From positions 32,001 to 96,000 of IMG/VR virus record IMGVR_UViG_3300025120_000001: a DNA stretch of 64,000 nucleotides; one strand, 5' to 3'. Source of the stretch: a virus. The notes below the pieces were generated by a model, which was not told the origin of the DNA, searched no databases, and saw nothing but the letters and a program-made list of their open reading frames with translations. Positions within the stretch are counted from its first letter, which is position 1. Every line of letters begins with the position of its first letter. The position numbers were made by a program, and so were the translations under genes. This document shows positions 1 to 64,000 of this stretch, piece after piece.

Positions 1-1454
1 ATTTCAACAAATATTCTTACATAATTTGCTGTATTTGATGGTCTGTCAATATGCATAACAACATTATGTGTTGGAGCAGCCAAAGAAGGAACAGCAGGAT
101 TAAATGGAAGTAATTCAAATGTAGTACTATTTGCTAATGAAATAGTAGCATAATCAGTAACAGCTGATGTATTTACTTTACAAACAGAAGTTTGCAAAAA
201 CTTAAAGTCATCAACAGTGTCAAACTCAATATCCATTTTATTTTCTAAAGTATCATCTGTTATAGTAACTCCAACAGTAGTTGTATCTTTAAAATTTAAT
301 CTAGATGAATCCCCAACAATTACATTATTTTCTAATATATCAATTGTTGCTGTATTAGTTGTAGGTCCATAACCTGTTTGAAATTTAATATCATCTAAAG
401 CAAATCCAGCCGGTGCAAGTGAGGGTCTATTTGGATATAGTGTAAACCATAAACCACCTATAGTTGTATTTTGCGTAAACATTGAAAAACCAGATAGAGG
501 AAGATTTACAAGTTGCCATGTTCCAATTGCAGAAGCTGTCATATCTATAAGACCTTCAATCTTTCTATAACCAATTCTCGTATTACCATCAGTAAAAACC
601 GTATCAGCCCAACCAAAAACATAAAATCTAGATACGCCTGCAGCAACTAAGTCTTCTGTTATCTGAATTCTAAAGCTTAAAATACTATACTGAGATCTAC
701 TTATAGGCGAAGGTGCTACAAATCCAACACCTCTGTTCCATCCATATTGTCCTACACTGCCTAAAACACATTCTGTACCTTGAAAAGGTGTAGGTGTTGT
801 TGATGAAAAATCAGCAGTATTATTAGTACCAAATGTTGCTCCTGTCCAATCTGGAGTAGATCCTTCTCTATAAACATACTCTGTAGTAATGTTTGGAGTT
901 GAAGCATTTGTTCCTACTAATATAAATTGAACTAAAACTTGATCAATGCCAACTGTTGGTGTAATTGGTGTTGCAGAAGGAGTTCCTTGAACTACAGATA
1001 CAACTCCGCTTACGTCAGCAACAATTGCATCAAATCTTCCATTAGTAGGATCACCATTATTTAAAGTAACTGAAACTGCAGTACTACTATAGTTATTGCC
1101 ATCTATTATATAAGTTAAATTACTAACATCAAAAACTAAACCTGTTCCTGAATATGAGGCAAATCCTGATAATAGTTGGGTACCTGTTGATGATCCTCCA
1201 TTAATAGCAACTAATGGATTAATTGCTGTACCATCTCCTGTTATTGTAGAACCATCTGTAACAACATCTGTTAATGCTTGAGCATCGTATGCACCTATTA
1301 TTGTACCAGCTGCATCTTTATAATTTACAAGTTCTGTATTTAAATCATAAAAGTATGTATCATTTGGTACACTAGGCCAATCTACTGAACTGTCTGTAGT
1401 GTGTGTATAAAGCACACCGGCCCCCATCTTTGTTGTTACTACTACTACTGCCAT
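1..1454 (-). CDS. Tail fibre / receptor-binding protein with possible carbohydrate-binding beta-sandwich; 3' end runs off the window (>484 aa; not in ORF track)
   Basis: ATG at 1452-1454, 3 nt after the stop of ORF 1458..1676. Frame is open to the window edge: MAVVVVTTKMGAG...GTWQLVNLPLSGF...FALDDIKF. T/S/G/V-rich; the WQxVxLPL and xLDDIxF patterns resemble galactose-binding-like domains. Confidence 0.6.
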   Translation of the reverse strand, partial: MAVVVVTTKMGAGVLYTHTTDSSVDWPSVPNDTYFYDLNTELVNYKDAAGTIIGAYDAQALTDVVTDGSTITGDGTAINPLVAINGGSSTGTQLLSGFASYSGTGLVFDVSNLTYIIDGNNYSSTAVSVTLNNGDPTNGRFDAIVADVSGVVSVVQGTPSATPITPTVGIDQVLVQFILVGTNASTPNITTEYVYREGSTPDWTGATFGTNNTADFSSTTPTPFQGTECVLGSVGQYGWNRGVGFVAPSPISRSQYSILSFRIQITEDLVAAGVSRFYVFGWADTVFTDGNTRIGYRKIEGLIDMTASAIGTWQLVNLPLSGFSMFTQNTTIGGLWFTLYPNRPSLAPAGFALDDIKFQTGYGPTTNTATIDILENNVIVGDSSRLNFKDTTTVGVTITDDTLENKMDIEFDTVDDFKFLQTSVCKVNTSAVTDYATISLANSTTFELLPFNPAVPSLAAPTHNVVMHIDRPSNTANYVRIFVE

Positions 1455-1457
1455 GTT

Positions 1458-1676
1458 TTATTTCTTTTTTCTCAAAGTTCTTTTCTTAACTGGAGATTTT
1501 CTAGCACGGCTAGTTACAGCACCGCCAAGTTTCATTAAGTTATCTGCTTGACTTTTAGCTGCCTTTTTAACATCTCTCATTAAAGAAGTATTTTTTTTAA
1601 TTTCTTCTGCTCTTTGTAGAGTTGATATAGCAGATTCAACTTCCCATTTTTTCATTTCACTTTTGCTTGGTTTCAT
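1458..1676 (-). CDS. Small basic phage protein (72 aa)
   Basis: ORF track; tightly packed with neighbours; K/R-rich C-terminus; contains MKLGG. Confidence 0.7.
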   Translation of the reverse strand: MKPSKSEMKKWEVESAISTLQRAEEIKKNTSLMRDVKKAAKSQADNLMKLGGAVTSRARKSPVKKRTLRKKK

Positions 1677-1686
1677 AATTTATATT

Positions 1687-3474
1687 TTAAACATACATGT
1701 TTCCTTGCGGATCCGGTGTATTAGTTGTTGTTTGTGTTATACTTACTAATGGTGTACCAAGGCTATTATCGCCTGTTCTAAATGAACAGTTAGCATAAGC
1801 CAAGTCTTGATTTGTATTAGTTCCTTCAATGCATATACCAGCATCTTGATCAGTACTAAAACTAGAGTTTAATATTGTAATTAAATTTTTATATGATAAG
1901 CCTGAGTTGACTGAATCAAGTTCACAAGCAAGACTTTCCCCTGCAGCTGAACAATTTTCAAGTGTAAGGATATTATCATTAGTACCTTTTATATTATTTG
2001 CTATAATGACTAGACCTGTGGTATTTAATACACTAGAAGATCCTGAACAATTTAAAATTTTTGTTTTTTGGTTAGAACCACCTTGTTTAACTATTACCAA
2101 ACCAGATGCATTCACATCTCCGTTGCTAAATCCATGACAATCCTGAGCTGAGAGTACATCAATTAATTTAACACCACCGTGTATATACGGTTGCGTACCT
2201 GCAGTAATTGTTGTAGTACGGCCCGTACAATTATTTACACTTTTTCCTTCTATAATGACGCCACTGCCTGTAAGTGAATATCCTTTTATACCTACAGTAT
2301 TACAATTTTTTAAATATGCACCTGCCTCGTTATCACTACCTTTGTGATAGCCAACGCAATTCACAACTTCAGCTTCTTCTAAGTTAAGACCAATAGATTG
2401 TGGGCTTTCGCCTGTGCAATTAATAACAAGTCCATCTCTACTACCAGCTGTTGTACTTATACCGGCAGATTCTGTACCATATCCATAGCAATCCCTTAAT
2501 CTATAATCATTTGCTAATGCAATTCCTCCTTTATCTCCAAAAGCTTCCGCACCATATATTTTTGAAGCTGATACATATATAGCCCAACCATCCAAATTTA
2601 TAAACTTAACGCCAAAACAAGCTATACTACTTTCATTTATTAATTCAAGAGCTAGAGTATTACTTTCTATTCCCGGGTTATTCTGACCTGTTCTTACAAC
2701 ATTTCCATTATACATACTTAACTGGACTGCTCCAGATACAGTATCAGTAAATGCACTTGATGTATCAGTATTTGAATAAGTAACCGTAAAGCCATTTAAA
2801 TTTATATTTACTTGATCTTTAAAATCAAAACCAGTTCCAGTTGATAAAGTATAGTTTGCATGTAATGTTATAGTATCACCGGCTACAGCTGCAGCAACAG
2901 CGGCAGAGTATTCAGAATAATAAGTAAGCTCACCTAGAGCGTCTACTGTGGACCATACACCAAAAGAAGAAGATCCTGCAGAAAGATCAATTGTATCTGC
3001 ATTGTCAGTTATCGTTACAGTTCCATCTACACTAGTAAGACTTTTAAATTCAAAGTCTTCTCCTGTTTTTTGTTTGAAGCATCCAGCACCAGTTCCAATA
3101 TTAGATGCGGTGTTTGCTTCAGCTAAGTTATCAAATTCAACAAAGTCTCCATTTTCAGTTATAGTAAGATTTAAGCTAAGAGATTTAAGTTTGCGGAAAT
3201 TATCAAAACAATCACCGGTTATTGGATCTGTAGTTGTGTCTTTAAATACCCCAGCGCTTGGATCACCTAATGGTATATTTACATTTTCACATTCAGCACT
3301 TGCTAAAAAATCTTTATACTTAACTAGTTTTACGTCTTTATAGGGAACCGGAGAAGCAATACCCTCTATATCTGGTTCTTCACTTATGCCTATAACTAAG
3401 ACATCGTCTGGTTTAACATGATTTCTAAATTTCTTTCTTTTGAAAAGACTTAATATGTCAGTTAGAATATTCAT
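1687..3474 (-). CDS. Tailspike-like protein with C-terminal right-handed beta-helix (putative depolymerase)
   Basis: N-terminal anchor, two copies of a GxFK...F(R/K)xL...TIT module, then AAVAAAVAGDTI followed by repeating (V/I)xNCxG/S rungs typical of pectin-lyase-like folds. Confidence 0.65.
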   Translation of the reverse strand: MNILTDILSLFKRKKFRNHVKPDDVLVIGISEEPDIEGIASPVPYKDVKLVKYKDFLASAECENVNIPLGDPSAGVFKDTTTDPITGDCFDNFRKLKSLSLNLTITENGDFVEFDNLAEANTASNIGTGAGCFKQKTGEDFEFKSLTSVDGTVTITDNADTIDLSAGSSSFGVWSTVDALGELTYYSEYSAAVAAAVAGDTITLHANYTLSTGTGFDFKDQVNINLNGFTVTYSNTDTSSAFTDTVSGAVQLSMYNGNVVRTGQNNPGIESNTLALELINESSIACFGVKFINLDGWAIYVSASKIYGAEAFGDKGGIALANDYRLRDCYGYGTESAGISTTAGSRDGLVINCTGESPQSIGLNLEEAEVVNCVGYHKGSDNEAGAYLKNCNTVGIKGYSLTGSGVIIEGKSVNNCTGRTTTITAGTQPYIHGGVKLIDVLSAQDCHGFSNGDVNASGLVIVKQGGSNQKTKILNCSGSSSVLNTTGLVIIANNIKGTNDNILTLENCSAAGESLACELDSVNSGLSYKNLITILNSSFSTDQDAGICIEGTNTNQDLAYANCSFRTGDNSLGTPLVSITQTTTNTPDPQGNMYV

Positions 3475-3665
3475 CTTCTTTTTCCGTGATATGTGTTAGC
3501 TGTTGGAACAGTGCCTCCCATATTCATTTTTTTACTACATCCGCAATCTTTACCTTTCATATATGCATTATTAGCAGATCCAGGCATTGTCATATCTAAT
3601 CTTCCAGACATTGATGTTAAAAGAGAAGGTTGACCTCCTTGTTTATATTTTATTTTCTTAGCCAT
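3471..3665 (-). CDS. Small basic protein with YKQGG and MNMGG motifs (64 aa)
   Basis: ORF track; ATGA overlap with the downstream gene. Confidence 0.7.
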   Translation of the reverse strand: MAKKIKYKQGGQPSLLTSMSGRLDMTMPGSANNAYMKGKDCGCSKKMNMGGTVPTANTYHGKRR

Positions 3666-3667
3666 AA

Positions 3668-3811
3668 TTATATGTTTAATGTTAAAGTTACTATTACTAA
3701 ATATAACTTAAAAGTATTATAGTCATATTCCTCGTCAGCTCTTATAGATTCCCATCCTAATGCGCATCTATCATGCGGCCAATGAAATACTACTAGTAGT
3801 TCCCAGTCCAT
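3668..3811 (-). CDS. Unlisted 47-aa protein MDWELLVVFHWPHDRCALGWESIRADEEYDYNTFKLYLVIVTLTLNI
   Basis: Manual translation; TAATG coupling to the upstream gene at 3809-3813; stop 2 nt before the next ATG. Confidence 0.65.
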   Translation of the reverse strand: MDWELLVVFHWPHDRCALGWESIRADEEYDYNTFKLYLVIVTLTLNI

Positions 3812-3993
3812 TATACTCTATATCTTACTTTTGCACCACATCCCTTTCTCTTGCATTTTTTTACCGCTCTTTTCCTTCTACGGTTAGTGCCTCGGTTACC
3901 ACCTCTTTTTTTACCAGGACCAGAACCTCCAAATTGACTTTCCATGACGTCTCCGCCATTCATGAATTTTTTAGTTAAAAGTTTATCATTCAT
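3811..3993 (-). CDS. Small Arg/Lys/Gly-rich protein (60 aa) with FMNGG and SQFGG
   Basis: ORF track; coupled to the downstream ORF. Confidence 0.65.
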   Translation of the reverse strand: MNDKLLTKKFMNGGDVMESQFGGSGPGKKRGGNRGTNRRRKRAVKKCKRKGCGAKVRYRV

Positions 3994-3997
3994 TTTA

Positions 3998-4099
3998 TTA
4001 CAATTTACTTTTAGTTTTATGGCAAAGACCTATACGGCAATGTCCTAAACAAACCTTGCCTCTAGTTAACCATTGTAAAAATATGCATATATTTCTCAT
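3998..4099 (-). CDS. Unlisted 33-aa Cys/His-rich peptide MRNICIFLQWLTRGKVCLGHCRIGLCHKTKSKL
   Basis: Manual translation; ATGA overlap with the upstream stop at 4096-4099; fills the gap exactly. Confidence 0.55.
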   Translation of the reverse strand: MRNICIFLQWLTRGKVCLGHCRIGLCHKTKSKL

Positions 4100-4230
4100 T
4101 TTCCTTGACCTTTATATTTTTTTAAATAGTACTTACTACTTTTTAATTTAGAAGTCTTGCTTTTAGAGTGTATGCCTGGTCTAGTCTTCCTTGTCTCTTT
4201 TTCTAAACCACCCTTTTCTTTTAGTCTCAT
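4096..4230 (-). CDS. Small basic protein ending RPGIHSKSKTSKLKSSKYYLKKYKGQGK (likely start 4230; track gives 4287)
   Basis: C-terminal RPGxHxK...YxGQG(K/R) pattern of small basic phage proteins; overlaps the holin 3' end. Confidence 0.55.
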   Translation of the reverse strand: MRLKEKGGLEKETRKTRPGIHSKSKTSKLKSSKYYLKKYKGQGK

Positions 4231-4639
4231 TATGCATTTGTGCTTTTGCGTTTGTATCTTTAACCTTTTCAATGGACCTTCCTCCAAAGTAAGCTCCTAT
4301 TACAGTAAGCAATGTAATCTCTAAAAAGCTAATCCATTTATCTTCTACTTTAAAATCTAAAAAGCCCGCATCAATAAAAACTAAAATCATAGTACACACT
4401 ACTAAGAATATCAAAACCATTGGCCTAACATTCTTAGATAGCCAAGAGTCTGAATTCATATCAGCCTCCCATCTTTTTGTTACGTTCTCTTGAATAGTAT
4501 CTTCACTATCCAGTAACATTTTCTGCATAGCATTTTTGAGAGTCATCTTCTCTTCTTTAGAAGTAACTACCTCATCAATGATCTTATCAGCTTTTCCAAA
4601 AAGACCTCCTAATAAATTGCCTATCCAAGGTGCTGCCAT
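4181..4639 (-). CDS. Holin, 3TM gene-transfer-agent type
   Basis: RWxADMxSDSWLSKNVRP followed by two hydrophobic helices and YFGGRSxEK, characteristic of this holin family. Confidence 0.75.
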   Translation of the reverse strand: MAAPWIGNLLGGLFGKADKIIDEVVTSKEEKMTLKNAMQKMLLDSEDTIQENVTKRWEADMNSDSWLSKNVRPMVLIFLVVCTMILVFIDAGFLDFKVEDKWISFLEITLLTVIGAYFGGRSIEKVKDTNAKAQMHNETKRKGWFRKRDKED

Positions 4640-4642
4640 AAT

Positions 4643-5308
4643 CTATCCTTTTTTCTTCATTCTAGACTGCATCTTTCTACCTCTCTTTTGAGATACTTGC
4701 TTGTTAGAGCCTTTACTTTTTACAGTTCTCTTTTGAGACATTCCCATTGGGCCTTTAGGACCAGCTTTAGAAACAGTTTTACTTTTACTTACTGTTGATT
4801 TAAATGGACCTATTGGATTTCTAACTGATTTTGTTTTAGTAATTGTTTTATCACCTCTCCTTTTAGTAACAGTTTTTGTAGTTACCGGACTTCCACCTAC
4901 AGTTCCTGGTCTAGGATTTTTTGTAGTAACACTTACAGTTCTTCTTTTTGCTTTTGGCTTACTTACAGTACCACTCGGCTTACTTACAGTGCCACTTGGT
5001 TTTCTATCTTCTGGTTTACTTACAGTGCCGCCAATTTGCATCTTAGACATTTGCTCTTTTCCGTACATTGCCTTATCATTATAGTAACCCATTGGATTAC
5101 CTACATAACTAGATGCTTTAGGACCACCACCGTGACCATATTTCTTTGTAGCAAGTCCTTTACCAAGCTTACCTTCTTTGGCCATTTTCTTAATTTTACG
5201 TTTAGTAGGGGTTTTTGTACCCATTCTACCTTCCATCATACCCTTTACTTTTCTAATTGTACCGCCACCTTGGTACTTCATTCCTGCTTTTTTCATATTT
5301 GCTGGCAT
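4643..5308 (-). CDS. Highly basic low-complexity protein (221 aa), possible DNA-condensing internal protein
   Basis: K/R/T/G-rich; YQGGG, YGHGG and MQIGG motifs; GTVSKP x3. Confidence 0.7.
   Translation of the reverse strand: MPANMKKAGMKYQGGGTIRKVKGMMEGRMGTKTPTKRKIKKMAKEGKLGKGLATKKYGHGGGPKASSYVGNPMGYYNDKAMYGKEQMSKMQIGGTVSKPEDRKPSGTVSKPSGTVSKPKAKRRTVSVTTKNPRPGTVGGSPVTTKTVTKRRGDKTITKTKSVRNPIGPFKSTVSKSKTVSKAGPKGPMGMSQKRTVKSKGSNKQVSQKRGRKMQSRMKKKG
4955..5030 (-). repeat. Coding repeat: two adjacent 21-bp units plus a third spaced copy (GTVSKP)
   Basis: gg(c/t)ttacttacagt(a/g)cc occurs three times. Confidence 0.8.
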
Positions 5309-5331
5309 AGCTTTAAATTTTAATTGTTTAT

Positions 5332-5547
5332 TTATTTTTTGTTTAACTTCTTTAGAGTTAATGCAAATCTAGCACGCTGTGCAGTTTTACTATTTCCCCC
5401 TTTAGCTTTTTCACGCAACCAAGAAACTTTAATAGTACCGTCTCCTTTTATAGCTCCTGCTCTTTTTGCAGTTGCAGTTAAAGAACCAGGCTTCTTAATA
5501 GCTTTTTTAATATTAAGTTTACTACTTTTTCTTTTTTGGGCTGCCAT
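5332..5547 (-). CDS. Small basic phage protein (IKKAIKKPGSL...RARFALTLKK); likely start 5547
   Basis: ORF track 5332..5580; A-rich leader before MAAQ at 5547. Confidence 0.7.
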   Translation of the reverse strand: MAAQKRKSSKLNIKKAIKKPGSLTATAKRAGAIKGDGTIKVSWLREKAKGGNSKTAQRARFALTLKKLNKK

Positions 5548-5848
5548 TTTTATTAAATTTCTTTCCTTTGATTGCATCAACTACATCATCCATTTCATTG
5601 ACTGCATTCTTAGTTCTGCGTCCAACCTCTTTAGCCGCAGCAACTGTTTTTTCATCTACTGTAGTTAAAGACCATAACCACTTCCAACCAGCTAAGGCCC
5701 AGAGACAAATGTTTTGCAGTGATATTGTCCATATCACTTTAAAAATAATTTTTACAATTTTCATAATATTGATATTTTTATCAGCTAATATTATAGCTGT
5801 AGTATAGTATAAGATAACAAAAATTAATAACATTACCAAAAGAGCCAT
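5522..5848 (-). CDS. Membrane protein (lysis-cassette candidate)
   Basis: Hydrophobic N-terminal half and charged helical C-terminus; alternative start at MKIVK. Confidence 0.55.
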   Translation of the reverse strand: MALLVMLLIFVILYYTTAIILADKNINIMKIVKIIFKVIWTISLQNICLWALAGWKWLWSLTTVDEKTVAAAKEVGRRTKNAVNEMDDVVDAIKGKKFNKNGSPKKKK

Positions 5849-5851
5849 AGT

Positions 5852-6157
5852 TTAGATATTTCTTAGTCTTTCATTTTCTCTTTCAAGAAATGCAACTTTA
5901 GTTCTTAACTCAGCAACCTCTTCAGTAAGTGATAATATTTGTGCACGCATCTCATCTTTTTCTTCTGAACTTTCTTTTAAAAGAGTTTCAAGAGTGCGGA
6001 CTCTAGATCTTAAATCATCTCTATATAGATTTTGATCATCCTTCTTATCTTTCATTTGCTCTGATCTTAATTGTATTCTTTTTTCATAAAACTTCCAGGC
6101 CCCTGCTGAGAAGAGTACAGTTACAATTGTTACTATTACGGTGGTTAAGTTATCCAT
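5852..6157 (-). CDS. Single-TM coiled-coil protein (holin/antiholin/spanin-like)
   Basis: N-terminal TM helix VIVTIVTVLFSAGAW followed by a long heptad coiled coil. Confidence 0.65.
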   Translation of the reverse strand: MDNLTTVIVTIVTVLFSAGAWKFYEKRIQLRSEQMKDKKDDQNLYRDDLRSRVRTLETLLKESSEEKDEMRAQILSLTEEVAELRTKVAFLERENERLRNI

Positions 6158-6539
6158 TCTCTGATCTATAATAATGATTACATATTCTTTTTAAGTTGAA
6201 GAAGGCGCTAAGTGATATTACAATCCAACCCCAATGAGTAGGACATACATAGTTTCCTTTAATATAATACATAACAACTACTACTAGAGAAAATAAAAAA
6301 ACACCCAGAGATAAAGTTTTTCTAGTCTTTAGCGGGTGGTAACAAACAGAATATATTGTGGTAAATCCTATGATCATTGATATAATTACCAACCATAGGT
6401 TTAAGCCGTGTTCTGCACTGTATACAACAGGGAAAAATATTAACCATATTATTCCTTGTGTTATTTCAGTAGGTTCAGAATCATAATAAGTTAAAATGTT
6501 TTTTATCTTTGAAAGCATTTTACAATAAATTAGAAACAA
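6150..6539 (-). CDS. Four-TM membrane protein (ATG start at 6518 is plausible)
   Basis: Four hydrophobic segments; overlaps the next gene by 8 nt. Confidence 0.65.
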   Translation of the reverse strand: MFLIYCKMLSKIKNILTYYDSEPTEITQGIIWLIFFPVVYSAEHGLNLWLVIISMIIGFTTIYSVCYHPLKTRKTLSLGVFLFSLVVVVMYYIKGNYVCPTHWGWIVISLSAFFNLKRICNHYYRSENG

Positions 6540-6568
6540 ATGTGTACTAATACTTAGTACCCTATATT

Positions 6569-6580
6569 ATAATATACAAA
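6569..6580 (-). promoter_or_regulatory. Putative late promoter -7 element TTTGTATATTAT
   Basis: Same intergenic motif recurs at 42686, 54860, 61454 and 63051. Confidence 0.65.
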
Positions 6581-6632
6581 AATCTAATTAATTTTTGTAG
6601 TTTAAATCATATAACTTTAAAATTTTTTACGT

Positions 6633-6821
6633 ATGAGTAGAAACCAATTTCATTTAATCATGTTTCCAAAAGAACCTTTAGTTGGAATACAGATTTTTAA
6701 TACAGAATTTCATTTTGATGATGAAGATAATAATCTCCGTATACATAGGTATTACGGTATTGAAATAGGATTATTATTTTTTAGATTTTCTTTTATGAGA
6801 ATTGGAGACAGAATCTCTTGA
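6633..6821 (+). CDS. Hypothetical 62-aa beta-rich protein
   Basis: ORF track; first gene of the plus-strand cassette. Confidence 0.55.
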   Translation: MSRNQFHLIMFPKEPLVGIQIFNTEFHFDDEDNNLRIHRYYGIEIGLLFFRFSFMRIGDRIS

Positions 6822-6836
6822 TTTTGATCCTTATTT

Positions 6837-6848
6837 TTCTTAAATTAT
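6837..6848 (+). promoter_or_regulatory. Putative promoter TTCTTAAATTAT upstream of nrdB
   Basis: Variant of the shared motif, with TTG 20 nt upstream (Bacteroidetes -33/-7 spacing). Confidence 0.4.
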
Positions 6849-6855
6849 AGTACAC

Positions 6856-6887
6856 AGCCGTACCATTCAAATAGTATGGCTTTTTTT
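6856..6887 (+). terminator. Hairpin plus U-tract in the nrdB leader
   Basis: agccgtac-10 nt loop-gtatggct followed by a T run. Confidence 0.55.
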
Positions 6888-6909
6888 ATCAATCCTTTAA
6901 AAATTAAAT

Positions 6910-7890
6910 ATGAACGGAGATATCTTTATGCCGAGAGTAAATATTTTGCCTTATGAATACCCACAATTATTAGATTACAAAGACGCTATCAGACATTCCT
7001 ATTGGATTGATACTGAATATAATTTTACAGAAGATATTTCTGATTTTAAAACAAAGATTACTGATCAAGAAAGAGAAGTAATTAAACGCACAATGTTAGC
7101 CATTGCTCAAATAGAAGTAAAGGTTAAAACATTCTGGGGTGATTGTTTTAAAAGAATGCCTATAGCCGAAATTGGTGATGTAGGTATGACATTCGCAGAG
7201 TCTGAAGTTAGACATAAAGATGCCTACGCCAGGCTGCTTAGAATCTTAGGTTTAGAAAAAGAGTTTGAGAATGTAATTAATGTTCCTGCTATAAAAGGAC
7301 GTATGGATTATCTGAACAAGTATCTTGATGGTACTAGAAGTAAAGATAATAAAATGTATACCAAATCTGTACTGTTGTTCTCATTGTTCATTGAACATGT
7401 AAGTCTATTCAGTCAGTTTCTTATTATGATGAGTTTTAATAAAGAGAAGAACCTTTTCAAAGGGATCTCAAACGTTGTTGAAGCTACCAGTAAAGAAGAA
7501 GATATACACGGAAACTTTGGTGTTGAGTTAATCAATATCATTAAGAAAGAAAATCCGGAATGGTTTGATGCTGAGTTTGAGGGATTGGTTTATTCTGCGT
7601 GTAAGAAAGCTTACGCTGCAGAAACTGAGATCTTAGATTGGATATTTGCAAAAGGTGAGTTAGACTTTCTACCTAAAGAAACAATAACTAATTTTATTGC
7701 AAATAGATTCAATAACTCATTAAGTAAGATTGGTATGGACAGTTTGTTCAATGTTGACCAAGAATTATTAAACAAAACTAAGTGGTTTGATGTAGAGTGC
7801 ACTGCCACTAAAGAAGGAGATTTCTTCTATAAAAAACAAATTGATTATAACAAAAAAAGCAAGAGTATAACACATGCAGATTTATTCTAA
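6910..7890 (+). CDS. nrdB: Ribonucleotide reductase beta subunit, class Id-like (NrdBi)
   Basis: Ferritin-like ligands E69, E99, H102, E162, E197, H200, plus Y106 and K73; first ligand is Glu rather than Asp. Confidence 0.93.
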   Translation: MNGDIFMPRVNILPYEYPQLLDYKDAIRHSYWIDTEYNFTEDISDFKTKITDQEREVIKRTMLAIAQIEVKVKTFWGDCFKRMPIAEIGDVGMTFAESEVRHKDAYARLLRILGLEKEFENVINVPAIKGRMDYLNKYLDGTRSKDNKMYTKSVLLFSLFIEHVSLFSQFLIMMSFNKEKNLFKGISNVVEATSKEEDIHGNFGVELINIIKKENPEWFDAEFEGLVYSACKKAYAAETEILDWIFAKGELDFLPKETITNFIANRFNNSLSKIGMDSLFNVDQELLNKTKWFDVECTATKEGDFFYKKQIDYNKKSKSITHADLF

Positions 7891-7891
7891 T

Positions 7892-9520
7892 ATGAAATAC
7901 CCTAAATATTATTGGCTCAATGATGAGTCCCGCCTCTTTCTTTCAAGAGGATATATCAGTGAAACACCTGAACAAAGAATAAAAGACATAGCAATTACAG
8001 CCCAGAAGTACTTAGGTATTGATGGGTTTGCTGAGAAGTTTGAAGACTATATGGCACGTGGCTTTTATAGTCTTTCAACTCCGGTCTGGATTAACTTTGG
8101 TAAACAAAAAGGTTTACCCATTAGCTGCTATGGATCTAACGTAGATGATTCATTAGACAGTATATTAAACGCAGGACGTGAGATTGGCATGATGTCAAAG
8201 TATGGCGGAGGGACAAGCGCTTACCTAGGTAACCTTAGATCTCGTGGTACAGAGATATCAACAGGAGGCCATGCAGATGGCCCCGTGCATTACGCAAAAA
8301 TTTATGACACAGTTGTAGATGTTTGTAAACAATCAGAAGCCAGGCGTGGAGCATGCGCTGTATACTTGCCTGTAGAACACGCAGATATAATGGACTTTTT
8401 AGATATTGGAACAGAAGGTAACCCCATCCAAAACTTACAGTACGGTATAACCGCAGGTGATGATTGGATGAAAGAGATGGAAGCCGGTGATGAGGACAAG
8501 CGTAAAGTTTGGGCCAAGATTCTCCAGAGACGTTCTGAGTTTGGATTTCCGTATATCATGTTCCGGGACAACAGTAATAATCATACCACTCCTTATAAAG
8601 AATTGGGCATGGAGATTACCGCATCTAATCTTTGTTCAGAGATTCAGCTGCCAACTGATAGCTACAATTCTTTTGTATGTTGTCTTGGCTCACTGAACCT
8701 GCTGCACTGGGATGAGATCGAAAGATGTGACGCAATAGAAACGTATGTCATGTTCTTGAATGCCGTGATGGATGAGTTTGTATCTAAAGCTCGTACTCTA
8801 CCCGGAATGAAAAGAGCGTATAACTTTGCTAAGGAACACAGGGCCATTGGTCTAGGTGTACTTGGTTATCATTCGTTATTGCAGTCTAAGCTACTTGAGT
8901 TTGATTCGTTACAGACTAAAGGTTTAAATGAACATATGTTTAAACTGATAAAGACTAAAGCGGAGGCGGCCTCTGAATGGCTCCATGATAACTTCGGTTA
9001 TAAGTCAATACGTAAAGGATATGCTAATACAACCTTAATGGCTGTGGCTCCAACTAAATCTAGCTCCTTTATTCACGGTGCCGTGAGTATGGGTATAGAA
9101 CCTATAAAGTCTAATTACTTTATAAAGGATTTGGCTAAGAGTAAAACTGTGTATCAGAATCCCTTCTTAAGAGAAGAGTTGCAAAAGTATGGTTTAGATA
9201 CCCCGGAAATTTGGGATAGTATCTTAAAGAAGGACGGATCAGTTCAACATCTAGACTTCCCTACTAAAGCTGTATTTAAGTCTTTTGTTGAGATTACTCC
9301 AAAAGAACTTGTACTTCAAGCAGCTCAAAGACAGAAGTATATTGATCAATCTCAAAGTCTTAACTTGATGATTGACCCAAGTGTATCAGCTAGAGATATA
9401 AATCAACTCTATCTATATGCCTGGAAAGAAGGTGTAAAAACTTTGTACTATCAATTTAGTCAAAGTTCAGCTCAAGCCTTTTCAAGGAACATTCTTGAAT
9501 GTGCATCTTGTGAAGGTTAA
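7892..9520 (+). CDS. nrdA: Ribonucleotide reductase alpha subunit without ATP cone (start MKYPK at 7892)
   Basis: ISCY, SNLCSEI, VCCLGS, APTKSSS, TLYY and C-terminal CASC motifs; ATG 1 nt after the nrdB stop. Confidence 0.95.
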   Translation: MKYPKYYWLNDESRLFLSRGYISETPEQRIKDIAITAQKYLGIDGFAEKFEDYMARGFYSLSTPVWINFGKQKGLPISCYGSNVDDSLDSILNAGREIGMMSKYGGGTSAYLGNLRSRGTEISTGGHADGPVHYAKIYDTVVDVCKQSEARRGACAVYLPVEHADIMDFLDIGTEGNPIQNLQYGITAGDDWMKEMEAGDEDKRKVWAKILQRRSEFGFPYIMFRDNSNNHTTPYKELGMEITASNLCSEIQLPTDSYNSFVCCLGSLNLLHWDEIERCDAIETYVMFLNAVMDEFVSKARTLPGMKRAYNFAKEHRAIGLGVLGYHSLLQSKLLEFDSLQTKGLNEHMFKLIKTKAEAASEWLHDNFGYKSIRKGYANTTLMAVAPTKSSSFIHGAVSMGIEPIKSNYFIKDLAKSKTVYQNPFLREELQKYGLDTPEIWDSILKKDGSVQHLDFPTKAVFKSFVEITPKELVLQAAQRQKYIDQSQSLNLMIDPSVSARDINQLYLYAWKEGVKTLYYQFSQSSAQAFSRNILECASCEG

Positions 9521-9538
9521 CCGGGTGTTACACCGGTA

Positions 9539-9587
9539 GGATGAGGAAGTGTAAAGCTATGTGGGTTAAAGCCCCAAGCCTCATCCA
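9539..9587 (+). ncRNA. Possible tRNA-like mini-RNA (acceptor-like stem plus T-arm-like hairpin, no anticodon arm)
   Basis: GGATGAGG/CCTCATCC 8-bp stem enclosing TGGG-TTAAAGC-CCCA; ends 3 nt before the tRNA. Confidence 0.3.
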
Positions 9588-9590
9588 TAT

Positions 9591-9664
9591 ACACCCATAG
9601 CTCAGATGGATAGAGCACCTGCCTTCTAAGCAGGCGGTCTTAGGTTCGAATCCTAATGGGTGTA
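9591..9664 (+). tRNA. tRNA-Arg (anticodon UCU), CCA not encoded
   Basis: ACACCCA/TGGGTGT acceptor stem, GCTC-AGATGGATA-GAGC D arm, CCTGC-CTTCTAA-GCAGG anticodon arm, GGTTCGAATCC T arm. Confidence 0.95.
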
Positions 9665-9685
9665 CAATACTAGCTACAGTATATT

Positions 9686-9717
9686 AAAATTGGGGAGTGA
9701 TATTACTCCCCTTTTTT
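9686..9717. terminator. Intrinsic terminator between convergent units (probably bidirectional)
   Basis: GGGGAGT-gatatt-ACTCCCC followed by T6 on the plus strand; A-rich on the other side. Confidence 0.85.
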
Positions 9718-12700
9718 ATTTAATAAAGAAGTTCTTCATATCAAGATAATTCTGCCATTTTTTAATACTATATAAAATAGGAATAGTATCCTGCCATTGT
9801 TTGGCTAATTTAAGCATTCCTTTTCTTCTACCTCTTTGGTATACTACTGCAGAGTTTTCGTAAAATGAATTTCTATCTTGTGTAATAGCATAGAAAGGAG
9901 TTTCTATTAATGAAAACATAGCTTCCCCAAGCTCACCCATTGTTCTTGTAGATGCAATTGGAGATTTTATCATTTGCATTTGTTCTTTAGATCCTAAAAA
10001 AGGGACAAATAGTATAAGTTCTTTTAATGTTCTGTCTGCTTGATACATTAAAATGTTTTCCATTCTCTTCTCAAGATCTCCTTCATCTCCATCATCCGCC
10101 CACATACTTTGCATTACTTCTTTTATGAGAACTGTTAGCAGCATGATTCCTATTTCACCCATAGACCTATAAAAGCCTTGCAATCTATTAAGAGCTCTTT
10201 CGTTGTCTTGGTAATCTCCATTTTCTAAATAGCCATTATCTTCTAAGAATCCGGCTGCATATTCATTAAATTTAAAATTACCTTTAGCAAGCTGTCTTCT
10301 AGTATGACCCATGAAGCCCCACCAAGATTTATACCTACCTTCCATCCAACCTAGATTTTCATCATAGTATTCTTTATCAAATCTTGCTCTCATTGCTGGA
10401 GCAATCCATTTGTGAAACTGAGCTGCAAGTTTACCAACAGTACTGGATTGCATAACCATTCTATCTTCATAGGCATAGTTACCGTGAATTTGTTTGTTTA
10501 CTTCACGCATTTGATTTCTAAGTTGATATCTAAACTGATCATTGTACTCACCCATATCTCTAAGAACTTCAGGATTGCCTTCTTCATTTAAGTTTTTATT
10601 ATCAACTTTAACTACAGTCCAATTACCTTCTTTCATTTTTAGATCATGAGAATCAGCACTAAAATCATGAGCATCATACAAAGATAATATCTCACCTGTA
10701 TCTTCATTTCTAACCATTGTATCTATCACCATGGCCATACCTACTTTAGTTTGAACATTCCACTCAGCGGCATCTTGTAAAGTATAACCCCATTCCATAA
10801 ATCTTTTAAAGTAAGACTTCCCTACTCTATCAATATCAGATCCTGACTCTCGTATTTCAGCATCACTATCCATCATTCTATATAGTTCTACAAAAGCTTC
10901 ATATTTACTATTCGCTTGCTCAGGGTCATAGCCACCTTTAGGTCCACCTAGACCTTTTGCAGATGAGGCTAATCTTTTAATCATGTCTGGTATACCTCTC
11001 TTGTTATACTCTAAAGATGATCTTAAGTAAGCATCCTTAGAATAAAATCTACCACCTATTGCTTCTATGTTATCATTGATACGGCCCAGGACGTAATTAT
11101 TAAAGTTACCAAATGGGTTAAATGCAACATAAGATAAAGATGATAACTGTATAAGACCATCTGAAACTTTTTCAAAAAAGCCTTTAGTCATTTGATCGTT
11201 GTCATAGTAAACCATATTCATCCATTTCTTAGCTCTTCTAAGGATATTAGAGTCGGTTCCTTTTATTGTTGCCTTTTCTTCAAAGCCTAATTTACTTTTA
11301 ACAACTTGTTTGATTTTTCCATCAGGAGTTTTATATTGACGTCTTTCAATTTGCTTTAGCATTGCTTTCATTGTATCATCAACAGATCCCATTGTTTCAT
11401 AATGTTCTGCCATTGATGCAAACTTGAGCAATGCATTTCCCATATCTTTATTTAACTCTCCTTTGGCCGGTTTACTTTCTTCAGCCATTCTTAAACCTTT
11501 AAGCTCAGCTATTTGCTTCTTATACGGATCAAGTTTTATTTTACCATCTGATCTATTTTGATTAAGCTCTTCAATTTTTGCATCAATTCCTTTTAAGACT
11601 TCATCATTTCTAGTTGAACCTGTATAAAATATTGGCATACTATCTACAATTTGGCCCTTCTCATCTGCAAATACAGTTCTCTGCTGCATTGTAGTTGTAA
11701 AAAGATTTTTAATACCACGGGTTGTTTTAGCAAACAGTTTAGTTCCTAAATTTGGTTTTGCTTTTAGATCTTGAAAGATTTTACCTCTCATTACAGGAAC
11801 TTTACCAAGCATTTGACCTCGTTGACTTGCTGGTATTTTATTTAAAAGATCATCCTCAAATAATTTTTTAAACATTAAATAAAACTCTTTTTTAGCTTGG
11901 CCAAGTGCTGTATCATCATTCATGATTGCTTCATACTTCTCACTTCTCAAACTATTACTAATCACATTTCCGGCATCATCTCTAAGAGATTGTTCTACTC
12001 TTACTTCTCTAAATTCAGGTCTTGGGTATGGTGATACATTATATATGGTTTTAACTTCTCCTGTAAATTGACCATTCTTACCTCTTTTAGCAACCGTTTT
12101 GCCATCTTGTTCTAAGCTTGTTCTAAAGTATTTAGCCATAAATCTATCATACGCTCTATCACTTATATCACTTTTTCTTTTCCAATAACCGTGCTTACCT
12201 CCAGCAACAAAGTATTGATACTTGGATCTTTCAGCTTTGAACTCTTCTGTATATTTATGATAACTTCCATTTGCGGGTTGATCATTTAAGCCTATAGTTT
12301 CAGCTCTAAAAAAATCTGCAAACTTTTCCTTAGCTTCAGCTAACTTAATGTTATACTCTATATCTTCTAAACTTGCCGAAGCTCTATCTGATATATCTCT
12401 AAATTCTTTTGGTTGTCCAGTAGAATCATACAAAGCATCTCTTAATTCTTGCATTCTAGCATAATACTGAGGTCCTATTTCCTGAACATACATTCCTGTA
12501 AACTCACCATCTTTGTCAAACTCTAACATAAAATCATACAAATCTTGAGGATCTTTGATACCTGCAAGTTTTTGTAATTTAGAAGCTGAACTCTGTATTA
12601 TTCTTTCCCTATCTTGTATCTTATCAAGAAGTTCTTGTTTCTTAGATTTATAAATTTTATCCATCAATGCTAACAAAGTATCTTTGGATGTAGCAAGATC

Positions 12701-15496
12701 CCTTGTTTGTAATTCTATTACGTCTATGTCTTCCCCAAACTTCATTAAATCATCTAACATATCTTCAGTAAAGTTTCTAGATGAAGTATTTTTAACAATG
12801 GTTCTTACATAATTTTCAATAGCGTTATCTATAATACCGGGAGTATAGTTATCAAAACTGCCAACACCTACTAAATCATTTGCCTGTATTTGTAGATTTA
12901 AAACTAAACTCTTTTGAGTTGCGTTTAATTCTGCAGAATCTTGAAGTTTATATAAACCCTGGAATGTTTCCATGAATCCATCAAAATTTAACACATATGA
13001 TATATATTCTGGTTTAGCAAAGTTTTTTGGATCTTCTACGTATGTTTTAAATTCATTTATTTGTCTAAGAGCATCGCGCATTAAACTGCTAAATATTCTA
13101 GATCTAGCACTTGGTCCTGATCCTAATGCAATATTAATAGCACTAATTGAATTAAGAATTTGCTCTTCAAGTTGGGCTGTAGTTTGATGTCTTCCTAAAT
13201 AAACTTGTTTATTAAGTTGATTTAAAGCTTCTTGCTTTTTGATAAGCCCAATTTGATAAGTTCTTAATGCCTGAGTTATAATAGAAAACTCAGGTGCAAC
13301 TTCAATATTTTCAGGCTGACGCTCTTCACCATCTAGAAGTTCTTCTAAAGTAGCTTCTTGAATAGACTCTGGAGATTGATTCATTGTTTCATCAATTTCT
13401 TCTTTTAAAGTCTGATCAATATTAAGTGGAATAAGCGCATCTACATAAGGTTGATTTTGACCAGGAGGATGTGTCTGTTCTCCTTCATAAGTAAACTCAC
13501 CTGTAAAACTTTGATTTTCAGCTTTTCCTTTTATACCTACTTTTACATGTATAGTACTAACAGCATCTTTATCAATGGACATGGTGTATCCCATGTTCTG
13601 CAACATTCTTTTATACATGTTTACCTGAAGACTATGCTTTTGTCTTTTTGATAATTTGCCTTTTCCGTTTTTACCTTTCTTTAATAAACCTTTTTCAACA
13701 AGCTCACTATTTTCTTCTACATCCCACTGTTTATCATACATCAGTTTTTTGCCCGCAATACCTTGATAATCATTAACTCCATCTTTAGAAGTTTTAAGAT
13801 CTACTATTTTTAATGTACCATCTGGTTTCACAATTAATAAATCTATTGTACCTGCTGTACCTGTAGCTTCATCGTAAACTGTTACCTGCGGTATTGCAAC
13901 ACTACCATCTCTTAATAACCCGGAGTCTTTATTATACAAGGCATCGTCTATATCATCAAATGCTTGACCTGCTTGTTCTTCTGTAAGAATTACTTGCCCT
14001 CCAACTTCTTCTGCATCTTGCTTAACTCTTTCAAAAGCTTCTTGTTTAGTTAAGCCTGCTGCTAATGCTTCTGTAATGCTATCAAAATTATTACCAAGGG
14101 CCATATTAATTGCATACTTCTCATCCATCTCTGCTTGCTTATCCGGACTCTTCTTTCCGCCAAATCTTTCAGTAGTGCTTTTCCAAGATCTCTCTATATC
14201 ATTTATGTCTTTATATGTATGTGTCTTTTGGTCTAGGACCAGCATTGGACTTTTTCTATTATATGCAGAAGCAGCAAGTATGCCTATATCATTTGGCGAA
14301 TGTACAGCCCCATGAAACAGTTGTCTTACTATTTCTTTTTGTACAGCATTTCCTGAGTTTGTTGCAGAATCATATGCTATCTTTGCGCCACTTGTAAGGT
14401 TATATCTAACTTTTCTATCAGCAACCCTATCTATTTTAAATTCAATACCTGATGTATTCAATAGTCTTGCTATACCACTTAGCGTAGCATTCTGTGATAT
14501 TGATCTAGCAGAAAATGCTTTTCCTGTTAAGTATTCAGATAAATTTTTAATTATATCCATAAACCAATTCAGAAATTCTTTTACTGCAGTCTTGAATGGT
14601 CTAGTTTCATTTTCAGTAAACTCTTTATTAAAGTGTCTAGATAATGCCTGGGTTACTAATTCAAGTTGTCTATGCTTTTCTGAAAATCCTCTACGGTTAT
14701 TATATGCATCATTTATTTCTTGAGATAACTCAGGAAAACTTTTCCTTGCCTCTTTTAATAATTTACCAAATAGTTCGTTATTATCTATATAAACACTATC
14801 TATAAAAGGATGGAGTATTTCTTCTATTGCTACATCATCTGTAACACGTCCTTCTATTAAAACAGCTTTGCCGTCTACGTAAAAAGATCTTATATCTTTA
14901 AATGGGACCTTTGATTTTTGTTCCATTGGTAAATCATCATATGCTTTTTTAGCATCTGCTGGGGATAACATAACAACAGAAAGTTGAGGAAACATTCTCA
15001 TCAAATGCCTCACTACTTCCCTAGAATGTGGTGTATTAAAATTCCTTGCTGACGGTATTACATCGCTTGGTGTAAATACATTTCGTTCTATATCTATAAC
15101 TAGACCTTTACCTTTACTCCTTCTAGATATGGCTTCTTTAGGTATATGATTTACTCTTAGGTAATTGTATAACCTATCTAAATTATACTTTCTTATAGCA
15201 GGATCATACGTTCTATTACGTGATGACACAACATAATAGTCTCCCTTAAACTTACTTATTATACCCAATCTAGATAAGTTTGCATATAATGCTCCTGTAA
15301 ATTCTTGAGTCTTTAAGTTATTGTAAACTTTCTGATCTTTTTTATACTGCATTACTTCAGACACTGTAGGTAAAGCATCCGTACTGTTTGCTTTTTGCCA
15401 TTTATTCATTAAGTAATTTGCTTCAATTGGTGAACCCAATGCTTCCGCAACATTTTTAAATTCAGCAGTACTTCTATTTATACATGTTTGTGCCAT
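9716..15496 (-). CDS. Giant ejected virion protein (about 1926 aa, start MAQTC) with degenerate zincin and PD-(D/E)XK nuclease-like domains
   Basis: TAATG coupling at 15494-15498; EEILH; GTIDLL...IVDLKTS...QVNMY; position immediately after the RNAP gene as in crAss-like phages. Confidence 0.8.
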   Translation of the reverse strand: MAQTCINRSTAEFKNVAEALGSPIEANYLMNKWQKANSTDALPTVSEVMQYKKDQKVYNNLKTQEFTGALYANLSRLGIISKFKGDYYVVSSRNRTYDPAIRKYNLDRLYNYLRVNHIPKEAISRRSKGKGLVIDIERNVFTPSDVIPSARNFNTPHSREVVRHLMRMFPQLSVVMLSPADAKKAYDDLPMEQKSKVPFKDIRSFYVDGKAVLIEGRVTDDVAIEEILHPFIDSVYIDNNELFGKLLKEARKSFPELSQEINDAYNNRRGFSEKHRQLELVTQALSRHFNKEFTENETRPFKTAVKEFLNWFMDIIKNLSEYLTGKAFSARSISQNATLSGIARLLNTSGIEFKIDRVADRKVRYNLTSGAKIAYDSATNSGNAVQKEIVRQLFHGAVHSPNDIGILAASAYNRKSPMLVLDQKTHTYKDINDIERSWKSTTERFGGKKSPDKQAEMDEKYAINMALGNNFDSITEALAAGLTKQEAFERVKQDAEEVGGQVILTEEQAGQAFDDIDDALYNKDSGLLRDGSVAIPQVTVYDEATGTAGTIDLLIVKPDGTLKIVDLKTSKDGVNDYQGIAGKKLMYDKQWDVEENSELVEKGLLKKGKNGKGKLSKRQKHSLQVNMYKRMLQNMGYTMSIDKDAVSTIHVKVGIKGKAENQSFTGEFTYEGEQTHPPGQNQPYVDALIPLNIDQTLKEEIDETMNQSPESIQEATLEELLDGEERQPENIEVAPEFSIITQALRTYQIGLIKKQEALNQLNKQVYLGRHQTTAQLEEQILNSISAINIALGSGPSARSRIFSSLMRDALRQINEFKTYVEDPKNFAKPEYISYVLNFDGFMETFQGLYKLQDSAELNATQKSLVLNLQIQANDLVGVGSFDNYTPGIIDNAIENYVRTIVKNTSSRNFTEDMLDDLMKFGEDIDVIELQTRDLATSKDTLLALMDKIYKSKKQELLDKIQDRERIIQSSASKLQKLAGIKDPQDLYDFMLEFDKDGEFTGMYVQEIGPQYYARMQELRDALYDSTGQPKEFRDISDRASASLEDIEYNIKLAEAKEKFADFFRAETIGLNDQPANGSYHKYTEEFKAERSKYQYFVAGGKHGYWKRKSDISDRAYDRFMAKYFRTSLEQDGKTVAKRGKNGQFTGEVKTIYNVSPYPRPEFREVRVEQSLRDDAGNVISNSLRSEKYEAIMNDDTALGQAKKEFYLMFKKLFEDDLLNKIPASQRGQMLGKVPVMRGKIFQDLKAKPNLGTKLFAKTTRGIKNLFTTTMQQRTVFADEKGQIVDSMPIFYTGSTRNDEVLKGIDAKIEELNQNRSDGKIKLDPYKKQIAELKGLRMAEESKPAKGELNKDMGNALLKFASMAEHYETMGSVDDTMKAMLKQIERRQYKTPDGKIKQVVKSKLGFEEKATIKGTDSNILRRAKKWMNMVYYDNDQMTKGFFEKVSDGLIQLSSLSYVAFNPFGNFNNYVLGRINDNIEAIGGRFYSKDAYLRSSLEYNKRGIPDMIKRLASSAKGLGGPKGGYDPEQANSKYEAFVELYRMMDSDAEIRESGSDIDRVGKSYFKRFMEWGYTLQDAAEWNVQTKVGMAMVIDTMVRNEDTGEILSLYDAHDFSADSHDLKMKEGNWTVVKVDNKNLNEEGNPEVLRDMGEYNDQFRYQLRNQMREVNKQIHGNYAYEDRMVMQSSTVGKLAAQFHKWIAPAMRARFDKEYYDENLGWMEGRYKSWWGFMGHTRRQLAKGNFKFNEYAAGFLEDNGYLENGDYQDNERALNRLQGFYRSMGEIGIMLLTVLIKEVMQSMWADDGDEGDLEKRMENILMYQADRTLKELILFVPFLGSKEQMQMIKSPIASTRTMGELGEAMFSLIETPFYAITQDRNSFYENSAVVYQRGRRKGMLKLAKQWQDTIPILYSIKKWQNYLDMKNFFIK

Positions 15497-18400
15497 TAAA
15501 AACAAGATTTTAGTTGTTCAATAAATTCTTCCATTGTACTTGATGTTTTTTCAAACTCTTTCATTAGAGCATCTATACTACTATAGTCTCTGTTAAAAGC
15601 TTCACCAACTTTCTTCAAGCTCATCAAGTTGCCCATTGATAGTGTTGATACATATGCTTCAAGCTTTTCTTTATTATCAATTGTATCAAGGCCTTCATTT
15701 GCATTTTCTCCAGACTCTACAGGATTACCATCTGAATCAATGCTAAAGGTATCTAAATCTTCCGCATCATCCAAGGCATCTGCTAAATCATTCTCAGTAG
15801 TTACTTCATTGCCATCATTATCTATTGAAAATGAATCCGCTTCCTCTGACTCATTGACTTGATCAGCAATGCTTGTACCGCCAATCTTTATATCTTTTCC
15901 GTCTATTTCAATATCAGAAGATTCATTGGATATTTTTTCTTGATAATTTTGTATTATATCTTTAGCTACAGGTGTATTTAACCAACCAGCTTTATCAAGC
16001 TTATCTTTAAATATAAAATTATCATATGCTTTATCTAACATTGCATCTAAAGTTGAATCTGTTCCATATTCATATTCTACTGCATCATATACTACACTAG
16101 GATCTCTACTTGATCTTCCTGAACCATCATCTGAACTATCTTCTCCTGGGTTAGCCTCTTTAACTGTTTCTTTTACTGAGTTATTTGTAGGTCTTTCTCC
16201 AAATATAAAACCAACAGGAGTTTGCGCAACTGATCCCATGATATCAACTTCTATGTATTCAGCAAAAGTACCTGTGGCAATATCTTGAGATAATCCTTCT
16301 CCTATATTACCATACTCTGGACCAGCATGTCTAACTAATTGGAAATATCTTGTTTGACCATCTACCATGAATCCCATAACTTGCGGAAACTCAGCAATAG
16401 ATCTCTCTCCTTTTCCTTCATAAACAGTTCTTAGCTTAAATCCTTTCTTTACTTGCGTTACATTTGATCCATATTTCTTTCCTTTATCTTTAGCTATTTT
16501 AGCAAACTTTCTAGTTTCAAACTCATCATTCTTTTCAAACTTTGGTCTAGCTGAAATACCCTTATATAAATCTACTGTGATAGTAGCTCTGTCAAATTGA
16601 TCATTTAAATATAAAGCTTGATTCTTTGCTTTTCTATTTACTTCTTTTCCTTCTTTCTTTACTTGTTTATCTGTAAGTCCAACAGCTTGGTATCCAAAAT
16701 TGTCTTCCATTTTTTGAAGAAGGTCATCGTAAAGCTCTACACTAAATTCCTGGAGTCCCATTAATTCAGCATTATCTATTTCATTCTGAATCATTACACC
16801 TCCACTAAAGCTATCTATATTTTGCTTTATCTTTTCAATCTGTTGTTGTATCTCATTAGATGCTGTATTTATTTCAGCACCCGTGTAGTAGCTTTCTTTA
16901 TTATTAGATAAATCTTTTTTAATAACTATGCTGATAACATTATTAGCACCCCTAACAGCTTTACTATTTGAGGTACCTGTTCCGGATTCATTATCAAATA
17001 TAACAAATAGTTTATCCGGGTTGCTTTCTACATAGTCTAAAGTAAATGGTTTTCTAGCTTGATTAACTAATGACTTACCGTTAAATACAGCACTAGAAGA
17101 CATTGACTTTTTCTTTAAAAGTTTTGCCGTTTTAGGATGTAATCCATATTCTCTTATAAAGTTTAATTTTAGATCTCTAAATGACATTCCAAAGTTGGCC
17201 ATCATTTGAGCATCATCCATTGCAGCAAATGCTTGAGATGTACTTGGTAAAGTAGACATATAATCAGCAAACATTTCCGGGTTTATGGAAGCTATTATAC
17301 TTCTATACACAGGTTGCAATCCATCTTTCACTATCATATAGTTTAAGACTTTCATTGATAACGCTCTAGTTAATGGATCCGCATATAACTCTTGAAATCC
17401 ATTTTGCACATCCAGCTTTTGAGAGTCATTTAAAGGAGTAAGTGTATTTGCAGTAAGCATGCTAATACCAGTCTTGTTACCTTCAGACGTAGCAGATTCA
17501 GGTCTTATAAACCCATCTAAAAAGAAGTTGTACTTGTCTCCGTTCAATTCTTTTATTTCGTCATATGTATCTACAATATCTTTAGTTCCCTCTTCTGGAT
17601 ATAATAAAGTGTTTGTTGGGATTCCTAAAACAGACATTGGATTATTATTTAAATAATTTAAATAACCTTGCAATGTTATATAAGAAAGCATATCATTATT
17701 TATTACCGCTCTCTCATCTTTGGTAAATCTTTTATAGTTTGTGTCAAGTGATGAAAATATATTTTTAAAACCAGCGCTTTCATCTAAAAATACTTTTGGT
17801 AATATGCTGCCTACAAATTCATCATGTATATCTAACATTCCTCTTTGCCATCTATCTGCGGAAAATACAGGTCTTAAATCAAATATAGGCATCTCATTTG
17901 GTGGTAACATATCAAATTCAGCATCTGTTAAATCTATACCAAGGTCTTCTCTAGCTTTAGAAACTTTGTATACATCGTTTGTATCTTTACCAAATCCTTT
18001 TGCTAAATTAAGGAGATCCCCCATTGGTCTTAAGAAACCTGAAACATCAAATGCTTTTACAAATTGATCTAGAATGGCATAATCTCTAAGTACTTGTTCT
18101 CTAGTTATAGCTTCAACTCCATTGTCGGCAGCTCTATCAACTTTATCTTCAAGTTCTTCTTCTGATTTATATTTCAGCATAGGATCCTGAGATCCATCAA
18201 TTAAAGAAGCTTGACTAACACCAGTAGCTCCAAAATCTTCTTCTGTTGCTAAATCATAAGTTGCAGCCGCTGCTTTAAGACTATCCATCTTATCTTCAAT
18301 GAATTCCTTAACATCAAATTCAAAAGCCGGAGCTCTTTTTTCTAGTTGATACGCTTCTCTTATTGTTGGATGATTCATCATTGCTACAGATGTTCTAATA

Positions 18401-21400
18401 GGTACACCCATTGCACTCATTGTTGTAACAATAGCTAATGCATTTCTACTAAGACCAAGTTTAGCGGCAAGTCTTTCTTTAGCGTTATCCGTCATTGCCG
18501 TAATTAACGCAGATATAATATATTGTTTTCTTCTACCTAACGTACCATCTTCTTTTAACTCTTTAGATCTATCTACTGTTTTTCCATTTACCTTGTCTTC
18601 ATTAAATAGACCATTGTAAACTTGACCTCCAATATTTAGTTCATAGCCTCCACCTGGAATCATTTTAATGCCTTCTTCTTGAATAAGACTTAGATATAAG
18701 TTTGGTAGTACCGCAGCTCCAATTGATTTTGCACCCTCTTTATTGTTTGCAAAACCTTTCCATTTACCAAATAAATTATTAGCATCAATACCATCCTCAC
18801 TTAACATCTCAGCTAGCTGAGGAACTTCTCCACTTATCCAGCTCCAGGTATCTTTTAATATTTCCATATCAGCAGGCTCATAAGAAATAGCAGATTGATC
18901 ACCGTCTCTTGTAGTATTTCCAGCATGTCCCATCATAGAATATTTGAAATCTAATATCTCATTATTATATCCTGATGAAAATGGATATCTACCTGTTTTT
19001 TTATGATAGCTTTTAAAAGCTTTCTCATTCATTGGCAAGTTTAGCATTCTCAATGCTTTTATAGCATTAGGAGAAAACCCTAATTTTCTTGCTGCTTCTA
19101 GATCTTTATCTGATAGTGAATTTTTTGTTCTATCATTTGCTTTTGCCGCAGCTTCAGCAAAAGTACTTCCTGATTTTTGAACAGCTTTATTAACCCATTT
19201 AAGATAACTTTCAAAGTCATTAGTGTATTCCTTAATAACCTTTTGCATTTTAGGTTTTGTATAAGGCTTACCTTTAACTCTAAGTTTATCTTTTATTATT
19301 GAACGGCTTGGTTGTGTACCTCTTATATAGATTCTTTTATTATCACCTCTCTTGTGAGGAATTTCATAATAAGTAGCTCCATCTTTAGTTGTACCAAGAG
19401 CTTCTTGTATTTCTCCAAAGTTTTTACCTCTACCCCCGTCTTTAATTAAGTTTAATTGTTCTTGAGCTTGTGCTAGATTATCTACAACCCAAATATCAAC
19501 AGGATCTCCCGTAGCATCAACTTCTGTTTTATGCTCATACATATCAACAACAACATCATAAATTTTAGTTTTTTCTTTTGTTGCTTCTAATGTTGTATAG
19601 CCATCCTTCATTTGGATGTACAACTTATCAATATCAAAATCGGCCCCTGACACCTCAACCAGTTCTCTTGCTGAAACAATAGTTGAACCATAAAATACCG
19701 GTAGAAAATCTACAACTTTTATATTTACTGTTGAATGATTATCCTGAGATGGAATACGTATACCAAACATTTTAGATAAAACTTCAGGTATTGATTTACT
19801 AGGAACTTGATCATACATTGTATATGCATCCTTTGAATGAACCGGCATCATAGATTCTGTATACTTTATACCTGTATACTCGCCATCTTTATACTCTTTC
19901 ATATCAGGTCTAAGTCTATCTTTTACTATAATAAACTCACCCTCCTTCATATTTTTGAGTCTTTCATTAAGACTATCAAACTTATCTTGATTGTCATCAG
20001 ATAAATCTAAAACTTCATTTCCGTATTTCTGAACATCATCTATAGAATAATTATTCTGAAAATCATCAGTCCTTATAATCTCTTGTCTATCTATATAAGA
20101 TTTTCCGTCTACTTGTTCTGTGCTATATATCTTTCTATATTGCTTGAACCCATAATCAGAAAGCAATGCTGCTGCTGTACCTGGTAGCTTTTCAGACATT
20201 ACGCCTTTACTAAAATAGCTTAAGAATAGTTGTTTAAACTTTTGGGCTACTATAGGTGTATCCTGAGCAAAATCAAAATTTGGATTACCTTCTTCATCAA
20301 AGCTGAAGAACTCCAATAACTGAGCAGATGAAGCGCTTGCCTTTAATGCTGTTTGTGCATACTTAAGGAATGATATAAGATCCGGACTAAGTTTTTTAGC
20401 GTCTATAGATTTATGCAACTCATCCATTGCATAGTCAGATTCCATATCAAAATTAAGATTTCTTTTATCTAAATACTTCTGTTTAAGTCTTGAATCTACA
20501 GCTCTATTATAAGCTAGCTTAATAGCGCCAATAGTTGTAAGCTCACCATTAAGTATAACTTCTGTATTATCACTTTGCTCTCCTGTTATAAGAGTTTTGA
20601 TTTGAGTAGGATCAATGATCTCAGATTTATTTGATGGATTTAATACTTGAAGACCCATGTAATTAGCATCCAATTCCATAACTTGATCATCACCAAAACT
20701 TTCATCTGTTTCACTAGTTGATTCAAAGTCTAATCTTCTAGCCATGTAGCTACCTGTATTTGCAGGGCCCAATAACTTAGATTCTTTTTGAGTTATTGTA
20801 TTACCTGAACCAACAAGAGCATCAATTGGTGTTATGTTTTTCTTCATCATCTTTAGTGCAGATAATGGTGCAACCATTGCTACAGTATCTATACCTTTAT
20901 CTAACTGATCTTGCTCATATTGTTCCATCTTAACCCTCATATTATGAAGATCTTCTCTACCGGGCTTAGCTACCCAGTTACCGTTTTTATCTTTATAAGA
21001 AGTTAATGCTTTAGTAAGAGGTACAACTGAAAATTTATCAAAGACTTTACCATCACCATAAACAAGCTTTTTAGAGTTAAGCATTTCTTGTTTCTTAACG
21101 GCTCCTGCTGCACCAAATATTTCATCAACAGATATATCTGCGCCATCTTCTATTTTATTTAAAAGAGCTGATTGTGTTTCTGTTAATTTACCAAACCCAA
21201 ACCACATGTATCTAAATGCTTTAAGACTCATCCAGTTTTGGGCATCTGCTTGTTCTATATCTTCACCTGTATGTATTGATGTACCTATCGGATCTGTTGT
21301 AGCAAACATTGATATTTTTTGTAATGGATTTAGAATACCATGTTGAGGTGATGCAATTCTACTAGCCGCACTATAGTATGCGGCATTTTGCATCTTAGCT

Positions 21401-24400
21401 CTTTTAACTGCATCAACGGCATCTTTAAGAGTTAAAGCCTGATCTCCTAAAAGAACATCATTCATTGAAGAAGTATTAATCCAATCATTAATGAATATCT
21501 GTTTAGTATTGTAAGTCCTGTTTCCAGTTAAATTTAACTTTTCATTAGCTCTTTGAAACTCCGCTTCACTACCTGTAGAGTTTTCATTTCTTTGAACACC
21601 TTGACTTAAAAACTTTGGTAACTCTAATATTGGTTTACCATTTTCATCTATTCTGTAAAACTCACTATTAATATCTCTGTTAAATTGAACAAACTCTTGA
21701 TCAATTCTTGAACGCATATATGCTCTAAGTTGTTTTTTGTCTTTACCTATTTTACTGAGGGCGCTATCTAACGTTAACACTTCCCTTTGATCTGCAGGTA
21801 ATGCTGCATTTTCTCTTATTAATTTTTCTAATTCAGCCGCATAATTAAAGGTTCTAACATTTAATAAATCTCGTATAGCTGTAGCTATATCATAATCTTC
21901 TTGTTCAGCTGCTTGCTTCTCTCTTTCTACTAATTGTTCATTATCTAATTCTAAAATGTTTTCATCAACAAGTTCATATACATAAAATTCTTTATTACCT
22001 TCAATAAAGTCTTTCATCTTGTCTGATTCTACCCAGTATGTATTATTACCAACTGTTGCTTCTTTTATGTGAGTTGTTGTTTTATTATCAGATATAGCGT
22101 CTCCTAATTTATCATATATGTTTGTCATTGTCAGCTGACTAACTTTTCTAGATCCTACTAGTTTTACTCTGTTAAACGTTGCTTTATCTCCTTTCTTCTT
22201 TACAAACTTCTTTTTCTTTTTTATTTCCTTGACTTCACCTATTGACATTTCTAGGTTAGTTGATTCACCTTCAGCAAAGAACCCCATAGATGTTGCCCCT
22301 TGTTCATCTTTGATAAATATTTTTTGAGTTCCAGCTCTAAGTCTAGCAACGGTTGCTTCAGTATCTAGCAATCTTCCAGTTTCAAGCTGCGTAGAAGGGC
22401 TATCTTTTGGACTTAATACAAGCTTGTTGTTAGTAAATTTAAAAGCTCTATTGTATCCAATAATCTTACCGCTCTTGTCTCTTATTTCTACTTGTCTATT
22501 CTGACCATCTTTAGTAGCATTATACCCAGGATGAAGCTCTTCAGTTCTGGTAGCAGGATCTAACTCTCTTTGAATCCTTGCAAATTCCCCTTCAATATTT
22601 TTTTCATATGCATCTAATGCTGCATCAGTAACTTCAGCATCACCTTGAGCATTAGTCTTAACCGCTTGTATGATAGGTAATTCAACCATATCCCCTGTGT
22701 TAGATGCTTCTATTACTCTTAGTAATACAGGAGCCAATGCTATCATTTCATCTTGACCTTCTGGGATAACCCCTCTTTTAATTTTACCGGACTTAGGATT
22801 AACCCCTGCCGTATAAGCACTTAATAAAGCATGTAAAATTTGTTTAGGGTTAAAGTCACCGTAGTTTACACCTTCTTCATTTCTATCATATTTTTCAACA
22901 ACCCCACCATCTCCGTCTACTTCAATTCCTCTACTAGCCTTACTACCTGCTATTCTTGTTACTTTCAATAAACCTTCTCTAGACATTTGCCTAAATGCCG
23001 GGTCATTTAATAAATAATTACTAGCAAGGTATGGATCTTTGTCAATGAGATCTTGAAGAGCCTTAGCGTTATTATCTACATCATTTAATTGAGCTATTCT
23101 TTTTAAATGGAATGTGGGTAATTGATGAGCATAAACTAAATCTCCAGCTGGGTTTTTAAAGACCGAAGAACCAACTGTTTCATCAAACATTGAGTTACCT
23201 AAACCAAGTTTACGCAATCTATTGTAAACACCTTCTTCTCCAGTTTGAGACATTAGATTTTCATTTGCATCAAATTGTTCTTTCATGTAAACAATATCAT
23301 CCCACTCAATGCTTATTACATCTGTTCTAGAATTTAAAATTTGTTGTTGCCATTTTGTTGGGCCTAATCTTTTCTTTCCTTTAGCTGCTGTTTCTTTTTG
23401 CAACTTAGTAGGTTGTACTATATTACCTGCAATGCTATATTGTATGTAATCAGGGTGTAGCTTAATACCCATAGTTTTAGATAACACCTCTGAAACTTTT
23501 ACAGCAACTTCAGCTAATTTTTTATTTGATATATAACCAATTGGATCTTTTGGATTTAAGTAATCTAATAATACATCAAGCTGGTCTGATGCGTCATCTT
23601 TCAATGCCGGATCTGATAAATACAATCTTCTTCTATGTTTATATTCAGTTTCCCATTTTTCAACTTGAGTATGTGCATCATCTCTATTAGCAGCAGAGTA
23701 AGCTAAAGTTTGACCGTCTGCTGTATTAGTGTGTAAGAATAAATAATCAACTTTAAAGTTTTCAAAACCTTTAAGTAGCGCCTGAAATAATAAATTGTCA
23801 TTAGTTTCTCCTGGAATTATTCCATTTTCTAATTGATCTTCCCATACTAAACCTAAATCATTAAATAGTTTTTCTTGAACTGCTTTAGTTTGAGGATTAT
23901 TTTGAGAGAACATATAGATTTGCTGTAATATTCTTACGGGATCTGATGTACCACTAGCAGCTTTTAAGAATCCTGAATATGCAGAAGCAAAATCTACAGG
24001 AATAATAATTTTTATTCTATCATCCGGATCCGCCTCTGGGTTAATATATTCATTGCCAAATTCATCTTTTTCAGATAGTGTAGTTGTAGCTATATACTTT
24101 CTTAGGAATGATGATAATGATCTAGTACCTCCTACTTGAGACGCATCTTTTCCATACTGCTCAGTAGTTCTAAGACCATACTCCATTTCGTTCTCCATGT
24201 CAAGATCATCCATCATCTCTAACTTAATGTCATATAGCTCAAGTTCTTGAACAACTGAATCTACTATATCTTTTCTAAAGTTTTCAAATGCATTTGTAAT
24301 ATTTGACAAGTTTAACAATTGCTGCGTTGATACATTAGCATACTGAGCATTATCAATATTGTATAAAGCTTTAAATGCATCTATAGATTCCTCAACTGTA

Positions 24401-27400
24401 TCTACAATGTTAAAATTAGGATCTTCATTAAACATTTCTAAATCAACAACCCTTGCTGTTATAGCTGAAACTATTCCTCTACCTTGTTTATTAGGTATTG
24501 TTTTATATACTTCTTTACCTTTTGCTGGCGTTGATGAACTATATCTAAGCAGTTTACTTGCATCCAGCGTAATACCCATAGTAGCTGAATCTGTAAAAGG
24601 ATTAGATACTGCTTGACTATTCTTAAACTTTCCTGCACTGATATCTTTATATAAAGCTTGAAGTTGTGTAGCGTTATACTTTCCAAGAACGTTTCTGATC
24701 CACTCAAGTATTTTATTAAATAAAGACTTGATGAAAGAATCTGTTTTTGTTTTAGCTGGACTTTGTTTGAATATTTCAAACTGATCTGCCATATACTCTT
24801 CCAAGTACTCTTTCTCAAGACTTTCTTGACTCCAGTTTCTATATTTATTGATATCACCATTTCTTAATTTTTCTAGCTCTACTTTTAAGCTCTTACCTTC
24901 TGATCTTAGTTTAGATAATACTTCTGTTTTGGCCAGCTTGTAGTAAACATTTTGTTGATCTGAATTTAATAACATTCTAAATACAGCATGGAATGCTTCA
25001 TGGTATGCGTACTTAGATGTTGCACCTACGTATAACTTACCGTTTATTTTTTCATTACCTGCTATTCTACTCATAGCCATAACAAAAGCACCTACTCTTT
25101 CTCCTCCAGATTTCATATTGTCTCCTAGAGTTCTTATATCTTCTATAGAAATAAAGTCTGGGAGATTAGATGAAGCCCAAGATAAAAATTCATCTATATG
25201 TTTTAGATCTTCAAGATTTAAATTGTCTGATATTTTGTTTGCTGTATTACCTAAATCAGATTCTACTTTAGCTAATTGTTTTTGAAGTTTTATAATTTCT
25301 TTATCACTCAATAGCTTTTTCATGATCTCGCTATTCTTTAGTTTACCTACTGAGTCTTTTCTTATTTTTACTTGTCTTACTTCTATCTTAGCTAGTAAGT
25401 TATTTCTTTCTGCTATTAAAGCCGCTCTATCCTTTTGAACAGCGCCTGTATCTGAAGTAGCTGCATTAGATGTAGGATTATCTACATTGTACTTTGTTTT
25501 AGATAGCAATCTAATAGATGTTCCCATTGGAGAACCTAGTATCTCCAACTCTCTAATTGTTAAAGCCTTTTCTCCTTGTTCAGAAAGTTTTTGCGCTAAG
25601 TATTCTCTTTGATCTTTACTAAGACCCTGAAAGTCATTTGATTTTTGTTTATCATATTCTTCTTGACTTAGCTCTTCAATACTTGCAATCTCAGCAGCTG
25701 GGCCATCCGAAGCAGTTGGACCATCTTCAGTTTCAGCTTCTTCACTTGGACTAGTGTTACCATCAGCGCTTGTTGATCTACCTGTGGTAGTCATAGATAT
25801 TATAGCTGTATTTTTTATGTCTGAAACTTGTACCCCTTTAATGTTTGCTATTAATTTAGAAGCCCCTCTTACATTTGGAGATATTTGTGTAGTAACAGAC
25901 TGCTCAATTTCTTCTGTAGTAACATTCTTATCAAATGAAATTTTAAATGCATCCTTTTTAAGCTGACCATTTTTTTGAAGATTTTCAAAGAATACTTTTT
26001 TCTTTGCAAATGCTTTATCAGTAACATCTATATTACTTATGTAATCATTATAGTTAGTTATTAAAGCTTCTATAAATTTTTCTTTATTATCAAACTCAGC
26101 ATACTCTTGCACTTGTTCAGCTGACATTATAATATTATGAGACTGCTTTAATTTTCTATCATAAGCTCTAATAAATACTGAACCATTAGCTCCTACATTA
26201 ACTTCAAATGTATAGCCAGGTTTACTCGCCATATAAAATCCAGGTGAATCCTGTACTTCTCCAGCATTAACTTCTTGATTAAATATAGAATTAAACTTTA
26301 GATCTTTAGTTTGCTTTGTCTTCTTACCTTTCTTTACCTCTACCTCTTGTACATTTTCTTTTAATGTTTCCGCAGATCTTTTTATTAAAGTCTCCGCAAG
26401 TGCTGCCGTTCCTTCTGTACTCAAAGAGTCTGACTTGATTGGAAAATATGAATATACACCAGAAGAACTTTTTACAACCATCACATATCTAGAAGCATTA
26501 GATGCACCGGAATAAAGATTTGGATTTTGAGCATTCATTTCCGCTATAATCTTTTTCTTTACTTTAGATCCTTCTCCTCTTTCAGCATTAGTAATAAATC
26601 TAGTTGATACAGTACCGTCCTTACCTTTTTTGTTTTCTAAAACTACTGTTACACCATCAACACCTTGAACATTAAGATCTAATACCGGTTTATCTTTCTT
26701 GTCAAACACTAGTTCACCAGGTGTAGTAAAAAAGTTTACACCACCAATATCTTCTAAAGTTGTTACTAGAGATTCTGAGTCTCCCATTTTTTCTGCAATA
26801 GAGTTCATTATTTGAAACTGTATTGCAAAGTTTCTTTGTATATCGGAAGCTGCAGTTTCAGCAGGTCCTGAATAGTTAAACAAATCTTTTATTTGATCTT
26901 TAGTTATAGACAAAGGATTAATAGCCTGGCCATTTGCATCTGTTAATATCACATCCCCATTTGGTATATACCCAACCATTCCAGTTGCTTTTCCTTCCGC
27001 ATCCATAGCAATAGGTATCCCAGCTTCTTCAAGTTTTGCATTTATTCTTTTTGATGTTGAGCTTTTTAATTTTAATCCAATGTTATATGGTGACTTAGTT
27101 GTCCTAATAAATGGATTTTTTTCTTTATCCTCAAACTTAAGATAGCCCCCTTCTCTATCAAGTATTGCACCACCTTGTTCGTTTTTAGTAACTATAACTT
27201 CTAGCTCATTGAGTTCTTTCTCAGTTAGGTTTTTAAGTATAAAGTCATATCTTCTTCTACCTATCTCTAGAACTTCTTGGTAATTAGTTGTTGCATCGTT
27301 TCTATGTGGTATAGCAGCTGTTGCTTCATCCACTCTTAACTTACTTGCATTTGCTGGTAATTTTGCTTTACCTGCATTAAATACTTCAGGGGTAAACCTT

Positions 27401-30400
27401 TTTAAGAAGTCTCCTTCTTTTAGTCTTGTTGCTTTTTTAATACGTTGTTTAGGATCTAAAGTATAAGCCTTGCCTTCTTCTAGAACCAATAAGTTTCCAT
27501 ACTTTTCTACAGTTGGTTTAGTTGATACAACAACATACCATTTTTTAGTTTTTGAGTCTTGAATTCTATCTCCATAGTTTAATGTCTGACCATCAAACTC
27601 AAATGAATCCATTGTAGGTACATAGTTAGATAGTTTAGCTCTAGCACTTTCAGCTTTTCCTTTGCTTGTAAATCCTTCTGCTAATATTGGATCTAAACCA
27701 GCAGCCTCATACATAGCCTCATCTAGAATATTCCCGGCTTTATCAACTAATACATAAAATGAAGTAGCTTCTTCTGTTTCTGGATTGATAACTAATTTTT
27801 CTAAAATATCTATAGTAGCGTTAGATGAATCTTTACCTTTAGTTTTATCATCCTCTTCAGTTACACCTTGTTCATCCTTTAATTCTGGTAAAAATATCTT
27901 TAATGATATTCCAGTTCTACCGGATGATGCCTCTTTTAATACTTCACCAACAAGATCATTTGTTCTTTGAAGTGACAACCATTCCTTAAATCCTTTATCT
28001 GAATTAAAGACTTCCATTTTAGCATCTCCATCTAGACCTTGTAGAGTTTGAAACCAAACTTTCTTTAATCCATTGTAGCCTCTCATAATATCTTTTGATA
28101 AAGACTCCTCTAAGAATTGCTCCCATGTAGGAATTTTTTTAGCTCCTAGTTTCAGCAACATTCCTCTTTTTTCTTGATATACCCTTTTTAAAACTTCATC
28201 AAGATATGGCGATTCACCTGCTGTTTTACCTACCATTTTAGAATCTGGTCCTTCTATACCAGCATCATCCAATATAGAGCTTACACTTTGATCTCTTTTA
28301 ACCGGATCTTGAGCTGACTCTTTTGCTTCTTCAGCTCTTGTTTCAGCGTCTTTTTTTAATATGTCAGATGCAGTTTGTCTATATACAGAAATAGCAGCTT
28401 GAACTTTTTCATATAATACGGGATCATCTATTTGATTAACCGGGCCGTCTTGATTAAAGAAGTTTGTTAAATATTTAGGATCTCCTGTAGCTCCAAACAA
28501 AAGCATATCTTCTTGACCTAAATATACACCTACATTAGCAAATTGATTTAAAAGAACATTTATCTCTTCTTTGTTTATAAATCTTTCAATAGACTCTCTG
28601 AATAGGCTCATTTTATTTTTATAAGCAAATTGAAAGTATAACTCAGATCTTTTTAGCATGTCATTTAAGTACTCGGGATCAGTCATAACCCTAAGCGCTT
28701 TATCATACATAAATTGTCTTGCATTCAAATGATCTGAATCTATAATAAGATCAATGACATCTTTAATCATTTCATTATTAACAAATGCTTTTTTATCCTT
28801 ACCTATATATTCTAAATACTTTACAATAGCCGGTGTCAGTTTAGTCTGAAGACTTCTTCTATCAAAGCCTCCGTCTTTTTTCTGACGTTTAGGATCATAT
28901 AGTATTGCTGAAATATCTTCAAGAAGCTTTAGTTTTTTAGCTCTTCTATTTTTTTCTCTCTTTGCACCAGGTTGATCTAATACTTCTACCTCAGTTCTAA
29001 GAGCAGCCATCTCTTCCATCATGGCTTCTTTTGTAGTAAGTACAGTTAAATCATTTGCAGCTAGTTCTTTAATAATAGGGTGAGATGCTAACTGATCATA
29101 TATTTTTTCAGTTCTTTCAGCAGCTCTTTGGAAGCCATCTTTTGTAAATAGGTATAAATCTCTAGCATGTCTTTGAGCTAAAAACTTTAATGTTTCTTTT
29201 TCATGTTGTTTAGACCCCGGTTCATACAAACTTGGATCTGCAGTAATGGTAAGTTTATCTTTATTTTCATTAAAGTCTTTTTCCATTTGCTCCAATCTCC
29301 CCAAATTTTCTTGGATTTGAGATCTTAACTTTCCTTCTTTAGCTCTAGCTTTTTCAGAAGGGAATGCTTCTGCTAATTCTTGATCGGTTAACTCTAAATA
29401 ATCTTGAAGTTGCTCTTTAAAAAATTCTTGTTTACCTGTTTCAAATAAAGTTTTTAAATTTTGGAACTCTGCCATATCACGAGTATCCATAAAATTCATA
29501 ATGTCCCCTTCAGATTGAGCTTGCTCCATTGCTTCACTCGCTTGCTTTTGCACAATGAAATTCATTTGATCTGGATTCATCAATGGATTAGACGGATCCA
29601 TGGCCATAGAATCTCCATGCTTATTCATGTAAGAAACAAGATTATCTAAAGTTGTCTTTTTGTTTGCTTTATGTTTATCAAATGCGGCTTTATCTGTACC
29701 TATTGTATACAGTGTAGGTATACCTTGGAATATTGCCTTCTGAGGTAAATTAATTACACCACCCATAAAGAAACCTGACATAAATGTCTCTAAACCTTGA
29801 GAGCCCATTTGAGCACCTAAACCAGATGAAAGGGATGATGAGAATAAAGCTGAACCGCCAGCCATAGGATCAAATTGTATTGCAGTATAATAATCTTTAA
29901 CACCTGCAGATACAGCTTCTTGATAAACTTCTTGCAAACCTTCTGAAATATTTGCAGCCGAATATCTTAAAGCACCATAAGCAGCCATAGTAGCCCCACC
30001 TCTTAAACCATCTGATTTTAGTTTTTTAGCTATAAACTTCCAATTTAGAAAGCTGTCTTCAACACCCTCATAGATACCTTTTTGGACTTGTCTTTTACCT
30101 GCATTAGCTCCTTCTTTTACAACTTTTGTTGCAGCCTTACCTCTTACAATTCTACCAAAGCCTGAATCTATTGATTCTTTAGCTATTTGAGAAAAGCTTC
30201 TTTTAAATCCACCAAAAGCATTTCCAAGTAACAACTGATTAGACAAGTAAATTACAGGAGCATTCCACATTGTTGTTGTGAATGCGGCTGACTTAGCATC
30301 TTGTTCTACCTTTGCCATTTGCTCTGTACTAAGTTCTTCTCCTAATCCAGCTAGCTTATTCTTTTGTCTTTGTATTAAATAGTTCTTTTGCCATTGCTCT

Positions 30401-31596
30401 TTATATACAGAACCACCTTCCATTCTACCTTCTGATAAAGCAAAGTTTAGAGATCTTGCATCTCTATAAAATCCACCAGCAGTTTTAGAGAACCTAGCCA
30501 TATTAGTTACATTCTCACCTGCTTTTTTAGTTGTATTTAGTGCTTTAAAGGCACCCATTGTTTCAGGCAAGAGTATTTTACCTAGTATATTATCCCCTGA
30601 CTTTACACCTTGAAAAATATCTCTAACCTTTTCAATCTTTTTCATTCCTTGGACAAAGTCTTTTGTTGCTTTGAAAGCTTTACCAACTTTAAAACTTTGA
30701 CCAATTCTACCTAATGCTTTAGTAAGCTTAGCAACATTGTAACCAGTTCTTGCTACAGCTGCTGCACCAGTTGCGGCTGCTGCTGGAGCTCCAACACCAC
30801 TTGCAGCTAATAATGCAGTACCTCCCCACATTATAGCTTCTTCAATTGCAATTGAACCAATGATACCTAAAGTATATCCGGCATTTAAAACAAAATTGTT
30901 AAACCCAGCTCCAAACCCATCTCTACTTGAGCTACCTATTCTAACAGCATCTTCATATTCTATGGCGCTTTTAAGATCCATTACATCATCTTCAAACCAA
31001 CCTCTATAAGAGCTTAAATAACCTGTACCTACAAGTTTAGTAAGCTGACCAAACATTCTACCTGTATCTTCCCATCCACTAGAATTTTCATTATAATATG
31101 CTTCATTATCTCTATAAGCATGAAACCCCAATCTGCTAAAGGCTGGAGATGCATAGTATCTATCAAATTGAGTTGCCGCAACACCAGAGTAAACTGGATC
31201 TACTATGTTTGTATTAGCATCTCCAAATGTAGAATCCTGCTTTCCATATGTAGGTTTTAGTTTTTCTACATTTTCAAAAGCTCTAATCTTACCTTGCATT
31301 GTAGCTGTATTAGGCGGATTACTTTGAGAGTTTTGATTAAATCTACCCATTGACGGAGCAGGAAGAGGTGAGTTAATATTATGCGTAGGCGGAGGAAAAA
31401 ATCTATTAATACTTGCTGAAGCATTGCTAAGCATAGCTTCATACTCCGGATCTACAGATTGATCAAAAGCTTCCAAATCAGTTGGGATTTCTAAATCAGC
31501 TATTGTTTCAAAAACAAATTGATCTTCGGGTACACCAACTGGTGTATTAGCTATCTCATTGTTAAACATTATATTATCAAACTTATCTTCAACCAT
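15496..31596 (-). CDS. Virion-packaged two-barrel RNA polymerase polyprotein (5366 aa) with zincin domain
   Basis: RIPSQ...GADFDIDK (DFDID at 19627-19641), the catalytic motif of crAss-like virion RNAPs; TAMTDNAKE; HEAFH (24988-25002) with downstream EEYMAD; N-terminal hydrophobic G/A-rich segment. Confidence 0.9.
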   Translation of the reverse strand: MVEDKFDNIMFNNEIANTPVGVPEDQFVFETIADLEIPTDLEAFDQSVDPEYEAMLSNASASINRFFPPPTHNINSPLPAPSMGRFNQNSQSNPPNTATMQGKIRAFENVEKLKPTYGKQDSTFGDANTNIVDPVYSGVAATQFDRYYASPAFSRLGFHAYRDNEAYYNENSSGWEDTGRMFGQLTKLVGTGYLSSYRGWFEDDVMDLKSAIEYEDAVRIGSSSRDGFGAGFNNFVLNAGYTLGIIGSIAIEEAIMWGGTALLAASGVGAPAAAATGAAAVARTGYNVAKLTKALGRIGQSFKVGKAFKATKDFVQGMKKIEKVRDIFQGVKSGDNILGKILLPETMGAFKALNTTKKAGENVTNMARFSKTAGGFYRDARSLNFALSEGRMEGGSVYKEQWQKNYLIQRQKNKLAGLGEELSTEQMAKVEQDAKSAAFTTTMWNAPVIYLSNQLLLGNAFGGFKRSFSQIAKESIDSGFGRIVRGKAATKVVKEGANAGKRQVQKGIYEGVEDSFLNWKFIAKKLKSDGLRGGATMAAYGALRYSAANISEGLQEVYQEAVSAGVKDYYTAIQFDPMAGGSALFSSSLSSGLGAQMGSQGLETFMSGFFMGGVINLPQKAIFQGIPTLYTIGTDKAAFDKHKANKKTTLDNLVSYMNKHGDSMAMDPSNPLMNPDQMNFIVQKQASEAMEQAQSEGDIMNFMDTRDMAEFQNLKTLFETGKQEFFKEQLQDYLELTDQELAEAFPSEKARAKEGKLRSQIQENLGRLEQMEKDFNENKDKLTITADPSLYEPGSKQHEKETLKFLAQRHARDLYLFTKDGFQRAAERTEKIYDQLASHPIIKELAANDLTVLTTKEAMMEEMAALRTEVEVLDQPGAKREKNRRAKKLKLLEDISAILYDPKRQKKDGGFDRRSLQTKLTPAIVKYLEYIGKDKKAFVNNEMIKDVIDLIIDSDHLNARQFMYDKALRVMTDPEYLNDMLKRSELYFQFAYKNKMSLFRESIERFINKEEINVLLNQFANVGVYLGQEDMLLFGATGDPKYLTNFFNQDGPVNQIDDPVLYEKVQAAISVYRQTASDILKKDAETRAEEAKESAQDPVKRDQSVSSILDDAGIEGPDSKMVGKTAGESPYLDEVLKRVYQEKRGMLLKLGAKKIPTWEQFLEESLSKDIMRGYNGLKKVWFQTLQGLDGDAKMEVFNSDKGFKEWLSLQRTNDLVGEVLKEASSGRTGISLKIFLPELKDEQGVTEEDDKTKGKDSSNATIDILEKLVINPETEEATSFYVLVDKAGNILDEAMYEAAGLDPILAEGFTSKGKAESARAKLSNYVPTMDSFEFDGQTLNYGDRIQDSKTKKWYVVVSTKPTVEKYGNLLVLEEGKAYTLDPKQRIKKATRLKEGDFLKRFTPEVFNAGKAKLPANASKLRVDEATAAIPHRNDATTNYQEVLEIGRRRYDFILKNLTEKELNELEVIVTKNEQGGAILDREGGYLKFEDKEKNPFIRTTKSPYNIGLKLKSSTSKRINAKLEEAGIPIAMDAEGKATGMVGYIPNGDVILTDANGQAINPLSITKDQIKDLFNYSGPAETAASDIQRNFAIQFQIMNSIAEKMGDSESLVTTLEDIGGVNFFTTPGELVFDKKDKPVLDLNVQGVDGVTVVLENKKGKDGTVSTRFITNAERGEGSKVKKKIIAEMNAQNPNLYSGASNASRYVMVVKSSSGVYSYFPIKSDSLSTEGTAALAETLIKRSAETLKENVQEVEVKKGKKTKQTKDLKFNSIFNQEVNAGEVQDSPGFYMASKPGYTFEVNVGANGSVFIRAYDRKLKQSHNIIMSAEQVQEYAEFDNKEKFIEALITNYNDYISNIDVTDKAFAKKKVFFENLQKNGQLKKDAFKISFDKNVTTEEIEQSVTTQISPNVRGASKLIANIKGVQVSDIKNTAIISMTTTGRSTSADGNTSPSEEAETEDGPTASDGPAAEIASIEELSQEEYDKQKSNDFQGLSKDQREYLAQKLSEQGEKALTIRELEILGSPMGTSIRLLSKTKYNVDNPTSNAATSDTGAVQKDRAALIAERNNLLAKIEVRQVKIRKDSVGKLKNSEIMKKLLSDKEIIKLQKQLAKVESDLGNTANKISDNLNLEDLKHIDEFLSWASSNLPDFISIEDIRTLGDNMKSGGERVGAFVMAMSRIAGNEKINGKLYVGATSKYAYHEAFHAVFRMLLNSDQQNVYYKLAKTEVLSKLRSEGKSLKVELEKLRNGDINKYRNWSQESLEKEYLEEYMADQFEIFKQSPAKTKTDSFIKSLFNKILEWIRNVLGKYNATQLQALYKDISAGKFKNSQAVSNPFTDSATMGITLDASKLLRYSSSTPAKGKEVYKTIPNKQGRGIVSAITARVVDLEMFNEDPNFNIVDTVEESIDAFKALYNIDNAQYANVSTQQLLNLSNITNAFENFRKDIVDSVVQELELYDIKLEMMDDLDMENEMEYGLRTTEQYGKDASQVGGTRSLSSFLRKYIATTTLSEKDEFGNEYINPEADPDDRIKIIIPVDFASAYSGFLKAASGTSDPVRILQQIYMFSQNNPQTKAVQEKLFNDLGLVWEDQLENGIIPGETNDNLLFQALLKGFENFKVDYLFLHTNTADGQTLAYSAANRDDAHTQVEKWETEYKHRRRLYLSDPALKDDASDQLDVLLDYLNPKDPIGYISNKKLAEVAVKVSEVLSKTMGIKLHPDYIQYSIAGNIVQPTKLQKETAAKGKKRLGPTKWQQQILNSRTDVISIEWDDIVYMKEQFDANENLMSQTGEEGVYNRLRKLGLGNSMFDETVGSSVFKNPAGDLVYAHQLPTFHLKRIAQLNDVDNNAKALQDLIDKDPYLASNYLLNDPAFRQMSREGLLKVTRIAGSKASRGIEVDGDGGVVEKYDRNEEGVNYGDFNPKQILHALLSAYTAGVNPKSGKIKRGVIPEGQDEMIALAPVLLRVIEASNTGDMVELPIIQAVKTNAQGDAEVTDAALDAYEKNIEGEFARIQRELDPATRTEELHPGYNATKDGQNRQVEIRDKSGKIIGYNRAFKFTNNKLVLSPKDSPSTQLETGRLLDTEATVARLRAGTQKIFIKDEQGATSMGFFAEGESTNLEMSIGEVKEIKKKKKFVKKKGDKATFNRVKLVGSRKVSQLTMTNIYDKLGDAISDNKTTTHIKEATVGNNTYWVESDKMKDFIEGNKEFYVYELVDENILELDNEQLVEREKQAAEQEDYDIATAIRDLLNVRTFNYAAELEKLIRENAALPADQREVLTLDSALSKIGKDKKQLRAYMRSRIDQEFVQFNRDINSEFYRIDENGKPILELPKFLSQGVQRNENSTGSEAEFQRANEKLNLTGNRTYNTKQIFINDWINTSSMNDVLLGDQALTLKDAVDAVKRAKMQNAAYYSAASRIASPQHGILNPLQKISMFATTDPIGTSIHTGEDIEQADAQNWMSLKAFRYMWFGFGKLTETQSALLNKIEDGADISVDEIFGAAGAVKKQEMLNSKKLVYGDGKVFDKFSVVPLTKALTSYKDKNGNWVAKPGREDLHNMRVKMEQYEQDQLDKGIDTVAMVAPLSALKMMKKNITPIDALVGSGNTITQKESKLLGPANTGSYMARRLDFESTSETDESFGDDQVMELDANYMGLQVLNPSNKSEIIDPTQIKTLITGEQSDNTEVILNGELTTIGAIKLAYNRAVDSRLKQKYLDKRNLNFDMESDYAMDELHKSIDAKKLSPDLISFLKYAQTALKASASSAQLLEFFSFDEEGNPNFDFAQDTPIVAQKFKQLFLSYFSKGVMSEKLPGTAAALLSDYGFKQYRKIYSTEQVDGKSYIDRQEIIRTDDFQNNYSIDDVQKYGNEVLDLSDDNQDKFDSLNERLKNMKEGEFIIVKDRLRPDMKEYKDGEYTGIKYTESMMPVHSKDAYTMYDQVPSKSIPEVLSKMFGIRIPSQDNHSTVNIKVVDFLPVFYGSTIVSARELVEVSGADFDIDKLYIQMKDGYTTLEATKEKTKIYDVVVDMYEHKTEVDATGDPVDIWVVDNLAQAQEQLNLIKDGGRGKNFGEIQEALGTTKDGATYYEIPHKRGDNKRIYIRGTQPSRSIIKDKLRVKGKPYTKPKMQKVIKEYTNDFESYLKWVNKAVQKSGSTFAEAAAKANDRTKNSLSDKDLEAARKLGFSPNAIKALRMLNLPMNEKAFKSYHKKTGRYPFSSGYNNEILDFKYSMMGHAGNTTRDGDQSAISYEPADMEILKDTWSWISGEVPQLAEMLSEDGIDANNLFGKWKGFANNKEGAKSIGAAVLPNLYLSLIQEEGIKMIPGGGYELNIGGQVYNGLFNEDKVNGKTVDRSKELKEDGTLGRRKQYIISALITAMTDNAKERLAAKLGLSRNALAIVTTMSAMGVPIRTSVAMMNHPTIREAYQLEKRAPAFEFDVKEFIEDKMDSLKAAAATYDLATEEDFGATGVSQASLIDGSQDPMLKYKSEEELEDKVDRAADNGVEAITREQVLRDYAILDQFVKAFDVSGFLRPMGDLLNLAKGFGKDTNDVYKVSKAREDLGIDLTDAEFDMLPPNEMPIFDLRPVFSADRWQRGMLDIHDEFVGSILPKVFLDESAGFKNIFSSLDTNYKRFTKDERAVINNDMLSYITLQGYLNYLNNNPMSVLGIPTNTLLYPEEGTKDIVDTYDEIKELNGDKYNFFLDGFIRPESATSEGNKTGISMLTANTLTPLNDSQKLDVQNGFQELYADPLTRALSMKVLNYMIVKDGLQPVYRSIIASINPEMFADYMSTLPSTSQAFAAMDDAQMMANFGMSFRDLKLNFIREYGLHPKTAKLLKKKSMSSSAVFNGKSLVNQARKPFTLDYVESNPDKLFVIFDNESGTGTSNSKAVRGANNVISIVIKKDLSNNKESYYTGAEINTASNEIQQQIEKIKQNIDSFSGGVMIQNEIDNAELMGLQEFSVELYDDLLQKMEDNFGYQAVGLTDKQVKKEGKEVNRKAKNQALYLNDQFDRATITVDLYKGISARPKFEKNDEFETRKFAKIAKDKGKKYGSNVTQVKKGFKLRTVYEGKGERSIAEFPQVMGFMVDGQTRYFQLVRHAGPEYGNIGEGLSQDIATGTFAEYIEVDIMGSVAQTPVGFIFGERPTNNSVKETVKEANPGEDSSDDGSGRSSRDPSVVYDAVEYEYGTDSTLDAMLDKAYDNFIFKDKLDKAGWLNTPVAKDIIQNYQEKISNESSDIEIDGKDIKIGGTSIADQVNESEEADSFSIDNDGNEVTTENDLADALDDAEDLDTFSIDSDGNPVESGENANEGLDTIDNKEKLEAYVSTLSMGNLMSLKKVGEAFNRDYSSIDALMKEFEKTSSTMEEFIEQLKSCF

Positions 31597-31613
31597 ACTA
31601 TATTAAATTAAGA

Positions 31614-34600
31614 TTATGAGTTTTCTTCCACTTGCTCTGGCGTAAGTTTGCCGAACATGAAGTTAAAATTATCTCCTTCTTTTGGATCAGTTATTTTATC
31701 TGGATTAGTTTTTTTCCACTTATCCCTTTGACTTTTATTCTGAGATCCTATTTTTTGTAATTCATATAAATACTTTCTCATATAATAATCTAATTCCTGT
31801 CTTGATCCTTGACCGATTGCAATGCCTTCATCATTAACTAATTGCTTAGTAAACTGAGCAGCATCATATTCTCCAGTATCACCGTTGAATTGTAGTATTT
31901 GATAGTTCATATTATAACCACCTTCAGTACCTTCTGTTATAGAGAATGAGCCACCGGCAGGAACAGCTCTTTGAAAACTAGCATCTTCACTACTTGCTAT
32001 AGAAGAAGCAACATATGAAAAATTAAATTCACCATGTTTTCTAGGATTGTTATCCTCCTTTTTAGGAATAATGAAACTAAGTGTATTACCTGTAAAAGTT
32101 TCAGGTATCATTTTACCTTTTCCTCTCATGCCATCCAAATACTCATCGCTAAACGTTAATGTATATCCTGCGTATTTATGATCTAGATTTTTACCTTCTG
32201 CAGTCCAGCTTGGGAAATATTTAATTGTAGCTATTGGATAATCACCTTGAGCTTTGCTTTCTGTAGTTCTTCTCTTTGTCATATCCATTATGTATTGGTT
32301 GTATAACTTTTTACCAATGTTATAATCTATATTGTCTTTTCCTGTATCCTTATCCTTAATAACATCTTTATCATCCCAGTATGTACTACCATCTGATTTG
32401 CTAATTTCATTAAATCCATAATCTGCAAACATGATAGTCATCTCAGGATCATTCTTTACTTGCCGGTTTAATGTGTTTAATTGTTCAGCCGCAGAATCTG
32501 ATATAGATAACGGATCTATTAAAACTTCATAAGTAGGATTGTTTCCTATTTCACCAGGATTCTGGTCAGCTCCTGCAATACCTCTCATACCTTGTTTAAT
32601 ATCATATGTTTTAAATATATCACCAAACTCTGCAAAGTCACCCTTTTCTGTTGTGACTTCTTGCGTTGCTTCTAGCTTTCCTCTAATTGCATAGTCATTT
32701 AATTCATACATAGATTTCATGAACGCAGCAGCTTGTTTATCAGATCTCGCTCTATCATTTTGCATTGCGCCATTATACTCAATAGTCGTAATTGTTCTTT
32801 CTGGAGCATAACTTCCACTACCAACTGTACTACTATATCTATTACTTTCACTGGCGCTTTCTCCAAGATTTGCCATTCTATTAGATGCATCTGACCATGA
32901 TTGTTCATGCTCATCACCTGACCAAAAACTAGTATCATCAAATCCATCTACATCAACGCCCTCTACAGAAAGAGCTGCGCCACCTCCATCTTGAATCCAT
33001 TTCCAATATGCATCATTATATGATTTATCTGTATGTCTTCTGCTTACACCATCTCCATCTTTGTATATCATAGTTGGCATACCAGCATTTACAGCCTTTG
33101 CCATTAAAGATTTAAACTCATCACCACTTTCAAGATCAAATGATGAGTTTACAGCTTTCTTAATATTGTAATCTGTAACCTCATATAAATTTGATACATG
33201 TTTGTCAAGTTGCTTTGATTGATTATCAAGAGCATCATAACCATTTTGAATAGCAGCAAACTCTGCAATTGGATCTTTGCTATTAAACAATAAAGGGCTG
33301 TTATCAGCAAAGGTTTCTTGATTTACATTCTTGGCTTGAACCTTAATTAAATCACCCATTCTTTTAAATTCTGATTCAAATGCTGTACTATACTTACTTT
33401 TCATTTGATTGAATCCTTCATTATCTTCACTACGCAAAAGATATTTTTTGAGTTCTGTTTTTAATGCGGATGCTGACATAGTTCCAATGCCATCCATTGT
33501 TATTAAACCACTACCCCCATTTGTTAAACCTTGTTTTCTTGCAAGTACATCAATAGTCCAATCAATTTCGTTATTGGTTATTTTGTTTTGCATGTCCAAA
33601 GCTATCTTTTCTTGATTCTCAATATGATCACCATTTATAGTTGCGTTTCCGTCATCATCTATATTTTGAGCGGTTACTGTATTTGCATCAGTTGTAATTT
33701 CAGTTCCTTCTAAATCTAGTTTATCTTGTCCAGTAGCTTCATATTCTAATTGAGCCTTTAATGCAATGTTTTGTTTGTCAAAAATATCTTTAGCCTGCAT
33801 TTGCTTCATCTTATTGCTATGCTGGGCAGCAATTTTTTGCATATCATATTTTTGTCTCTTAGCTAAAACAGCATATTCATTAGCTTCTAGTTTAGACATC
33901 ATACCTTTTTTAGAATAGTCTATAGCCGCAGACTGAAGATCTGTTTCCATTCCCATATTCATCATCAAGCTATATGCTCTATTTAAAAGTGACTTTGTAT
34001 TACCGGCATTGTATTCACCGTTTGTTTTAAAGTCTTTTTCAGATTGAGGCTGATTGTCAAAAAGCTTATCTATTTCCGCCAGTCTTTCTCTAACTGCAGA
34101 TAAATCTGATTTACTTTCATTAGATGCTTTTTCTTCAGGACTTCCTTTTATAATAGGATCTTGTTTATTTGATTGGTTCCAAGCTTCGTTTTTTTGTTGA
34201 GCTTGTTTTTTCTTTTCTGCTAATGCTGCTTGTCTTTTTTCTATCTCTGCTTCAACTTCCTGAATCTTATCAGTTGCCCAAACATTCTGACCTTGATCTA
34301 TACTAGCAAACTTACCCTCATCTACACCAGTCTGAGCAAAGTTCCGTGATTTAACATATGCATCTGCATGATATGCACCTATCACCATAGGATCATCCTT
34401 TAATGTTTTTTGTACAAGAGCTAAAGCTTCATTAGTTATTAAGTCTCCGTTCTTTCTATGAATCATCCACTCACCATTCTCAGATATTGTAGTAACTACA
34501 TCTGTCTCTAAACCTGATTCATTAAGAACTTGTAAAGCCTTTTCATATAAATTAGCATTAGGTGTATATGTTGGAGTAGCCATAGTTAACGCTGCATCTT

Positions 34601-35069
34601 GGCTAGCGTCAACAAAGTCTTCCATTTCAAATTGCATTTTTTGAACACCTGTCTGCCAATATTTCTGACGCTCTTCATCCACCATTGAGTTCTTCAGTCT
34701 ATTAGCATAGGACATTTCATTTCTATACTTCTTAGTTTGAACAAGATCTTTTACTATAAGATCCTCTTCAAAGAAAGGTCTGAATAATGCCTTTGCTGAA
34801 TCAACATTCTGAGCCATTGATAAATCCAATCCTGCTATTTGCTGGAGTTTAGGTGCAAGGTTCTCTGCATACTGATCACGCATCTCTTGCGTATCCTTTC
34901 TAGAAAGATTTCCATACACAACCTTGCCATATAAATCATTTAATGCTTTATAGTTAGACTCATATTTTTGAGTCTTAGTATCTAATACATTAGATAAGAA
35001 TTTATAATCCGGTGTGAATGGTTTAAAATCTGGTAAATAACTGCCTACTCCTGGTACATACGTTGCCAT
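31614..35069 (-). CDS. Large ejected/cargo virion protein (1151 aa, Cys-free)
   Basis: Helical, coiled-coil-rich N-half; directly upstream of the RNAP gene. Confidence 0.7.
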   Translation of the reverse strand: MATYVPGVGSYLPDFKPFTPDYKFLSNVLDTKTQKYESNYKALNDLYGKVVYGNLSRKDTQEMRDQYAENLAPKLQQIAGLDLSMAQNVDSAKALFRPFFEEDLIVKDLVQTKKYRNEMSYANRLKNSMVDEERQKYWQTGVQKMQFEMEDFVDASQDAALTMATPTYTPNANLYEKALQVLNESGLETDVVTTISENGEWMIHRKNGDLITNEALALVQKTLKDDPMVIGAYHADAYVKSRNFAQTGVDEGKFASIDQGQNVWATDKIQEVEAEIEKRQAALAEKKKQAQQKNEAWNQSNKQDPIIKGSPEEKASNESKSDLSAVRERLAEIDKLFDNQPQSEKDFKTNGEYNAGNTKSLLNRAYSLMMNMGMETDLQSAAIDYSKKGMMSKLEANEYAVLAKRQKYDMQKIAAQHSNKMKQMQAKDIFDKQNIALKAQLEYEATGQDKLDLEGTEITTDANTVTAQNIDDDGNATINGDHIENQEKIALDMQNKITNNEIDWTIDVLARKQGLTNGGSGLITMDGIGTMSASALKTELKKYLLRSEDNEGFNQMKSKYSTAFESEFKRMGDLIKVQAKNVNQETFADNSPLLFNSKDPIAEFAAIQNGYDALDNQSKQLDKHVSNLYEVTDYNIKKAVNSSFDLESGDEFKSLMAKAVNAGMPTMIYKDGDGVSRRHTDKSYNDAYWKWIQDGGGAALSVEGVDVDGFDDTSFWSGDEHEQSWSDASNRMANLGESASESNRYSSTVGSGSYAPERTITTIEYNGAMQNDRARSDKQAAAFMKSMYELNDYAIRGKLEATQEVTTEKGDFAEFGDIFKTYDIKQGMRGIAGADQNPGEIGNNPTYEVLIDPLSISDSAAEQLNTLNRQVKNDPEMTIMFADYGFNEISKSDGSTYWDDKDVIKDKDTGKDNIDYNIGKKLYNQYIMDMTKRRTTESKAQGDYPIATIKYFPSWTAEGKNLDHKYAGYTLTFSDEYLDGMRGKGKMIPETFTGNTLSFIIPKKEDNNPRKHGEFNFSYVASSIASSEDASFQRAVPAGGSFSITEGTEGGYNMNYQILQFNGDTGEYDAAQFTKQLVNDEGIAIGQGSRQELDYYMRKYLYELQKIGSQNKSQRDKWKKTNPDKITDPKEGDNFNFMFGKLTPEQVEENS

Positions 35070-35128
35070 AATACTAAATTAATAAAATTTCATAAGTTTA
35101 TAAAGTTAATTGAAAACACTTTTAAAGT

Positions 35129-38100
35129 TTATATTCCCATCTTACCTGTATAAAAAGGGGTAGCCCACTTCTTTTTCTTTTTCTCTCCCCCTCGTTTGTT
35201 TTGGTAGCCGCCTGCTCCCTGTTGTCTAGCCTGCGCTTTCCATCTAGCTTCTCTAGGATCACCTTGATAACCTCTAGCATTTGCTTGTTGTACAAGAGAT
35301 GACATAACATTCGGATCAACATTGCCATCTTTATCTGTAAGACCTGCAGCTTTAGCTTGTCTAGCCGCTTCCATATAATCATCCATAAATGCCCATCTAT
35401 CTCCCTCTGGTTGAGGGTTAAATGCTTTAGATCCTGATTGACTAATGTCACCTCCAGATAATGGATCAACATTAAAGTAATCATACATCTGATTCATGTT
35501 ATATGTATTTGAAGCATTTGTTATCATATTAGCCGTAGCATCAGCATACTGCTCTCTATCAAAGTTCTTCTCATCCATATAAGTTTGAAGAGTTTTGGCA
35601 GTATCATCATATAACTTAGTGTTTCTTGAATCTTCAAGCTGGTTAAACTGACTATCTAATTGAGCATTCATTCTATTTGCATTATTCAAAGTCTGCACAT
35701 TTCTTGAGTTAACTCCACCAACTGCATTAGCTATAGCATCTATAGCTTGCCCTTGACCTTGCGCACTTCTAGCAGCCATTTGCTGAGGTCCTGCAAATGC
35801 ACCTAATGCTTGTTCTGATGCAGCTCTTCCTGAATTGATTGCAGCTATTTGTCTAGTTGGATCTTCCAATACAGCATCCATATAGTTTCTTCTAACTGGA
35901 GGTTGATAAGGTAAGAACATATCTCGCTCTCTATCTGCAATAGCCTGAGTTTTAATTATATCTTGAATCCAAGGTGACTTAACAGCAGAGGGTGGTGGTA
36001 ACTCTGTTTCAGGTACTTCTGGTGTCTTTCTTTTTTCAGTACAAGGACACGGCTCACTGGCTGTTGGTGTTCCCGGTTCTGAACCTTCTGGACATTGCGG
36101 ACATTCACCACAAGGACATTTACCATTCTCATCTCTTGGTAGAACCTTACCTTTATCTGGACCATCAGGACAAGGTTGACATGGATATTCAGGCACTGTA
36201 GTATTTTCACGTTGTCCTACTGTAGTGTTACCGAATGCACCATCTACTGGAGATATATCATATGTAACACCATTATATGTCCATTGATCATCATCTACAC
36301 CTGATTGAACAAAGTTAAGTAAATCATCTCCTTCTGCTACATCGTAAACTTGACCCGCTTGATATGCGCCTTGAAACTGTCTTACTCCTGCCTCATCTAG
36401 TGCTGTGTATGTCATTTCTGCTAGTTCTTCTGGTGTAGCATCTGGGTTATCAGCTTTAATTTTAGCATTGATATCTGTAATAGCTTTATTATAATATGAG
36501 CTATTTGTACCATCATCCCATCCAGCCTCTTTTAAATAGTCTTGATCATCTTTATAGAAGTCTTGAATAGCATTAACTTGTCTTTCCCCTCTTATGTAAT
36601 TTGAGTGAAAGTCTTCTTCAGAAGGTAAGTCTGCTTCATCAACACCTCGTGCTTTTTGAAGCAACTTATAAGTTTCATATCTCTTAAGTCTTCCTTCCTC
36701 ATTCTCATCAGAGTTATACCAATCCGTCCAACTATCAGTACCACCCATTAATTCGTCACCTGCTTTCCATGAAGGTTCGCCTCCTGATTGCATCATTGTA
36801 ATACCTTGAGATGCAAACTCCATTTCTCTAGGAGATGCTACATTTGGATCAATGCTTCCATTTTGTACACCATCAATAAACATTTGCAGTGCATTTTGTC
36901 TATCTCGTACTTCCATACCATCTTGACCATAACCGCTATATCCAGCAAAGCCTCCGCTAACAGATGCATCACCTTCCATATTTTTATTTATCAATCCTGT
37001 GTTTGTATCCCAAACACCTCTTGACATATTAGGATCATATGATGTACCCATCATGTTGTCAGCCATAGACATTTTCATCATGTCTTCTTTAGCTTGCTTT
37101 CCTTTTACATCTTTAAATCTTTCATTAATACCACCAGCAAGATTAACAGCAAAGTTTGATGTTTCTTTAAATGCATTCATACCAGGACTCTTCATAAAGC
37201 CTTGCATTGCCGTATTTAACCTAGTCCCAAGACCGGGACCTTCTTTTTCTTTTTCTGGATCCGTCATACTACCTTGGCCATCATATATAGAAGGTGCAGC
37301 TGTTTGTTCAGTAGCAAGCTTTTGCATTTTTTGTTGATAAGGTGTAGGGCCCATTGCTGGATTTGCGTTTTGCATCTGCGCATCCGCAACTATATTCTGA
37401 CTGCTAGCATAATCATTATTTATTAACTCATTAAAATATGCTGAACCAGGACCTTGCTGTTGTTTAAATACATTCAGCAATTGTGTAGGATCTCCTAACC
37501 CAGTTTGTGCTTTAGCTAATTCTCTACCATATGCAGCCATTGGATTCATAGCTTGTGTGTCAGCTTGATTCATTGGTTGTGCTTGCTGATCTCCAGTAAA
37601 CTGTTGAAGACCTTCTACTTTTTGAGCAAACTCAAAAGGATCAATACCTATAGCCTGTACATAAGGATAAGCAGCTAATGGTAATCCATCCTCAAAACCT
37701 TTCATCATTTCTTGACCAAATGCTAGTTTAGATAAACCTTCCTTGTTTTTTTGCAACATAAGATCTGCTGTATCAGCCTGTATCTTATCCGCATATTCAT
37801 CATTTAATAAACCATAATACTTATTAAGCTCATATTGTTTAGAAACCTTAGCTGGTGTTATCTTCTTTCTAGACTTAATGCCATGATCCGCTAACATCTC
37901 CTTACCCATCTTCATTTTTTGGGTATCAGAATATATAAAAGATTGTTCTGGCAAGAACATTGGAACACCACCGCTCCCATGTCTAGGACCGCTAATATCA
38001 TAAAGACCAAACTGACCGTCATTATTTAAATCAGTTAGAACAGTCTCTCCACCTTCAGCTTCAATGTTAGCAATATCTCTTGGTACAGAAGATAGACTAT

Positions 38101-38293
38101 ATCTTACATCTGTATCTGAAGGACCCGATGCTTCATTTGAATGAGAGTTAAATGTTGTCAATCCATAATTTTGTTGGTCGCCTGTAACATGACCACCATG
38201 TGACATCTTAACCAATTCACCATCAATCAATTCAAAACCTTCAGGTAGATTTTCTATACGAACTTTATATTTAGTATTTTTAATTTTTGGCAT
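35129..38293 (-). CDS. Cargo protein (about 1054 aa; likely start MPKIK) with IEAEGGE/GPxHxxGG domain, Cys cluster and Q/N/A-rich C-terminal helix
   Basis: ATG 1 nt after the upstream stop; motif composition typical of crAss-like internal proteins. Confidence 0.7.
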   Translation of the reverse strand: MPKIKNTKYKVRIENLPEGFELIDGELVKMSHGGHVTGDQQNYGLTTFNSHSNEASGPSDTDVRYSLSSVPRDIANIEAEGGETVLTDLNNDGQFGLYDISGPRHGSGGVPMFLPEQSFIYSDTQKMKMGKEMLADHGIKSRKKITPAKVSKQYELNKYYGLLNDEYADKIQADTADLMLQKNKEGLSKLAFGQEMMKGFEDGLPLAAYPYVQAIGIDPFEFAQKVEGLQQFTGDQQAQPMNQADTQAMNPMAAYGRELAKAQTGLGDPTQLLNVFKQQQGPGSAYFNELINNDYASSQNIVADAQMQNANPAMGPTPYQQKMQKLATEQTAAPSIYDGQGSMTDPEKEKEGPGLGTRLNTAMQGFMKSPGMNAFKETSNFAVNLAGGINERFKDVKGKQAKEDMMKMSMADNMMGTSYDPNMSRGVWDTNTGLINKNMEGDASVSGGFAGYSGYGQDGMEVRDRQNALQMFIDGVQNGSIDPNVASPREMEFASQGITMMQSGGEPSWKAGDELMGGTDSWTDWYNSDENEEGRLKRYETYKLLQKARGVDEADLPSEEDFHSNYIRGERQVNAIQDFYKDDQDYLKEAGWDDGTNSSYYNKAITDINAKIKADNPDATPEELAEMTYTALDEAGVRQFQGAYQAGQVYDVAEGDDLLNFVQSGVDDDQWTYNGVTYDISPVDGAFGNTTVGQRENTTVPEYPCQPCPDGPDKGKVLPRDENGKCPCGECPQCPEGSEPGTPTASEPCPCTEKRKTPEVPETELPPPSAVKSPWIQDIIKTQAIADRERDMFLPYQPPVRRNYMDAVLEDPTRQIAAINSGRAASEQALGAFAGPQQMAARSAQGQGQAIDAIANAVGGVNSRNVQTLNNANRMNAQLDSQFNQLEDSRNTKLYDDTAKTLQTYMDEKNFDREQYADATANMITNASNTYNMNQMYDYFNVDPLSGGDISQSGSKAFNPQPEGDRWAFMDDYMEAARQAKAAGLTDKDGNVDPNVMSSLVQQANARGYQGDPREARWKAQARQQGAGGYQNKRGGEKKKKKWATPFYTGKMGI

Positions 38294-38294
38294 A

Positions 38295-41200
38295 TTATAA
38301 TATTTTAACGCTGCCACCAGCAGCCATTATTTTTGCAATTTGCTCTGTAGATAATTCTACTGAATCCATATCATGAGGGCTTGCCTTTTTATAAGATCTA
38401 GCTTTAGGGCTTGCCTCTTGTATCTCTTGTAGTAATTGTTGTAAATATTCTTTCATCTGCATAAGCTGTTCAGGATTCATGGCTTGTTGCATCATTTGAG
38501 CCTGACCTTGAGGATCCATCATTTGTTGTGCTAAATCATTCATGTATTGCATCTCCATCATTCTAGGATCACTAGGTTGCATGTTAGGTTGCATTTGACG
38601 TGGTTGTTCCGATTGATTTATCATACCACCCATTTGTTTAAACATTGCATCATACTCAGCTTGAATAGCATCTCTTTCTTGCTCTAATCTTGGTGTAGCT
38701 CCTACATATCTCATTACACCTGAGTCATCCGTATAGTAATTATCTTCGCCTGTTCTCATTGGATCACCTTCAAAGTTTCTTGACTTATATCCGTCATATA
38801 CACCTCCTGGATTATTATATAAATCTAAAACCTCATCATCCCCATAACCTGCAGATATTACACTATGCTGTGAGCCACTAGATGCACCACCTGGTTGATT
38901 ATACATATGACCTCTAATTAGATCTCCTTCTTGTGTTGGCATAGTCCCTTTAGGTTGAAGTTCAAATCCCATTTGCTCAGCGTAAGAATTAAATTGAGCA
39001 TTTCCTGGTATCATAGGAATCTTATCACCAGGACCATATGTTCTACCATTTACCGTAAACTCTTCCTGACCTTCAGGAATTGTAACTCCAGCATCTCTCA
39101 TTATTTGACAGGAATATGTATTACAAGCAAAGCCCGTATTATCTACCCATTTTGCTAAGTTATCAGATATTCCAGCTTGTGAAGCGGATGCATTAGCATC
39201 TCCAAGTTCTCTAGCTCTTGCTGATACAGCTCCTCTAACATCTGTTACTCTAGACATCTCTGTATCATATGCAGCATTGGCAGCATTAAGTCTTTCTTGC
39301 ATTGCTAGTTGTTCTGGAGTTAACTCTGGAACTACAGTTTCTTCACCACCCTCTTGACGCATTTTTGTACCTAGTCTTGAAAACTGAGTAGGTTTATTTC
39401 TAACCAATTTATCTTTACTCCAATTCCAAGGTTGTATGTTATGACCAAACTTACTTAACTTAGTAAAAGTATGATCTGGTCTACGCTCTCTTCCGTGAGG
39501 TTTATTACCACCTCTTTCAATTCTTTTTGCTTGTCTTTCATTCTTGCGAAAATCTCTATCTCCCTGTCTTTCTTCTGGACTTCTTTTAAATATACCCGGG
39601 CTACTATTTCTAACTCTACTTCCATCATCTACAGGACCTAATCCAGAACCTCCTCCAGGTCTTGGACCAGTTGCGCCTGCAGTAGCACCTTGTTGACTTA
39701 ACATGCTCTGTTTAACCATATCTAAACCATCATTTAAAAACTGTCTTTGTGATGGACTAGCATTTGTTATTTTTGATTTTGCTTCATCTGTATTAAAAAT
39801 TGAAGGTTCTCTTTCGCCACCCTCTTGAGCAAAAGGAAGACCAAATCCTCCACCCATTTGCATAGGCGGCATTGTCCCAACACCTTCTTGCATGATCTCT
39901 GGACTTGGGCCTTTCATCTGTCTTTGCATTTGCATCATCAGTTGATCCATCTGCATTTTATGTTGCTGTTGCATCCTTCTAATGACATCCTCATACTGTC
40001 TAACTATAGCTTCTTGATTTTGAACATGACCCATTTCAGGTTTACTATTTCCTATTATTTCTGCCACTATCTCTTTTCCATTCTGACCTTTCTGAATTCC
40101 GTTCATTATTTTTTGTTGAACCGCAGGAGGAAGGGCATTGAAACCCGGGTTATTATAGGAACCACCATTCTTGTAATTTTGCATCATCATATTATTTAAA
40201 TTTTCTTGACTATCTTCGGGTAACTCTGCATCTTTATCATAGTAACCTACACCACCTTTGGAATCCATTCCAAATTGCATACCCTTTGGCATATCTTTCT
40301 TATCAGTTTCAAACGCTGATCTTTGATCTGCAACATATTGTAGTTGATCTTTTTGATTTTGATCTAATCCGGACATATCACCTTGAAGTTGATTAAATGA
40401 TTTATAGCCTTCTTTTTCATAATCAAACGGTTTGTTAAGTAATTCACCTGTATTAACCTTCTCACCTTTTTTAAATAGGTTGCTGTATTTTTTCTTTTTA
40501 ATATTTGATTGATATCTAGGATCGTTATAAGCTGTTTGGTAATTTCCAGTTTCTGCATCATACTTCATCATAAGTTTATCACCGGCATTCTTCATAAGAC
40601 CTTTTGGTGTCTTGCCTTTCATAACAGCCATGGTATCCTTATGTCTATTACGTTTTGCCTTCATATCTCTAAAAGCACCATCTCCTAAACCATCTCCGTC
40701 TTTATCCTTACCACCAAATAATCTACCAGCGCCTTCCGCAACAGTAGCAAGTAAGTTTACGTTCTTACCTTTCATACCAAGATTCATTGGCATGTATGCA
40801 CTATTTATATTACCTCTAACACTATCATCTATTTGATTATAGTTTAAAGCATTATTAATACCCATTCCATACTGAGCTTGATTTAAAATCTCTCCATATC
40901 TACTAGGTTCTCCGCCTTCTTGAAAGTTATACCATTTTCCCGTATTGTAGTTTGGATCTCCACCAAAAACACTATTTAACCCATTAAGAAGCCCATCAGC
41001 TTTTTGGTATCTAGTTCCAGCATCTTGAGCTGTATTTTTAATCCATCTACCACTTTTGTAGACCGCAGATACACCATCAATAATTTTTGTTGCGCCCTCA
41101 TGCGCTATCATTCCTAAAGCTAAATCAACTGCTTTTGCATCGTTTGGATCAATCATCCAATCTGGTGTAATTTTATCTGTAATTCCGGAACCTGCTATTG

Positions 41201-42662
41201 CTGGAGCTAAACCACTTGCCATGTCTTTTACTCCCTGCGTTCTACCTTTATATTCTGAACCCCCAACTTTAGATCTACCTTTATAATTTTGTGCAAGAGT
41301 ATTGAAAACCATATCAGGATCTGTTAGTGCACCATCACCACCTTTACCAATACCAAATTTTGACGCTATATCAGCAAGACCTACTACTCCCGTAGTCTGA
41401 CCAACGTTCTTATCATCAACACCATAGGCTCTACACACACCATCAGCACAATTGTTATCTCCAAAATGATAGTCTTTTGCTGACTCTGATGCTGTAGTAT
41501 TTAAGAAGTTTGCAAGTTCATTTGAGTTTAATTGTATATCTAATGTTCTTGCATTAGATCCTTTGAGAAATGCATCCATTATCCCTTTATTCTCATAATG
41601 TTGTGCATACCTACTTCCTTTTCCAGCATTGTCATCTCCCCCGCTATCATTTTTCATAGCATAGGCCTGACCTCTTTCTTCCCATCTATTGACTAGGGCA
41701 TCTTGAACTTTATCATCATTATCTCTATACTGCAATACAGGATTGCCATTAGGATCAATCAATATAGTTTCAATATGACCAGGAGGCATATTCAAATATT
41801 CATAGTTTGTACCTTTTGGATACGCTACAACTTTTGTTGTATACCCGCTGCCTTCTTTTATAATATCCTGATAACTAGGAATAGTCTCAGAAGCTACAAC
41901 ATCTTGTGAGCTTCTTGCTGCTCTTTCCTTATCAGCCTTATCTTTTAAGTACTTTGCTTTTTGATTATTATCCCAAGCCTTTTGTTCTTCTGTGCCTTCC
42001 CACTCATCAACGTTATCTCCAAACACGTCAGCTCTAGCAGATTTCAACGGTACTTCATTTCCAGATTTCTGCAAGTCTCTCCACTTTGTGCCTTTGGCTG
42101 ACTTTGTAAAATAAGTCATTTCCCCTGTTCTAGGATCTGTAATCTTTTTATAGTGATAGCCATCACCTCTATCTGTAATTATATCTTCAATTGGAGCTGA
42201 ATAATCTAAGTCATCAACTTCTGCACCATCTTGCGCTATTGGAGTTTGGCTTGGCTGACCTTCCCTGACCATATCTACAGGTGGTCTTTTAATTTGACCT
42301 TCTGCAGGTTCTCCTTGAGTAGGTTGTATCGGACCTTCTGGTGCTGGAGCTGTTTGTTGTTCTTGCAATTCATTCATTGCACCCATTATCTCTTGTTCAC
42401 TTAATCCAGCAGATACAAGACCTTGCTGAATTGCTTCCATTGGAACCTCATTCTGAGCTAAGGTCATAATTAATTGAGCCAAGGGCATTCCTTGTTCTAT
42501 TGCTGATTTAATCGCAGGTACTAATTGTTCCATTGGATCATTGGCGGAAGCCGGCATTTGATCCTGTCCTTGTGGTTGCATCTGAGGTTCTCCTCCTGTT
42601 TGCATGAAGTCTCTCATTTTTTTGCTATGCAAACTTCTATTGTTTAGATTTGAATTGTGCAT
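38295..42662 (-). CDS. Cargo polyprotein (1455 aa) with two papain-fold peptidase-like domains and Q/M-rich linkers
   Basis: GHIE...YHFGDNNCAD (permuted His-Cys order) and ACNTYS...GDLI...QHSVI (NlpC/P60/CHAP order); about 12 [FYMA]xxG(G)-type motifs. Confidence 0.7.
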   Translation of the reverse strand: MHNSNLNNRSLHSKKMRDFMQTGGEPQMQPQGQDQMPASANDPMEQLVPAIKSAIEQGMPLAQLIMTLAQNEVPMEAIQQGLVSAGLSEQEIMGAMNELQEQQTAPAPEGPIQPTQGEPAEGQIKRPPVDMVREGQPSQTPIAQDGAEVDDLDYSAPIEDIITDRGDGYHYKKITDPRTGEMTYFTKSAKGTKWRDLQKSGNEVPLKSARADVFGDNVDEWEGTEEQKAWDNNQKAKYLKDKADKERAARSSQDVVASETIPSYQDIIKEGSGYTTKVVAYPKGTNYEYLNMPPGHIETILIDPNGNPVLQYRDNDDKVQDALVNRWEERGQAYAMKNDSGGDDNAGKGSRYAQHYENKGIMDAFLKGSNARTLDIQLNSNELANFLNTTASESAKDYHFGDNNCADGVCRAYGVDDKNVGQTTGVVGLADIASKFGIGKGGDGALTDPDMVFNTLAQNYKGRSKVGGSEYKGRTQGVKDMASGLAPAIAGSGITDKITPDWMIDPNDAKAVDLALGMIAHEGATKIIDGVSAVYKSGRWIKNTAQDAGTRYQKADGLLNGLNSVFGGDPNYNTGKWYNFQEGGEPSRYGEILNQAQYGMGINNALNYNQIDDSVRGNINSAYMPMNLGMKGKNVNLLATVAEGAGRLFGGKDKDGDGLGDGAFRDMKAKRNRHKDTMAVMKGKTPKGLMKNAGDKLMMKYDAETGNYQTAYNDPRYQSNIKKKKYSNLFKKGEKVNTGELLNKPFDYEKEGYKSFNQLQGDMSGLDQNQKDQLQYVADQRSAFETDKKDMPKGMQFGMDSKGGVGYYDKDAELPEDSQENLNNMMMQNYKNGGSYNNPGFNALPPAVQQKIMNGIQKGQNGKEIVAEIIGNSKPEMGHVQNQEAIVRQYEDVIRRMQQQHKMQMDQLMMQMQRQMKGPSPEIMQEGVGTMPPMQMGGGFGLPFAQEGGEREPSIFNTDEAKSKITNASPSQRQFLNDGLDMVKQSMLSQQGATAGATGPRPGGGSGLGPVDDGSRVRNSSPGIFKRSPEERQGDRDFRKNERQAKRIERGGNKPHGRERRPDHTFTKLSKFGHNIQPWNWSKDKLVRNKPTQFSRLGTKMRQEGGEETVVPELTPEQLAMQERLNAANAAYDTEMSRVTDVRGAVSARARELGDANASASQAGISDNLAKWVDNTGFACNTYSCQIMRDAGVTIPEGQEEFTVNGRTYGPGDKIPMIPGNAQFNSYAEQMGFELQPKGTMPTQEGDLIRGHMYNQPGGASSGSQHSVISAGYGDDEVLDLYNNPGGVYDGYKSRNFEGDPMRTGEDNYYTDDSGVMRYVGATPRLEQERDAIQAEYDAMFKQMGGMINQSEQPRQMQPNMQPSDPRMMEMQYMNDLAQQMMDPQGQAQMMQQAMNPEQLMQMKEYLQQLLQEIQEASPKARSYKKASPHDMDSVELSTEQIAKIMAAGGSVKIL

Positions 42663-42685
42663 TTTTTAATTTATTGGATACAATT

Positions 42686-42697
42686 ATAATATACGAA
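42686..42697 (-). promoter_or_regulatory. Putative late promoter TTCGTATATTAT
   Basis: Shared motif; TTAG 20 nt upstream. Confidence 0.65.
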
Positions 42698-42725
42698 TAA
42701 TTGGTAACATTTACTAATTTAGGGT

Positions 42726-45293
42726 TTAAGATATCATTGTAGTCATTATGTAATTAGAAGGGTGCATGTTATTTACCTTAGCCTCTCTATAATAAACTCT
42801 ATTAAGTTTATCATAGTTTTTCTGTGCTTTCTGACTTTCATCTTTACCTACTACATAATCTTTATACAAACCTAATTCTGGAGAAAGTTTAGGTCCTCCT
42901 ATTTTAAACTTACGTGGTACATTCTCATTATATGTATCATATAGCTGGGTTTGCATTTTTAATAATTGAGCTGGCTGTAATTGAAAAGCATCTAGATTTG
43001 ATAATTCTTCTTCTAAAAATTGTTGCTTAGCTTCAATGTCTTTAGGTGTTATCTCTCCGCCTGATTGTTTTTTAATTAGATCCATCCAGCCTTTAATGTT
43101 TTTAACATAACCGGCTCCTCCTTGAGCATCCCCAGATGTTAAAGAATAAGGTGAGTTCCAATTATAAATAAAAGCATCTATAGGACTAAGATCTGCATTA
43201 CCTGCAGTTGCTTTATCTATAACAATTTGCTCTTCTCCATCTTCATCTTTTTCATAACGTGCTGTATATCTACCCGGCCAACCCTCTTCTTCAGCAGCAG
43301 CATCAAGGTTTTTCTGAATTTCTTCTAGACTATCCATAGATCCTAGACCTAAAAAATTAATTCCAGTAAAAAGATCTACATTTACTCCACCATCAGTTTC
43401 AAACTCTTTGCCATCATATTTAATGTCACTCTTCCAGTCTTTAGCTTTACCTTTCCAAGTTGGCGGACGGTAAGTTCTTACACCTTGTTTTCCTTTACCT
43501 TTCTTTAAATTCTTTTGAGCTGCTAAATAATTTCTTGATCCATAAATCATAGAAGCAATGGCAGATTTATCAGAATCTTTTAAATCTGATTGTTGAGTGA
43601 TGCCGTATTTTTTAGCCAGCTTCATTAATTGTTTATCTTCTGAAATGTTACTCCACATCAATTGCGTTAATCCAGAACTATCTTGACCTAATGTTCCCGG
43701 TAAAGCTTGCTCAATATTATGTTGATAGCCTCCACCACCTTCTGTTTCTTGCATTGAAATACCTATAAGGGCAGCGGACATTTCATCATACTGATCTTCT
43801 CTAATTTTAAGATCTTCCATTAAAGAGAATTTTTTATCTTTTAATGCTTTATAGAAATCTGGGAGTTCATCATCATCCTGAAAATATGATTGATCCATTA
43901 TAGCATCTAGATTAAGATCTAATTCTTTTGGATCTTCTCCTGTGTAATAACCCTTTTCTTTTGCCCATTCTAAACCATGTCCTATATGTTCTTTTGGTAT
44001 AGTGATATTAGATATACCGCCTATTCCATACATAGTGCTTCCATCAATTGGGACATAATCCCCATAATCATAAACAACAGGAACCCCTCTTTCATCATAT
44101 CCTACAACTTGAGTACTGTGACCAGAGCTAACCATTCCGAGTTTATTATTTTCTCCTTTTTTATCTAAGTATTGATCAAATCCTATTATTGTACCTGGAG
44201 TCATATCTTTATATAACTCTTTTAGTTGTTCTTCAGTTAAGCGGCTTGACTCATTATTTGCCCAATTTTCATCAGTAGTGTTATATAAACTTTTACCCCC
44301 TTTGCCAACCATCATGCCGTGTATATCCCAACTATCTGCTGTATAATCATATTCAGTTTCTCCATATACATCCCGGCTAAAAGATGGTTGATTCTTAATC
44401 CAATTATATGTATTAGATCCTTCACCAAATCTATCATCCTCAACATCATTAGTATAATGAACAAACTCATCTGTATTTTTATCATATCCGTAACCCGTTC
44501 CAGTATCACTATCTCCAGCAGCCTGTAAACTTTGTACACCAATATTTTTCTTTAAATTCACTTCATTTAGAAAATCACCACTCGGGTATCTTTGACCAAC
44601 AAGTTTATCATAAGCATCATATGAACTAGCTAAACAACCTTTACCACGAGGATCGCAATAATACTCACCACTTTCACCTTGATTAAGTTTATCAAAATCT
44701 GCAGCAGAAATATAAAGATCATTTAAATTACTAACTCCTTTTTCTCCACCATCTTGAAAATTATGCTTAAATCCAACGTTAATTCCAAACGTAGGATTTT
44801 TTCCTAAATGAGCGCTAGGACTTACGCTAAACTCATTGCTTCCTTTTTGATACTTAAGATCTAAACCTAAGTCTAATGATCCATTTCTTGAAGCAAGTTC
44901 TTGTAATGGCTTAATGTAAGTACCGTGTATATCTAAATTTTTAGAATTAATATGACCACTATATCCAAGACTATTACTATCCATGAATGCATTACCGCGA
45001 CTTTTAATAGAAGGTTCTTCTCTATGAGGGATTTCCAAAACTACATTGCCGGGAAAATCATATTCAAAACCAGGAAACATTCTTTTTTCATTACCAAACT
45101 CATCTAAACCTGTAACTGGAAAGTCTACATCTCTCATTGTTATTCTTCCTGACGGAATTATATTAAACGGGTTATCTACATCAGGGCTATTTCTTTTATA
45201 CCCTTCTGTTGAGAAACCTGAGCTATATGTAATTTCTTCATTTGGTCCACCTGGTAAACCTCTCCTTATTATGTCCTCGTATTTGTTTATCAT
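42726..45293 (-). CDS. Cargo protein (855 aa) with NlpC/P60/CHAP-like peptidase and lytic-transglycosylase-like domains
   Basis: GCLASS...PGTIIGF...GHSTQVVGY; ISMQET...GLTQL...YNWN. Confidence 0.65.
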   Translation of the reverse strand: MINKYEDIIRRGLPGGPNEEITYSSGFSTEGYKRNSPDVDNPFNIIPSGRITMRDVDFPVTGLDEFGNEKRMFPGFEYDFPGNVVLEIPHREEPSIKSRGNAFMDSNSLGYSGHINSKNLDIHGTYIKPLQELASRNGSLDLGLDLKYQKGSNEFSVSPSAHLGKNPTFGINVGFKHNFQDGGEKGVSNLNDLYISAADFDKLNQGESGEYYCDPRGKGCLASSYDAYDKLVGQRYPSGDFLNEVNLKKNIGVQSLQAAGDSDTGTGYGYDKNTDEFVHYTNDVEDDRFGEGSNTYNWIKNQPSFSRDVYGETEYDYTADSWDIHGMMVGKGGKSLYNTTDENWANNESSRLTEEQLKELYKDMTPGTIIGFDQYLDKKGENNKLGMVSSGHSTQVVGYDERGVPVVYDYGDYVPIDGSTMYGIGGISNITIPKEHIGHGLEWAKEKGYYTGEDPKELDLNLDAIMDQSYFQDDDELPDFYKALKDKKFSLMEDLKIREDQYDEMSAALIGISMQETEGGGGYQHNIEQALPGTLGQDSSGLTQLMWSNISEDKQLMKLAKKYGITQQSDLKDSDKSAIASMIYGSRNYLAAQKNLKKGKGKQGVRTYRPPTWKGKAKDWKSDIKYDGKEFETDGGVNVDLFTGINFLGLGSMDSLEEIQKNLDAAAEEEGWPGRYTARYEKDEDGEEQIVIDKATAGNADLSPIDAFIYNWNSPYSLTSGDAQGGAGYVKNIKGWMDLIKKQSGGEITPKDIEAKQQFLEEELSNLDAFQLQPAQLLKMQTQLYDTYNENVPRKFKIGGPKLSPELGLYKDYVVGKDESQKAQKNYDKLNRVYYREAKVNNMHPSNYIMTTMIS

Positions 45294-48200
45294 CTGAATG
45301 AAAGATTAAGTTTTGAATTTACTAATTTCAGAAGCATTTTCCTATTGTTAGAAAGATTTCTTCTCAGTAATATTTTATTATAATAATGTCTGAATTTTTT
45401 TCTTTGATCTTCTGCTTTATTATAATTTAAGTTTACAGGGTTCAAATTCCTTATATAGCCATTACATTCTGTTATTAGAATATTTCTTTCCGCGTTGGTA
45501 AATTCACCTCTGTCATCTGTTACATCCCAGAACTGATTGAATCTAAACTTCTGTTCAACTTTTGAATATAGTATTTGTATATCATTTGAATTTATTATTG
45601 GATATGTAAGTGCATTCAAAGGATCTTCTTTTGGTTCTAGCTCTAATCTTAATAATCCTGATACTTGTTCTGAGTTATAAATTATAGACTCATCAAAATT
45701 AAAATCAAGATCATGCCATCTATCATCTCCACATGCATTGAATTGATCTCCTTTATACACATAGCTTTCTAATTGATATTCAAGACTACGTATTGTCATT
45801 ACGTTTTGACCAGTGTGTTCAACTAATTCAACTTCCCATGGATAATCTATACCATAATAATTTGCAAATAAATCACATCTATAATTATGTCTCCATATAC
45901 CTCCTATATCAAAATTAGGTTCAGTACTTTCTAATAAATTATATGTACACATCCTTGGATTAGGATTTATATAATTAGGATTTCCATTTGGACCTGCTTG
46001 ATAAACATCATCGCAGTCACCTGATTGTATAACAATGGCATCCGGATCTGAACCAGGAGGGCATAAGCATGTTACAGTTCTACAAATAGGCGGTGGTATA
46101 TCACCATCAAAGCAATCACCATCAGGATTTGTAAAGTTTCTGGCTATTGGATCATAGTAAACAAGAGTTCCTCCACCTACAGATTCACATTCACAGTCTC
46201 CTGCTAAAGGTACAGTTTCAATTTCAATACATTGCAATTGACCACCGCAATTTGTTAAAATACCACCGTTAGGGCAGCTGCAACCTATTGTTGTTCCTAT
46301 TTCAAATATACCACCTAGCGTTGCCTCTCTTGTTGAATATAGAGTAACTGTAGCTAATGTAGCATCATCTGTTATTGTAGCTAATGTAGCGGCATCAGCA
46401 TCATAAACCTCTGCGCCAAATGAAGCATAAGATCCATCATTATAACCTTCTAGTGTAATAATGTTTGTACCCGGATTAAGAGTAATTGGAATAACATGCC
46501 AGTATTTAAAGTTATTCGTGTCACTATTATTAAGCTGTACTGTAAGATCTCCATTAACTGAAAACCTAGTTCTGTTGTCTGCGGCAATACCAATACAATA
46601 CTCTTTTTGTACTTCAACTTGAACACAAACTGTAAACCCTATCCATTCTCCAACCGGTTGAGGGTTGTTTCCTGCTTCAGTCCATACACCAACTGTATTT
46701 AATCTATTTCTCCACAGGTCGCATGAAGAACTCCATGACCCGCAAGGATCAGGTAAATAGTTATCTACCAACAATTCATTACCAAGAGCATCATCTAATC
46801 TAAAAGGACTTGATGAACTTACAGATGATATAGGCAATGGTCTTCCTGTAGCACTTTCATAAAACCTTGTACCAAAGTCTCCATAAACTTCTTCTTGCTG
46901 TGCTTTATTTACCTTTATTTCTTCTCCGCAAGATACAGGAAATATTGTAAAGCTTTCACAAACACCCGTTTTCTCATTATATGTGAATCCTTCTGGACAT
47001 TCAGTTTGAATTCCAATTGGGGTATCAATAACAGTAACTCTTGCTGGTTCAGTTTGATTAATCAATCTTTCGCAATCTCTAGTTATTGCATTATAAACAT
47101 ATCCTTCCGGACATTGTGGTATATCTGTAGTACCAGATTGAGTAGTTAAGAAATGATTAATACTTGATAAATTTAATTCAGGATGCCAATCATGAAATGA
47201 TATCCATGCTTGAGATTTTGGATCATAACTAACTGTCCAAGAACAATCATTAAAGTATTGAGGATCTCCTATTTCAATACAACGTGTATTAGCAATTGGT
47301 GGAATTGATGGAATTGATGCAATCGGTTCTGCAATACCTATTACATTTGCATCAACTTCTTCAATACCTACTTGTGTATTCGTTTGATTAAGTTGAGCTG
47401 TTCTTGATCCAGGCTTTTGATAAACTGGCGGAACTAAAGGATCTTTATAATCTACATGAGGATTTAATGGAGGCAGTTTACCGCTAAATGTAAAGCAATC
47501 TGCTTCTGCATCATAGCTAACTGAGTTAAGATATTCATCTCTAACTGAATAATCTCTTTTGCAGAAGTAAACAATATCATCTGATATGTCATAAGCAACT
47601 TGACAACCAACTCCAATTACGGGATTATCAGCCAACTTGCTAAATTCTAATGCAGGATATTGACTAATAAGATTAGATGGTAAATATTTATTAAACCACC
47701 ACTTCATACCACTATTAGATATAGGCTGTAAACCTTGACCGTTTTGCTGAAACACCTTACCTTGTGCTTGTGATATAAAGAAGAAACCAAACGGAGTATT
47801 CATTACACCTCTTTGACTTTCACAAGATCCATACTCATTTGATAAATCAGAATTAACTAGATTTTGAAAAGGTTGGCTAAATAATCCGCCATCCCCAATT
47901 GTTAGCTTAGTTCCAAGATCTGTTTGTAATTGATCTAGTCCTTGAAACATTTGGGGAGATTGATAAGGAAAGAATATAACAGCCCCGCTTTTATTAGTTG
48001 GTTTAATTATGTTAACTCTATCTTTAAAGTCTTTATAGTTATTAGGTAAAAATACTCTCCAAAAATCTTTCTTTGATTCTTCTTGTGCTTGTAATGAATA
48101 TATTAATCTTTTTGGATAATTTGTAAAACAAGTTTCTGCAATTTCAGGATTATAATCTCTAGGTTGTATTACACCACCTTTAGTTAGGTTAGTTGCAAAT

Positions 48201-51200
48201 CTGCTTGCGCTTAATGAATAATCATATGTGTAATTATTATCTCTCTTTTGTATCTCTGCGTGAAACAATTCTGAAGTTTCTTCATATCTGTGTGGATCAT
48301 AGTATCTACCTTCTGGCGTATCTTCCCAATCTCTAAATGGTAGATTAACTTCTGATTCTGTAAAGAAATCTACTACACCATTACAATGAGTATACATGTA
48401 TCCATATCTCATTGCAAATGCAGGATTACCTCCTTTGTTATCAAATATCTCATCAATACCTGTTACACATGAACCCGAACCTCTATCTAAATAAAATAGA
48501 TCATTTGGCATTGCGTCTGATGCACCAGATCCTATAATAGTTGTTAGTTTTTTTGCTAGTTCTGTAGTGTCATATTTCCTAGTGTCCATCCAAAATCTTG
48601 GATATGGGATATTTATTCTTTGTAAGTAGTTATAAGGGAATTGATCTGGTTGGCCATATAAAAAATCTGTGAATATAGGCATGATAACCTTCTCGGTATA
48701 TCTATCAACATATGTATCTCCGCTAAATATTGGTGTAGTTGTGTAAGTTCTATCTGGTTTATCATCAGTAGTATCTATTGGATATACACAAGTGGGCATT
48801 GTAACTTGCTTAATACCTTCAAGCTGACCATATTGATTTTCAAAGTTAAACTTTAATGCACCATATAAAACTGATATATCTTTGGTTTGATTTATATCAG
48901 GGTTCTTAATAAACTGATTTCCGGAACCTCCATCTGCATCGCCACCAAGGGTAAATCTTGATTTATCTACAGGGGCTCCAAATACCTGCGGTTCATCTAA
49001 TTCAGAACTTGTTTGAATAACTACAGTGTCTGGTCTAAATAAATTATTTACTTTAAAATCTGTATTGAATGTTTGAAAAGTACTCCCAATATAGTTTGAT
49101 TCTATATTTCTAGCTCTATATATTTGTCCAGCTTGTGTTTTATCATATGAATCAAATAAACCGTGAGAGTTATACTTATATGCAAAATCTTCCGCAGAAA
49201 CTAAGTTGTATAATAAATCTATAATTTTTTGAGCACCAATTGCAATATGTGTCCGAGAACCTGTTACATTCAAAACAAGTTTGTAAATGAAAGATAATGC
49301 AGAATGTTCTGTATCTTTAACATATTCTCTATCAAAACCACCACCTGACATACCAGGTGTTGCTGCTCCAATCGTTTGTTGTACTCCTCCAATAATAGGA
49401 AGTGCTATGTCATTAATAGCACCACCCATTGCCGTAACATCAAATATTTTAGAAGTTTCATCTAATAATACATTTATTGCAACATTTCCTGCTATAGTAC
49501 CAAGACCTACACCTAATGATGTGGGATAAGCAGCAATGTTAAATCCAGGAGCATTGGTTCCAACAGGCCCTATAAATACTGGCTGCCATGGTGCATTAAG
49601 ATTATTAGCATCACGTGTTGTTACTTTTTGTTTACCTTGCATTTGACCAATTGCATAACCAATACCTACAATACCGGCTACAATAGCAGCACCATTTCTT
49701 AATAATTTATTTTGAGGATGTTTTTCACTTACCTTAAAGTTACCTACACTTTCTCCGCTAACGGCTCCATAAATCCTAACTTCATATGGATTTAGAAAAG
49801 GTCTTCTAAACATTAGTTCTGGAGAGTGAAATGTAAATACATCTTTCCTATAACCTGTTATTGGTGTAAAATTGCTAAGACTGTCAGCGTAATTTGCCAT
49901 ACAACCACTTGTCTTAGGCATTGGATCAGTCTCCCATATAGCCCAGTTTAAGTTACCACCAGGTGTACCAACACCATCCCAGTGATATGTATCCGCTCTT
50001 AGATCATTGTAAGGAAAGTTTGGATATAAACCTTTACTAGGACCAAGATTTCCATCATTATTAGGAATATCATATTCCCTCATGTTTCTAAATATACCCT
50101 TTGCAAGTATAGATTTATTACCTTCTCTAGATCCCCTTAATATTTCATACCCAACAATATTAGGTATTATGGTTCCGTCATTGTATACCGGAGCTGTAAT
50201 GTTGTTAAACTCTACTCCCAATAATCTTATCTTAGCGCCATTACCTGATGATAGTGCTAAAGCAGGAGCAATTTCTTCAGAAGGCATCTTATGATGTCTA
50301 ATTTCTTTACCGCATAAATCTCCCCATATATCCGGCTTTGTTGCAGGATATCTTTCTGTAGACTGCCAATAAGCCATACCACCTTTGGCAATAATAACAC
50401 CGCCATCATCTGTAGTTAAACCTGCAATTGTTGTACCTAAAGGCGGTCCTGAAGTTGCTGTATTATATACTTGGAAATTATATTCTTGCCCTGAAGCACT
50501 TATAACATTAGTTCCTGAAGTAGTACCAAGATCTGGAGCAGGTTGACCGAATTGATTTTCAGCTGCAAGATCAGGAGCTCTTCCTGGTATATGGTATGAT
50601 GCAGATTTTTCTCCTGTATTGTATATCCACCTTATAAAAAAAGGATATACTTCATCTCTCATAAATTGAGTTTTATTACCACCCTCAAAATAATATCCAG
50701 AAGGATATTCGGCCACTACCCACTTAGCTTGTATTTGATTTGCTAAAGGTTGATAATTAAAATCAAATTGTTCTGTAGGTCCTTGTCTTATAAGATAGTC
50801 ATTTACTACATACATAGATTCTGATCTCTCATATGCTGGACTTCTTAAAAATAATAATGATAGTTGTACAGCAGGTAAAGCAGGGTCAATAAAATCAACT
50901 GATATTCTAGATTGCTCTGTACTGTAAACACCTAACTTTGTTCCTACTTTTGCACCTTGATTATCAGAAAATATAACCACTTCATATTCTTCAAAATCTT
51001 GATCTAAATTTGTTATATCAATAATTAAAGAACCACCGTTATTCCTATGATCAAAGAGTGCTTGTAAATTTGATACTCCTATATAATCTGTAACTTTTTG
51101 ACCATTTAATACATATGCAACATATGCCTGATAACTACCATTTCTTAACTGGCCGCCATCTTCATTTTTGCTAAGCTTTACGCAAGGTGTATCTAATAAT

Positions 51201-51739
51201 GGAGCTAACCTTAACTGTTCGCAATTTAACTCTGTGGTATCTTCATAAATAACGCAATCAGCACCGGGTGCAGATGTTATTATTTGTTTATATGGAACAT
51301 TATCTAAATTTAAAGTTCTAGAAGGATTATTACTATCATCCCAATATACTTGCCAAGTACAATCATAATTTTCCTTAGCTGCACCTGTTATTAAATATTT
51401 TCTATTAAAACTTAAACATGGATCATTTACTAAAGTTTCATATTTACATTCGCTATCATCAAATATTCCAATTTCAGAATTTATATCATCCGTAGAATAA
51501 ATTACCCACTGATCTCCATATGTTTTAATAGAACCAATAATTGTATAAGGTACTATAGCACATAAAAGATTTGCTGGTTCATTTCCTATAACTCCTATAT
51601 CTCCATCTACAGAATTATTTGCAGCATTTACAGCATGTCCCCAAACTTCCTTTTTATTAAGGCTGGGGAATGTATCTTTTTGCATTCCGCCTGAAAATGC
51701 ATTTGTTTCAGTAGAAGATGTATTTTGCTGCTTTGCCAT
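45290..51739 (-). CDS. Tail muzzle / stabilisation protein (crAss-like, P22 gp10-related) with inserted Cys-rich and PA14-like region
   Basis: FSGGMxKD start, FMRDEVYPFFIRW...YHIPGR, WTVSYDP...WISFHDW; position between ring and cargo genes. Confidence 0.8.
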   Translation of the reverse strand: MAKQQNTSSTETNAFSGGMQKDTFPSLNKKEVWGHAVNAANNSVDGDIGVIGNEPANLLCAIVPYTIIGSIKTYGDQWVIYSTDDINSEIGIFDDSECKYETLVNDPCLSFNRKYLITGAAKENYDCTWQVYWDDSNNPSRTLNLDNVPYKQIITSAPGADCVIYEDTTELNCEQLRLAPLLDTPCVKLSKNEDGGQLRNGSYQAYVAYVLNGQKVTDYIGVSNLQALFDHRNNGGSLIIDITNLDQDFEEYEVVIFSDNQGAKVGTKLGVYSTEQSRISVDFIDPALPAVQLSLLFLRSPAYERSESMYVVNDYLIRQGPTEQFDFNYQPLANQIQAKWVVAEYPSGYYFEGGNKTQFMRDEVYPFFIRWIYNTGEKSASYHIPGRAPDLAAENQFGQPAPDLGTTSGTNVISASGQEYNFQVYNTATSGPPLGTTIAGLTTDDGGVIIAKGGMAYWQSTERYPATKPDIWGDLCGKEIRHHKMPSEEIAPALALSSGNGAKIRLLGVEFNNITAPVYNDGTIIPNIVGYEILRGSREGNKSILAKGIFRNMREYDIPNNDGNLGPSKGLYPNFPYNDLRADTYHWDGVGTPGGNLNWAIWETDPMPKTSGCMANYADSLSNFTPITGYRKDVFTFHSPELMFRRPFLNPYEVRIYGAVSGESVGNFKVSEKHPQNKLLRNGAAIVAGIVGIGYAIGQMQGKQKVTTRDANNLNAPWQPVFIGPVGTNAPGFNIAAYPTSLGVGLGTIAGNVAINVLLDETSKIFDVTAMGGAINDIALPIIGGVQQTIGAATPGMSGGGFDREYVKDTEHSALSFIYKLVLNVTGSRTHIAIGAQKIIDLLYNLVSAEDFAYKYNSHGLFDSYDKTQAGQIYRARNIESNYIGSTFQTFNTDFKVNNLFRPDTVVIQTSSELDEPQVFGAPVDKSRFTLGGDADGGSGNQFIKNPDINQTKDISVLYGALKFNFENQYGQLEGIKQVTMPTCVYPIDTTDDKPDRTYTTTPIFSGDTYVDRYTEKVIMPIFTDFLYGQPDQFPYNYLQRINIPYPRFWMDTRKYDTTELAKKLTTIIGSGASDAMPNDLFYLDRGSGSCVTGIDEIFDNKGGNPAFAMRYGYMYTHCNGVVDFFTESEVNLPFRDWEDTPEGRYYDPHRYEETSELFHAEIQKRDNNYTYDYSLSASRFATNLTKGGVIQPRDYNPEIAETCFTNYPKRLIYSLQAQEESKKDFWRVFLPNNYKDFKDRVNIIKPTNKSGAVIFFPYQSPQMFQGLDQLQTDLGTKLTIGDGGLFSQPFQNLVNSDLSNEYGSCESQRGVMNTPFGFFFISQAQGKVFQQNGQGLQPISNSGMKWWFNKYLPSNLISQYPALEFSKLADNPVIGVGCQVAYDISDDIVYFCKRDYSVRDEYLNSVSYDAEADCFTFSGKLPPLNPHVDYKDPLVPPVYQKPGSRTAQLNQTNTQVGIEEVDANVIGIAEPIASIPSIPPIANTRCIEIGDPQYFNDCSWTVSYDPKSQAWISFHDWHPELNLSSINHFLTTQSGTTDIPQCPEGYVYNAITRDCERLINQTEPARVTVIDTPIGIQTECPEGFTYNEKTGVCESFTIFPVSCGEEIKVNKAQQEEVYGDFGTRFYESATGRPLPISSVSSSSPFRLDDALGNELLVDNYLPDPCGSWSSSCDLWRNRLNTVGVWTEAGNNPQPVGEWIGFTVCVQVEVQKEYCIGIAADNRTRFSVNGDLTVQLNNSDTNNFKYWHVIPITLNPGTNIITLEGYNDGSYASFGAEVYDADAATLATITDDATLATVTLYSTREATLGGIFEIGTTIGCSCPNGGILTNCGGQLQCIEIETVPLAGDCECESVGGGTLVYYDPIARNFTNPDGDCFDGDIPPPICRTVTCLCPPGSDPDAIVIQSGDCDDVYQAGPNGNPNYINPNPRMCTYNLLESTEPNFDIGGIWRHNYRCDLFANYYGIDYPWEVELVEHTGQNVMTIRSLEYQLESYVYKGDQFNACGDDRWHDLDFNFDESIIYNSEQVSGLLRLELEPKEDPLNALTYPIINSNDIQILYSKVEQKFRFNQFWDVTDDRGEFTNAERNILITECNGYIRNLNPVNLNYNKAEDQRKKFRHYYNKILLRRNLSNNRKMLLKLVNSKLNLSFR

Positions 51740-51741
51740 TT

Positions 51742-52647
51742 TTAAGATAGGTTATATAGTGCATTTCCATTAGGTGGAGAACTCTTAAACATATTATAGT
51801 AATTATGATATTGAGCTCTTCTATTTAAAGTCCACACTTTTCTAAGTTCTGCAAAATCAGGAGTATTAATAAATCCTAATGCATTATTTCTAGCAGCTCT
51901 TAAGCGTCCTTCAATAAGACCAAGTTGCTGAGAAACATTTTCGCCAGCAAATATCATATTTTCTAGAATTCGTTGTTTAAGAGCGTACTCATAATATTCA
52001 TTACAATAAGGATGATCTAATACTAAAAGATTACCATTATGATCTTCCATTGCGCCTTGATAGCTCATGTATACTTTACCGGTAGTAAAACTTGTAATTA
52101 TAAATCCATCTTTAATTTCTGCAATATCAGCAGCTTGTTCTCCTAAATTAGCGCAATCACAAGTGGCATCATTTACAGTATCTATTCGTAAGGGCATAAA
52201 AGCACTAAAGGTTCTATATTGAGAACCATTTACTCTTTGCACTAATTGATGTTGATTAGTATCATTGCATGTTTTTATAACACAAACATCTCTGCAAGTT
52301 GGATCATCACAAGGTCCGGATTCTCCTGGAGCGGGAACATAAGGAACATCATTAAACGTTTCTATGTGTGTCCCTGATGGTGGTCTATCAGCTATAGTAT
52401 ATTCCCCGCATCTAAATGCATAATTTAAGTATGCAAAGTCTGAAGGTAATTTGGCTTTACCATGTTCTATATCTAAAACTATTTCTTTAGTTCTATGAAT
52501 CCTAAGCCCTAAGTCATAGTTAACTCTTGTTGCTACCTTTATTAATGCAGCGGGATCCATCATGTTCTCTAATGCATAATTTGAAAAGTCAATTGACACA
52601 TCTTCATATAATGAATCAAAGGTTCTATATTTATGTGATATACTCAT
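51742..52647 (-). CDS. Tail ring / tubular protein
   Basis: KAKLPSDF...GFIITSFTTGKVYMSY...LLVLDHP pattern; immediately upstream of the muzzle gene. Confidence 0.7.
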   Translation of the reverse strand: MSISHKYRTFDSLYEDVSIDFSNYALENMMDPAALIKVATRVNYDLGLRIHRTKEIVLDIEHGKAKLPSDFAYLNYAFRCGEYTIADRPPSGTHIETFNDVPYVPAPGESGPCDDPTCRDVCVIKTCNDTNQHQLVQRVNGSQYRTFSAFMPLRIDTVNDATCDCANLGEQAADIAEIKDGFIITSFTTGKVYMSYQGAMEDHNGNLLVLDHPYCNEYYEYALKQRILENMIFAGENVSQQLGLIEGRLRAARNNALGFINTPDFAELRKVWTLNRRAQYHNYYNMFKSSPPNGNALYNLS

Positions 52648-52657
52648 TACTTATGTT

Positions 52658-52984
52658 TTAGCAATTCCATTTTCTTAAAGCCAAAGCTTTTCTAGTAGGC
52701 TTTCCATTAGGTTTTTTCATTGGTCCCTTTACTCCACTCATTCTTGCACAAAATGATTTTCTTCTTTTAGCTGACTTACTACCCGCTTTTAGTTTAGAAG
52801 GTTTGGTAGTTACTGCAGTTTGCAATTTAGATCCTGGATTCTCTTTCCTGTATGATGCAACACCTTTTGCATTCAAACCCCCTTTAGGATCTTTACCTTC
52901 TTTTCTAGTCCAAGCAGCTGTAGAACCGCCCTTCTTAAACATGCCGGGAACTCTAACACCTTGTGAATTGTATATTGGATTCAT
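52658..52984 (-). CDS. Small basic protein (DUF6321-like) with N-terminal YNxxGxxVPGM tag
   Basis: AWTRKEGKxPKGGLNAKG...RRKSFCARM...ALRKWNC. Confidence 0.75.
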   Translation of the reverse strand: MNPIYNSQGVRVPGMFKKGGSTAAWTRKEGKDPKGGLNAKGVASYRKENPGSKLQTAVTTKPSKLKAGSKSAKRRKSFCARMSGVKGPMKKPNGKPTRKALALRKWNC

Positions 52985-52985
52985 A

Positions 52986-53123
52986 TTATTTCTTTTTAGG
53001 TTTGGTGTGACGAAATCCTAGTTTTTTCATACGTAAATGATCTGCCATTTTTTTAGCCATAGTACCTTTCCCAGTCTTTGGGTTATACATCATGTGTGCT
53101 TTAAACTTTTTAGTTGCTGCCAT
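52986..53123 (-). CDS. Unlisted 45-aa basic protein MAATKKFKAHMMYNPKTGKGTMAKKMADHLRMKKLGFRHTKPKKK
   Basis: Manual translation; 1-nt gaps to both neighbours. Confidence 0.7.
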   Translation of the reverse strand: MAATKKFKAHMMYNPKTGKGTMAKKMADHLRMKKLGFRHTKPKKK

Positions 53124-53124
53124 A

Positions 53125-53424
53125 TTATTTTTTTTTATACATTCCAGGAACTCTTGTTCCTACATTATTATATAACGGCTCACCGCCATAATTTGCTTTT
53201 GAAGTTCTATTTCCCATTCCTACTTTTCTTTTCTTAGCAACTTCTTTTTTCTTATCAACCTGACTCCACGTTTTAGGAGTATTGCCAGAAACTTTTTTAC
53301 TAGGTCTACATTTCTTAATACCTTTAGTTTTAGAACTGCCGCATTCTCTACCATTCTGGTCTGTCCATTTCTCATTAAACCATCGTTTAAGAGCTGCTCC
53401 TTTAGCTGTCTTTCTAACCGCCAT
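53125..53424 (-). CDS. Small basic protein (99 aa) with C-terminal YNxxGxxVPGM tag
   Basis: LKRWFxEKW...CG...KCRPSKKVS..TPKT; TAATG coupling. Confidence 0.75.
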   Translation of the reverse strand: MAVRKTAKGAALKRWFNEKWTDQNGRECGSSKTKGIKKCRPSKKVSGNTPKTWSQVDKKKEVAKKRKVGMGNRTSKANYGGEPLYNNVGTRVPGMYKKK

Positions 53425-53603
53425 TATTTTCCTGCTTTCTTTTTTCTACACTTAGCAATCATTCCACTAGCATAAGCGGACGGAAATACTTTATGAGCTT
53501 TCTTAGCTGCATAGTAACAAGAATCTTTTTTGGTTTCTGATGAACCGCCTTTCTTGTACATACCGGGTACTTTAACTCCTACATTATTATACACTGATTC
53601 CAT
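53424..53603 (-). CDS. Unlisted 59-aa basic protein MESVYNNVGVKVPGMYKKGGSSETKKDSCYYAAKKAHKVFPSAYASGMIAKCRKKKAGK
   Basis: Manual translation; 3 nt after the upstream stop; TAATG overlap downstream. Confidence 0.75.
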   Translation of the reverse strand: MESVYNNVGVKVPGMYKKGGSSETKKDSCYYAAKKAHKVFPSAYASGMIAKCRKKKAGK

Positions 53604-53606
53604 ATC

Positions 53607-54281
53607 TTATCTATTAACGTTTACTTTATTATCTCCATCTTCTACCGGAAGTTGAACTGTTAACATCATTGCTTGAACAACAGCTTGTTCAATTTCTGCA
53701 AATAATGCATCCGGTATATTTATTTCTTGCATATATCTAGGAGTACACTCCGCATATTCTTCACATAACCATTGTCCTATATTATCATCAAATACACCTT
53801 CAAGTTTAATTGCATCCCATGCAACATTTGGTAAATAAATATATCCATTTAAATACCACCAATATTTTCTTTTATTGTATCTAAAAGATGTAGTTTTAGT
53901 AATAGATGTGTATGTTCCCGGTTGAGTTGCCTGAGCTTCAATTGAACTGTCAATTGAGCTAACAGTTCTAACCAGAGGACCCCAATAACCCTCAATAAAA
54001 TCAGGTAGTTTTTCTTTTGATCTTTTTATAGTACATCCGCTTTCAATACCAGAACAGTGGGCTTCAACTTTATCTACATCAATAAGTTCTATGTATGGAA
54101 GCGTTTTCCAAACAGCATTAAACTTCATTAATTTATTTGCAAAGTCTTGTCTACGCATGAACATTTGAGCATACTTTGTAACTAAACTATATACATATCT
54201 ATCAGTAACAAAAGCATCTTGAACTTCCGCTTTTACTTGACCACGCACTCTTGATATAACTTCTCCTATTGTTGTTGCCAT
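53607..54281 (-). CDS. Tail ring protein
   Basis: RSKEKLP...YWWYLNGYIYL...I(N)IPDAL pattern and position after the IHF-like gene, as in crAss-like tail modules. Confidence 0.65.
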   Translation of the reverse strand: MATTIGEVISRVRGQVKAEVQDAFVTDRYVYSLVTKYAQMFMRRQDFANKLMKFNAVWKTLPYIELIDVDKVEAHCSGIESGCTIKRSKEKLPDFIEGYWGPLVRTVSSIDSSIEAQATQPGTYTSITKTTSFRYNKRKYWWYLNGYIYLPNVAWDAIKLEGVFDDNIGQWLCEEYAECTPRYMQEINIPDALFAEIEQAVVQAMMLTVQLPVEDGDNKVNVNR

Positions 54282-54283
54282 AA

Positions 54284-54847
54284 TTATAGTTCAAATTCGT
54301 TATAATCTTTTAGAGCACTTTTATCTATTTTATTTTGATACAAATGCGCTATCTGATACTTATTTTGTATGACTGCATATTTAGTCCAGTCTTTTGGATA
54401 TTCAGATGCCACAGATCTTTTAAATTCTCGGCAGGCCTCAAATTTCCAAAGTTCTCTATTTTTGAATTTATATTTTACAGATGCATTAGTATAGAATATT
54501 TTGCCAATATTACCGTCTGTATCCCAATTGTTATTATGAAATATTTTACCTTGCTCGCTTGATCTGGCATAATCAATATTATTTTTATATTTTGCCGGAG
54601 AGCATGTACCTATAAACAAATAACCCAATGAGTCTGGTAACTGTACGCCATCTCTATTTTCTATTACACCTTCCCATAAATTCTTATTATAGAGTTTAAT
54701 TATCTTTTTTAATTTATCATTATGTATCCCGCTATATTTGGGATACTTTTCTTTAAATTCATTTAATACGTTCTTATTTAAAAGACTTAATCTTTTCTCT
54801 CTAAATCTAGGAGCGTTTAGATTGGGTTTTTTAAATTTTTTTGCCAT
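54284..54847 (-). CDS. IHF/HU-like DNA-binding protein of crAss-like phages
   Basis: KKIIKLYNKxLWEGVIE...VQLPDSLGYLFI...WKFEACREFKR resembles the HU/IHF helix-strand layout; basic. Confidence 0.55.
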   Translation of the reverse strand: MAKKFKKPNLNAPRFREKRLSLLNKNVLNEFKEKYPKYSGIHNDKLKKIIKLYNKNLWEGVIENRDGVQLPDSLGYLFIGTCSPAKYKNNIDYARSSEQGKIFHNNNWDTDGNIGKIFYTNASVKYKFKNRELWKFEACREFKRSVASEYPKDWTKYAVIQNKYQIAHLYQNKIDKSALKDYNEFEL

Positions 54848-54859
54848 AGCCTGTATATT

Positions 54860-54871
54860 ATAATTTACAAA
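54860..54871 (-). promoter_or_regulatory. Putative late promoter TTTGTAAATTAT
   Basis: Shared intergenic motif 12 nt upstream of the ATG. Confidence 0.6.
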
Positions 54872-54905
54872 AAAAACCGCACTTATAAAAGTTAAACATT
54901 AAAGT

Positions 54906-56132
54906 TTAATTTGCGGTATAGGTTATTTCACATATATTACCTTTACTTGGTGATTGTAATTCTAGTTTAGCTGATCGTCTATTACCTACAAACTTCTTGC
55001 TATAATGCCAATAATCTGTTTTAGATAAACTTGGTAAAGTTTTATGAATAAAGCCAGCGGTTTCATTTGTTGTAACATATTCAACTTTTTTATTTGTATG
55101 GAAATGTCCAGTAAACAATGTTCTATTCTTAGTAGATCCCCATTGCATTGGAAATTCAGTTGCATAAACAATAGGTGTATTTTTACTTACCGCATCTCCG
55201 TGTTCAAATGCGTTAAAGTTATCATTCCACACATGCACTTTTCTTTCTTCATATTCTATATCCCATGTTATACTAGGATGATCTTTTATTGATTTAGATA
55301 AAGCATGAACTAAATGAAATGAAGATAACCTATCATGATTACCGGGTACATAAACTATAGTCAAATGCTCTACGTGCTGGACCATTACTTCAATAGCCCA
55401 ATGCATTGCATCAAATGCCTGAATATATGCATCTGTAGCTGTTAAACTATTACCTACAGGTGTTCCGCTAGTAGTTGTTCCTTGAAAAGTATCCATGTTA
55501 ATTAAATCACCACCTACAACAAAAAATAACTCTTCAATATTATGAGAAGCTATTCCTTTTTGTATAAGGTCTTTAACAGCATCTTCAAAATCCCGGTCTA
55601 CAGTTTCATTACCTTCTTTTCCAAAATGAATATCTTGCAAAGACATGATACCGCAAACTTGTTCTCTATCTGGTGATAGTGAATATCCCTTTGGCTTAGA
55701 AAGATTAGGTATTTTATGTTGTTGTGGTTTCCATGTATCTAGAAGTTCTTTTAGATAATCCTCTTCACCTTTTTTAATTTTAGTAACAAGAGCTGATATA
55801 CGCCAATGATCAGACATCTGTTTATTCCAGTATTGTGATAATCTCCACTTTGTTGTGTCAATATTTAAAAGAATAATTATTTCATCTGGAGATTTTGGTT
55901 CTGTTTGTGAAATTCCTTGCAATCTAGCTTCTCCTTTATCAACATTTACATTCTGATCAAAGTTAATGTTTGCATTTCTTTGGAATTTATTTTTAAGTCT
56001 TTTTTCTTTTTGAACTTCTTTTCTAAGTCTTTTATATTCTGATTCTAAAATCCCAAGTTTTGCTGCGCAATAAGCAGCTGTTTTTTTCCACTTAAAGGTT
56101 TCTATTATCTGTCTCTTAAGTTTTGGATTCAT
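54906..56132 (-). CDS. Calcineurin-like metallophosphoesterase with N-terminal helical/HTH-like region
   Basis: All five motifs present: DIHFG, GGDL, GNHD, HGD, GHFH. Confidence 0.85.
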   Translation of the reverse strand: MNPKLKRQIIETFKWKKTAAYCAAKLGILESEYKRLRKEVQKEKRLKNKFQRNANINFDQNVNVDKGEARLQGISQTEPKSPDEIIILLNIDTTKWRLSQYWNKQMSDHWRISALVTKIKKGEEDYLKELLDTWKPQQHKIPNLSKPKGYSLSPDREQVCGIMSLQDIHFGKEGNETVDRDFEDAVKDLIQKGIASHNIEELFFVVGGDLINMDTFQGTTTSGTPVGNSLTATDAYIQAFDAMHWAIEVMVQHVEHLTIVYVPGNHDRLSSFHLVHALSKSIKDHPSITWDIEYEERKVHVWNDNFNAFEHGDAVSKNTPIVYATEFPMQWGSTKNRTLFTGHFHTNKKVEYVTTNETAGFIHKTLPSLSKTDYWHYSKKFVGNRRSAKLELQSPSKGNICEITYTAN

Positions 56133-56183
56133 AGTACTTTTTTTGATTTACGGTTTTATAAATGTATAAAAAATTTAATTAGG

Positions 56184-56215
56184 AAAAAAGAAGCCCAGTA
56201 GTTATACCGGGCTCC
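56184..56215 (-). terminator. Intrinsic terminator after the fibre genes
   Basis: Minus strand GGAGCCCGGTA-taac-TACTGGGCTTC followed by T6. Confidence 0.8.
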
Positions 56216-56266
56216 CTAACTTTGGTAATAAAAAACCAACAAATTATCACCTCTGTTATTAAAGGG

Positions 56267-56815
56267 TTATAGTAGTGTTGTAAATAAAATTTCAACACTA
56301 TCGCATGTTGCAGCACCAGCATCAGTTGATGTTAGTTTAACTTTATAATTAGTGGCTCCCACAAGACCTGTTAGAGCTAACTGCAAAACAGTAGGGCTAA
56401 CAACTCCAGCAGAAACATAACCTGTTCCAGGATCAACAAAAACTTCTATTTGAGTAGTTAGCGTTGATTCACCATTCCAAAGTATCATTGCTCCATTATT
56501 AGTTACATTAGCTGCATACAAATTATAAGGTGCATGATGTAGATCATCTGAAGTACATCCGCCAATTCCTTGACTCATCATTAAAGCCATTTTCTGAATT
56601 ATTGAATCTAACCTTTCTCCTGTTTCAATCTTTAAAAGACTTCCTGCAGTGCCTATTTGAAAAGTGGTTCCGCAATAACTTATACATTCTGTACAAGATA
56701 CTTCAGAACATCTTTCACTTCCTACACTACAATCTGTATAAGTACAGGGATTAGTGATTGCTGGATCTGAACAACCACATTTATTAGGATTACATTTATT
56801 ACAATTACAAGCCAT
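56267..56815 (-). CDS. Cys-rich structural protein with C-terminal FN3-like domain
   Basis: CNCNKC...CISYCG...GERLDSIIQK; LTGLVGATNYKVKL...FTTL. Confidence 0.65.
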   Translation of the reverse strand: MACNCNKCNPNKCGCSDPAITNPCTYTDCSVGSERCSEVSCTECISYCGTTFQIGTAGSLLKIETGERLDSIIQKMALMMSQGIGGCTSDDLHHAPYNLYAANVTNNGAMILWNGESTLTTQIEVFVDPGTGYVSAGVVSPTVLQLALTGLVGATNYKVKLTSTDAGAATCDSVEILFTTLL

Positions 56816-56833
56816 TTTTTTATTTTTTAATTA

Positions 56834-59800
56834 TTAAGGTGTACAGTCTGCACATGCGGCATAACTACTATCTAAATTAACACTTACTTCTTGTGCTGCA
56901 GATGAACAATTGTCTACAACAGTTAAGCATTTACTTGATAAGCTTGCCCATTCTGGTCTACCACCACTTGCCGCTAATGTAGCACCAGGATTTGTTAATT
57001 TAATCACTGAACCTACACCTATAGTTCCACAACTATGATCTGTAATTCTTACAGAATAAGGACCCCAAGCACCAGCACAATCCTGTACTACATATGTACC
57101 TGAAGCTGGAACTGTTCCTGCTGGATATGCATCAGCTGCACTTTTTATTGCTCTAGTAAGTAAAGTTCTAAATGTACCTACACCATCTTTTATATCGTTC
57201 CATTCAGAAGGACTATCTTCTTGATCTAATAAAGCTAACGCTGCGTAGTCATAGACATCATTTCTAAATAGTTGAGTAATAGTATGACTTGGTGTTAAAG
57301 ATCCCGTATAAGGCATCGTACTAGCAATTCCTTGCAATATAAAACTACTTACATCAGGGGCGGTTCTGATCCCATATTTACTAGGTGGAATTAATTCAGC
57401 TGTGTAAGCTGAAATCATTTGCAATATATTAGCTGCATCAGCTGCACCTGAACCATTTAATACTAATGGATATAGTACCGTAGATAGACCATCAGGAAAT
57501 TGATTTGATGTAATACCTGCTCCTTGAGCCCACACACTAGTTTGCGTTCCTGCTAACATGTCTATTAATGCATCATAATCTTCTTTGTAAGGTCCTGTAG
57601 GTTGAGCAGTTAAACCACTTCCGTATCCAGAAACTAATGTTGAATCATGATAATCACCGCTAGAGTCATTTGAAAATATTAATGCTATTGCAGCATTTTT
57701 ATAAACACCAGCTCCAGTTCCTCCAGGCCAAGTTTCTGGTAATTCCTCCAATGCTTGCCAAGATAAATCAGATGATTGAAGCCAGCTAGCACCATCATCA
57801 ACAATAGACTTATGATAGCCTAACCATCTTTTAGAATCTGTAGGGATAAAATATATGTTACCTGTATAGCCAAATTCTGTATTCCAGTATGTACTTAGTA
57901 TGCCAAAACCAGCTCTCAATTGACCACCTCTAACAGAGCTTATACCATTTGTATTTACAAAAACATAAATGTCTTGATCTGTATAGTCTAACTTTACATT
58001 TTCAGCAATCATTTGTACTTGAACCGTAATTGTGGCTAAAGAACAACTCTCTGCTCCTGGAATAGTAGGTTGTAATTGAACTTGGAATGTATCCGCATAA
58101 TCTTGTTCTCCTGACGGATTAATTGATGTATACGTAAATTGATTTGCAACTGCGCCTTGCACAACTGAACCTAATACTGGATTAACTATAATACTCATAT
58201 CTGGATCACCTCCGCCTAATACGTATGGTATAGTTATATCCACACTATCTCCGTTATTTCCGCATAATACTTGAATAGGATCAGATAATAAGAATGTAGG
58301 GCAAGTACAACATTCAACAACAGATCTAACTGAGTTAGTTGCATTATCCCATCCTGCATATAGATATTTTGTACTTCCTGTTAAATCATTTATTTTTCCA
58401 ACAAAGAACCAATAAGTATCAGCAGATCCGCCAAATACAGTATAGGTTTTTGCTCCGCATTCTAAAAATTGTCTTGCTACCTCAACGCCAGCTGGACAAG
58501 CCGCTATTAAAGATGTTGATGCGCATTCTTGAGGGCTTTGCAATGTAGTCCAAACCCCTGTAGCAAAATCATATCTTAATATAGTTGGGATACTTAATAA
58601 GGGTCCTGTACAAGTTGTTTGAACCTTTATATAAACGGATCCGCTTGTTTGAGAAGTTGAGATAGCTCTTACGCCATCCGCTCCTGTAACTAAACCGTTA
58701 TATGTAATACCATCTATACTCCAAGATATCTCCGCACTAAGAGGAGAGGGTTCTGTACCATAACTAACAGTTACCGCAACATCTCCAGGAGTACCAAGAT
58801 AATCCATGGTAGGACTTGATATAATTGGAGAATCACAAGGAACAGTAGCTCCTATATTTTCTGTTTTAATTATATAATCTGTTTTGTCAAACCAATATCT
58901 ATTAACAACAACCCCGGTATCATGTAAACCTAAGAAAATATCTGTTGATTCTACAGCTGCGGTGGACGGTGTATTAATTTCTCTATCTGAGCATATTACT
59001 CCAGGAATTAATACATTTTGAGGAGGACATGTAACTCTTGAGTTAGCACCTCCAATAACTGAAATTGTAACAGCGTATACCTCACCTCCAACTGCGCCTG
59101 TAAATGTATGTTGAACTGCAGTTGATGGGTTAACAATTGTTGTTGATCCTAATAATACTCCTGTAGTATTACTTGTAGCATCTATTTGATACGTTACACC
59201 GTCTCCTAAATTATTAATAAAACTTACTACTATACTGTTGGTACTAGGTGTTAGAGTTACTCCTGAAGGACACGGTAAAGTAACCGGTATAATTACTTGC
59301 TGTCTATCTGCACATTGTGAGTTTCCATCAGTTACACAAAATGGAATACTTAAATTTAATGAACCAAGTGTATTTAATGATGAAACATCAATATTAACTC
59401 CTGCAGTTGACGATACTAATCCGGATATATTAATATTTTGAGTAGTTGAACTTCCATCTGAATCTGTAACTGTTACTGTAGTAATTCCATTACAATCTGT
59501 AAAACCAACTGGGATTAGTGTTGCTTGAAAATTTAAATTAATTGCATCAGGAAGACCGTTTCCATTAGTATCTATAATATTGTACGTAAACACAAGATTT
59601 GCTGCATCACAATCTTTTGGTAAAACTCTTTGTAATTCTGATACTGCAGAATATAAATCACCAATAGTTTTCCACTGATTTGAATTAGATTCTGCCAAGT
59701 TACTAGGATTACTATTCCAACCTGTTATATCTCCCATTGTTCCAGCAACAGCTAATCTTGCATCTGAAGATGAAATTGATTGCGCTGATATTGCTCTATT

Positions 59801-60439
59801 TATAGCAGTCACGGATCCTACAGCATCTGAGTCTTGAAAAACTTTAGATTCAAGGCCTAGTGTTAATGCTGATATCCTCATTGATTGCCCCGGTCTAATT
59901 CCATTAGAAATTACTTCAAAATCAACATCAGGTCTTCCTTCACAAGGTAGTACACATGCTTCTAAAGTACTTATTCTAGCATCTATGTTTGAGATGTTTT
60001 GATTAAGTACATTAACCATTTCTATAATAGAACACAGTTGAACACCTATTAAACCAGCCCATTCGTCTGCAGGAAGTTCTGTAACTAAACCTCCCGTTTT
60101 GCTTTCATACTGCAAACACTTTGGAAGAGGTAAAATTGTGATTTCTTTACTTCCCCCAGAATTAGTACAAGCATAATCTATAATTACTTGCAATGTAGCA
60201 ACTAAATCTGCAGGTGTCTCAGCAGTCATGCATGATATATCTAATCCTGTAAGATCTGGCTCACATGTACAAGCGGCATCAACAATTTCACATAATTTTG
60301 TAGCTAGAGCTGCAACAACATCACTGATAGTATCACCATTGCATAGATCTATACATGAGATATCCGGCCCTTGCCATATAACGCAGTTTGATGAAACCGG
60401 TGTACAAGGTGAAGTAGTATTTTGTTTTGAAGGTATCAT
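56834..60439 (-). CDS. Large Cys-rich tail fibre/spike protein with coiled coil and Ig/FN3-like domains
   Basis: CVIWQGPDISC...GDTISDVV N-terminal module, IDARISTLE coiled coil, beta-rich domains, terminal YAACADC. Confidence 0.65.
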   Translation of the reverse strand: MIPSKQNTTSPCTPVSSNCVIWQGPDISCIDLCNGDTISDVVAALATKLCEIVDAACTCEPDLTGLDISCMTAETPADLVATLQVIIDYACTNSGGSKEITILPLPKCLQYESKTGGLVTELPADEWAGLIGVQLCSIIEMVNVLNQNISNIDARISTLEACVLPCEGRPDVDFEVISNGIRPGQSMRISALTLGLESKVFQDSDAVGSVTAINRAISAQSISSSDARLAVAGTMGDITGWNSNPSNLAESNSNQWKTIGDLYSAVSELQRVLPKDCDAANLVFTYNIIDTNGNGLPDAINLNFQATLIPVGFTDCNGITTVTVTDSDGSSTTQNINISGLVSSTAGVNIDVSSLNTLGSLNLSIPFCVTDGNSQCADRQQVIIPVTLPCPSGVTLTPSTNSIVVSFINNLGDGVTYQIDATSNTTGVLLGSTTIVNPSTAVQHTFTGAVGGEVYAVTISVIGGANSRVTCPPQNVLIPGVICSDREINTPSTAAVESTDIFLGLHDTGVVVNRYWFDKTDYIIKTENIGATVPCDSPIISSPTMDYLGTPGDVAVTVSYGTEPSPLSAEISWSIDGITYNGLVTGADGVRAISTSQTSGSVYIKVQTTCTGPLLSIPTILRYDFATGVWTTLQSPQECASTSLIAACPAGVEVARQFLECGAKTYTVFGGSADTYWFFVGKINDLTGSTKYLYAGWDNATNSVRSVVECCTCPTFLLSDPIQVLCGNNGDSVDITIPYVLGGGDPDMSIIVNPVLGSVVQGAVANQFTYTSINPSGEQDYADTFQVQLQPTIPGAESCSLATITVQVQMIAENVKLDYTDQDIYVFVNTNGISSVRGGQLRAGFGILSTYWNTEFGYTGNIYFIPTDSKRWLGYHKSIVDDGASWLQSSDLSWQALEELPETWPGGTGAGVYKNAAIALIFSNDSSGDYHDSTLVSGYGSGLTAQPTGPYKEDYDALIDMLAGTQTSVWAQGAGITSNQFPDGLSTVLYPLVLNGSGAADAANILQMISAYTAELIPPSKYGIRTAPDVSSFILQGIASTMPYTGSLTPSHTITQLFRNDVYDYAALALLDQEDSPSEWNDIKDGVGTFRTLLTRAIKSAADAYPAGTVPASGTYVVQDCAGAWGPYSVRITDHSCGTIGVGSVIKLTNPGATLAASGGRPEWASLSSKCLTVVDNCSSAAQEVSVNLDSSYAACADCTP

Positions 60440-60467
60440 AGTATATATAATATAATAATTTTTAATT

Positions 60468-60686
60468 TTATCCTAAATCATTGCAATCAATTGCCTTACT
60501 AATTAGACCTTCAGTTCTTTGTAGGGTAGTGTTTTGTAATTCTTCCCAATTGCAAGCTTCACGTTTAATTGTAATAGATTGAAAATCAAAAAAACAACAT
60601 GGGGTAAGCCCATACCTTCTAGATTTAAAATCTTGGTATGCTGCATCTGCAAATTCTGTTTCTATTTTAATTTTTTCCACAGGCAT
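60468..60686 (-). CDS. Small tail-associated protein (72 aa)
   Basis: ORF track; RYGLTPCC; lies within the structural operon. Confidence 0.6.
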   Translation of the reverse strand: MPVEKIKIETEFADAAYQDFKSRRYGLTPCCFFDFQSITIKREACNWEELQNTTLQRTEGLISKAIDCNDLG

Positions 60687-60689
60687 TAT

Positions 60690-60860
60690 TTATCTTAATT
60701 GTCTTTTAGCTCTTTCTAAAGTTCTTGTTAATTTATCAGCCGGCACACTAATACCACTATTATAAGCACTAACGCATGATTTATGAATGGTTTTACCATC
60801 TTTAGCTTTTGTCTTTTGACATCCACAAGAAAATCCTTTACTACAATGCGCACATTTCAT
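60690..60860 (-). CDS. Unlisted 56-aa Cys/His protein MKCAHCSKGFSCGCQK...IHKSC...
   Basis: Manual translation; fills the gap between two genes; CxxC...CGC...HxxC. Confidence 0.7.
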   Translation of the reverse strand: MKCAHCSKGFSCGCQKTKAKDGKTIHKSCVSAYNSGISVPADKLTRTLERAKRQLR

Positions 60861-60870
60861 ATATATTAGT

Positions 60871-61428
60871 TTAACAGTTGCTAGGTGATGTAGTACAAAG
60901 TATCTTTCTCAATCTACGTAAAGCATAATCATACATTGACATTCCCTTACCCGGGTTATGACAATATTCAACTTGAGCTTTTGCTGAGTCAATTAAAATG
61001 CGTAGATAGTTTATCTCACGTATAAGATCTTCTTTATCAGAAGATGGCTCACAATCAGATAAATTTAATCCGCATAATACTTCATAATATAAATTTAAAA
61101 TTGCTGTTGTACGTAAATGATTATATTCCACAAAAGTTTCAGCATTTGGAGACAGACTATATCTAATAACATAAATACCATCTGGCAGTGCTATATTCTC
61201 TTCACCACAGTTTGTTGTTTGTATTTTAAGATCACAACCCGCCAAGTTCAAATCAAAACCAGGAGTAACTTCAATTAGTGCAGGGCTATTAAAACCCGGT
61301 ACTGTAATTAATAGTTCAGGACAGTCTTTTGCTACAATATCAGAATACTGACTTGTATCCCTTATAGATAAGATCTCACAGTTTGCAACTATCGGAACCT
61401 CTAAACTTAAGATATGCTTTTCAGCCAT
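60871..61428 (-). CDS. Tail hub-like structural protein
   Basis: LSIRDTSQY...LPDGIYVIRYS pattern; position after the auxiliary capsid gene. Confidence 0.55.
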   Translation of the reverse strand: MAEKHILSLEVPIVANCEILSIRDTSQYSDIVAKDCPELLITVPGFNSPALIEVTPGFDLNLAGCDLKIQTTNCGEENIALPDGIYVIRYSLSPNAETFVEYNHLRTTAILNLYYEVLCGLNLSDCEPSSDKEDLIREINYLRILIDSAKAQVEYCHNPGKGMSMYDYALRRLRKILCTTSPSNC

Positions 61429-61453
61429 GGATTAAATATTTATACGTACAATA

Positions 61454-61465
61454 ATAATATACAAA
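61454..61465 (-). promoter_or_regulatory. Putative late promoter TTTGTATATTAT
   Basis: Exact copy of the shared motif. Confidence 0.65.
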
Positions 61466-61479
61466 AAAAACAGGAATAT

Positions 61480-61512
61480 AAAAAGAAAGGCGAGATATAA
61501 ATCTCACCTTTC
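61480..61512 (-). terminator. Intrinsic terminator after the 487-aa gene
   Basis: Minus strand GAAAGGTGAGAT-ttat-ATCTCGCCTTTC followed by T5. Confidence 0.8.
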
Positions 61513-61535
61513 AATTTTAGATATGTATGTTTAGT

Positions 61536-62999
61536 TTATAGTCCAGCCTCTACTTCAACTGTATAATTACCAACAGCAGCACATTGCGTTGCAATGGCAG
61601 CCCATAGAGTATCCATTTTAGTTGCAGTTGCACCATCACCACACTCTACAAAGATCTGATATAAATACTGATCATTGTCAAATACCCCACTTGGGTTATT
61701 TAAACGTGGAACACTGTGTTGTAAGTAATATACTTTGTACAACTTAGTTCTATCAACAGCAGCTAAGATTGGATCAAATCCTTCAATTTCACGGATTCTA
61801 GAAGAATCTCTGTTTCCTTGGTTAAATGGATTTTGAGCATATCTCTCAGTTAACAATAAAGCTCTAAGAACAGTCTCTCCTGAAGTATTAGCCATTTGTC
61901 CTGGAGTAGCTGTAGCAACACCACAGTCATTACAAGGATTTCCTGTCTCGTCTAACAAAGAAAGAATAATAGATACAGGTTCTTTTCCGTAGAAATCTCT
62001 AGTATCAAATGAACAGTCGCCAAATTTAGTGTCAATATAAGCACCAACTACACAAGCTCTAGCAGAAACTTTGTCTGCTACTGGGTCAAGTGAAACTGGA
62101 GTATAAGTTCCATCAAGTGCTTCAGCTAAAGTATAAGATGTTTCCACACCATTTACAATTGCAACAATACCTTCAGCAGAAACCTTAACTACAACAGTTG
62201 CAGTAGCATCACCACCAGTAATAGTAACAACGTCACCTTCTGTATATCCGCTACCTATCGCATCTCCAAGTGCAACCGCAGTTACTACACCAGCTGCTGC
62301 AGTAATGTCAAGAGTTAGTCCTGAACCAGTTCCACCCGTAACAGCTACGTCATTAGCAGTAACATAAGATGCAGTACCACCGAAAATTGTACCAAATCCA
62401 GTTACATTGTTACCTTCAGCAACAAATGGTTTAACAATAGGATCAGCAATTGTCATCTGCATAGCAGCAGCAAGAGCTAAAACTGGATCAAGATATTCTT
62501 GACCATCAGCACAGCAAAGTCCTGGTAGTGGTCCGCCATTAGCAGCCGCATCACCTGAACTATCACCAATTGCATAAGCATTGTGATTTAAAAAACGAAG
62601 TGCTGGACTTCCTTTTACGTCCATTCTTAAAAATAGATTCTCTCCACATGGAGCACATGTAGATCCTACAGTAACACAAGCAGTAGCTTGTTTTAAAGTA
62701 GTACAAGCAGAAACACCTAATCTACTAACGTAGTTAAAGTTAATTCCTTTTGATTTGATTGATTCTTTGTAACCCCCATGTCCTGGGTTGTTACCGATGT
62801 TGTCAGCATTGTGGAAGTTTCCACCTACTAAGTAAGCTAGATGTTTTGCAGTAGCAATGTCAGCAGCTGAATCAGAGAGCCAAGTTCTTGAATCTACTAG
62901 AGCTAAATCTCCAGCGCCCAATGCACTTGTAGCTACACCATCAGCAGCAACATCTGTTGCAAGCCAGCTTTTTGAAAAAGCATGATTAAAATAAGCCAT
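61536..62999 (-). CDS. Abundant structural protein, probable auxiliary capsid (decoration) protein
   Basis: Own promoter and terminator; A/G/V/T-rich; follows the ring gene as in crAss-like gene order. Confidence 0.55.
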   Translation of the reverse strand: MAYFNHAFSKSWLATDVAADGVATSALGAGDLALVDSRTWLSDSAADIATAKHLAYLVGGNFHNADNIGNNPGHGGYKESIKSKGINFNYVSRLGVSACTTLKQATACVTVGSTCAPCGENLFLRMDVKGSPALRFLNHNAYAIGDSSGDAAANGGPLPGLCCADGQEYLDPVLALAAAMQMTIADPIVKPFVAEGNNVTGFGTIFGGTASYVTANDVAVTGGTGSGLTLDITAAAGVVTAVALGDAIGSGYTEGDVVTITGGDATATVVVKVSAEGIVAIVNGVETSYTLAEALDGTYTPVSLDPVADKVSARACVVGAYIDTKFGDCSFDTRDFYGKEPVSIILSLLDETGNPCNDCGVATATPGQMANTSGETVLRALLLTERYAQNPFNQGNRDSSRIREIEGFDPILAAVDRTKLYKVYYLQHSVPRLNNPSGVFDNDQYLYQIFVECGDGATATKMDTLWAAIATQCAAVGNYTVEVEAGL

Positions 63000-63050
63000 T
63001 TTTTTTTATTTTATAAATTTAGAAATACAATTTGCCCACTTTGGACATAT

Positions 63051-63062
63051 ATAATATACAAA
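63051..63062 (-). promoter_or_regulatory. Putative late promoter TTTG-N20-TATATTAT
   Basis: Exact shared motif with canonical Bacteroidetes -33 TTTG at 20 nt spacing. Confidence 0.7.
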
Positions 63063-63088
63063 AACTTTTTTGATAAAACAAAAGAAAT

Positions 63089-63796
63089 TTAGTTAGATCT
63101 TTCAGCAGCTTGTTGCTCTCTTTGCATTTGATTATAATTGTCATAATCACCAGCAATAATTGCAGCCGCTTCATCTAATATAAGTTCTACAATATCATCT
63201 TTAAATTCTGATTCTACATCTACAATAGAAACTAAACCAGTATATGGATTTAGTATTCCTGTAAATTGAATATAAGTAGGTCTTCTATAGTACGTTAAAA
63301 TAGGATCAACAATATCAAAATCTTTGTTTCTATATATTCTGATTGTATTTCCTAATAGAGTACAGAAGGTTTCAGCCCAATCATAACTAGGATTTTTTAA
63401 AGGATCTCTCAAATTAAGATTAACATTAGCCTCTTCTGTAAGATATACTGACATTGGGAGATTATTTGGACAGCATTCATTTTTAGCACTAGCACTAATT
63501 CTTTTATACTCCAAATAATCTTCTGTTGGAAAGTTATCTGTTTCAAAATAAGTATCTACTTGGGCGCCTGTTAGTGGTAACTCTTGTAATAAAACTTGCA
63601 TATCATCAATACGCCTTTTAGAGAATTCATCTCCTTCTTTATATACGTTACCACCATGAAGCTGTCTTCTAGACCACTCTACAGCAGCTTTATTAAATGC
63701 CTCAATTACTTGCCATTTTTCAATGTTATCATAGTCGTTGCTATCTAACTTATTAAGCCTTTGCTTTAATTTTATTTGTAGAGTGTTATTATCCAT
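63089..63796 (-). CDS. Tail ring / head-tail connector protein (crAss-like)
   Basis: RLNKLDSNDYDNI...EAFNKA...LTYYRRP...ELILDEAA. Confidence 0.7.
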   Translation of the reverse strand: MDNNTLQIKLKQRLNKLDSNDYDNIEKWQVIEAFNKAAVEWSRRQLHGGNVYKEGDEFSKRRIDDMQVLLQELPLTGAQVDTYFETDNFPTEDYLEYKRISASAKNECCPNNLPMSVYLTEEANVNLNLRDPLKNPSYDWAETFCTLLGNTIRIYRNKDFDIVDPILTYYRRPTYIQFTGILNPYTGLVSIVDVESEFKDDIVELILDEAAAIIAGDYDNYNQMQREQQAAERSN

Positions 63797-64000
63797 TATG
63801 CGTTCCAGTAAGGTTCAACTTTATCCATTAAAGTTTTTAATATTTCATCATTCTCAGGATTCTGCAAGAATGAAACCACTTCGCTTGGAACCTTTCCTAG
63901 TCTAACACTATTATCTAAAGGTTCAATAAATCCATTTGCTTTTAATAACATAAATCTGTAAAACATACAATCCTTAACTAAAGCTCTAATCTTTAAGTTT
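63796..64000 (-). CDS. 3' end of a conserved virion-module gene (partial)
   Basis: Frame open from the window edge: ...EVVSFLQNPENDEIL...YWNA*; TAATG coupling to the ring gene. Confidence 0.6.
   Translation of the reverse strand, partial: NLKIRALVKDCMFYRFMLLKANGFIEPLDNSVRLGKVPSEVVSFLQNPENDEILKTLMDKVEPYWNA

Follow-up and report, generated by a model that had tools for sequence, protein, structure and literature searches.

Organization of the polymerase block

The window, by which we mean the whole stretch of 64,000 nucleotides, carries three giant genes on the minus strand. Its source is a marine, crAss-like phage of 112 kb. The genes, with the motif and the junction needed to describe them, are:

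31614..35069, minus strand: 1151-aa Cys-free protein, upstream of the 5366-aa gene (Cys count)
15496..31596, minus strand: 5366-aa virion RNA polymerase fusion protein, crAss001 gp47-like plus gp50-like (blastp/tblastn, DFDID, HEAFH)
9716..15496, minus strand: 1926-aa protein, crAss001 gp49-like RNAP-associated cargo (blastp and profile)
19627..19641, minus strand: DFDID catalytic motif of a two-barrel RNAP, residue 3986 of the 5366-aa protein
15494..15498, minus strand: TAATG stop/start overlap between the 5366-aa and 1926-aa genes (sequence reading)

The 5366-aa protein matched crAss001 gp50 by blastp (E 1e-13) and, with its DxDxD motif, is classed as a two-barrel RNAP; the 500 aa around DFDID matched crassvirus RNAP genes, including phi14:2 g066, by tblastn. 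HEAFH, a HExxH region, lies at residue 2199, and residues 2198-2334 gave a weak match to gp47 residues 2156-2300 (blastp, E 2e-4). The 1926-aa protein matched crAss001 gp49 with E 8e-26 by blastp and with E 3e-49 by the profile of alignment A1. Judged by these matches, the block is of the gp47/gp50/gp49 type, with an RNAP, a gp47-like part carrying HExxH and an adjoining gp49-like partner.

Sequence searches with the giant proteins in PHROGs, Pfam and PDB matched DUF7831 alone, at residues 4849-4931 of the 5366-aa protein, and the 1151-aa protein had no match in Pfam or PHROG. A search for proteins related to the 1926-aa one but lengthened by fusion found none. The junction DNA gave no match to deposited phages in near and distant searches, and no thioredoxin gene was found in the window's phage.

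Cysteine content and position at the junction

The three giant proteins contain two cysteines, encoded as follows:

15502..15504, minus strand: TGT codon of Cys5365, penultimate residue and sole cysteine of the 5366-aa protein (..QLKSCF, then stop)
15482..15484, minus strand: TGT codon of Cys5, sole cysteine of the 1926-aa protein (MAQTC)

In the other ORFs of the 112-kb phage, cysteine makes up 1.36% of residues (332 of 24,395), against 0.024% in the three giant proteins, where two were observed in 8,443 residues and about 115 expected (Poisson P about 8e-47). Were two cysteines placed at random, both would land no more than 5 residues from the facing termini with a probability of about 2e-6. 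The preliminary description had reported, from a manual scan, the sole two cysteines in about 8,440 residues facing each other across a gene junction. Our recount bore this out, together with the position of both codons, the lack of cysteine in the 1151-aa protein and the TAATG coupling; no additional internal cysteine was present in the window's proteins.

The same description had proposed an ordered chain of ejected proteins. The 1151-aa protein carries no junction cysteine, and any linked chain here is therefore one of two proteins (7,292 residues), not three. By its sequence the 1151-aa protein is outside any such chain, although it shares the cysteine depletion.

Conservation of the terminal cysteines

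Related marine loci, 74 in number and of 36-88% identity, were analysed on raw DNA, which argues against a gene-calling artefact. Both cysteines lay 2-5 residues from the facing termini at all 74: the upstream protein had its cysteine 2-5 residues before the C-terminal end and the downstream protein a single one at residue 3-5. The scanned residues contained 76 Cys in 192,710 upstream and 74 in 142,313 downstream, almost all terminal, and both TGT and TGC codons were used at the junction. Gene spacing in the relatives ranged from -1 to +15 nt, with 134 nt at one locus (L051). Since the stop/start overlap is not conserved, the signal lies in the proteins and not in the DNA junction.

The near-C-terminal cysteine was kept in 9 of 10 full-length homologs of the upstream protein, and in the C-terminal 450 aa of this protein, where mean identity is about 17%, it is among six columns conserved at 90% or more. 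On the downstream side the Cys5 column was invariant in alignments A1 and A3; the profile of the latter, which covers the N-terminal domain, was run against 1.84 billion representatives and gave 630 matches at E<=1e-3. The 1926-aa protein had 212 full-length relatives at no more than 50% identity; 207 of these had a cysteine at residue 3-7, in 171 of them as the sole one, while one full-length relative (P0242, 2437 aa) had no cysteine anywhere. Cysteines at both ends were seen in the representative proteins P0214, P0227, P0259, P0262, P0264 and P0265; IMG/VR gave no match to one of them, the 'middle' protein P0264. As read from these alignments, the terminal cysteine pattern is under strong selection.

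Cysteine pairs and polypeptide breaks in Crassvirales

We then considered 17 reference genomes, namely 16 crassviruses of four families and the window. All 21 breaks within the three-part block (gp47, gp50 and gp49 in crAss001) carried a C-terminal/N-terminal cysteine pair, whereas the outer ends of the block had a cysteine in 0 of 33 cases. In phi14:2, g067 has one cysteine, its last residue, g066 (2180 aa) has cysteines at residues 3 and 2179, and g065 has one at residue 3: four in 5,398 aa, each facing a junction. The same three-protein arrangement occurs in crAss001, DAC15 and IAS virus. A split between gp47 and a gp50-gp49 fusion, with one pair each, was found in p-crAssphage, crAss002, cr107_1, cr3_1, cr8_1, cr127_1 and scaffold L096, and a split between a gp47-gp50 fusion and gp49, again with one pair each, in cr118_1, cr4_1, cr50_1, cr52_1, cr115_1 and the window. 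In the last, a single pair is left because the gp47-like and gp50-like parts are fused.

The preliminary description had called for paired cysteines at each split between giant genes and for their loss on fusion. Pairing held at the 74 marine loci and the 21 reference junctions, and the expected loss was seen in the window's lineage, where the gp47-like/gp50-like fusion point of the 5366-aa protein has no cysteine. Fused gut proteins contain several internal cysteines, whose positions relative to the fusion point are estimates.

Locus L081 is, by its sequence, a natural experiment on this rule: an inserted YkuD-domain gene cuts off the last 148 aa, which form a protein of their own that starts MSC, and the upstream piece gains its sole cysteine, at 62 residues from its end. 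The C-terminal cysteine of crAss001 gp50 lies 9 residues before the end; with L081, this means that the cysteine need not be strictly terminal. What look like extra splits in L012, L035 and L065 were rejected as products of frameshift or assembly error; similarity to intact relatives runs on there from one frame into the next, and no cysteine is present. Thus, in the genomes compared, the cysteine pair is strictly associated with polypeptide breaks. We found no paper that describes this pattern for Crassvirales.

Predicted structure of the two termini

AF2 models of the facing ends gave the following features:

15499..15702, minus strand: C-terminal helical module of the 5366-aa protein, about 68 aa, Cys5365 at the end of the last helix (AF2)
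15703..15840, minus strand: predicted disordered linker, about 45 aa, before the C-terminal module (pLDDT 32-48)
15467..15496, minus strand: unstructured N-terminal tail, residues 1-10 of the 1926-aa protein, with Cys5 (AF2)
14297..15496, minus strand: conserved N-terminal 400-aa domain of the 1926-aa protein, candidate docking partner (alignment A3)

For the C-terminal 450 aa of the 5366-aa protein, the model predicted four helices at its residues 383-450 with pLDDT about 90, preceded by the disordered linker at residues 337-382. The C-terminal module resembled generic small helical bundles weakly (VIA-align, Z about 5). The model of residues 1-400 of the 1926-aa protein had a mean pLDDT of 79, with residues 1-10 as an exposed coil (1-3 below 50) and a first helix at 11-20. 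Mean column identity in alignment A3 was 47%, and residues 154-349 were weakly zincin-like (VIA-align, Z about 6); Foldseek of the N-terminal domain against PDB returned nothing significant. A complex predicted from separate alignments for the C-terminal 270 aa of the 5366-aa protein and the N-terminal 400 aa of the 1926-aa protein scored 0.00, a value that has no bearing on binding either way.

A candidate tether between the facing termini

We think that the two cysteines are probably (at a probability of about 0.6) the halves of a conserved inter-protein tether, most plausibly a disulfide, between the 5366-aa and 1926-aa proteins. The helical module on its flexible linker, with Cys5365 at its tip, would dock onto the gp49-like protein, whose floppy N-terminal tail would present Cys5, and the disulfide would form between the two thiols after the particle exits the reducing cytoplasm. 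The polymerase block would then be joined covalently in the virion into one unit of about 7,300 residues, and the link would substitute for the peptide bond of lineages in which the same parts are fused. With both cysteines within a few residues of the chain ends, the joined product would be nearly linear and would suit unfolding and tail passage; the host cytoplasm may then reduce the bond. We infer that the bond may form in the window's phage, that it may be a disulfide and that it may serve co-packaging or co-ejection, and likewise that the two proteins may thread through the tail as one chain and be released by reduction in the cytoplasm.

A precedent for such a link exists. In the cryo-EM structure of the pre-ejectosome of cyanopodophage A4 (Anabaena phage A-4L), Cys1715 of gp27 is joined to Cys5 of gp26 by a disulfide (Hou et al., PNAS 2025; PMC12002296; PDB 9k3a). 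Cys1715 is the sole cysteine of gp27 (1717 aa; ..NPCQF, then stop) and Cys5 that of gp26 (1114 aa; MSKHC), and the two genes are adjacent. A disulfide of the same geometry makes the proposed chemistry plausible by analogy, and it contradicts the preliminary description on one point, namely that no such linker had been described. We detected no homology of the window proteins to A4 gp26 or gp27 by blastp, tblastn or profile HMMs (alignments A1 and A2). The precedent is therefore one of analogy: the window pair would work like the A4 pair, not as its homolog. A4 chain 9k3a was not among the VIA-align matches listed. So far, such an end-to-end tether is seen by cryo-EM only in this unrelated cyanophage.

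Virions of crAss001 contain gp47, gp49 and gp50 as cargo, and their tail and portal vertex contain intermolecular disulfides (PMC10172136). As for the window pair, its terminal cysteines would have to be oxidised. Particles assemble in the reducing cytoplasm and gut crassviruses inhabit an anoxic site, so that oxidation may be slow or depend on handling, which counts against a disulfide. Points against the tether in general are the less terminal cysteines of crAss001 gp50 and L081, the Cys-free relative P0242 and the internal cysteines of fused gut proteins.

Extended to all Crassvirales, the model would have the block delivered as one thread of 5,400-7,300 residues, its end disulfides interchangeable with peptide bonds over evolution, its near-terminal cysteines placed as unfolded tail passage dictates and its subunits freed by host reduction; a redox-gated ordered chain would also exist in cyanopodophages, independently or by very remote ancestry. 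We put this broader version forward tentatively and rate it as doubtful.

Alternative explanations

Thiolates, possibly from two copies per protein, might instead share Zn or another ion that clasps the C-terminus to the next N-terminus. Zinc-mediated clasps are known from the Rad50 zinc hook and from CD4-Lck. The conservation and the rule of breaks and fusions fit a metal bridge equally well, it could form in the reducing cytoplasm without an oxidant, as would suit anoxic gut phages, and a crAss001 virion is estimated to contain each cargo protein in several copies (PMC10172136). Each terminus, however, offers one cysteine, with no conserved His, Asp or second Cys adjoining it in the motifs, and the sole solved analogue, A4, is a disulfide and not a metal site. 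Sequence cannot decide between the two chemistries; we regard a metal bridge as rather unlikely. The partner of a thiol is likewise not readable from sequence alone, and with several copies of each protein plausible per virion, each terminal cysteine could pair with the same cysteine of a second copy and give dimers in place of a head-to-tail chain. Such homotypic links leave unexplained why cysteines stand on both sides of each break and are absent from the outer ends (0/33) and from fusions, and the A4 bond is heterotypic; we judge them very improbable.

The two cysteines could also have independent roles, the N-terminal one as a cysteine switch or N-terminal nucleophile for the zincin-like domain and the C-terminal one in, for example, packaging or redox sensing. 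Residues 154-349 resemble PPEP-2 and an anthrax lethal factor domain weakly (Z about 6, rmsd 4.3-4.6, about 140 residues), and E225, E226 and H229 are invariant within this region. Yet the N-terminal cysteine is also found on gp50-type polymerases with a different N-terminal domain (phi14:2 g066, crAss001 gp50, p-crAssphage gp44), the gp47-like HExxH domain is retained in the window without a nearby cysteine, and strict pairing with breaks is not predicted, so we hold separate roles to be decidedly unlikely. That the cysteines have no function, being tolerated at chain ends under weaker selection or encoded by codons constrained by a -1 frameshift at the junction TGTTTTTAATG, is scarcely credible: they are kept in 74/74 loci and in 207/212 relatives while surrounding residues vary. 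P-site slippage would be feasible in the window, where T TTT TAA precedes a gene read in the -1 frame, but the T-run and the overlap are limited to the window and its closest relative, and other loci have stops and spacers of 2-15 nt. Given this lack of conservation at the junction, we discarded a programmed -1 frameshift as a means of fusing the two genes at T TTT TAA.

Implications for crassvirus polymerase delivery

Crassviruses are the most abundant human gut phages. To our knowledge, no mechanism has been established for the packing and injection of their polymerase proteins, which exceed 6,000 residues, and the crAss001 structure does not resolve the cargo. If real, a conserved covalent tether would account for the delivery of the polymerase parts to one cell in equal amounts, for the free exchange between gene fusions and splits within the block, and for the one cysteine kept by each otherwise Cys-free protein. 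The prediction is directly testable in the cultured phages phi14:2 and crAss001. The sequence rule is also of use in annotating giant genes, as genuine gene breaks can be recognised by their cysteine pair, which is missing from a fusion or an assembly frameshift. It told three frameshift artefacts from one real split, and it flagged the start of crAss002, which, on the sequence, is likely mis-annotated.

Comparison with known systems

The A4 and window pairs have in common adjacent genes of the same direction, a near-C-terminal cysteine in the upstream protein and a cysteine at residue 5 in the downstream one. A4 gp27 and gp26 are otherwise Cys-free internal virion proteins, and a C-terminal helix of gp27 is docked in the mostly helical gp26 (PMC12002296). 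They differ from the window's in not being polymerase proteins, and their bond was seen by cryo-EM, whereas the window pair is known here from sequence alone. The A4 paper presents a single link, merely as a stabilising contact, with no comparative rule, multi-link chain or gene-fusion equivalence (PMC12002296).

Closer to the window are crAss001 gp47/gp50/gp49 and phi14:2 g067/g066/g065, which are homologous to its proteins and follow the same cysteine rule. These homologs were found in virions by mass spectrometry in crAss001 (PMC10172136) and in phi14:2 (bioRxiv 10.1101/2020.03.07.982082); the crAss001 paper (PMC10172136) and the phi14:2 preprint (bioRxiv 10.1101/2020.03.07.982082) do not mention cysteines of the cargo proteins. 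The gp47-like and gp50-like parts are separate proteins in both phages and form one 5366-aa protein in the window.

In N4-like phages, the ejected proteins (N4 gp50; DEV gp71-gp73) are depleted in cysteine, which has been related to passage through the periplasm (PMC11445570). Giant virion RNA polymerases and their companions, with cysteine far below that of the proteome, are common to the N4 type and the window. Ejection proteins of the N4 type have essentially no cysteine and their polymerase is a single polypeptide, whereas the window's block differs in having one strictly conserved cysteine at each facing terminus.

Two lone cysteines face each other across a gene junction

Three giant proteins are encoded on the minus strand of the window:

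31614-35069, minus strand, 1151-aa protein without cysteine, upstream of the 5366-aa gene
15496-31596, minus strand, 5366-aa protein, ending QLKSCF before the stop
9716-15496, minus strand, 1926-aa protein, beginning MAQTC

The second and third genes overlap in TAATG. Counted over the translations, their products hold a single cysteine each, residue 5365 and residue 5 respectively, and the coordinates and counts of the preliminary description were thus correct, including the zero for the 1151-aa protein. The source virus record containing the window is complete (112,134 bp, terminal repeats). Since the phage's remaining ORFs hold 1.36% cysteine, about 115 would be expected in the 8,443 residues of the three proteins, against 2 observed (Poisson P about 8e-47). 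Cysteine suppression in ejected proteins generally is an established feature of N4-like phages (PMC11445570).

In the 5366-aa protein, DFDID lies at residue 3986 and HEAFH at residue 2199. In blastp, its residues 3904-3996 matched crAss001 gp50 and residues 2198-2334 matched crAss001 gp47 near the C-terminus of the latter; in tblastn, its catalytic region matched polymerase genes from numerous crassviruses, phi14:2 g066 among them. The 1926-aa protein matched crAss001 gp49. These motifs and matches identify, at the sequence level, a crassvirus polymerase cargo block arranged as a gp47-like and gp50-like fusion followed by a separate gp49-like gene. Mass spectrometry identified the crAss001 (PMC10172136) and phi14:2 (bioRxiv 10.1101/2020.03.07.982082) homologs as virion proteins, and by homology the block would be packaged and ejected in this phage as well. 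Residues 4849-4931 of the 5366-aa protein (window 16804-17052, minus strand) match Pfam DUF7831 (E 4.8e-10), a domain precomputed on 10/10 full-length homologs.

Conservation of the terminal cysteines in the marine clade

In 118/120 proteins homologous to the 1926-aa one (identity 37-100%), cysteine occupies residue 3-5, nearly always as the sole one; the other two start some 60 residues inside the family and resemble truncated gene calls. Among ten full-length homologs of the 5366-aa protein, nine carry a lone cysteine, 2-3 residues from the end. Eighty IMG/VR loci were fetched with the family alignment and analysed as raw DNA. In each of the 74 that include the junction, the upstream protein carries cysteine 2-5 residues from its end and the downstream protein a single one at residue 3-5 (76 cysteines in 192,710 upstream residues, 74 in 142,313 downstream). 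The gap between the genes varies from -1 to +15 nt across loci (134 nt in one locus, where a small ORF is inserted); therefore the conserved signal is the residue, not a nucleotide motif, and a candidate -1 frameshift at T TTT TAA was dropped. Mean column identity over the upstream protein's C-terminal 450 residues is 17%; only six columns reach 90% conservation or more, the cysteine among them.

With a profile built on the first 400 aa of the 1926-aa protein, 630 matches were obtained among 1.84 billion representative proteins. Cysteine lies within the first seven residues in 207 of the 212 family members that reach 1000 aa (residue 3 in 62, residue 4 in 124, residue 5 in 17) and is the sole one in 171. 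Four of the five exceptions are truncated; the only complete member breaking the rule is the library protein P0242 (2437 aa), a full gp49-like relative that is extended by about 400 residues at its N-terminus and contains zero cysteines.

A natural split was observed in the marine relative L081, where an inserted ORF interrupts the upstream gene close to its end, inside the polymerase block:

L081:7708-9534, plus strand, 609-aa ORF with a YkuD L,D-transpeptidase domain (Pfam E 1.6e-5)
L081:9539-9982, plus strand, 148-aa ORF, the split-off C-terminal 148 residues of the upstream protein, beginning MSC and ending in the usual QKCHIK

The shortened upstream protein gained its only cysteine, 62 residues from its end. 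Apparent splits in three other loci (L012, L035, L065) were rejected as frameshifts: homology to intact relatives is continuous, with no cysteine.

Cysteines follow gene breaks across Crassvirales

In phi14:2, g067 (1797 aa) has a single cysteine, at its very last position; the crystallised polymerase g066 (2180 aa) carries two, residues 3 and 2179; and the one cysteine of g065 (1421 aa) is residue 3. In crAss001, the sole cysteine of gp47, encoded on the opposite strand, lies 3 residues from the C-terminal end; gp50 carries Cys5, Cys2404 of 2412 and an internal one; gp49 has Cys5 only. DAC15 and IAS virus are arranged likewise; N runs inside the gp50-like gene of the deposited IAS virus record (L095:16400-16620) interrupt the ORF, which read through starts MSLYC. 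Where gp50 and gp49 are fused, one pair is found, at the gp47/gp50 break (p-crAssphage, crAss002, cr107_1, cr3_1, cr8_1, cr127_1 and an unverified gut scaffold); where gp47 and gp50 are fused, one pair is found at the gp50/gp49 break (cr118_1, cr4_1, cr50_1, cr52_1, cr115_1 and the window).

Altogether, 21/21 junctions in 17 genomes have cysteine on both sides (1-9 residues from the C-terminal end, residue 3-6 at the N-terminus) and 0/33 outer termini in 17 genomes have one, counts that are not phylogenetically independent. The fused gp47/gp50 boundary of the window lineage contains no cysteine at all. Paired terminal cysteines at splits between giant genes, and their loss upon fusion, had both been predicted from the window; the former was found at all 21 junctions and in 74/74 marine loci, the latter at this boundary. 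Fused gut proteins, which have a few internal cysteines, showed no closely spaced pair near the fusion point, whose position is an estimate.

The annotated start of crAss002 gp33 (L086:8187-8282) is probably 32 codons too far upstream; in its close relative cr107_1 that stretch contains a stop and the gene begins MSCTPS, placing the conserved cysteine at residue 3. Stop-codon reassignment is known in some Suoliviridae, and the 18-80 in-frame stops under table 11 in the annotated giant polymerase-block genes of cr4_1, cr52_1 and cr115_1 (L088, L098, L099) are consistent with it; the terminal rule holds in these genomes despite the stops. Thioredoxin-like proteins are encoded near the block in some gut crassviruses (p-crAssphage gp39 and gp37, L085; cr8_1 gp04, L097); no PF00085 match was found in this marine phage.

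Predicted structure of the facing ends

AF2 placed Cys5 in a coil tail ahead of the first helix of the 1926-aa protein (N-terminal 400 aa, mean pLDDT 79). For the last 450 aa of the 5366-aa protein (mean pLDDT 69), it predicted a disordered linker of about 45 residues, then a confidently modelled four-helix module, about 68 residues long, whose last helix has the cysteine at its end. This module was a middling match to generic small helical bundles in a fold search (Z about 5).

Residues 154-349 of the 1926-aa protein (window 14450-15035, minus strand), part of the conserved N-terminal domain, gave a middling match to zincin-like domains (Z about 6), weakly resembling PPEP-2/3 and the anthrax lethal-factor N-terminal domain. 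With invariant H164, E225, E226 and H229, and EExxH instead of HExxH, they may form a degenerate or variant metalloprotease domain.

The remaining large late proteins of the window (35129-38317, 38295-42662 and 42726-45293, all minus strand) are cysteine-poor with clustered cysteines: eight within residues 713-759 of a 1062-aa ORF, in zinc-site-like CxxC/CxC spacing; two CxxxxC pairs (405/410 and 1180/1185) in a 1455-aa protein; and C213/C220 in an 855-aa protein.

A proposed disulfide in place of a peptide bond

We favor, with a probability of about 0.6, a heterotypic head-to-tail disulfide formed in the particle in place of the peptide bond. Cysteines at the extreme chain ends would give an almost linear joined product, fitting unfolding and passage through the tail, and the parts would come apart once reduced in the cytoplasm. 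Such release is not essential, since lineages with fused parts exist. Threading of the whole block as a single chain has the weakest support of all the steps, and we consider it doubtful.

A metal clasp between the terminal cysteines would require no oxidant, but other ligands near them are not conserved, making it an unlikely arrangement. Independent roles, for instance a cysteine switch for the zincin-like domain, are less probable still, the N-terminal cysteine being present also on polymerase proteins whose N-terminal domain differs; homotypic dimers, which leave the break/fusion rule unexplained, rank slightly lower again. Chance or a nucleotide-level signal can practically be set aside.

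Comparison with known systems

Our literature searches found no published account of the terminal cysteine pattern in crassviruses: the crAss001 atlas (PMC10172136) reports disulfides in tail and portal-vertex proteins only, and the phi14:2 preprint (bioRxiv 10.1101/2020.03.07.982082) makes no mention of cysteine. The preliminary description knew of no such linker; one is nevertheless published for cyanopodophage A4 (Anabaena phage A-4L), in which gp27 Cys1715 and gp26 Cys5, in proteins of adjacent genes, form a disulfide (Hou et al. 2025, PMC12002296; gp26 is chain A of PDB 9k3a). A linkage of the proposed kind therefore exists in that phage. In the A-4L genome, gp27 (1717 aa) lies next to gp26 (1114 aa), with one cysteine each, residue 1715 (NPCQF at the end) and residue 5 (MSKHC). 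No homology to the window's proteins was found by blastp, tblastn or profile HMMs; the A4 pair is unrelated or very remotely related to them. Both pairs carry their sole cysteines near the facing C- and N-termini of adjacent genes.

Follow-up and report, generated by a model that had tools for sequence, protein, structure and literature searches.

In the cargo proteins of a marine crAss-like phage, a short peptide signal ending in Gly-Gly marks leaders and module joints as well as the peptides that precede the C-terminal tails; it also tags the small basic late proteins. The signal, which is real, position-specific and seemingly undescribed, reads in full (Pro-x)-[M/Y/F/A/L]-[Q/K]-x-G-G, and as a rule Glu or a small polar residue comes next, with a hydrophobic one after that; its core, [FYM]-[QK]-x-G-G, consists of a bulky residue, Gln or Lys, any residue and Gly-Gly. 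It is read here, with reserve, as a processing site, an interpretation favoured over a somewhat less probable one in which the chain stays whole and the motif acts as a hinge and docking handle. The initial annotation put forward a protease site or a targeting signal, both of which are candidate functions.

Gene order and architecture of the cargo proteins

The window (the whole 64,000-nucleotide stretch analysed) corresponds to the late region of a complete genome of 112 kb. Its synteny is anchored by a muzzle-protein homologue that lacks the motif; the 855-aa gene lies directly downstream, and the 855-, 1455- and 1054-aa proteins occupy the cargo position of the crAss-type virion module (Table 1). 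These three genes encode virion cargo proteins, strings of swappable modules, among which are enzymes that cut peptidoglycan, small basic modules resembling DNA proteins, and short peptides; the proteins are most likely carried in the particle and injected.

The 855-aa protein (AF2 model, pLDDT 70) consists of an N-terminal module (aa ~1-90) kept in 68 relatives, an NlpC/P60-like papain-fold domain (aa 196-435; VIA-align Z 5.8 to endopeptidase 3m1u), a lytic transglycosylase domain (aa 450-744; Z 9.7 to MltC/Slt70-type transglycosylases) and a helical hairpin (747-796) followed by a helical tail. Residues C213, C220, H392, D409 and E516 are kept in 21 homologues, and the papain-fold domain as modelled resembles a cell-wall endopeptidase. 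The 1455-aa protein has Q/M-rich tracts of low complexity and, at its C-terminus, a conserved peptide (38298-38366); its two Cys/His modules are possibly NlpC/P60-CHAP-like, with a weak ESM Atlas lead in that direction for aa 1106-1345 (0.86). The N-terminal module of the 1054-aa protein is found in 75 related ORFs; an ESM Atlas lead (0.91) connects this protein to crAss_CARG1 clusters, to which neither HMM nor hhalign gave a match. The 1062-aa version that the ORF tool starts at a GTG was rejected in favour of ATG 38293 on the basis of an alignment with 29 relatives and the TAATATG junction, so that the 1054-aa length of the initial annotation is upheld.

Elsewhere in the window, the 5366-aa virion RNA polymerase protein contains a HEAFH zincin-like signature, the sole virion-borne peptidase candidate common to crAss-like phages. 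This region has no Pfam match; a zincin-like protease domain has been described in orthologues of the polymerase protein (10.1101/2020.03.07.982082).

Table 1. Motif-bearing genes, individual motif copies and reference features, by position in the window
Feature	Positions	Strand	Remarks
72-aa basic protein	1458-1676	-	MKLGG 1521-1535 before basic C-terminal tail
64-aa basic protein	3471-3665	-	leader MAKKIKYKQGG 3633-3647; MNMGG 3513-3527
60-aa basic protein	3811-3993	-	FMNGG 3952-3966; SQFGG 3925-3939; KKRGG 3898-3912
221-aa very basic protein	4643-5308	-	pI 11.3; YQGGG 5261-5275; YGHGG 5126-5140; MQIGG 5027-5041
HEAFH zincin-like signature	24990-25004	-	aa 2199-2203 of 5366-aa virion RNA polymerase protein
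1054-aa cargo-position protein	35129-38293	-	start ATG 38293, not GTG 38317
NKRGG (NKRGGE)	35186-35200	-	1054-aa protein, before basic C-terminal tail; G1043 nearly invariant
MQSGG (MQSGGE), core	36779-36793	-	1054-aa protein, in pLDDT<50 stretch 416-515
GQDGME, G-x-E variant	36911-36928	-	1054-aa protein
AQTGLG	37493-37510	-	1054-aa protein; tandem partner of AAYGRE
AAYGRE, G-x-E variant	37520-37537	-	1054-aa protein
MSHGG (MSHGGH)	38192-38206	-	1054-aa protein, N-terminal leader end; M[QK]xGG at the orthologous place in relatives
1455-aa cargo-position protein	38295-42662	-	eight core and three variant motif copies
KQMGG (KQMGGM), core	38625-38639	-	1455-aa protein, aa 1342-1346; L035 homology block stops at aa 1340
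RQEGG (RQEGGE), core	39345-39359	-	1455-aa protein, aa 1102-1106; L020 homology block begins at aa 1100
MQMGG (MQMGGG, aa 934) and AQEGG (AQEGGE, aa 945), tandem pair	39816-39863	-	1455-aa protein; MQMGG 39849-39863, AQEGG 39816-39830; six residues apart
GQNGKE, G-x-E variant	40071-40088	-	1455-aa protein, aa 859
YKNGG (YKNGGS), core	40161-40175	-	1455-aa protein, aa 830-834; then mini-module SYNNPGF..
AQYGMG	40860-40877	-	1455-aa protein, aa 596; tandem partner of FQEGG
FQEGG (FQEGGE), core	40911-40925	-	1455-aa protein, aa 580-584; homology blocks begin at aa 589
AQDGAE, G-x-E variant	42219-42236	-	1455-aa protein, aa 143
MQTGG (MQTGGE)	42591-42605	-	1455-aa protein, aa 20-24; N-terminal leader end
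855-aa cargo-position protein	42726-45293	-	
FKIGG (FKIGGP), core	42894-42908	-	855-aa protein, aa 796-800; G799 nearly invariant, G800 invariant; pLDDT<50 at 792-803
KQSGG, core, then E	43056-43070	-	855-aa protein, aa 742-746; G745, G746, E747 nearly invariant; pLDDT<50 at 744-750
FQDGG, core, then E	44745-44759	-	855-aa protein, aa 179-183
2149-aa muzzle-protein homologue	45290-51739	-	phrog_37948, E 1.5e-46
108-aa basic protein	52658-52984	-	leader ..YNSQGVRVPGMFKKGG; core site 52925-52939
45-aa stand-alone gene	52986-53123	-	without motif
99-aa basic DUF5872-type protein	53125-53424	-	ANYGG 53182-53196
59-aa basic protein	53424-53603	-	leader ..YNNVGVKVPGMYKKGG; core site 53544-53558

A motif confined to cargo and small basic late proteins

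Compared with 1000 within-protein shuffles, the core motif is strongly enriched in all proteins of the window (14 copies vs 1.8 shuffled), in the three cargo proteins (7 vs 0.6) and in the small proteins (6 vs 0.3), with 0/1000 shuffles reaching the observed count in each case; QxGGE occurs 7 times vs 0.35. Enrichment also holds across all window proteins for [FYMA]xxGG, the form initially annotated (40 vs 24.2, 0/1000), but not for the loosest form, [FYMA]xxG[GA] (54 vs 46.6). All of the hexapeptides listed in the initial annotation are present in the sequence, and most of its loose copies are genuine: those that end in E fall into a second class, Phi-[QK]-x-G-x-E, itself enriched 5.6-fold in relatives (189 vs 34). 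MAAGGS (aa 1446 of the 1455-aa protein) was rejected as a copy; it belongs to the conserved C-terminal peptide, which reads ..LIAAGADIEIL in relatives.

Across 76 related phage loci the core motif occurs 231 times in cargo proteins vs 47.5 expected, whereas the structural proteins encoded upstream of the cargo are at expectation (24 vs 23.9) and muzzle homologues show no enrichment (19 vs 28.1). The motif is at chance in early genes, in the capsid, portal, ring and muzzle proteins and in the 5366-aa RNA polymerase protein. The signal is limited to the cargo proteins and the small, basic late proteins: it stands out against both shuffles and other virion proteins, and the idea of a genome-wide code is not supported. 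Both the enrichment and the specificity to cargo proteins count for cutting.

A joint composition that is simply favoured, with Gly-Gly and polar neighbours inherited along with the modules and read by nothing, would fit the predicted disorder around the sites and the fact that GG per se is not enriched (140 vs 133.6 shuffled). It is nevertheless very improbable, given a 5-8-fold enrichment over shuffles that is absent in other virion proteins, sites that are invariant at orthologous positions, and P5 and P4 residues that are kept across phages whose portals are only about 25-32% identical to that of this phage. Even less weight attaches to a signal in the DNA, whether a nucleotide linker for the module shuffling that takes place at the sites or a Shine-Dalgarno-like GGAGG pause site. 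This reading is refuted by codon use: Gly codons at the sites match the background (GGT 65% vs 57%, GGA 25% vs 32%), the synonymous Gly pairs all occur, and pairs with GGAGG are a minority. That the signal lies in the protein, not in the DNA, also counts for cutting.

Sites at leader ends and module joints

The models support the linker position initially proposed: every site of the 1054-aa protein, like all three of the 855-aa protein, lies between folded parts where pLDDT is below 50. Sites end leaders of 10-35 aa or stand 20-25 aa before C-termini, placements that, like the disorder, count for cutting; homology blocks end within 5 aa of a site at 3.4 times the random frequency. FQDGG of the 855-aa protein lies inside a pLDDT<50 stretch (111-185), with homology to relatives L020, L010 and L005 starting exactly there, and the block shared by the 1455-aa protein with L005 stops at aa 946, by the MQMGG/AQEGG pair. 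Relatives of the 1455-aa protein carry the leader ..LNxKSL[YM]QEGG at aa 9-25, and those of the 1054-aa protein have [YL][QK]xGG together with a basic tail; an invariant Gly-Gly (aa 41-42 in the 1062 numbering, 30 sequences) immediately precedes the conserved N-terminal module of the latter. In 123 related proteins the C-terminus never lies within 10 aa after a site, a neutral result, but one that provides no natural Gly-Gly terminus.

Each chain has many copies, set in disordered sequence of low complexity, and cargo proteins share the motif with small basic proteins to which they are otherwise unrelated. This could also suggest FG-/SYGQ-type stickers in Q/M-rich linkers, by which cargo and basic proteins would condense, uncut and with no need of a defined binding site, into a single protein body, which would be the separate, DNA-free cargo zone seen in the crAss001 capsid (PMC10172136). 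Such a role is improbable, since the motif is found at module boundaries and leader ends rather than scattered over the low-complexity stretches, with one site per joint (gaps mostly 150-1000 aa) the valency would be low for a condensate, and position-specific P1'/P2' preferences would not be expected.

Seven small basic proteins (1458-5308 and 52658-53603) contain 12 further copies, in agreement with the approximately ten noted initially. A 17-aa peptide is N-terminal in two small proteins but C-terminal in a third, and in the 99-aa protein ANYGG is followed by a C-terminal copy of the YNNVG..VPGMYKK peptide that is also present in the leaders of the 108- and 59-aa proteins. The body of the 99-aa protein corresponds to a module found inside the polyproteins of L079 and L070, where it follows YGSGG. 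The 45-aa gene product likewise occurs as an internal module in at least 14 related phages, where it begins directly after ..KKGG and ends at ..MQxGG; neither end of the stand-alone form has the motif, which therefore serves the joint and not the module. This equivalence of Gly-Gly-bounded modules and stand-alone genes (45-aa, 99-aa) counts for cutting.

Residues after Gly-Gly and the question of cutting

Information is distributed asymmetrically over the site, on the P side and at P1'/P2'. At the first residue after Gly-Gly, LFYW are strongly depleted (12 vs 42.4 expected, p 5e-9), as are R (1 vs 10) and K (10 vs 22), whereas LFYW are enriched at the second (71 vs 42); GG outside the motif is followed by no such LFYW depletion (181 vs 197). 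Within the window, L, F, Y, W, R or K directly follows Gly-Gly at 0 of about 26 sites. The position after Gly-Gly avoids bacterial N-degron residues, a new finding that, together with the asymmetry, counts for cutting.

The main competing explanation, a possible though less favoured one, is that the chain remains whole: the Gly-Gly joint would be flexible, modules would unfold and thread singly through portal and tail, and the (L-P-x)-Phi-[QK]-x stub would bind repeated sites in procapsid, portal or tail barrel, loading and ordering the cargo, with the leaders of the small basic proteins as the same docking handle. Comparable handles are the cargo-loading peptide of encapsulins and the end of a scaffolding protein that binds the coat. 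This explanation would suit the position-independence of the 17-aa peptide, a weak conservation that extends to P7-P8, beyond most protease subsites, and the tandem copies, which would raise avidity. It leaves unexplained the sharp avoidance of L/F/Y/W/R/K at precisely the first position after Gly-Gly when a hydrophobic residue comes second; the 45-aa module stands alone without a handle, and the sites are predicted to be disordered rather than packed on a domain.

Structural data on crAss001 bear on both readings. The ordered pieces of its gp45 (214-245 and 425-552; PMC10172136) both sit within Gly-Gly-bounded units, which counts for cutting. A variant site, AFGG (425-428), opens the ordered portal-bound domain, and a tail-barrel-bound helix begins 4 aa past another site (PMC10172136), as a docking handle would have it; however, this ordered site is atypical, NAFGG being followed by Trp in violation of the P1' rule, and that the only gp45 site seen uncut is of this kind counts for cutting. 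The 2018 description of crAss001 does not include gp45 and gp46 among its gel-band identifications, and in our mass fingerprint of bands 1-10 they are not convincing, with gp49 and gp44 clear in band 4; this absence lends cutting weak support. The polymerase subunits of crAss001 run at full size, which counts against it.

Also against cutting, and in favour of an intact chain, searches of the complete genome for proteases of the expected families came up empty: Peptidase_S77, S78, C48, C5 and C39 gave nothing at E<=1, and the crAss001 aspartyl protease has no homologue. A scan of 100 proteins returned no prohead protease among the 25 of 63 Pfam families listed. Further points against cutting are that no proteolytic maturation of crassviruses is reported in the literature searched, that the papain-fold domain of the 855-aa protein resembles a cell-wall endopeptidase, and that domains of this kind are not universal, since gp041 and gp042 of Cellulophaga phage phi17:2 carry 8 sites and no cysteine. 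Phi17:2 and phi4:1 are motif-bearing Cellulophaga phages that can be grown.

Discussion

Taken together, these observations lead us to favour, short of calling it probable, the processing-site reading. The cut would fall directly behind Gly-Gly, or in the G-x-E variant behind G-x, and would release the cargo modules and strip the leaders from the small basic proteins. The enzyme might be a virion-borne peptidase, for example the polymerase-protein zincin or a papain-fold module, and could act inside the particle or only once the chain has been injected.

The site differs from those of adenain, PLpro, ubiquitin-type and double-glycine substrates, which have their hydrophobic residue at P4 instead of P5, and this counts against cutting. 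As a process, the proposed cargo maturation would resemble the maturation of internal proteins in T4, phiKZ-like phages, adenovirus and ASFV.

Gene order and the cargo-position proteins

The complete virus record is 112,134 bp long with direct terminal repeats, its bases 32001-96000 forming the window, and encodes Crass_capsid, CrAss_Ring_1 and CrAss_Ring_2 proteins (Pfam); the crAss-type terminase, portal and capsid protein recognized by PHROGs lie just outside the window. The closest portals in GenBank are those of Leptolyngbya phage Lbo-JY46 (32%), Cellulophaga phages phi17:2 and phi4:1 (25%) and gut crassviruses (22-23%). On the minus strand, ring 2, four small basic genes, ring 1 and a 2149-aa muzzle homologue (phrog_37948) precede the genes for the 855-, 1455- and 1054-aa proteins, downstream of which come genes of 1151, 5366 and 1929 aa; the product of the second of these, the virion RNA polymerase protein, carries an HEAFH zincin signature. 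The corresponding order in Bacteroides phage crAss001 is gp43, gp44 (muzzle), gp45 and gp46, where the muzzle gene is followed by those of cargo proteins C1 (gp45) and C2 (gp46) and then by the polymerase proteins (PMC10172136). On account of this synteny, "cargo proteins" is a fair name, by gene position, for the 855-, 1455- and 1054-aa proteins of a phage that is uncultured and known from its genome alone. The third of them starts at ATG 38293, directly past the stop codon of the 1455-aa gene (TAATATG), so that it comprises 1054 aa, the length given in the initial annotation, and not the 1062 aa of a GTG-initiated ORF. A gene for an Mre11/SbcD-like DNA repair exonuclease is found amid the tail gene block.

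Positions of the genes and peptides discussed in the text
Feature	Record	Position	Strand	Remarks
Seven small basic proteins with the motif	window	1458-5308 and 52658-53603		pI 9.9-11.5
221-aa protein	window	4643-5308	-	pI 11.3
1054-aa protein	window	35129-38293	-	cargo position
1455-aa protein	window	38295-42662	-	cargo position
C-terminal 23-aa peptide of the 1455-aa protein	window	38298-38366	-	conserved in relatives
855-aa protein	window	42726-45293	-	cargo position
2149-aa muzzle homologue	window	45290-51739	-	phrog_37948
CrAss_Ring_1	window	51742-52647	-	
Four small basic genes	window	52658-53603	-	between ring 2 and ring 1 genes
45-aa gene	window	52986-53123	-	stand-alone; internal module in at least 14 related polyproteins
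99-aa gene	window	53125-53424	-	DUF5872-type; internal module behind YGSGG in related loci L079 and L070
CrAss_Ring_2	window	53607-54281	-	
Mre11/SbcD-like exonuclease	window	54906-56132	-	phrog_704, E 1.9e-45
Early gene cluster	complete record (G000:C1)	7503-10452	+	outside the window
DUF1287	complete record (G000:C1)	7503-8240	+	E 1.4e-50; followed by a 394-aa protein
ClpS homologue	complete record (G000:C1)	9363-9638	+	E 5e-17
DUF2459	complete record (G000:C1)	9886-10452	+	E 2.5e-28
gp041 and gp042 of phi17:2	Cellulophaga phage phi17:2 (L081)	7464-12370		

A Gly-Gly motif concentrated in cargo-position and small basic proteins

The hexapeptides from which the initial annotation had derived a recurrent [FYMA]xxGG motif are all found in the sequence, and its core form [FYM]-[QK]-x-G-G, judged against 1000 within-protein shuffles, occurs 14 times over 37 proteins where 1.8 are expected (0/1000), with 7 against 0.6 in the three large proteins and 6 against 0.3 in the small ones (0/1000 each); QxGGE is likewise overrepresented (7 versus 0.35 expected; 0/1000). 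The loosest form proposed, [FYMA]xxG[GA], is not enriched (54 versus 46.6 in shuffles). Thirteen core sites lie in the three large proteins, and the small basic proteins, credited earlier with about ten copies, contain 12. The code is not genome-wide, as had been supposed: the remaining proteome, including the early genes, capsid, portal, muzzle and 5366-aa protein, stands at chance level.

A pattern scan with the muzzle protein fetched 76 related IMG/VR loci. Their proteins encoded behind the muzzle gene have 231 copies of hydrophobic-[QK]-x-G-G against 47.5 in shuffles; the upstream structural proteins stay at expectation (24 versus 23.9), and the muzzle homologues themselves have 19 (28.1 expected). 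The site logo shows Pro at P7 (3.5-fold), M/Y/F/A/L at P5 and Q/K at P4 ahead of the Gly-Gly pair, followed by Glu at P1' (4.6-fold; 31% of core sites) and L/I/V/P/T at P2'. A second class of site, Phi-[QK]-x-G-x-E, is enriched 5.6-fold among the relatives (189 versus 34), whereas the control patterns [QK]xG[^G][^E] (1.04) and [QK]x[^G]GE (1.10) are not; AQDGAE, GQNGKE, GQDGME and AAYGRE, all listed in the initial annotation, are therefore real variant copies. MAAGGS, listed with them, is not a site and belongs to the conserved C-terminal peptide of the 1455-aa protein. Among cultured phages, phi17:2 has six copies in gp041 (0.35 expected) and two in gp042 (0.09 expected), both encoded directly behind its muzzle gene, and Lbo-JY46 has three in two cargo-position proteins. 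The motif is a genuine signal that marks junctions and leaders of internal proteins throughout this crassvirus lineage, and no earlier description of it was found in the literature searched.

Glycine codons at the sites follow background usage, with all synonymous pairs represented: the signal resides in the protein and not in DNA, ruling out a DNA-level linker or a Shine-Dalgarno-like pause. Readings of the motif as a sticker, as a passive linker or as acting at the DNA level are less likely than those considered below. Pairing of Gln and Lys sites as transglutaminase donors and acceptors, conceivable with papain-fold modules nearby, was also ruled out, as the two residues interchange at orthologous sites (MQQGG, MKDGG, MKEGG and MQRGG at one leader position of the 1054-aa family), which speaks against chemically distinct roles.

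Leaders, joints and exchanged modules

Leaders of 10-35 aa ending in Phi-[QK]-x-G-G are present on the 1455-aa and 1054-aa proteins and on four of the small basic proteins. Homologues of the 1455-aa protein share a recurrent leader ..LNxKSL[YM]QEGG, and those of the 1054-aa protein have M[QK]xGG followed by xTGDQ at approximately aa 24-30, the Gly-Gly pair being invariant in 30 sequences. Two further contexts recur in relatives: a tandem [FY]KxGG-SLPKAQxG, and ..M[QK]xGG followed by a C-terminal peptide E[IV]xVDxxxLAxLIAAGADIEIL, which always closes the gene immediately preceding the 1054-aa homologue. The equivalent 23-residue C-terminus of the 1455-aa protein (..VELSTEQIAKIMAAGGSVKIL) looks like a docking tail for a partner; the Gly-Gly site ahead of it has been lost in this phage. 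The ESM Atlas entry for the 1455-aa protein begins at residue 20, with the Met of MQTGGE as initiator; the ..LNxxSL.. leader that relatives keep supports the longer ORF, and public gene calls may accordingly miss such leaders.

BLAST blocks between relatives start and stop at sites: residues 180-855 of the 855-aa protein correspond to 685-1372 of a protein from the related locus L020, and residues 1100-1454 and 589-858 of the 1455-aa protein align with different proteins of that locus. Over all pairs, block ends fall within 5 aa of a site 3.4 times as often as random positions, the absolute fraction of 6.8% being small because BLAST ends are noisy. Two small proteins exist both as genes and as internal modules. 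The internal form of the 45-aa protein begins directly past ..KKGG and stops at ..MQxGG, whereas the stand-alone form lacks the motif at both ends; the protein is basic and has the signature FKAHMMYNPKTG..DH..M..LG[FY].H (EFxPHMMYDPxTG in relatives), a widespread mini-module found as its own gene or inside polyproteins. The C-terminus of the 99-aa protein is a copy of a 17-aa peptide, YNNVG..VPGMYKK, that serves as N-terminal leader in the products of the next gene and a 108-aa gene, and is always separated from the body by Gly-Gly. A blanket projection of short ORFs into long proteins was diluted by tail-fibre families (8% versus 1%).

The 99-aa protein accounts for one of the two Pfam families DUF5872 and DUF6321 detected in the genome. 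The position of the four small basic genes is comparable to that of the HU/IHF-like gene of crAss001 (gp42), and their products may be DNA-condensing proteins travelling with the genome. The 221-aa protein combines tandem TVSKP(S/E) repeats, a long Lys/Arg-rich tail and three motif copies in a composition resembling that of histone H1. In phi17:2, gp041 joins an 855-aa-type to a 1054-aa-type N-terminal module, and gp042 joins a tail lysozyme domain to two HExxH modules, a type present in 28 of 72 related loci.

Predicted structures of the cargo-position proteins

In the AlphaFold2 model of the 855-aa protein (pLDDT 70), all three sites fall in stretches with pLDDT below 50 (111-185, 744-750 and 792-803). 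Between them, residues 450-744 match lytic transglycosylases (Z 9.7 to MltC, Slt70 and phiKZ gp144; E516 conserved), residues 196-435 adopt a papain fold whose best match is an NlpC/P60 endopeptidase (Z 5.8; C213, C220, H392 and D409 conserved), and residues 747-796 form a helical hairpin. For the 1054-aa protein only a poor model was obtained (pLDDT 55.6), in which every site is again in low-confidence regions and a conserved module (88-244) is predicted confidently. The earlier statement that the motifs occupy linkers flanking enzyme-like domains holds in these models, where the sites are predicted to lie in low-confidence stretches between folded parts, and the modelled enzyme domains look like cell-wall hydrolases, as expected of injected proteins.

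Searches with whole models of the 855- and 1054-aa proteins found no Foldseek match at E<=0.001, and the VIA-align lists for the whole 1054-aa model were filled by matches to its long helix 805-942. Sequence and profile searches of solved structures returned nothing or poly-Q noise only, no relative of the 855- or 1054-aa proteins was found among GenBank phages, and IMG/VR pattern scans with the 855- and 595-aa proteins gave no match. A β-hairpin with a Gly-Gly turn is unlikely, the bulky P5 and hydrophobic P2' residues being expected to face opposite sides of a two-residue hairpin; no such hairpin is seen in the models of the 855- or 1054-aa proteins.

The residue after Gly-Gly and possible readings of the motif

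The P1' position avoids the residues that act as bacterial N-degrons: L, F, Y and W occur 12 times against 42.4 expected (p 5e-9), Arg once against 10 and Lys 10 times against 22. These six residues are all absent from P1' at the approximately 26 sites of the window. At the following position LFYW are enriched instead (71 versus 42), and Gly-Gly pairs outside the motif show no LFYW depletion in the next residue (181 versus 197). Such avoidance is expected if P1' becomes a new N-terminus, or if the S1' pocket of a protease is strict.

We tentatively favour, at slightly less than an even chance, reading the motif as a processing site that would be cut after Gly-Gly, possibly only after injection. 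As a less probable second choice, the sites may stay uncut and act as a hinge combined with a docking handle; a hinge alone gives no reason for P1' avoidance, so that this result discriminates against a mere hinge.

The processing reading can be extended to a new maturation system in crassviruses of the aquatic branch, which in this full form we regard as unlikely. Cargo polyproteins and leader-tagged basic proteins would be loaded as whole chains and cut after Gly-Gly, possibly only post-injection, by a virion-borne peptidase outside the known maturation families, which could be the polymerase-protein zincin or a different cargo module; the new N-terminal residue would be selected to evade the host N-end-rule pathway, on which the early ClpS homologue of the phage may also act. 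ClpS, an adaptor of that pathway, is unusual in a phage and could bear on the avoidance of N-degrons after Gly-Gly sites.

Candidate proteases

The complete genome contains no match at E<=1 to Peptidase_S77, S78, C48, C5 or C39 and no homologue of the crAss001 aspartyl protease gp66; a Pfam scan of 100 genome proteins returned no maturation protease among the 25 of 63 families listed, and no protease hit was obtained for the 426-aa gene that separates portal and capsid. Pfam searches with the three large proteins and eight sub-regions gave nothing except Peptidase_C39_2 (E 0.18), a weak hit that falls in the domain whose fold matches an NlpC/P60 cell-wall endopeptidase. The papain-fold modules resemble cell-wall enzymes, and not all of these phages have them, since gp041 and gp042 of phi17:2 have eight sites and zero cysteines.

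The zincin of the polymerase protein is a candidate, and the only virion-borne peptidase candidate common to crAss-like phages; the zincin region has no Pfam match in the 5366-aa protein, in which the motif itself is not enriched. The authors who described the zincin suggested polymerase activation or cell-wall digestion as its role, and considered fused polymerase polyproteins "likely cleaved" (10.1101/2020.03.07.982082). No text in the literature searched joins proteolysis with crAss-like cargo proteins, and these phages fall outside the scope of a proteomics paper on marine phages (PMC12014285).

Comparison with known systems

[quoted passage not shown] 2023, PMC10172136). The likeness lies first in gene position, directly behind the muzzle gene within a crAss-type virion module that also encodes Crass_capsid and both ring proteins. 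Further common features are the mostly disordered chain of gp45, its many aromatic-preceded Gly-Gly pairs (IFDTGG, FSAYGG, AFAEGG, LKAFGG and MFAYGG) and its basic N-terminal leader closing in Gly-Gly. The crAss001 form of the motif differs: gp45 has 20 Gly-Gly pairs and the variant A-[FY]-G-G, without the Gln/Lys position, or F-x-x-G-G; gp46 has none, and the phage studied here divides its cargo among three larger proteins that include enzyme modules. In the ESM Atlas, crAss_CARG1 clusters come up as a lead (0.91) for the N-terminal module of the 1054-aa protein, whereas a sequence or profile match is absent: PF25725 has no match at E<=10 in the whole genome, no Pfam hit was obtained for the proteins or their parts, and hhalign of a 30-sequence profile of the 1054-aa family against gp45 gave a probability of 0.1.

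Both resolved pieces of gp45 lie inside Gly-Gly-bounded units (211-264 and approximately 429-563). AFGG (425-428) is included in the second resolved piece, so that the particle contains this site in uncut form. No other gp45 site has Trp as the next residue, which is Q, P, G, S, D, S, D and T at the others. In the crAss001 papers searched, including PMC10172136, the motif goes unmentioned, and neither cleavage nor a lack of it is reported. In a 2018 gel study, gp45 and gp46 were not among the band identifications and polymerase subunits ran at full size (PMC6235969). Peptide-mass fingerprinting with the deposited peak lists of the same gel (supplement 14) proved workable, assigning band 4 to gp49 (43 peaks) and gp44 (18 peaks), and found gp45 and gp46 in none of bands 1-10. 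The absence of gp45 from these bands weakly hints that it is not a discrete 91-kDa species. The motif also occurs in phi17:2 and phi4:1, both of which can be cultivated, and this puts the matter of cutting within reach of ordinary proteomics.

Among systems with known cleavage, phage T4 tags its internal proteins IPI-III and Alt with a capsid targeting sequence that is removed by the prohead protease gp21, and phiKZ-like phages process inner-body proteins at S/A/G-x-E, internal sites included; cleavage in systems of this type follows the Glu of L/I-x-E or S/A/G-x-E. The cargo described here recalls T4 in that one short leader with a conserved end site is common to small basic internal proteins and large injected enzymes, and its G-x-E variant resembles the phiKZ-like site. 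It is unlike either in having no S77/S78-type protease gene, a different consensus and Glu after Gly-Gly in only 31% of core sites, and in belonging to a crAss-type podovirus. Processing at Gly-Gly is familiar from adenovirus adenain ((M/L/I)xGG-x), African swine fever virus (ASFV) pS273R (GG-x), SUMO/Ulp1 (QTGG), coronavirus PLpro (LxGG) and C39 double-glycine leader peptidases. The motif shares with these sites the Gly-Gly pair at the presumed P2-P1 and a bulky residue upstream, QxGG recalling the SUMO tail, and as in adenovirus and ASFV one common site is carried by basic core proteins and large polyproteins; unlike the adenain, Ulp1 and C39 sites, its bulky residue stands at P5 and not at P4, which is Gln/Lys, and no C5, C48 or C39 gene was found.

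Polyvalent proteins of phages and conjugative elements, reportedly described by Iyer, Burroughs, Anand, de Souza and Aravind in 2017, are also large, virion-delivered chains of unrelated enzymatic and binding modules, peptidases among them, that are shuffled between relatives. NlpC/P60-like and transglycosylase domains occur likewise in one chain here, with modules swapped between relatives and found internally or stand-alone. To our knowledge no conserved junction peptide has been described for polyvalent proteins, whereas a single fixed motif stands at the joints here and recurs as a leader in small proteins encoded on their own. New here are the avoidance of N-degrons, the G-x-E class, the codon control, the two pairs of stand-alone and internal modules, the negative protease searches and the atypical uncut site of crAss001.

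Crassviruses, which rank among the most abundant phages of both gut and sea, load and inject several megadaltons of protein. One short code at every joint and on the leaders of internal proteins offers a direct means of predicting the protein content of the particle and the limits of the functional units, and points to where the missing protease or docking site may be sought. Were the motif a cleavage signal, crassviruses would stand beside T4, phiKZ-like phages, adenoviruses and ASFV as viruses that mature their internal proteins, but by an unknown enzyme. If instead it is an uncut handle, it would constitute a cargo-loading system of tailed phages akin to that of encapsulins, whose short cargo-loading peptides, on flexible Gly-rich linkers, bring unrelated cargo into an HK97-fold shell; the analogy would be with a different consensus, encapsulin cargo usually having one terminal copy where the motif here occurs at every joint. 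On either reading, such particles could be loaded with foreign proteins by means of the tag.
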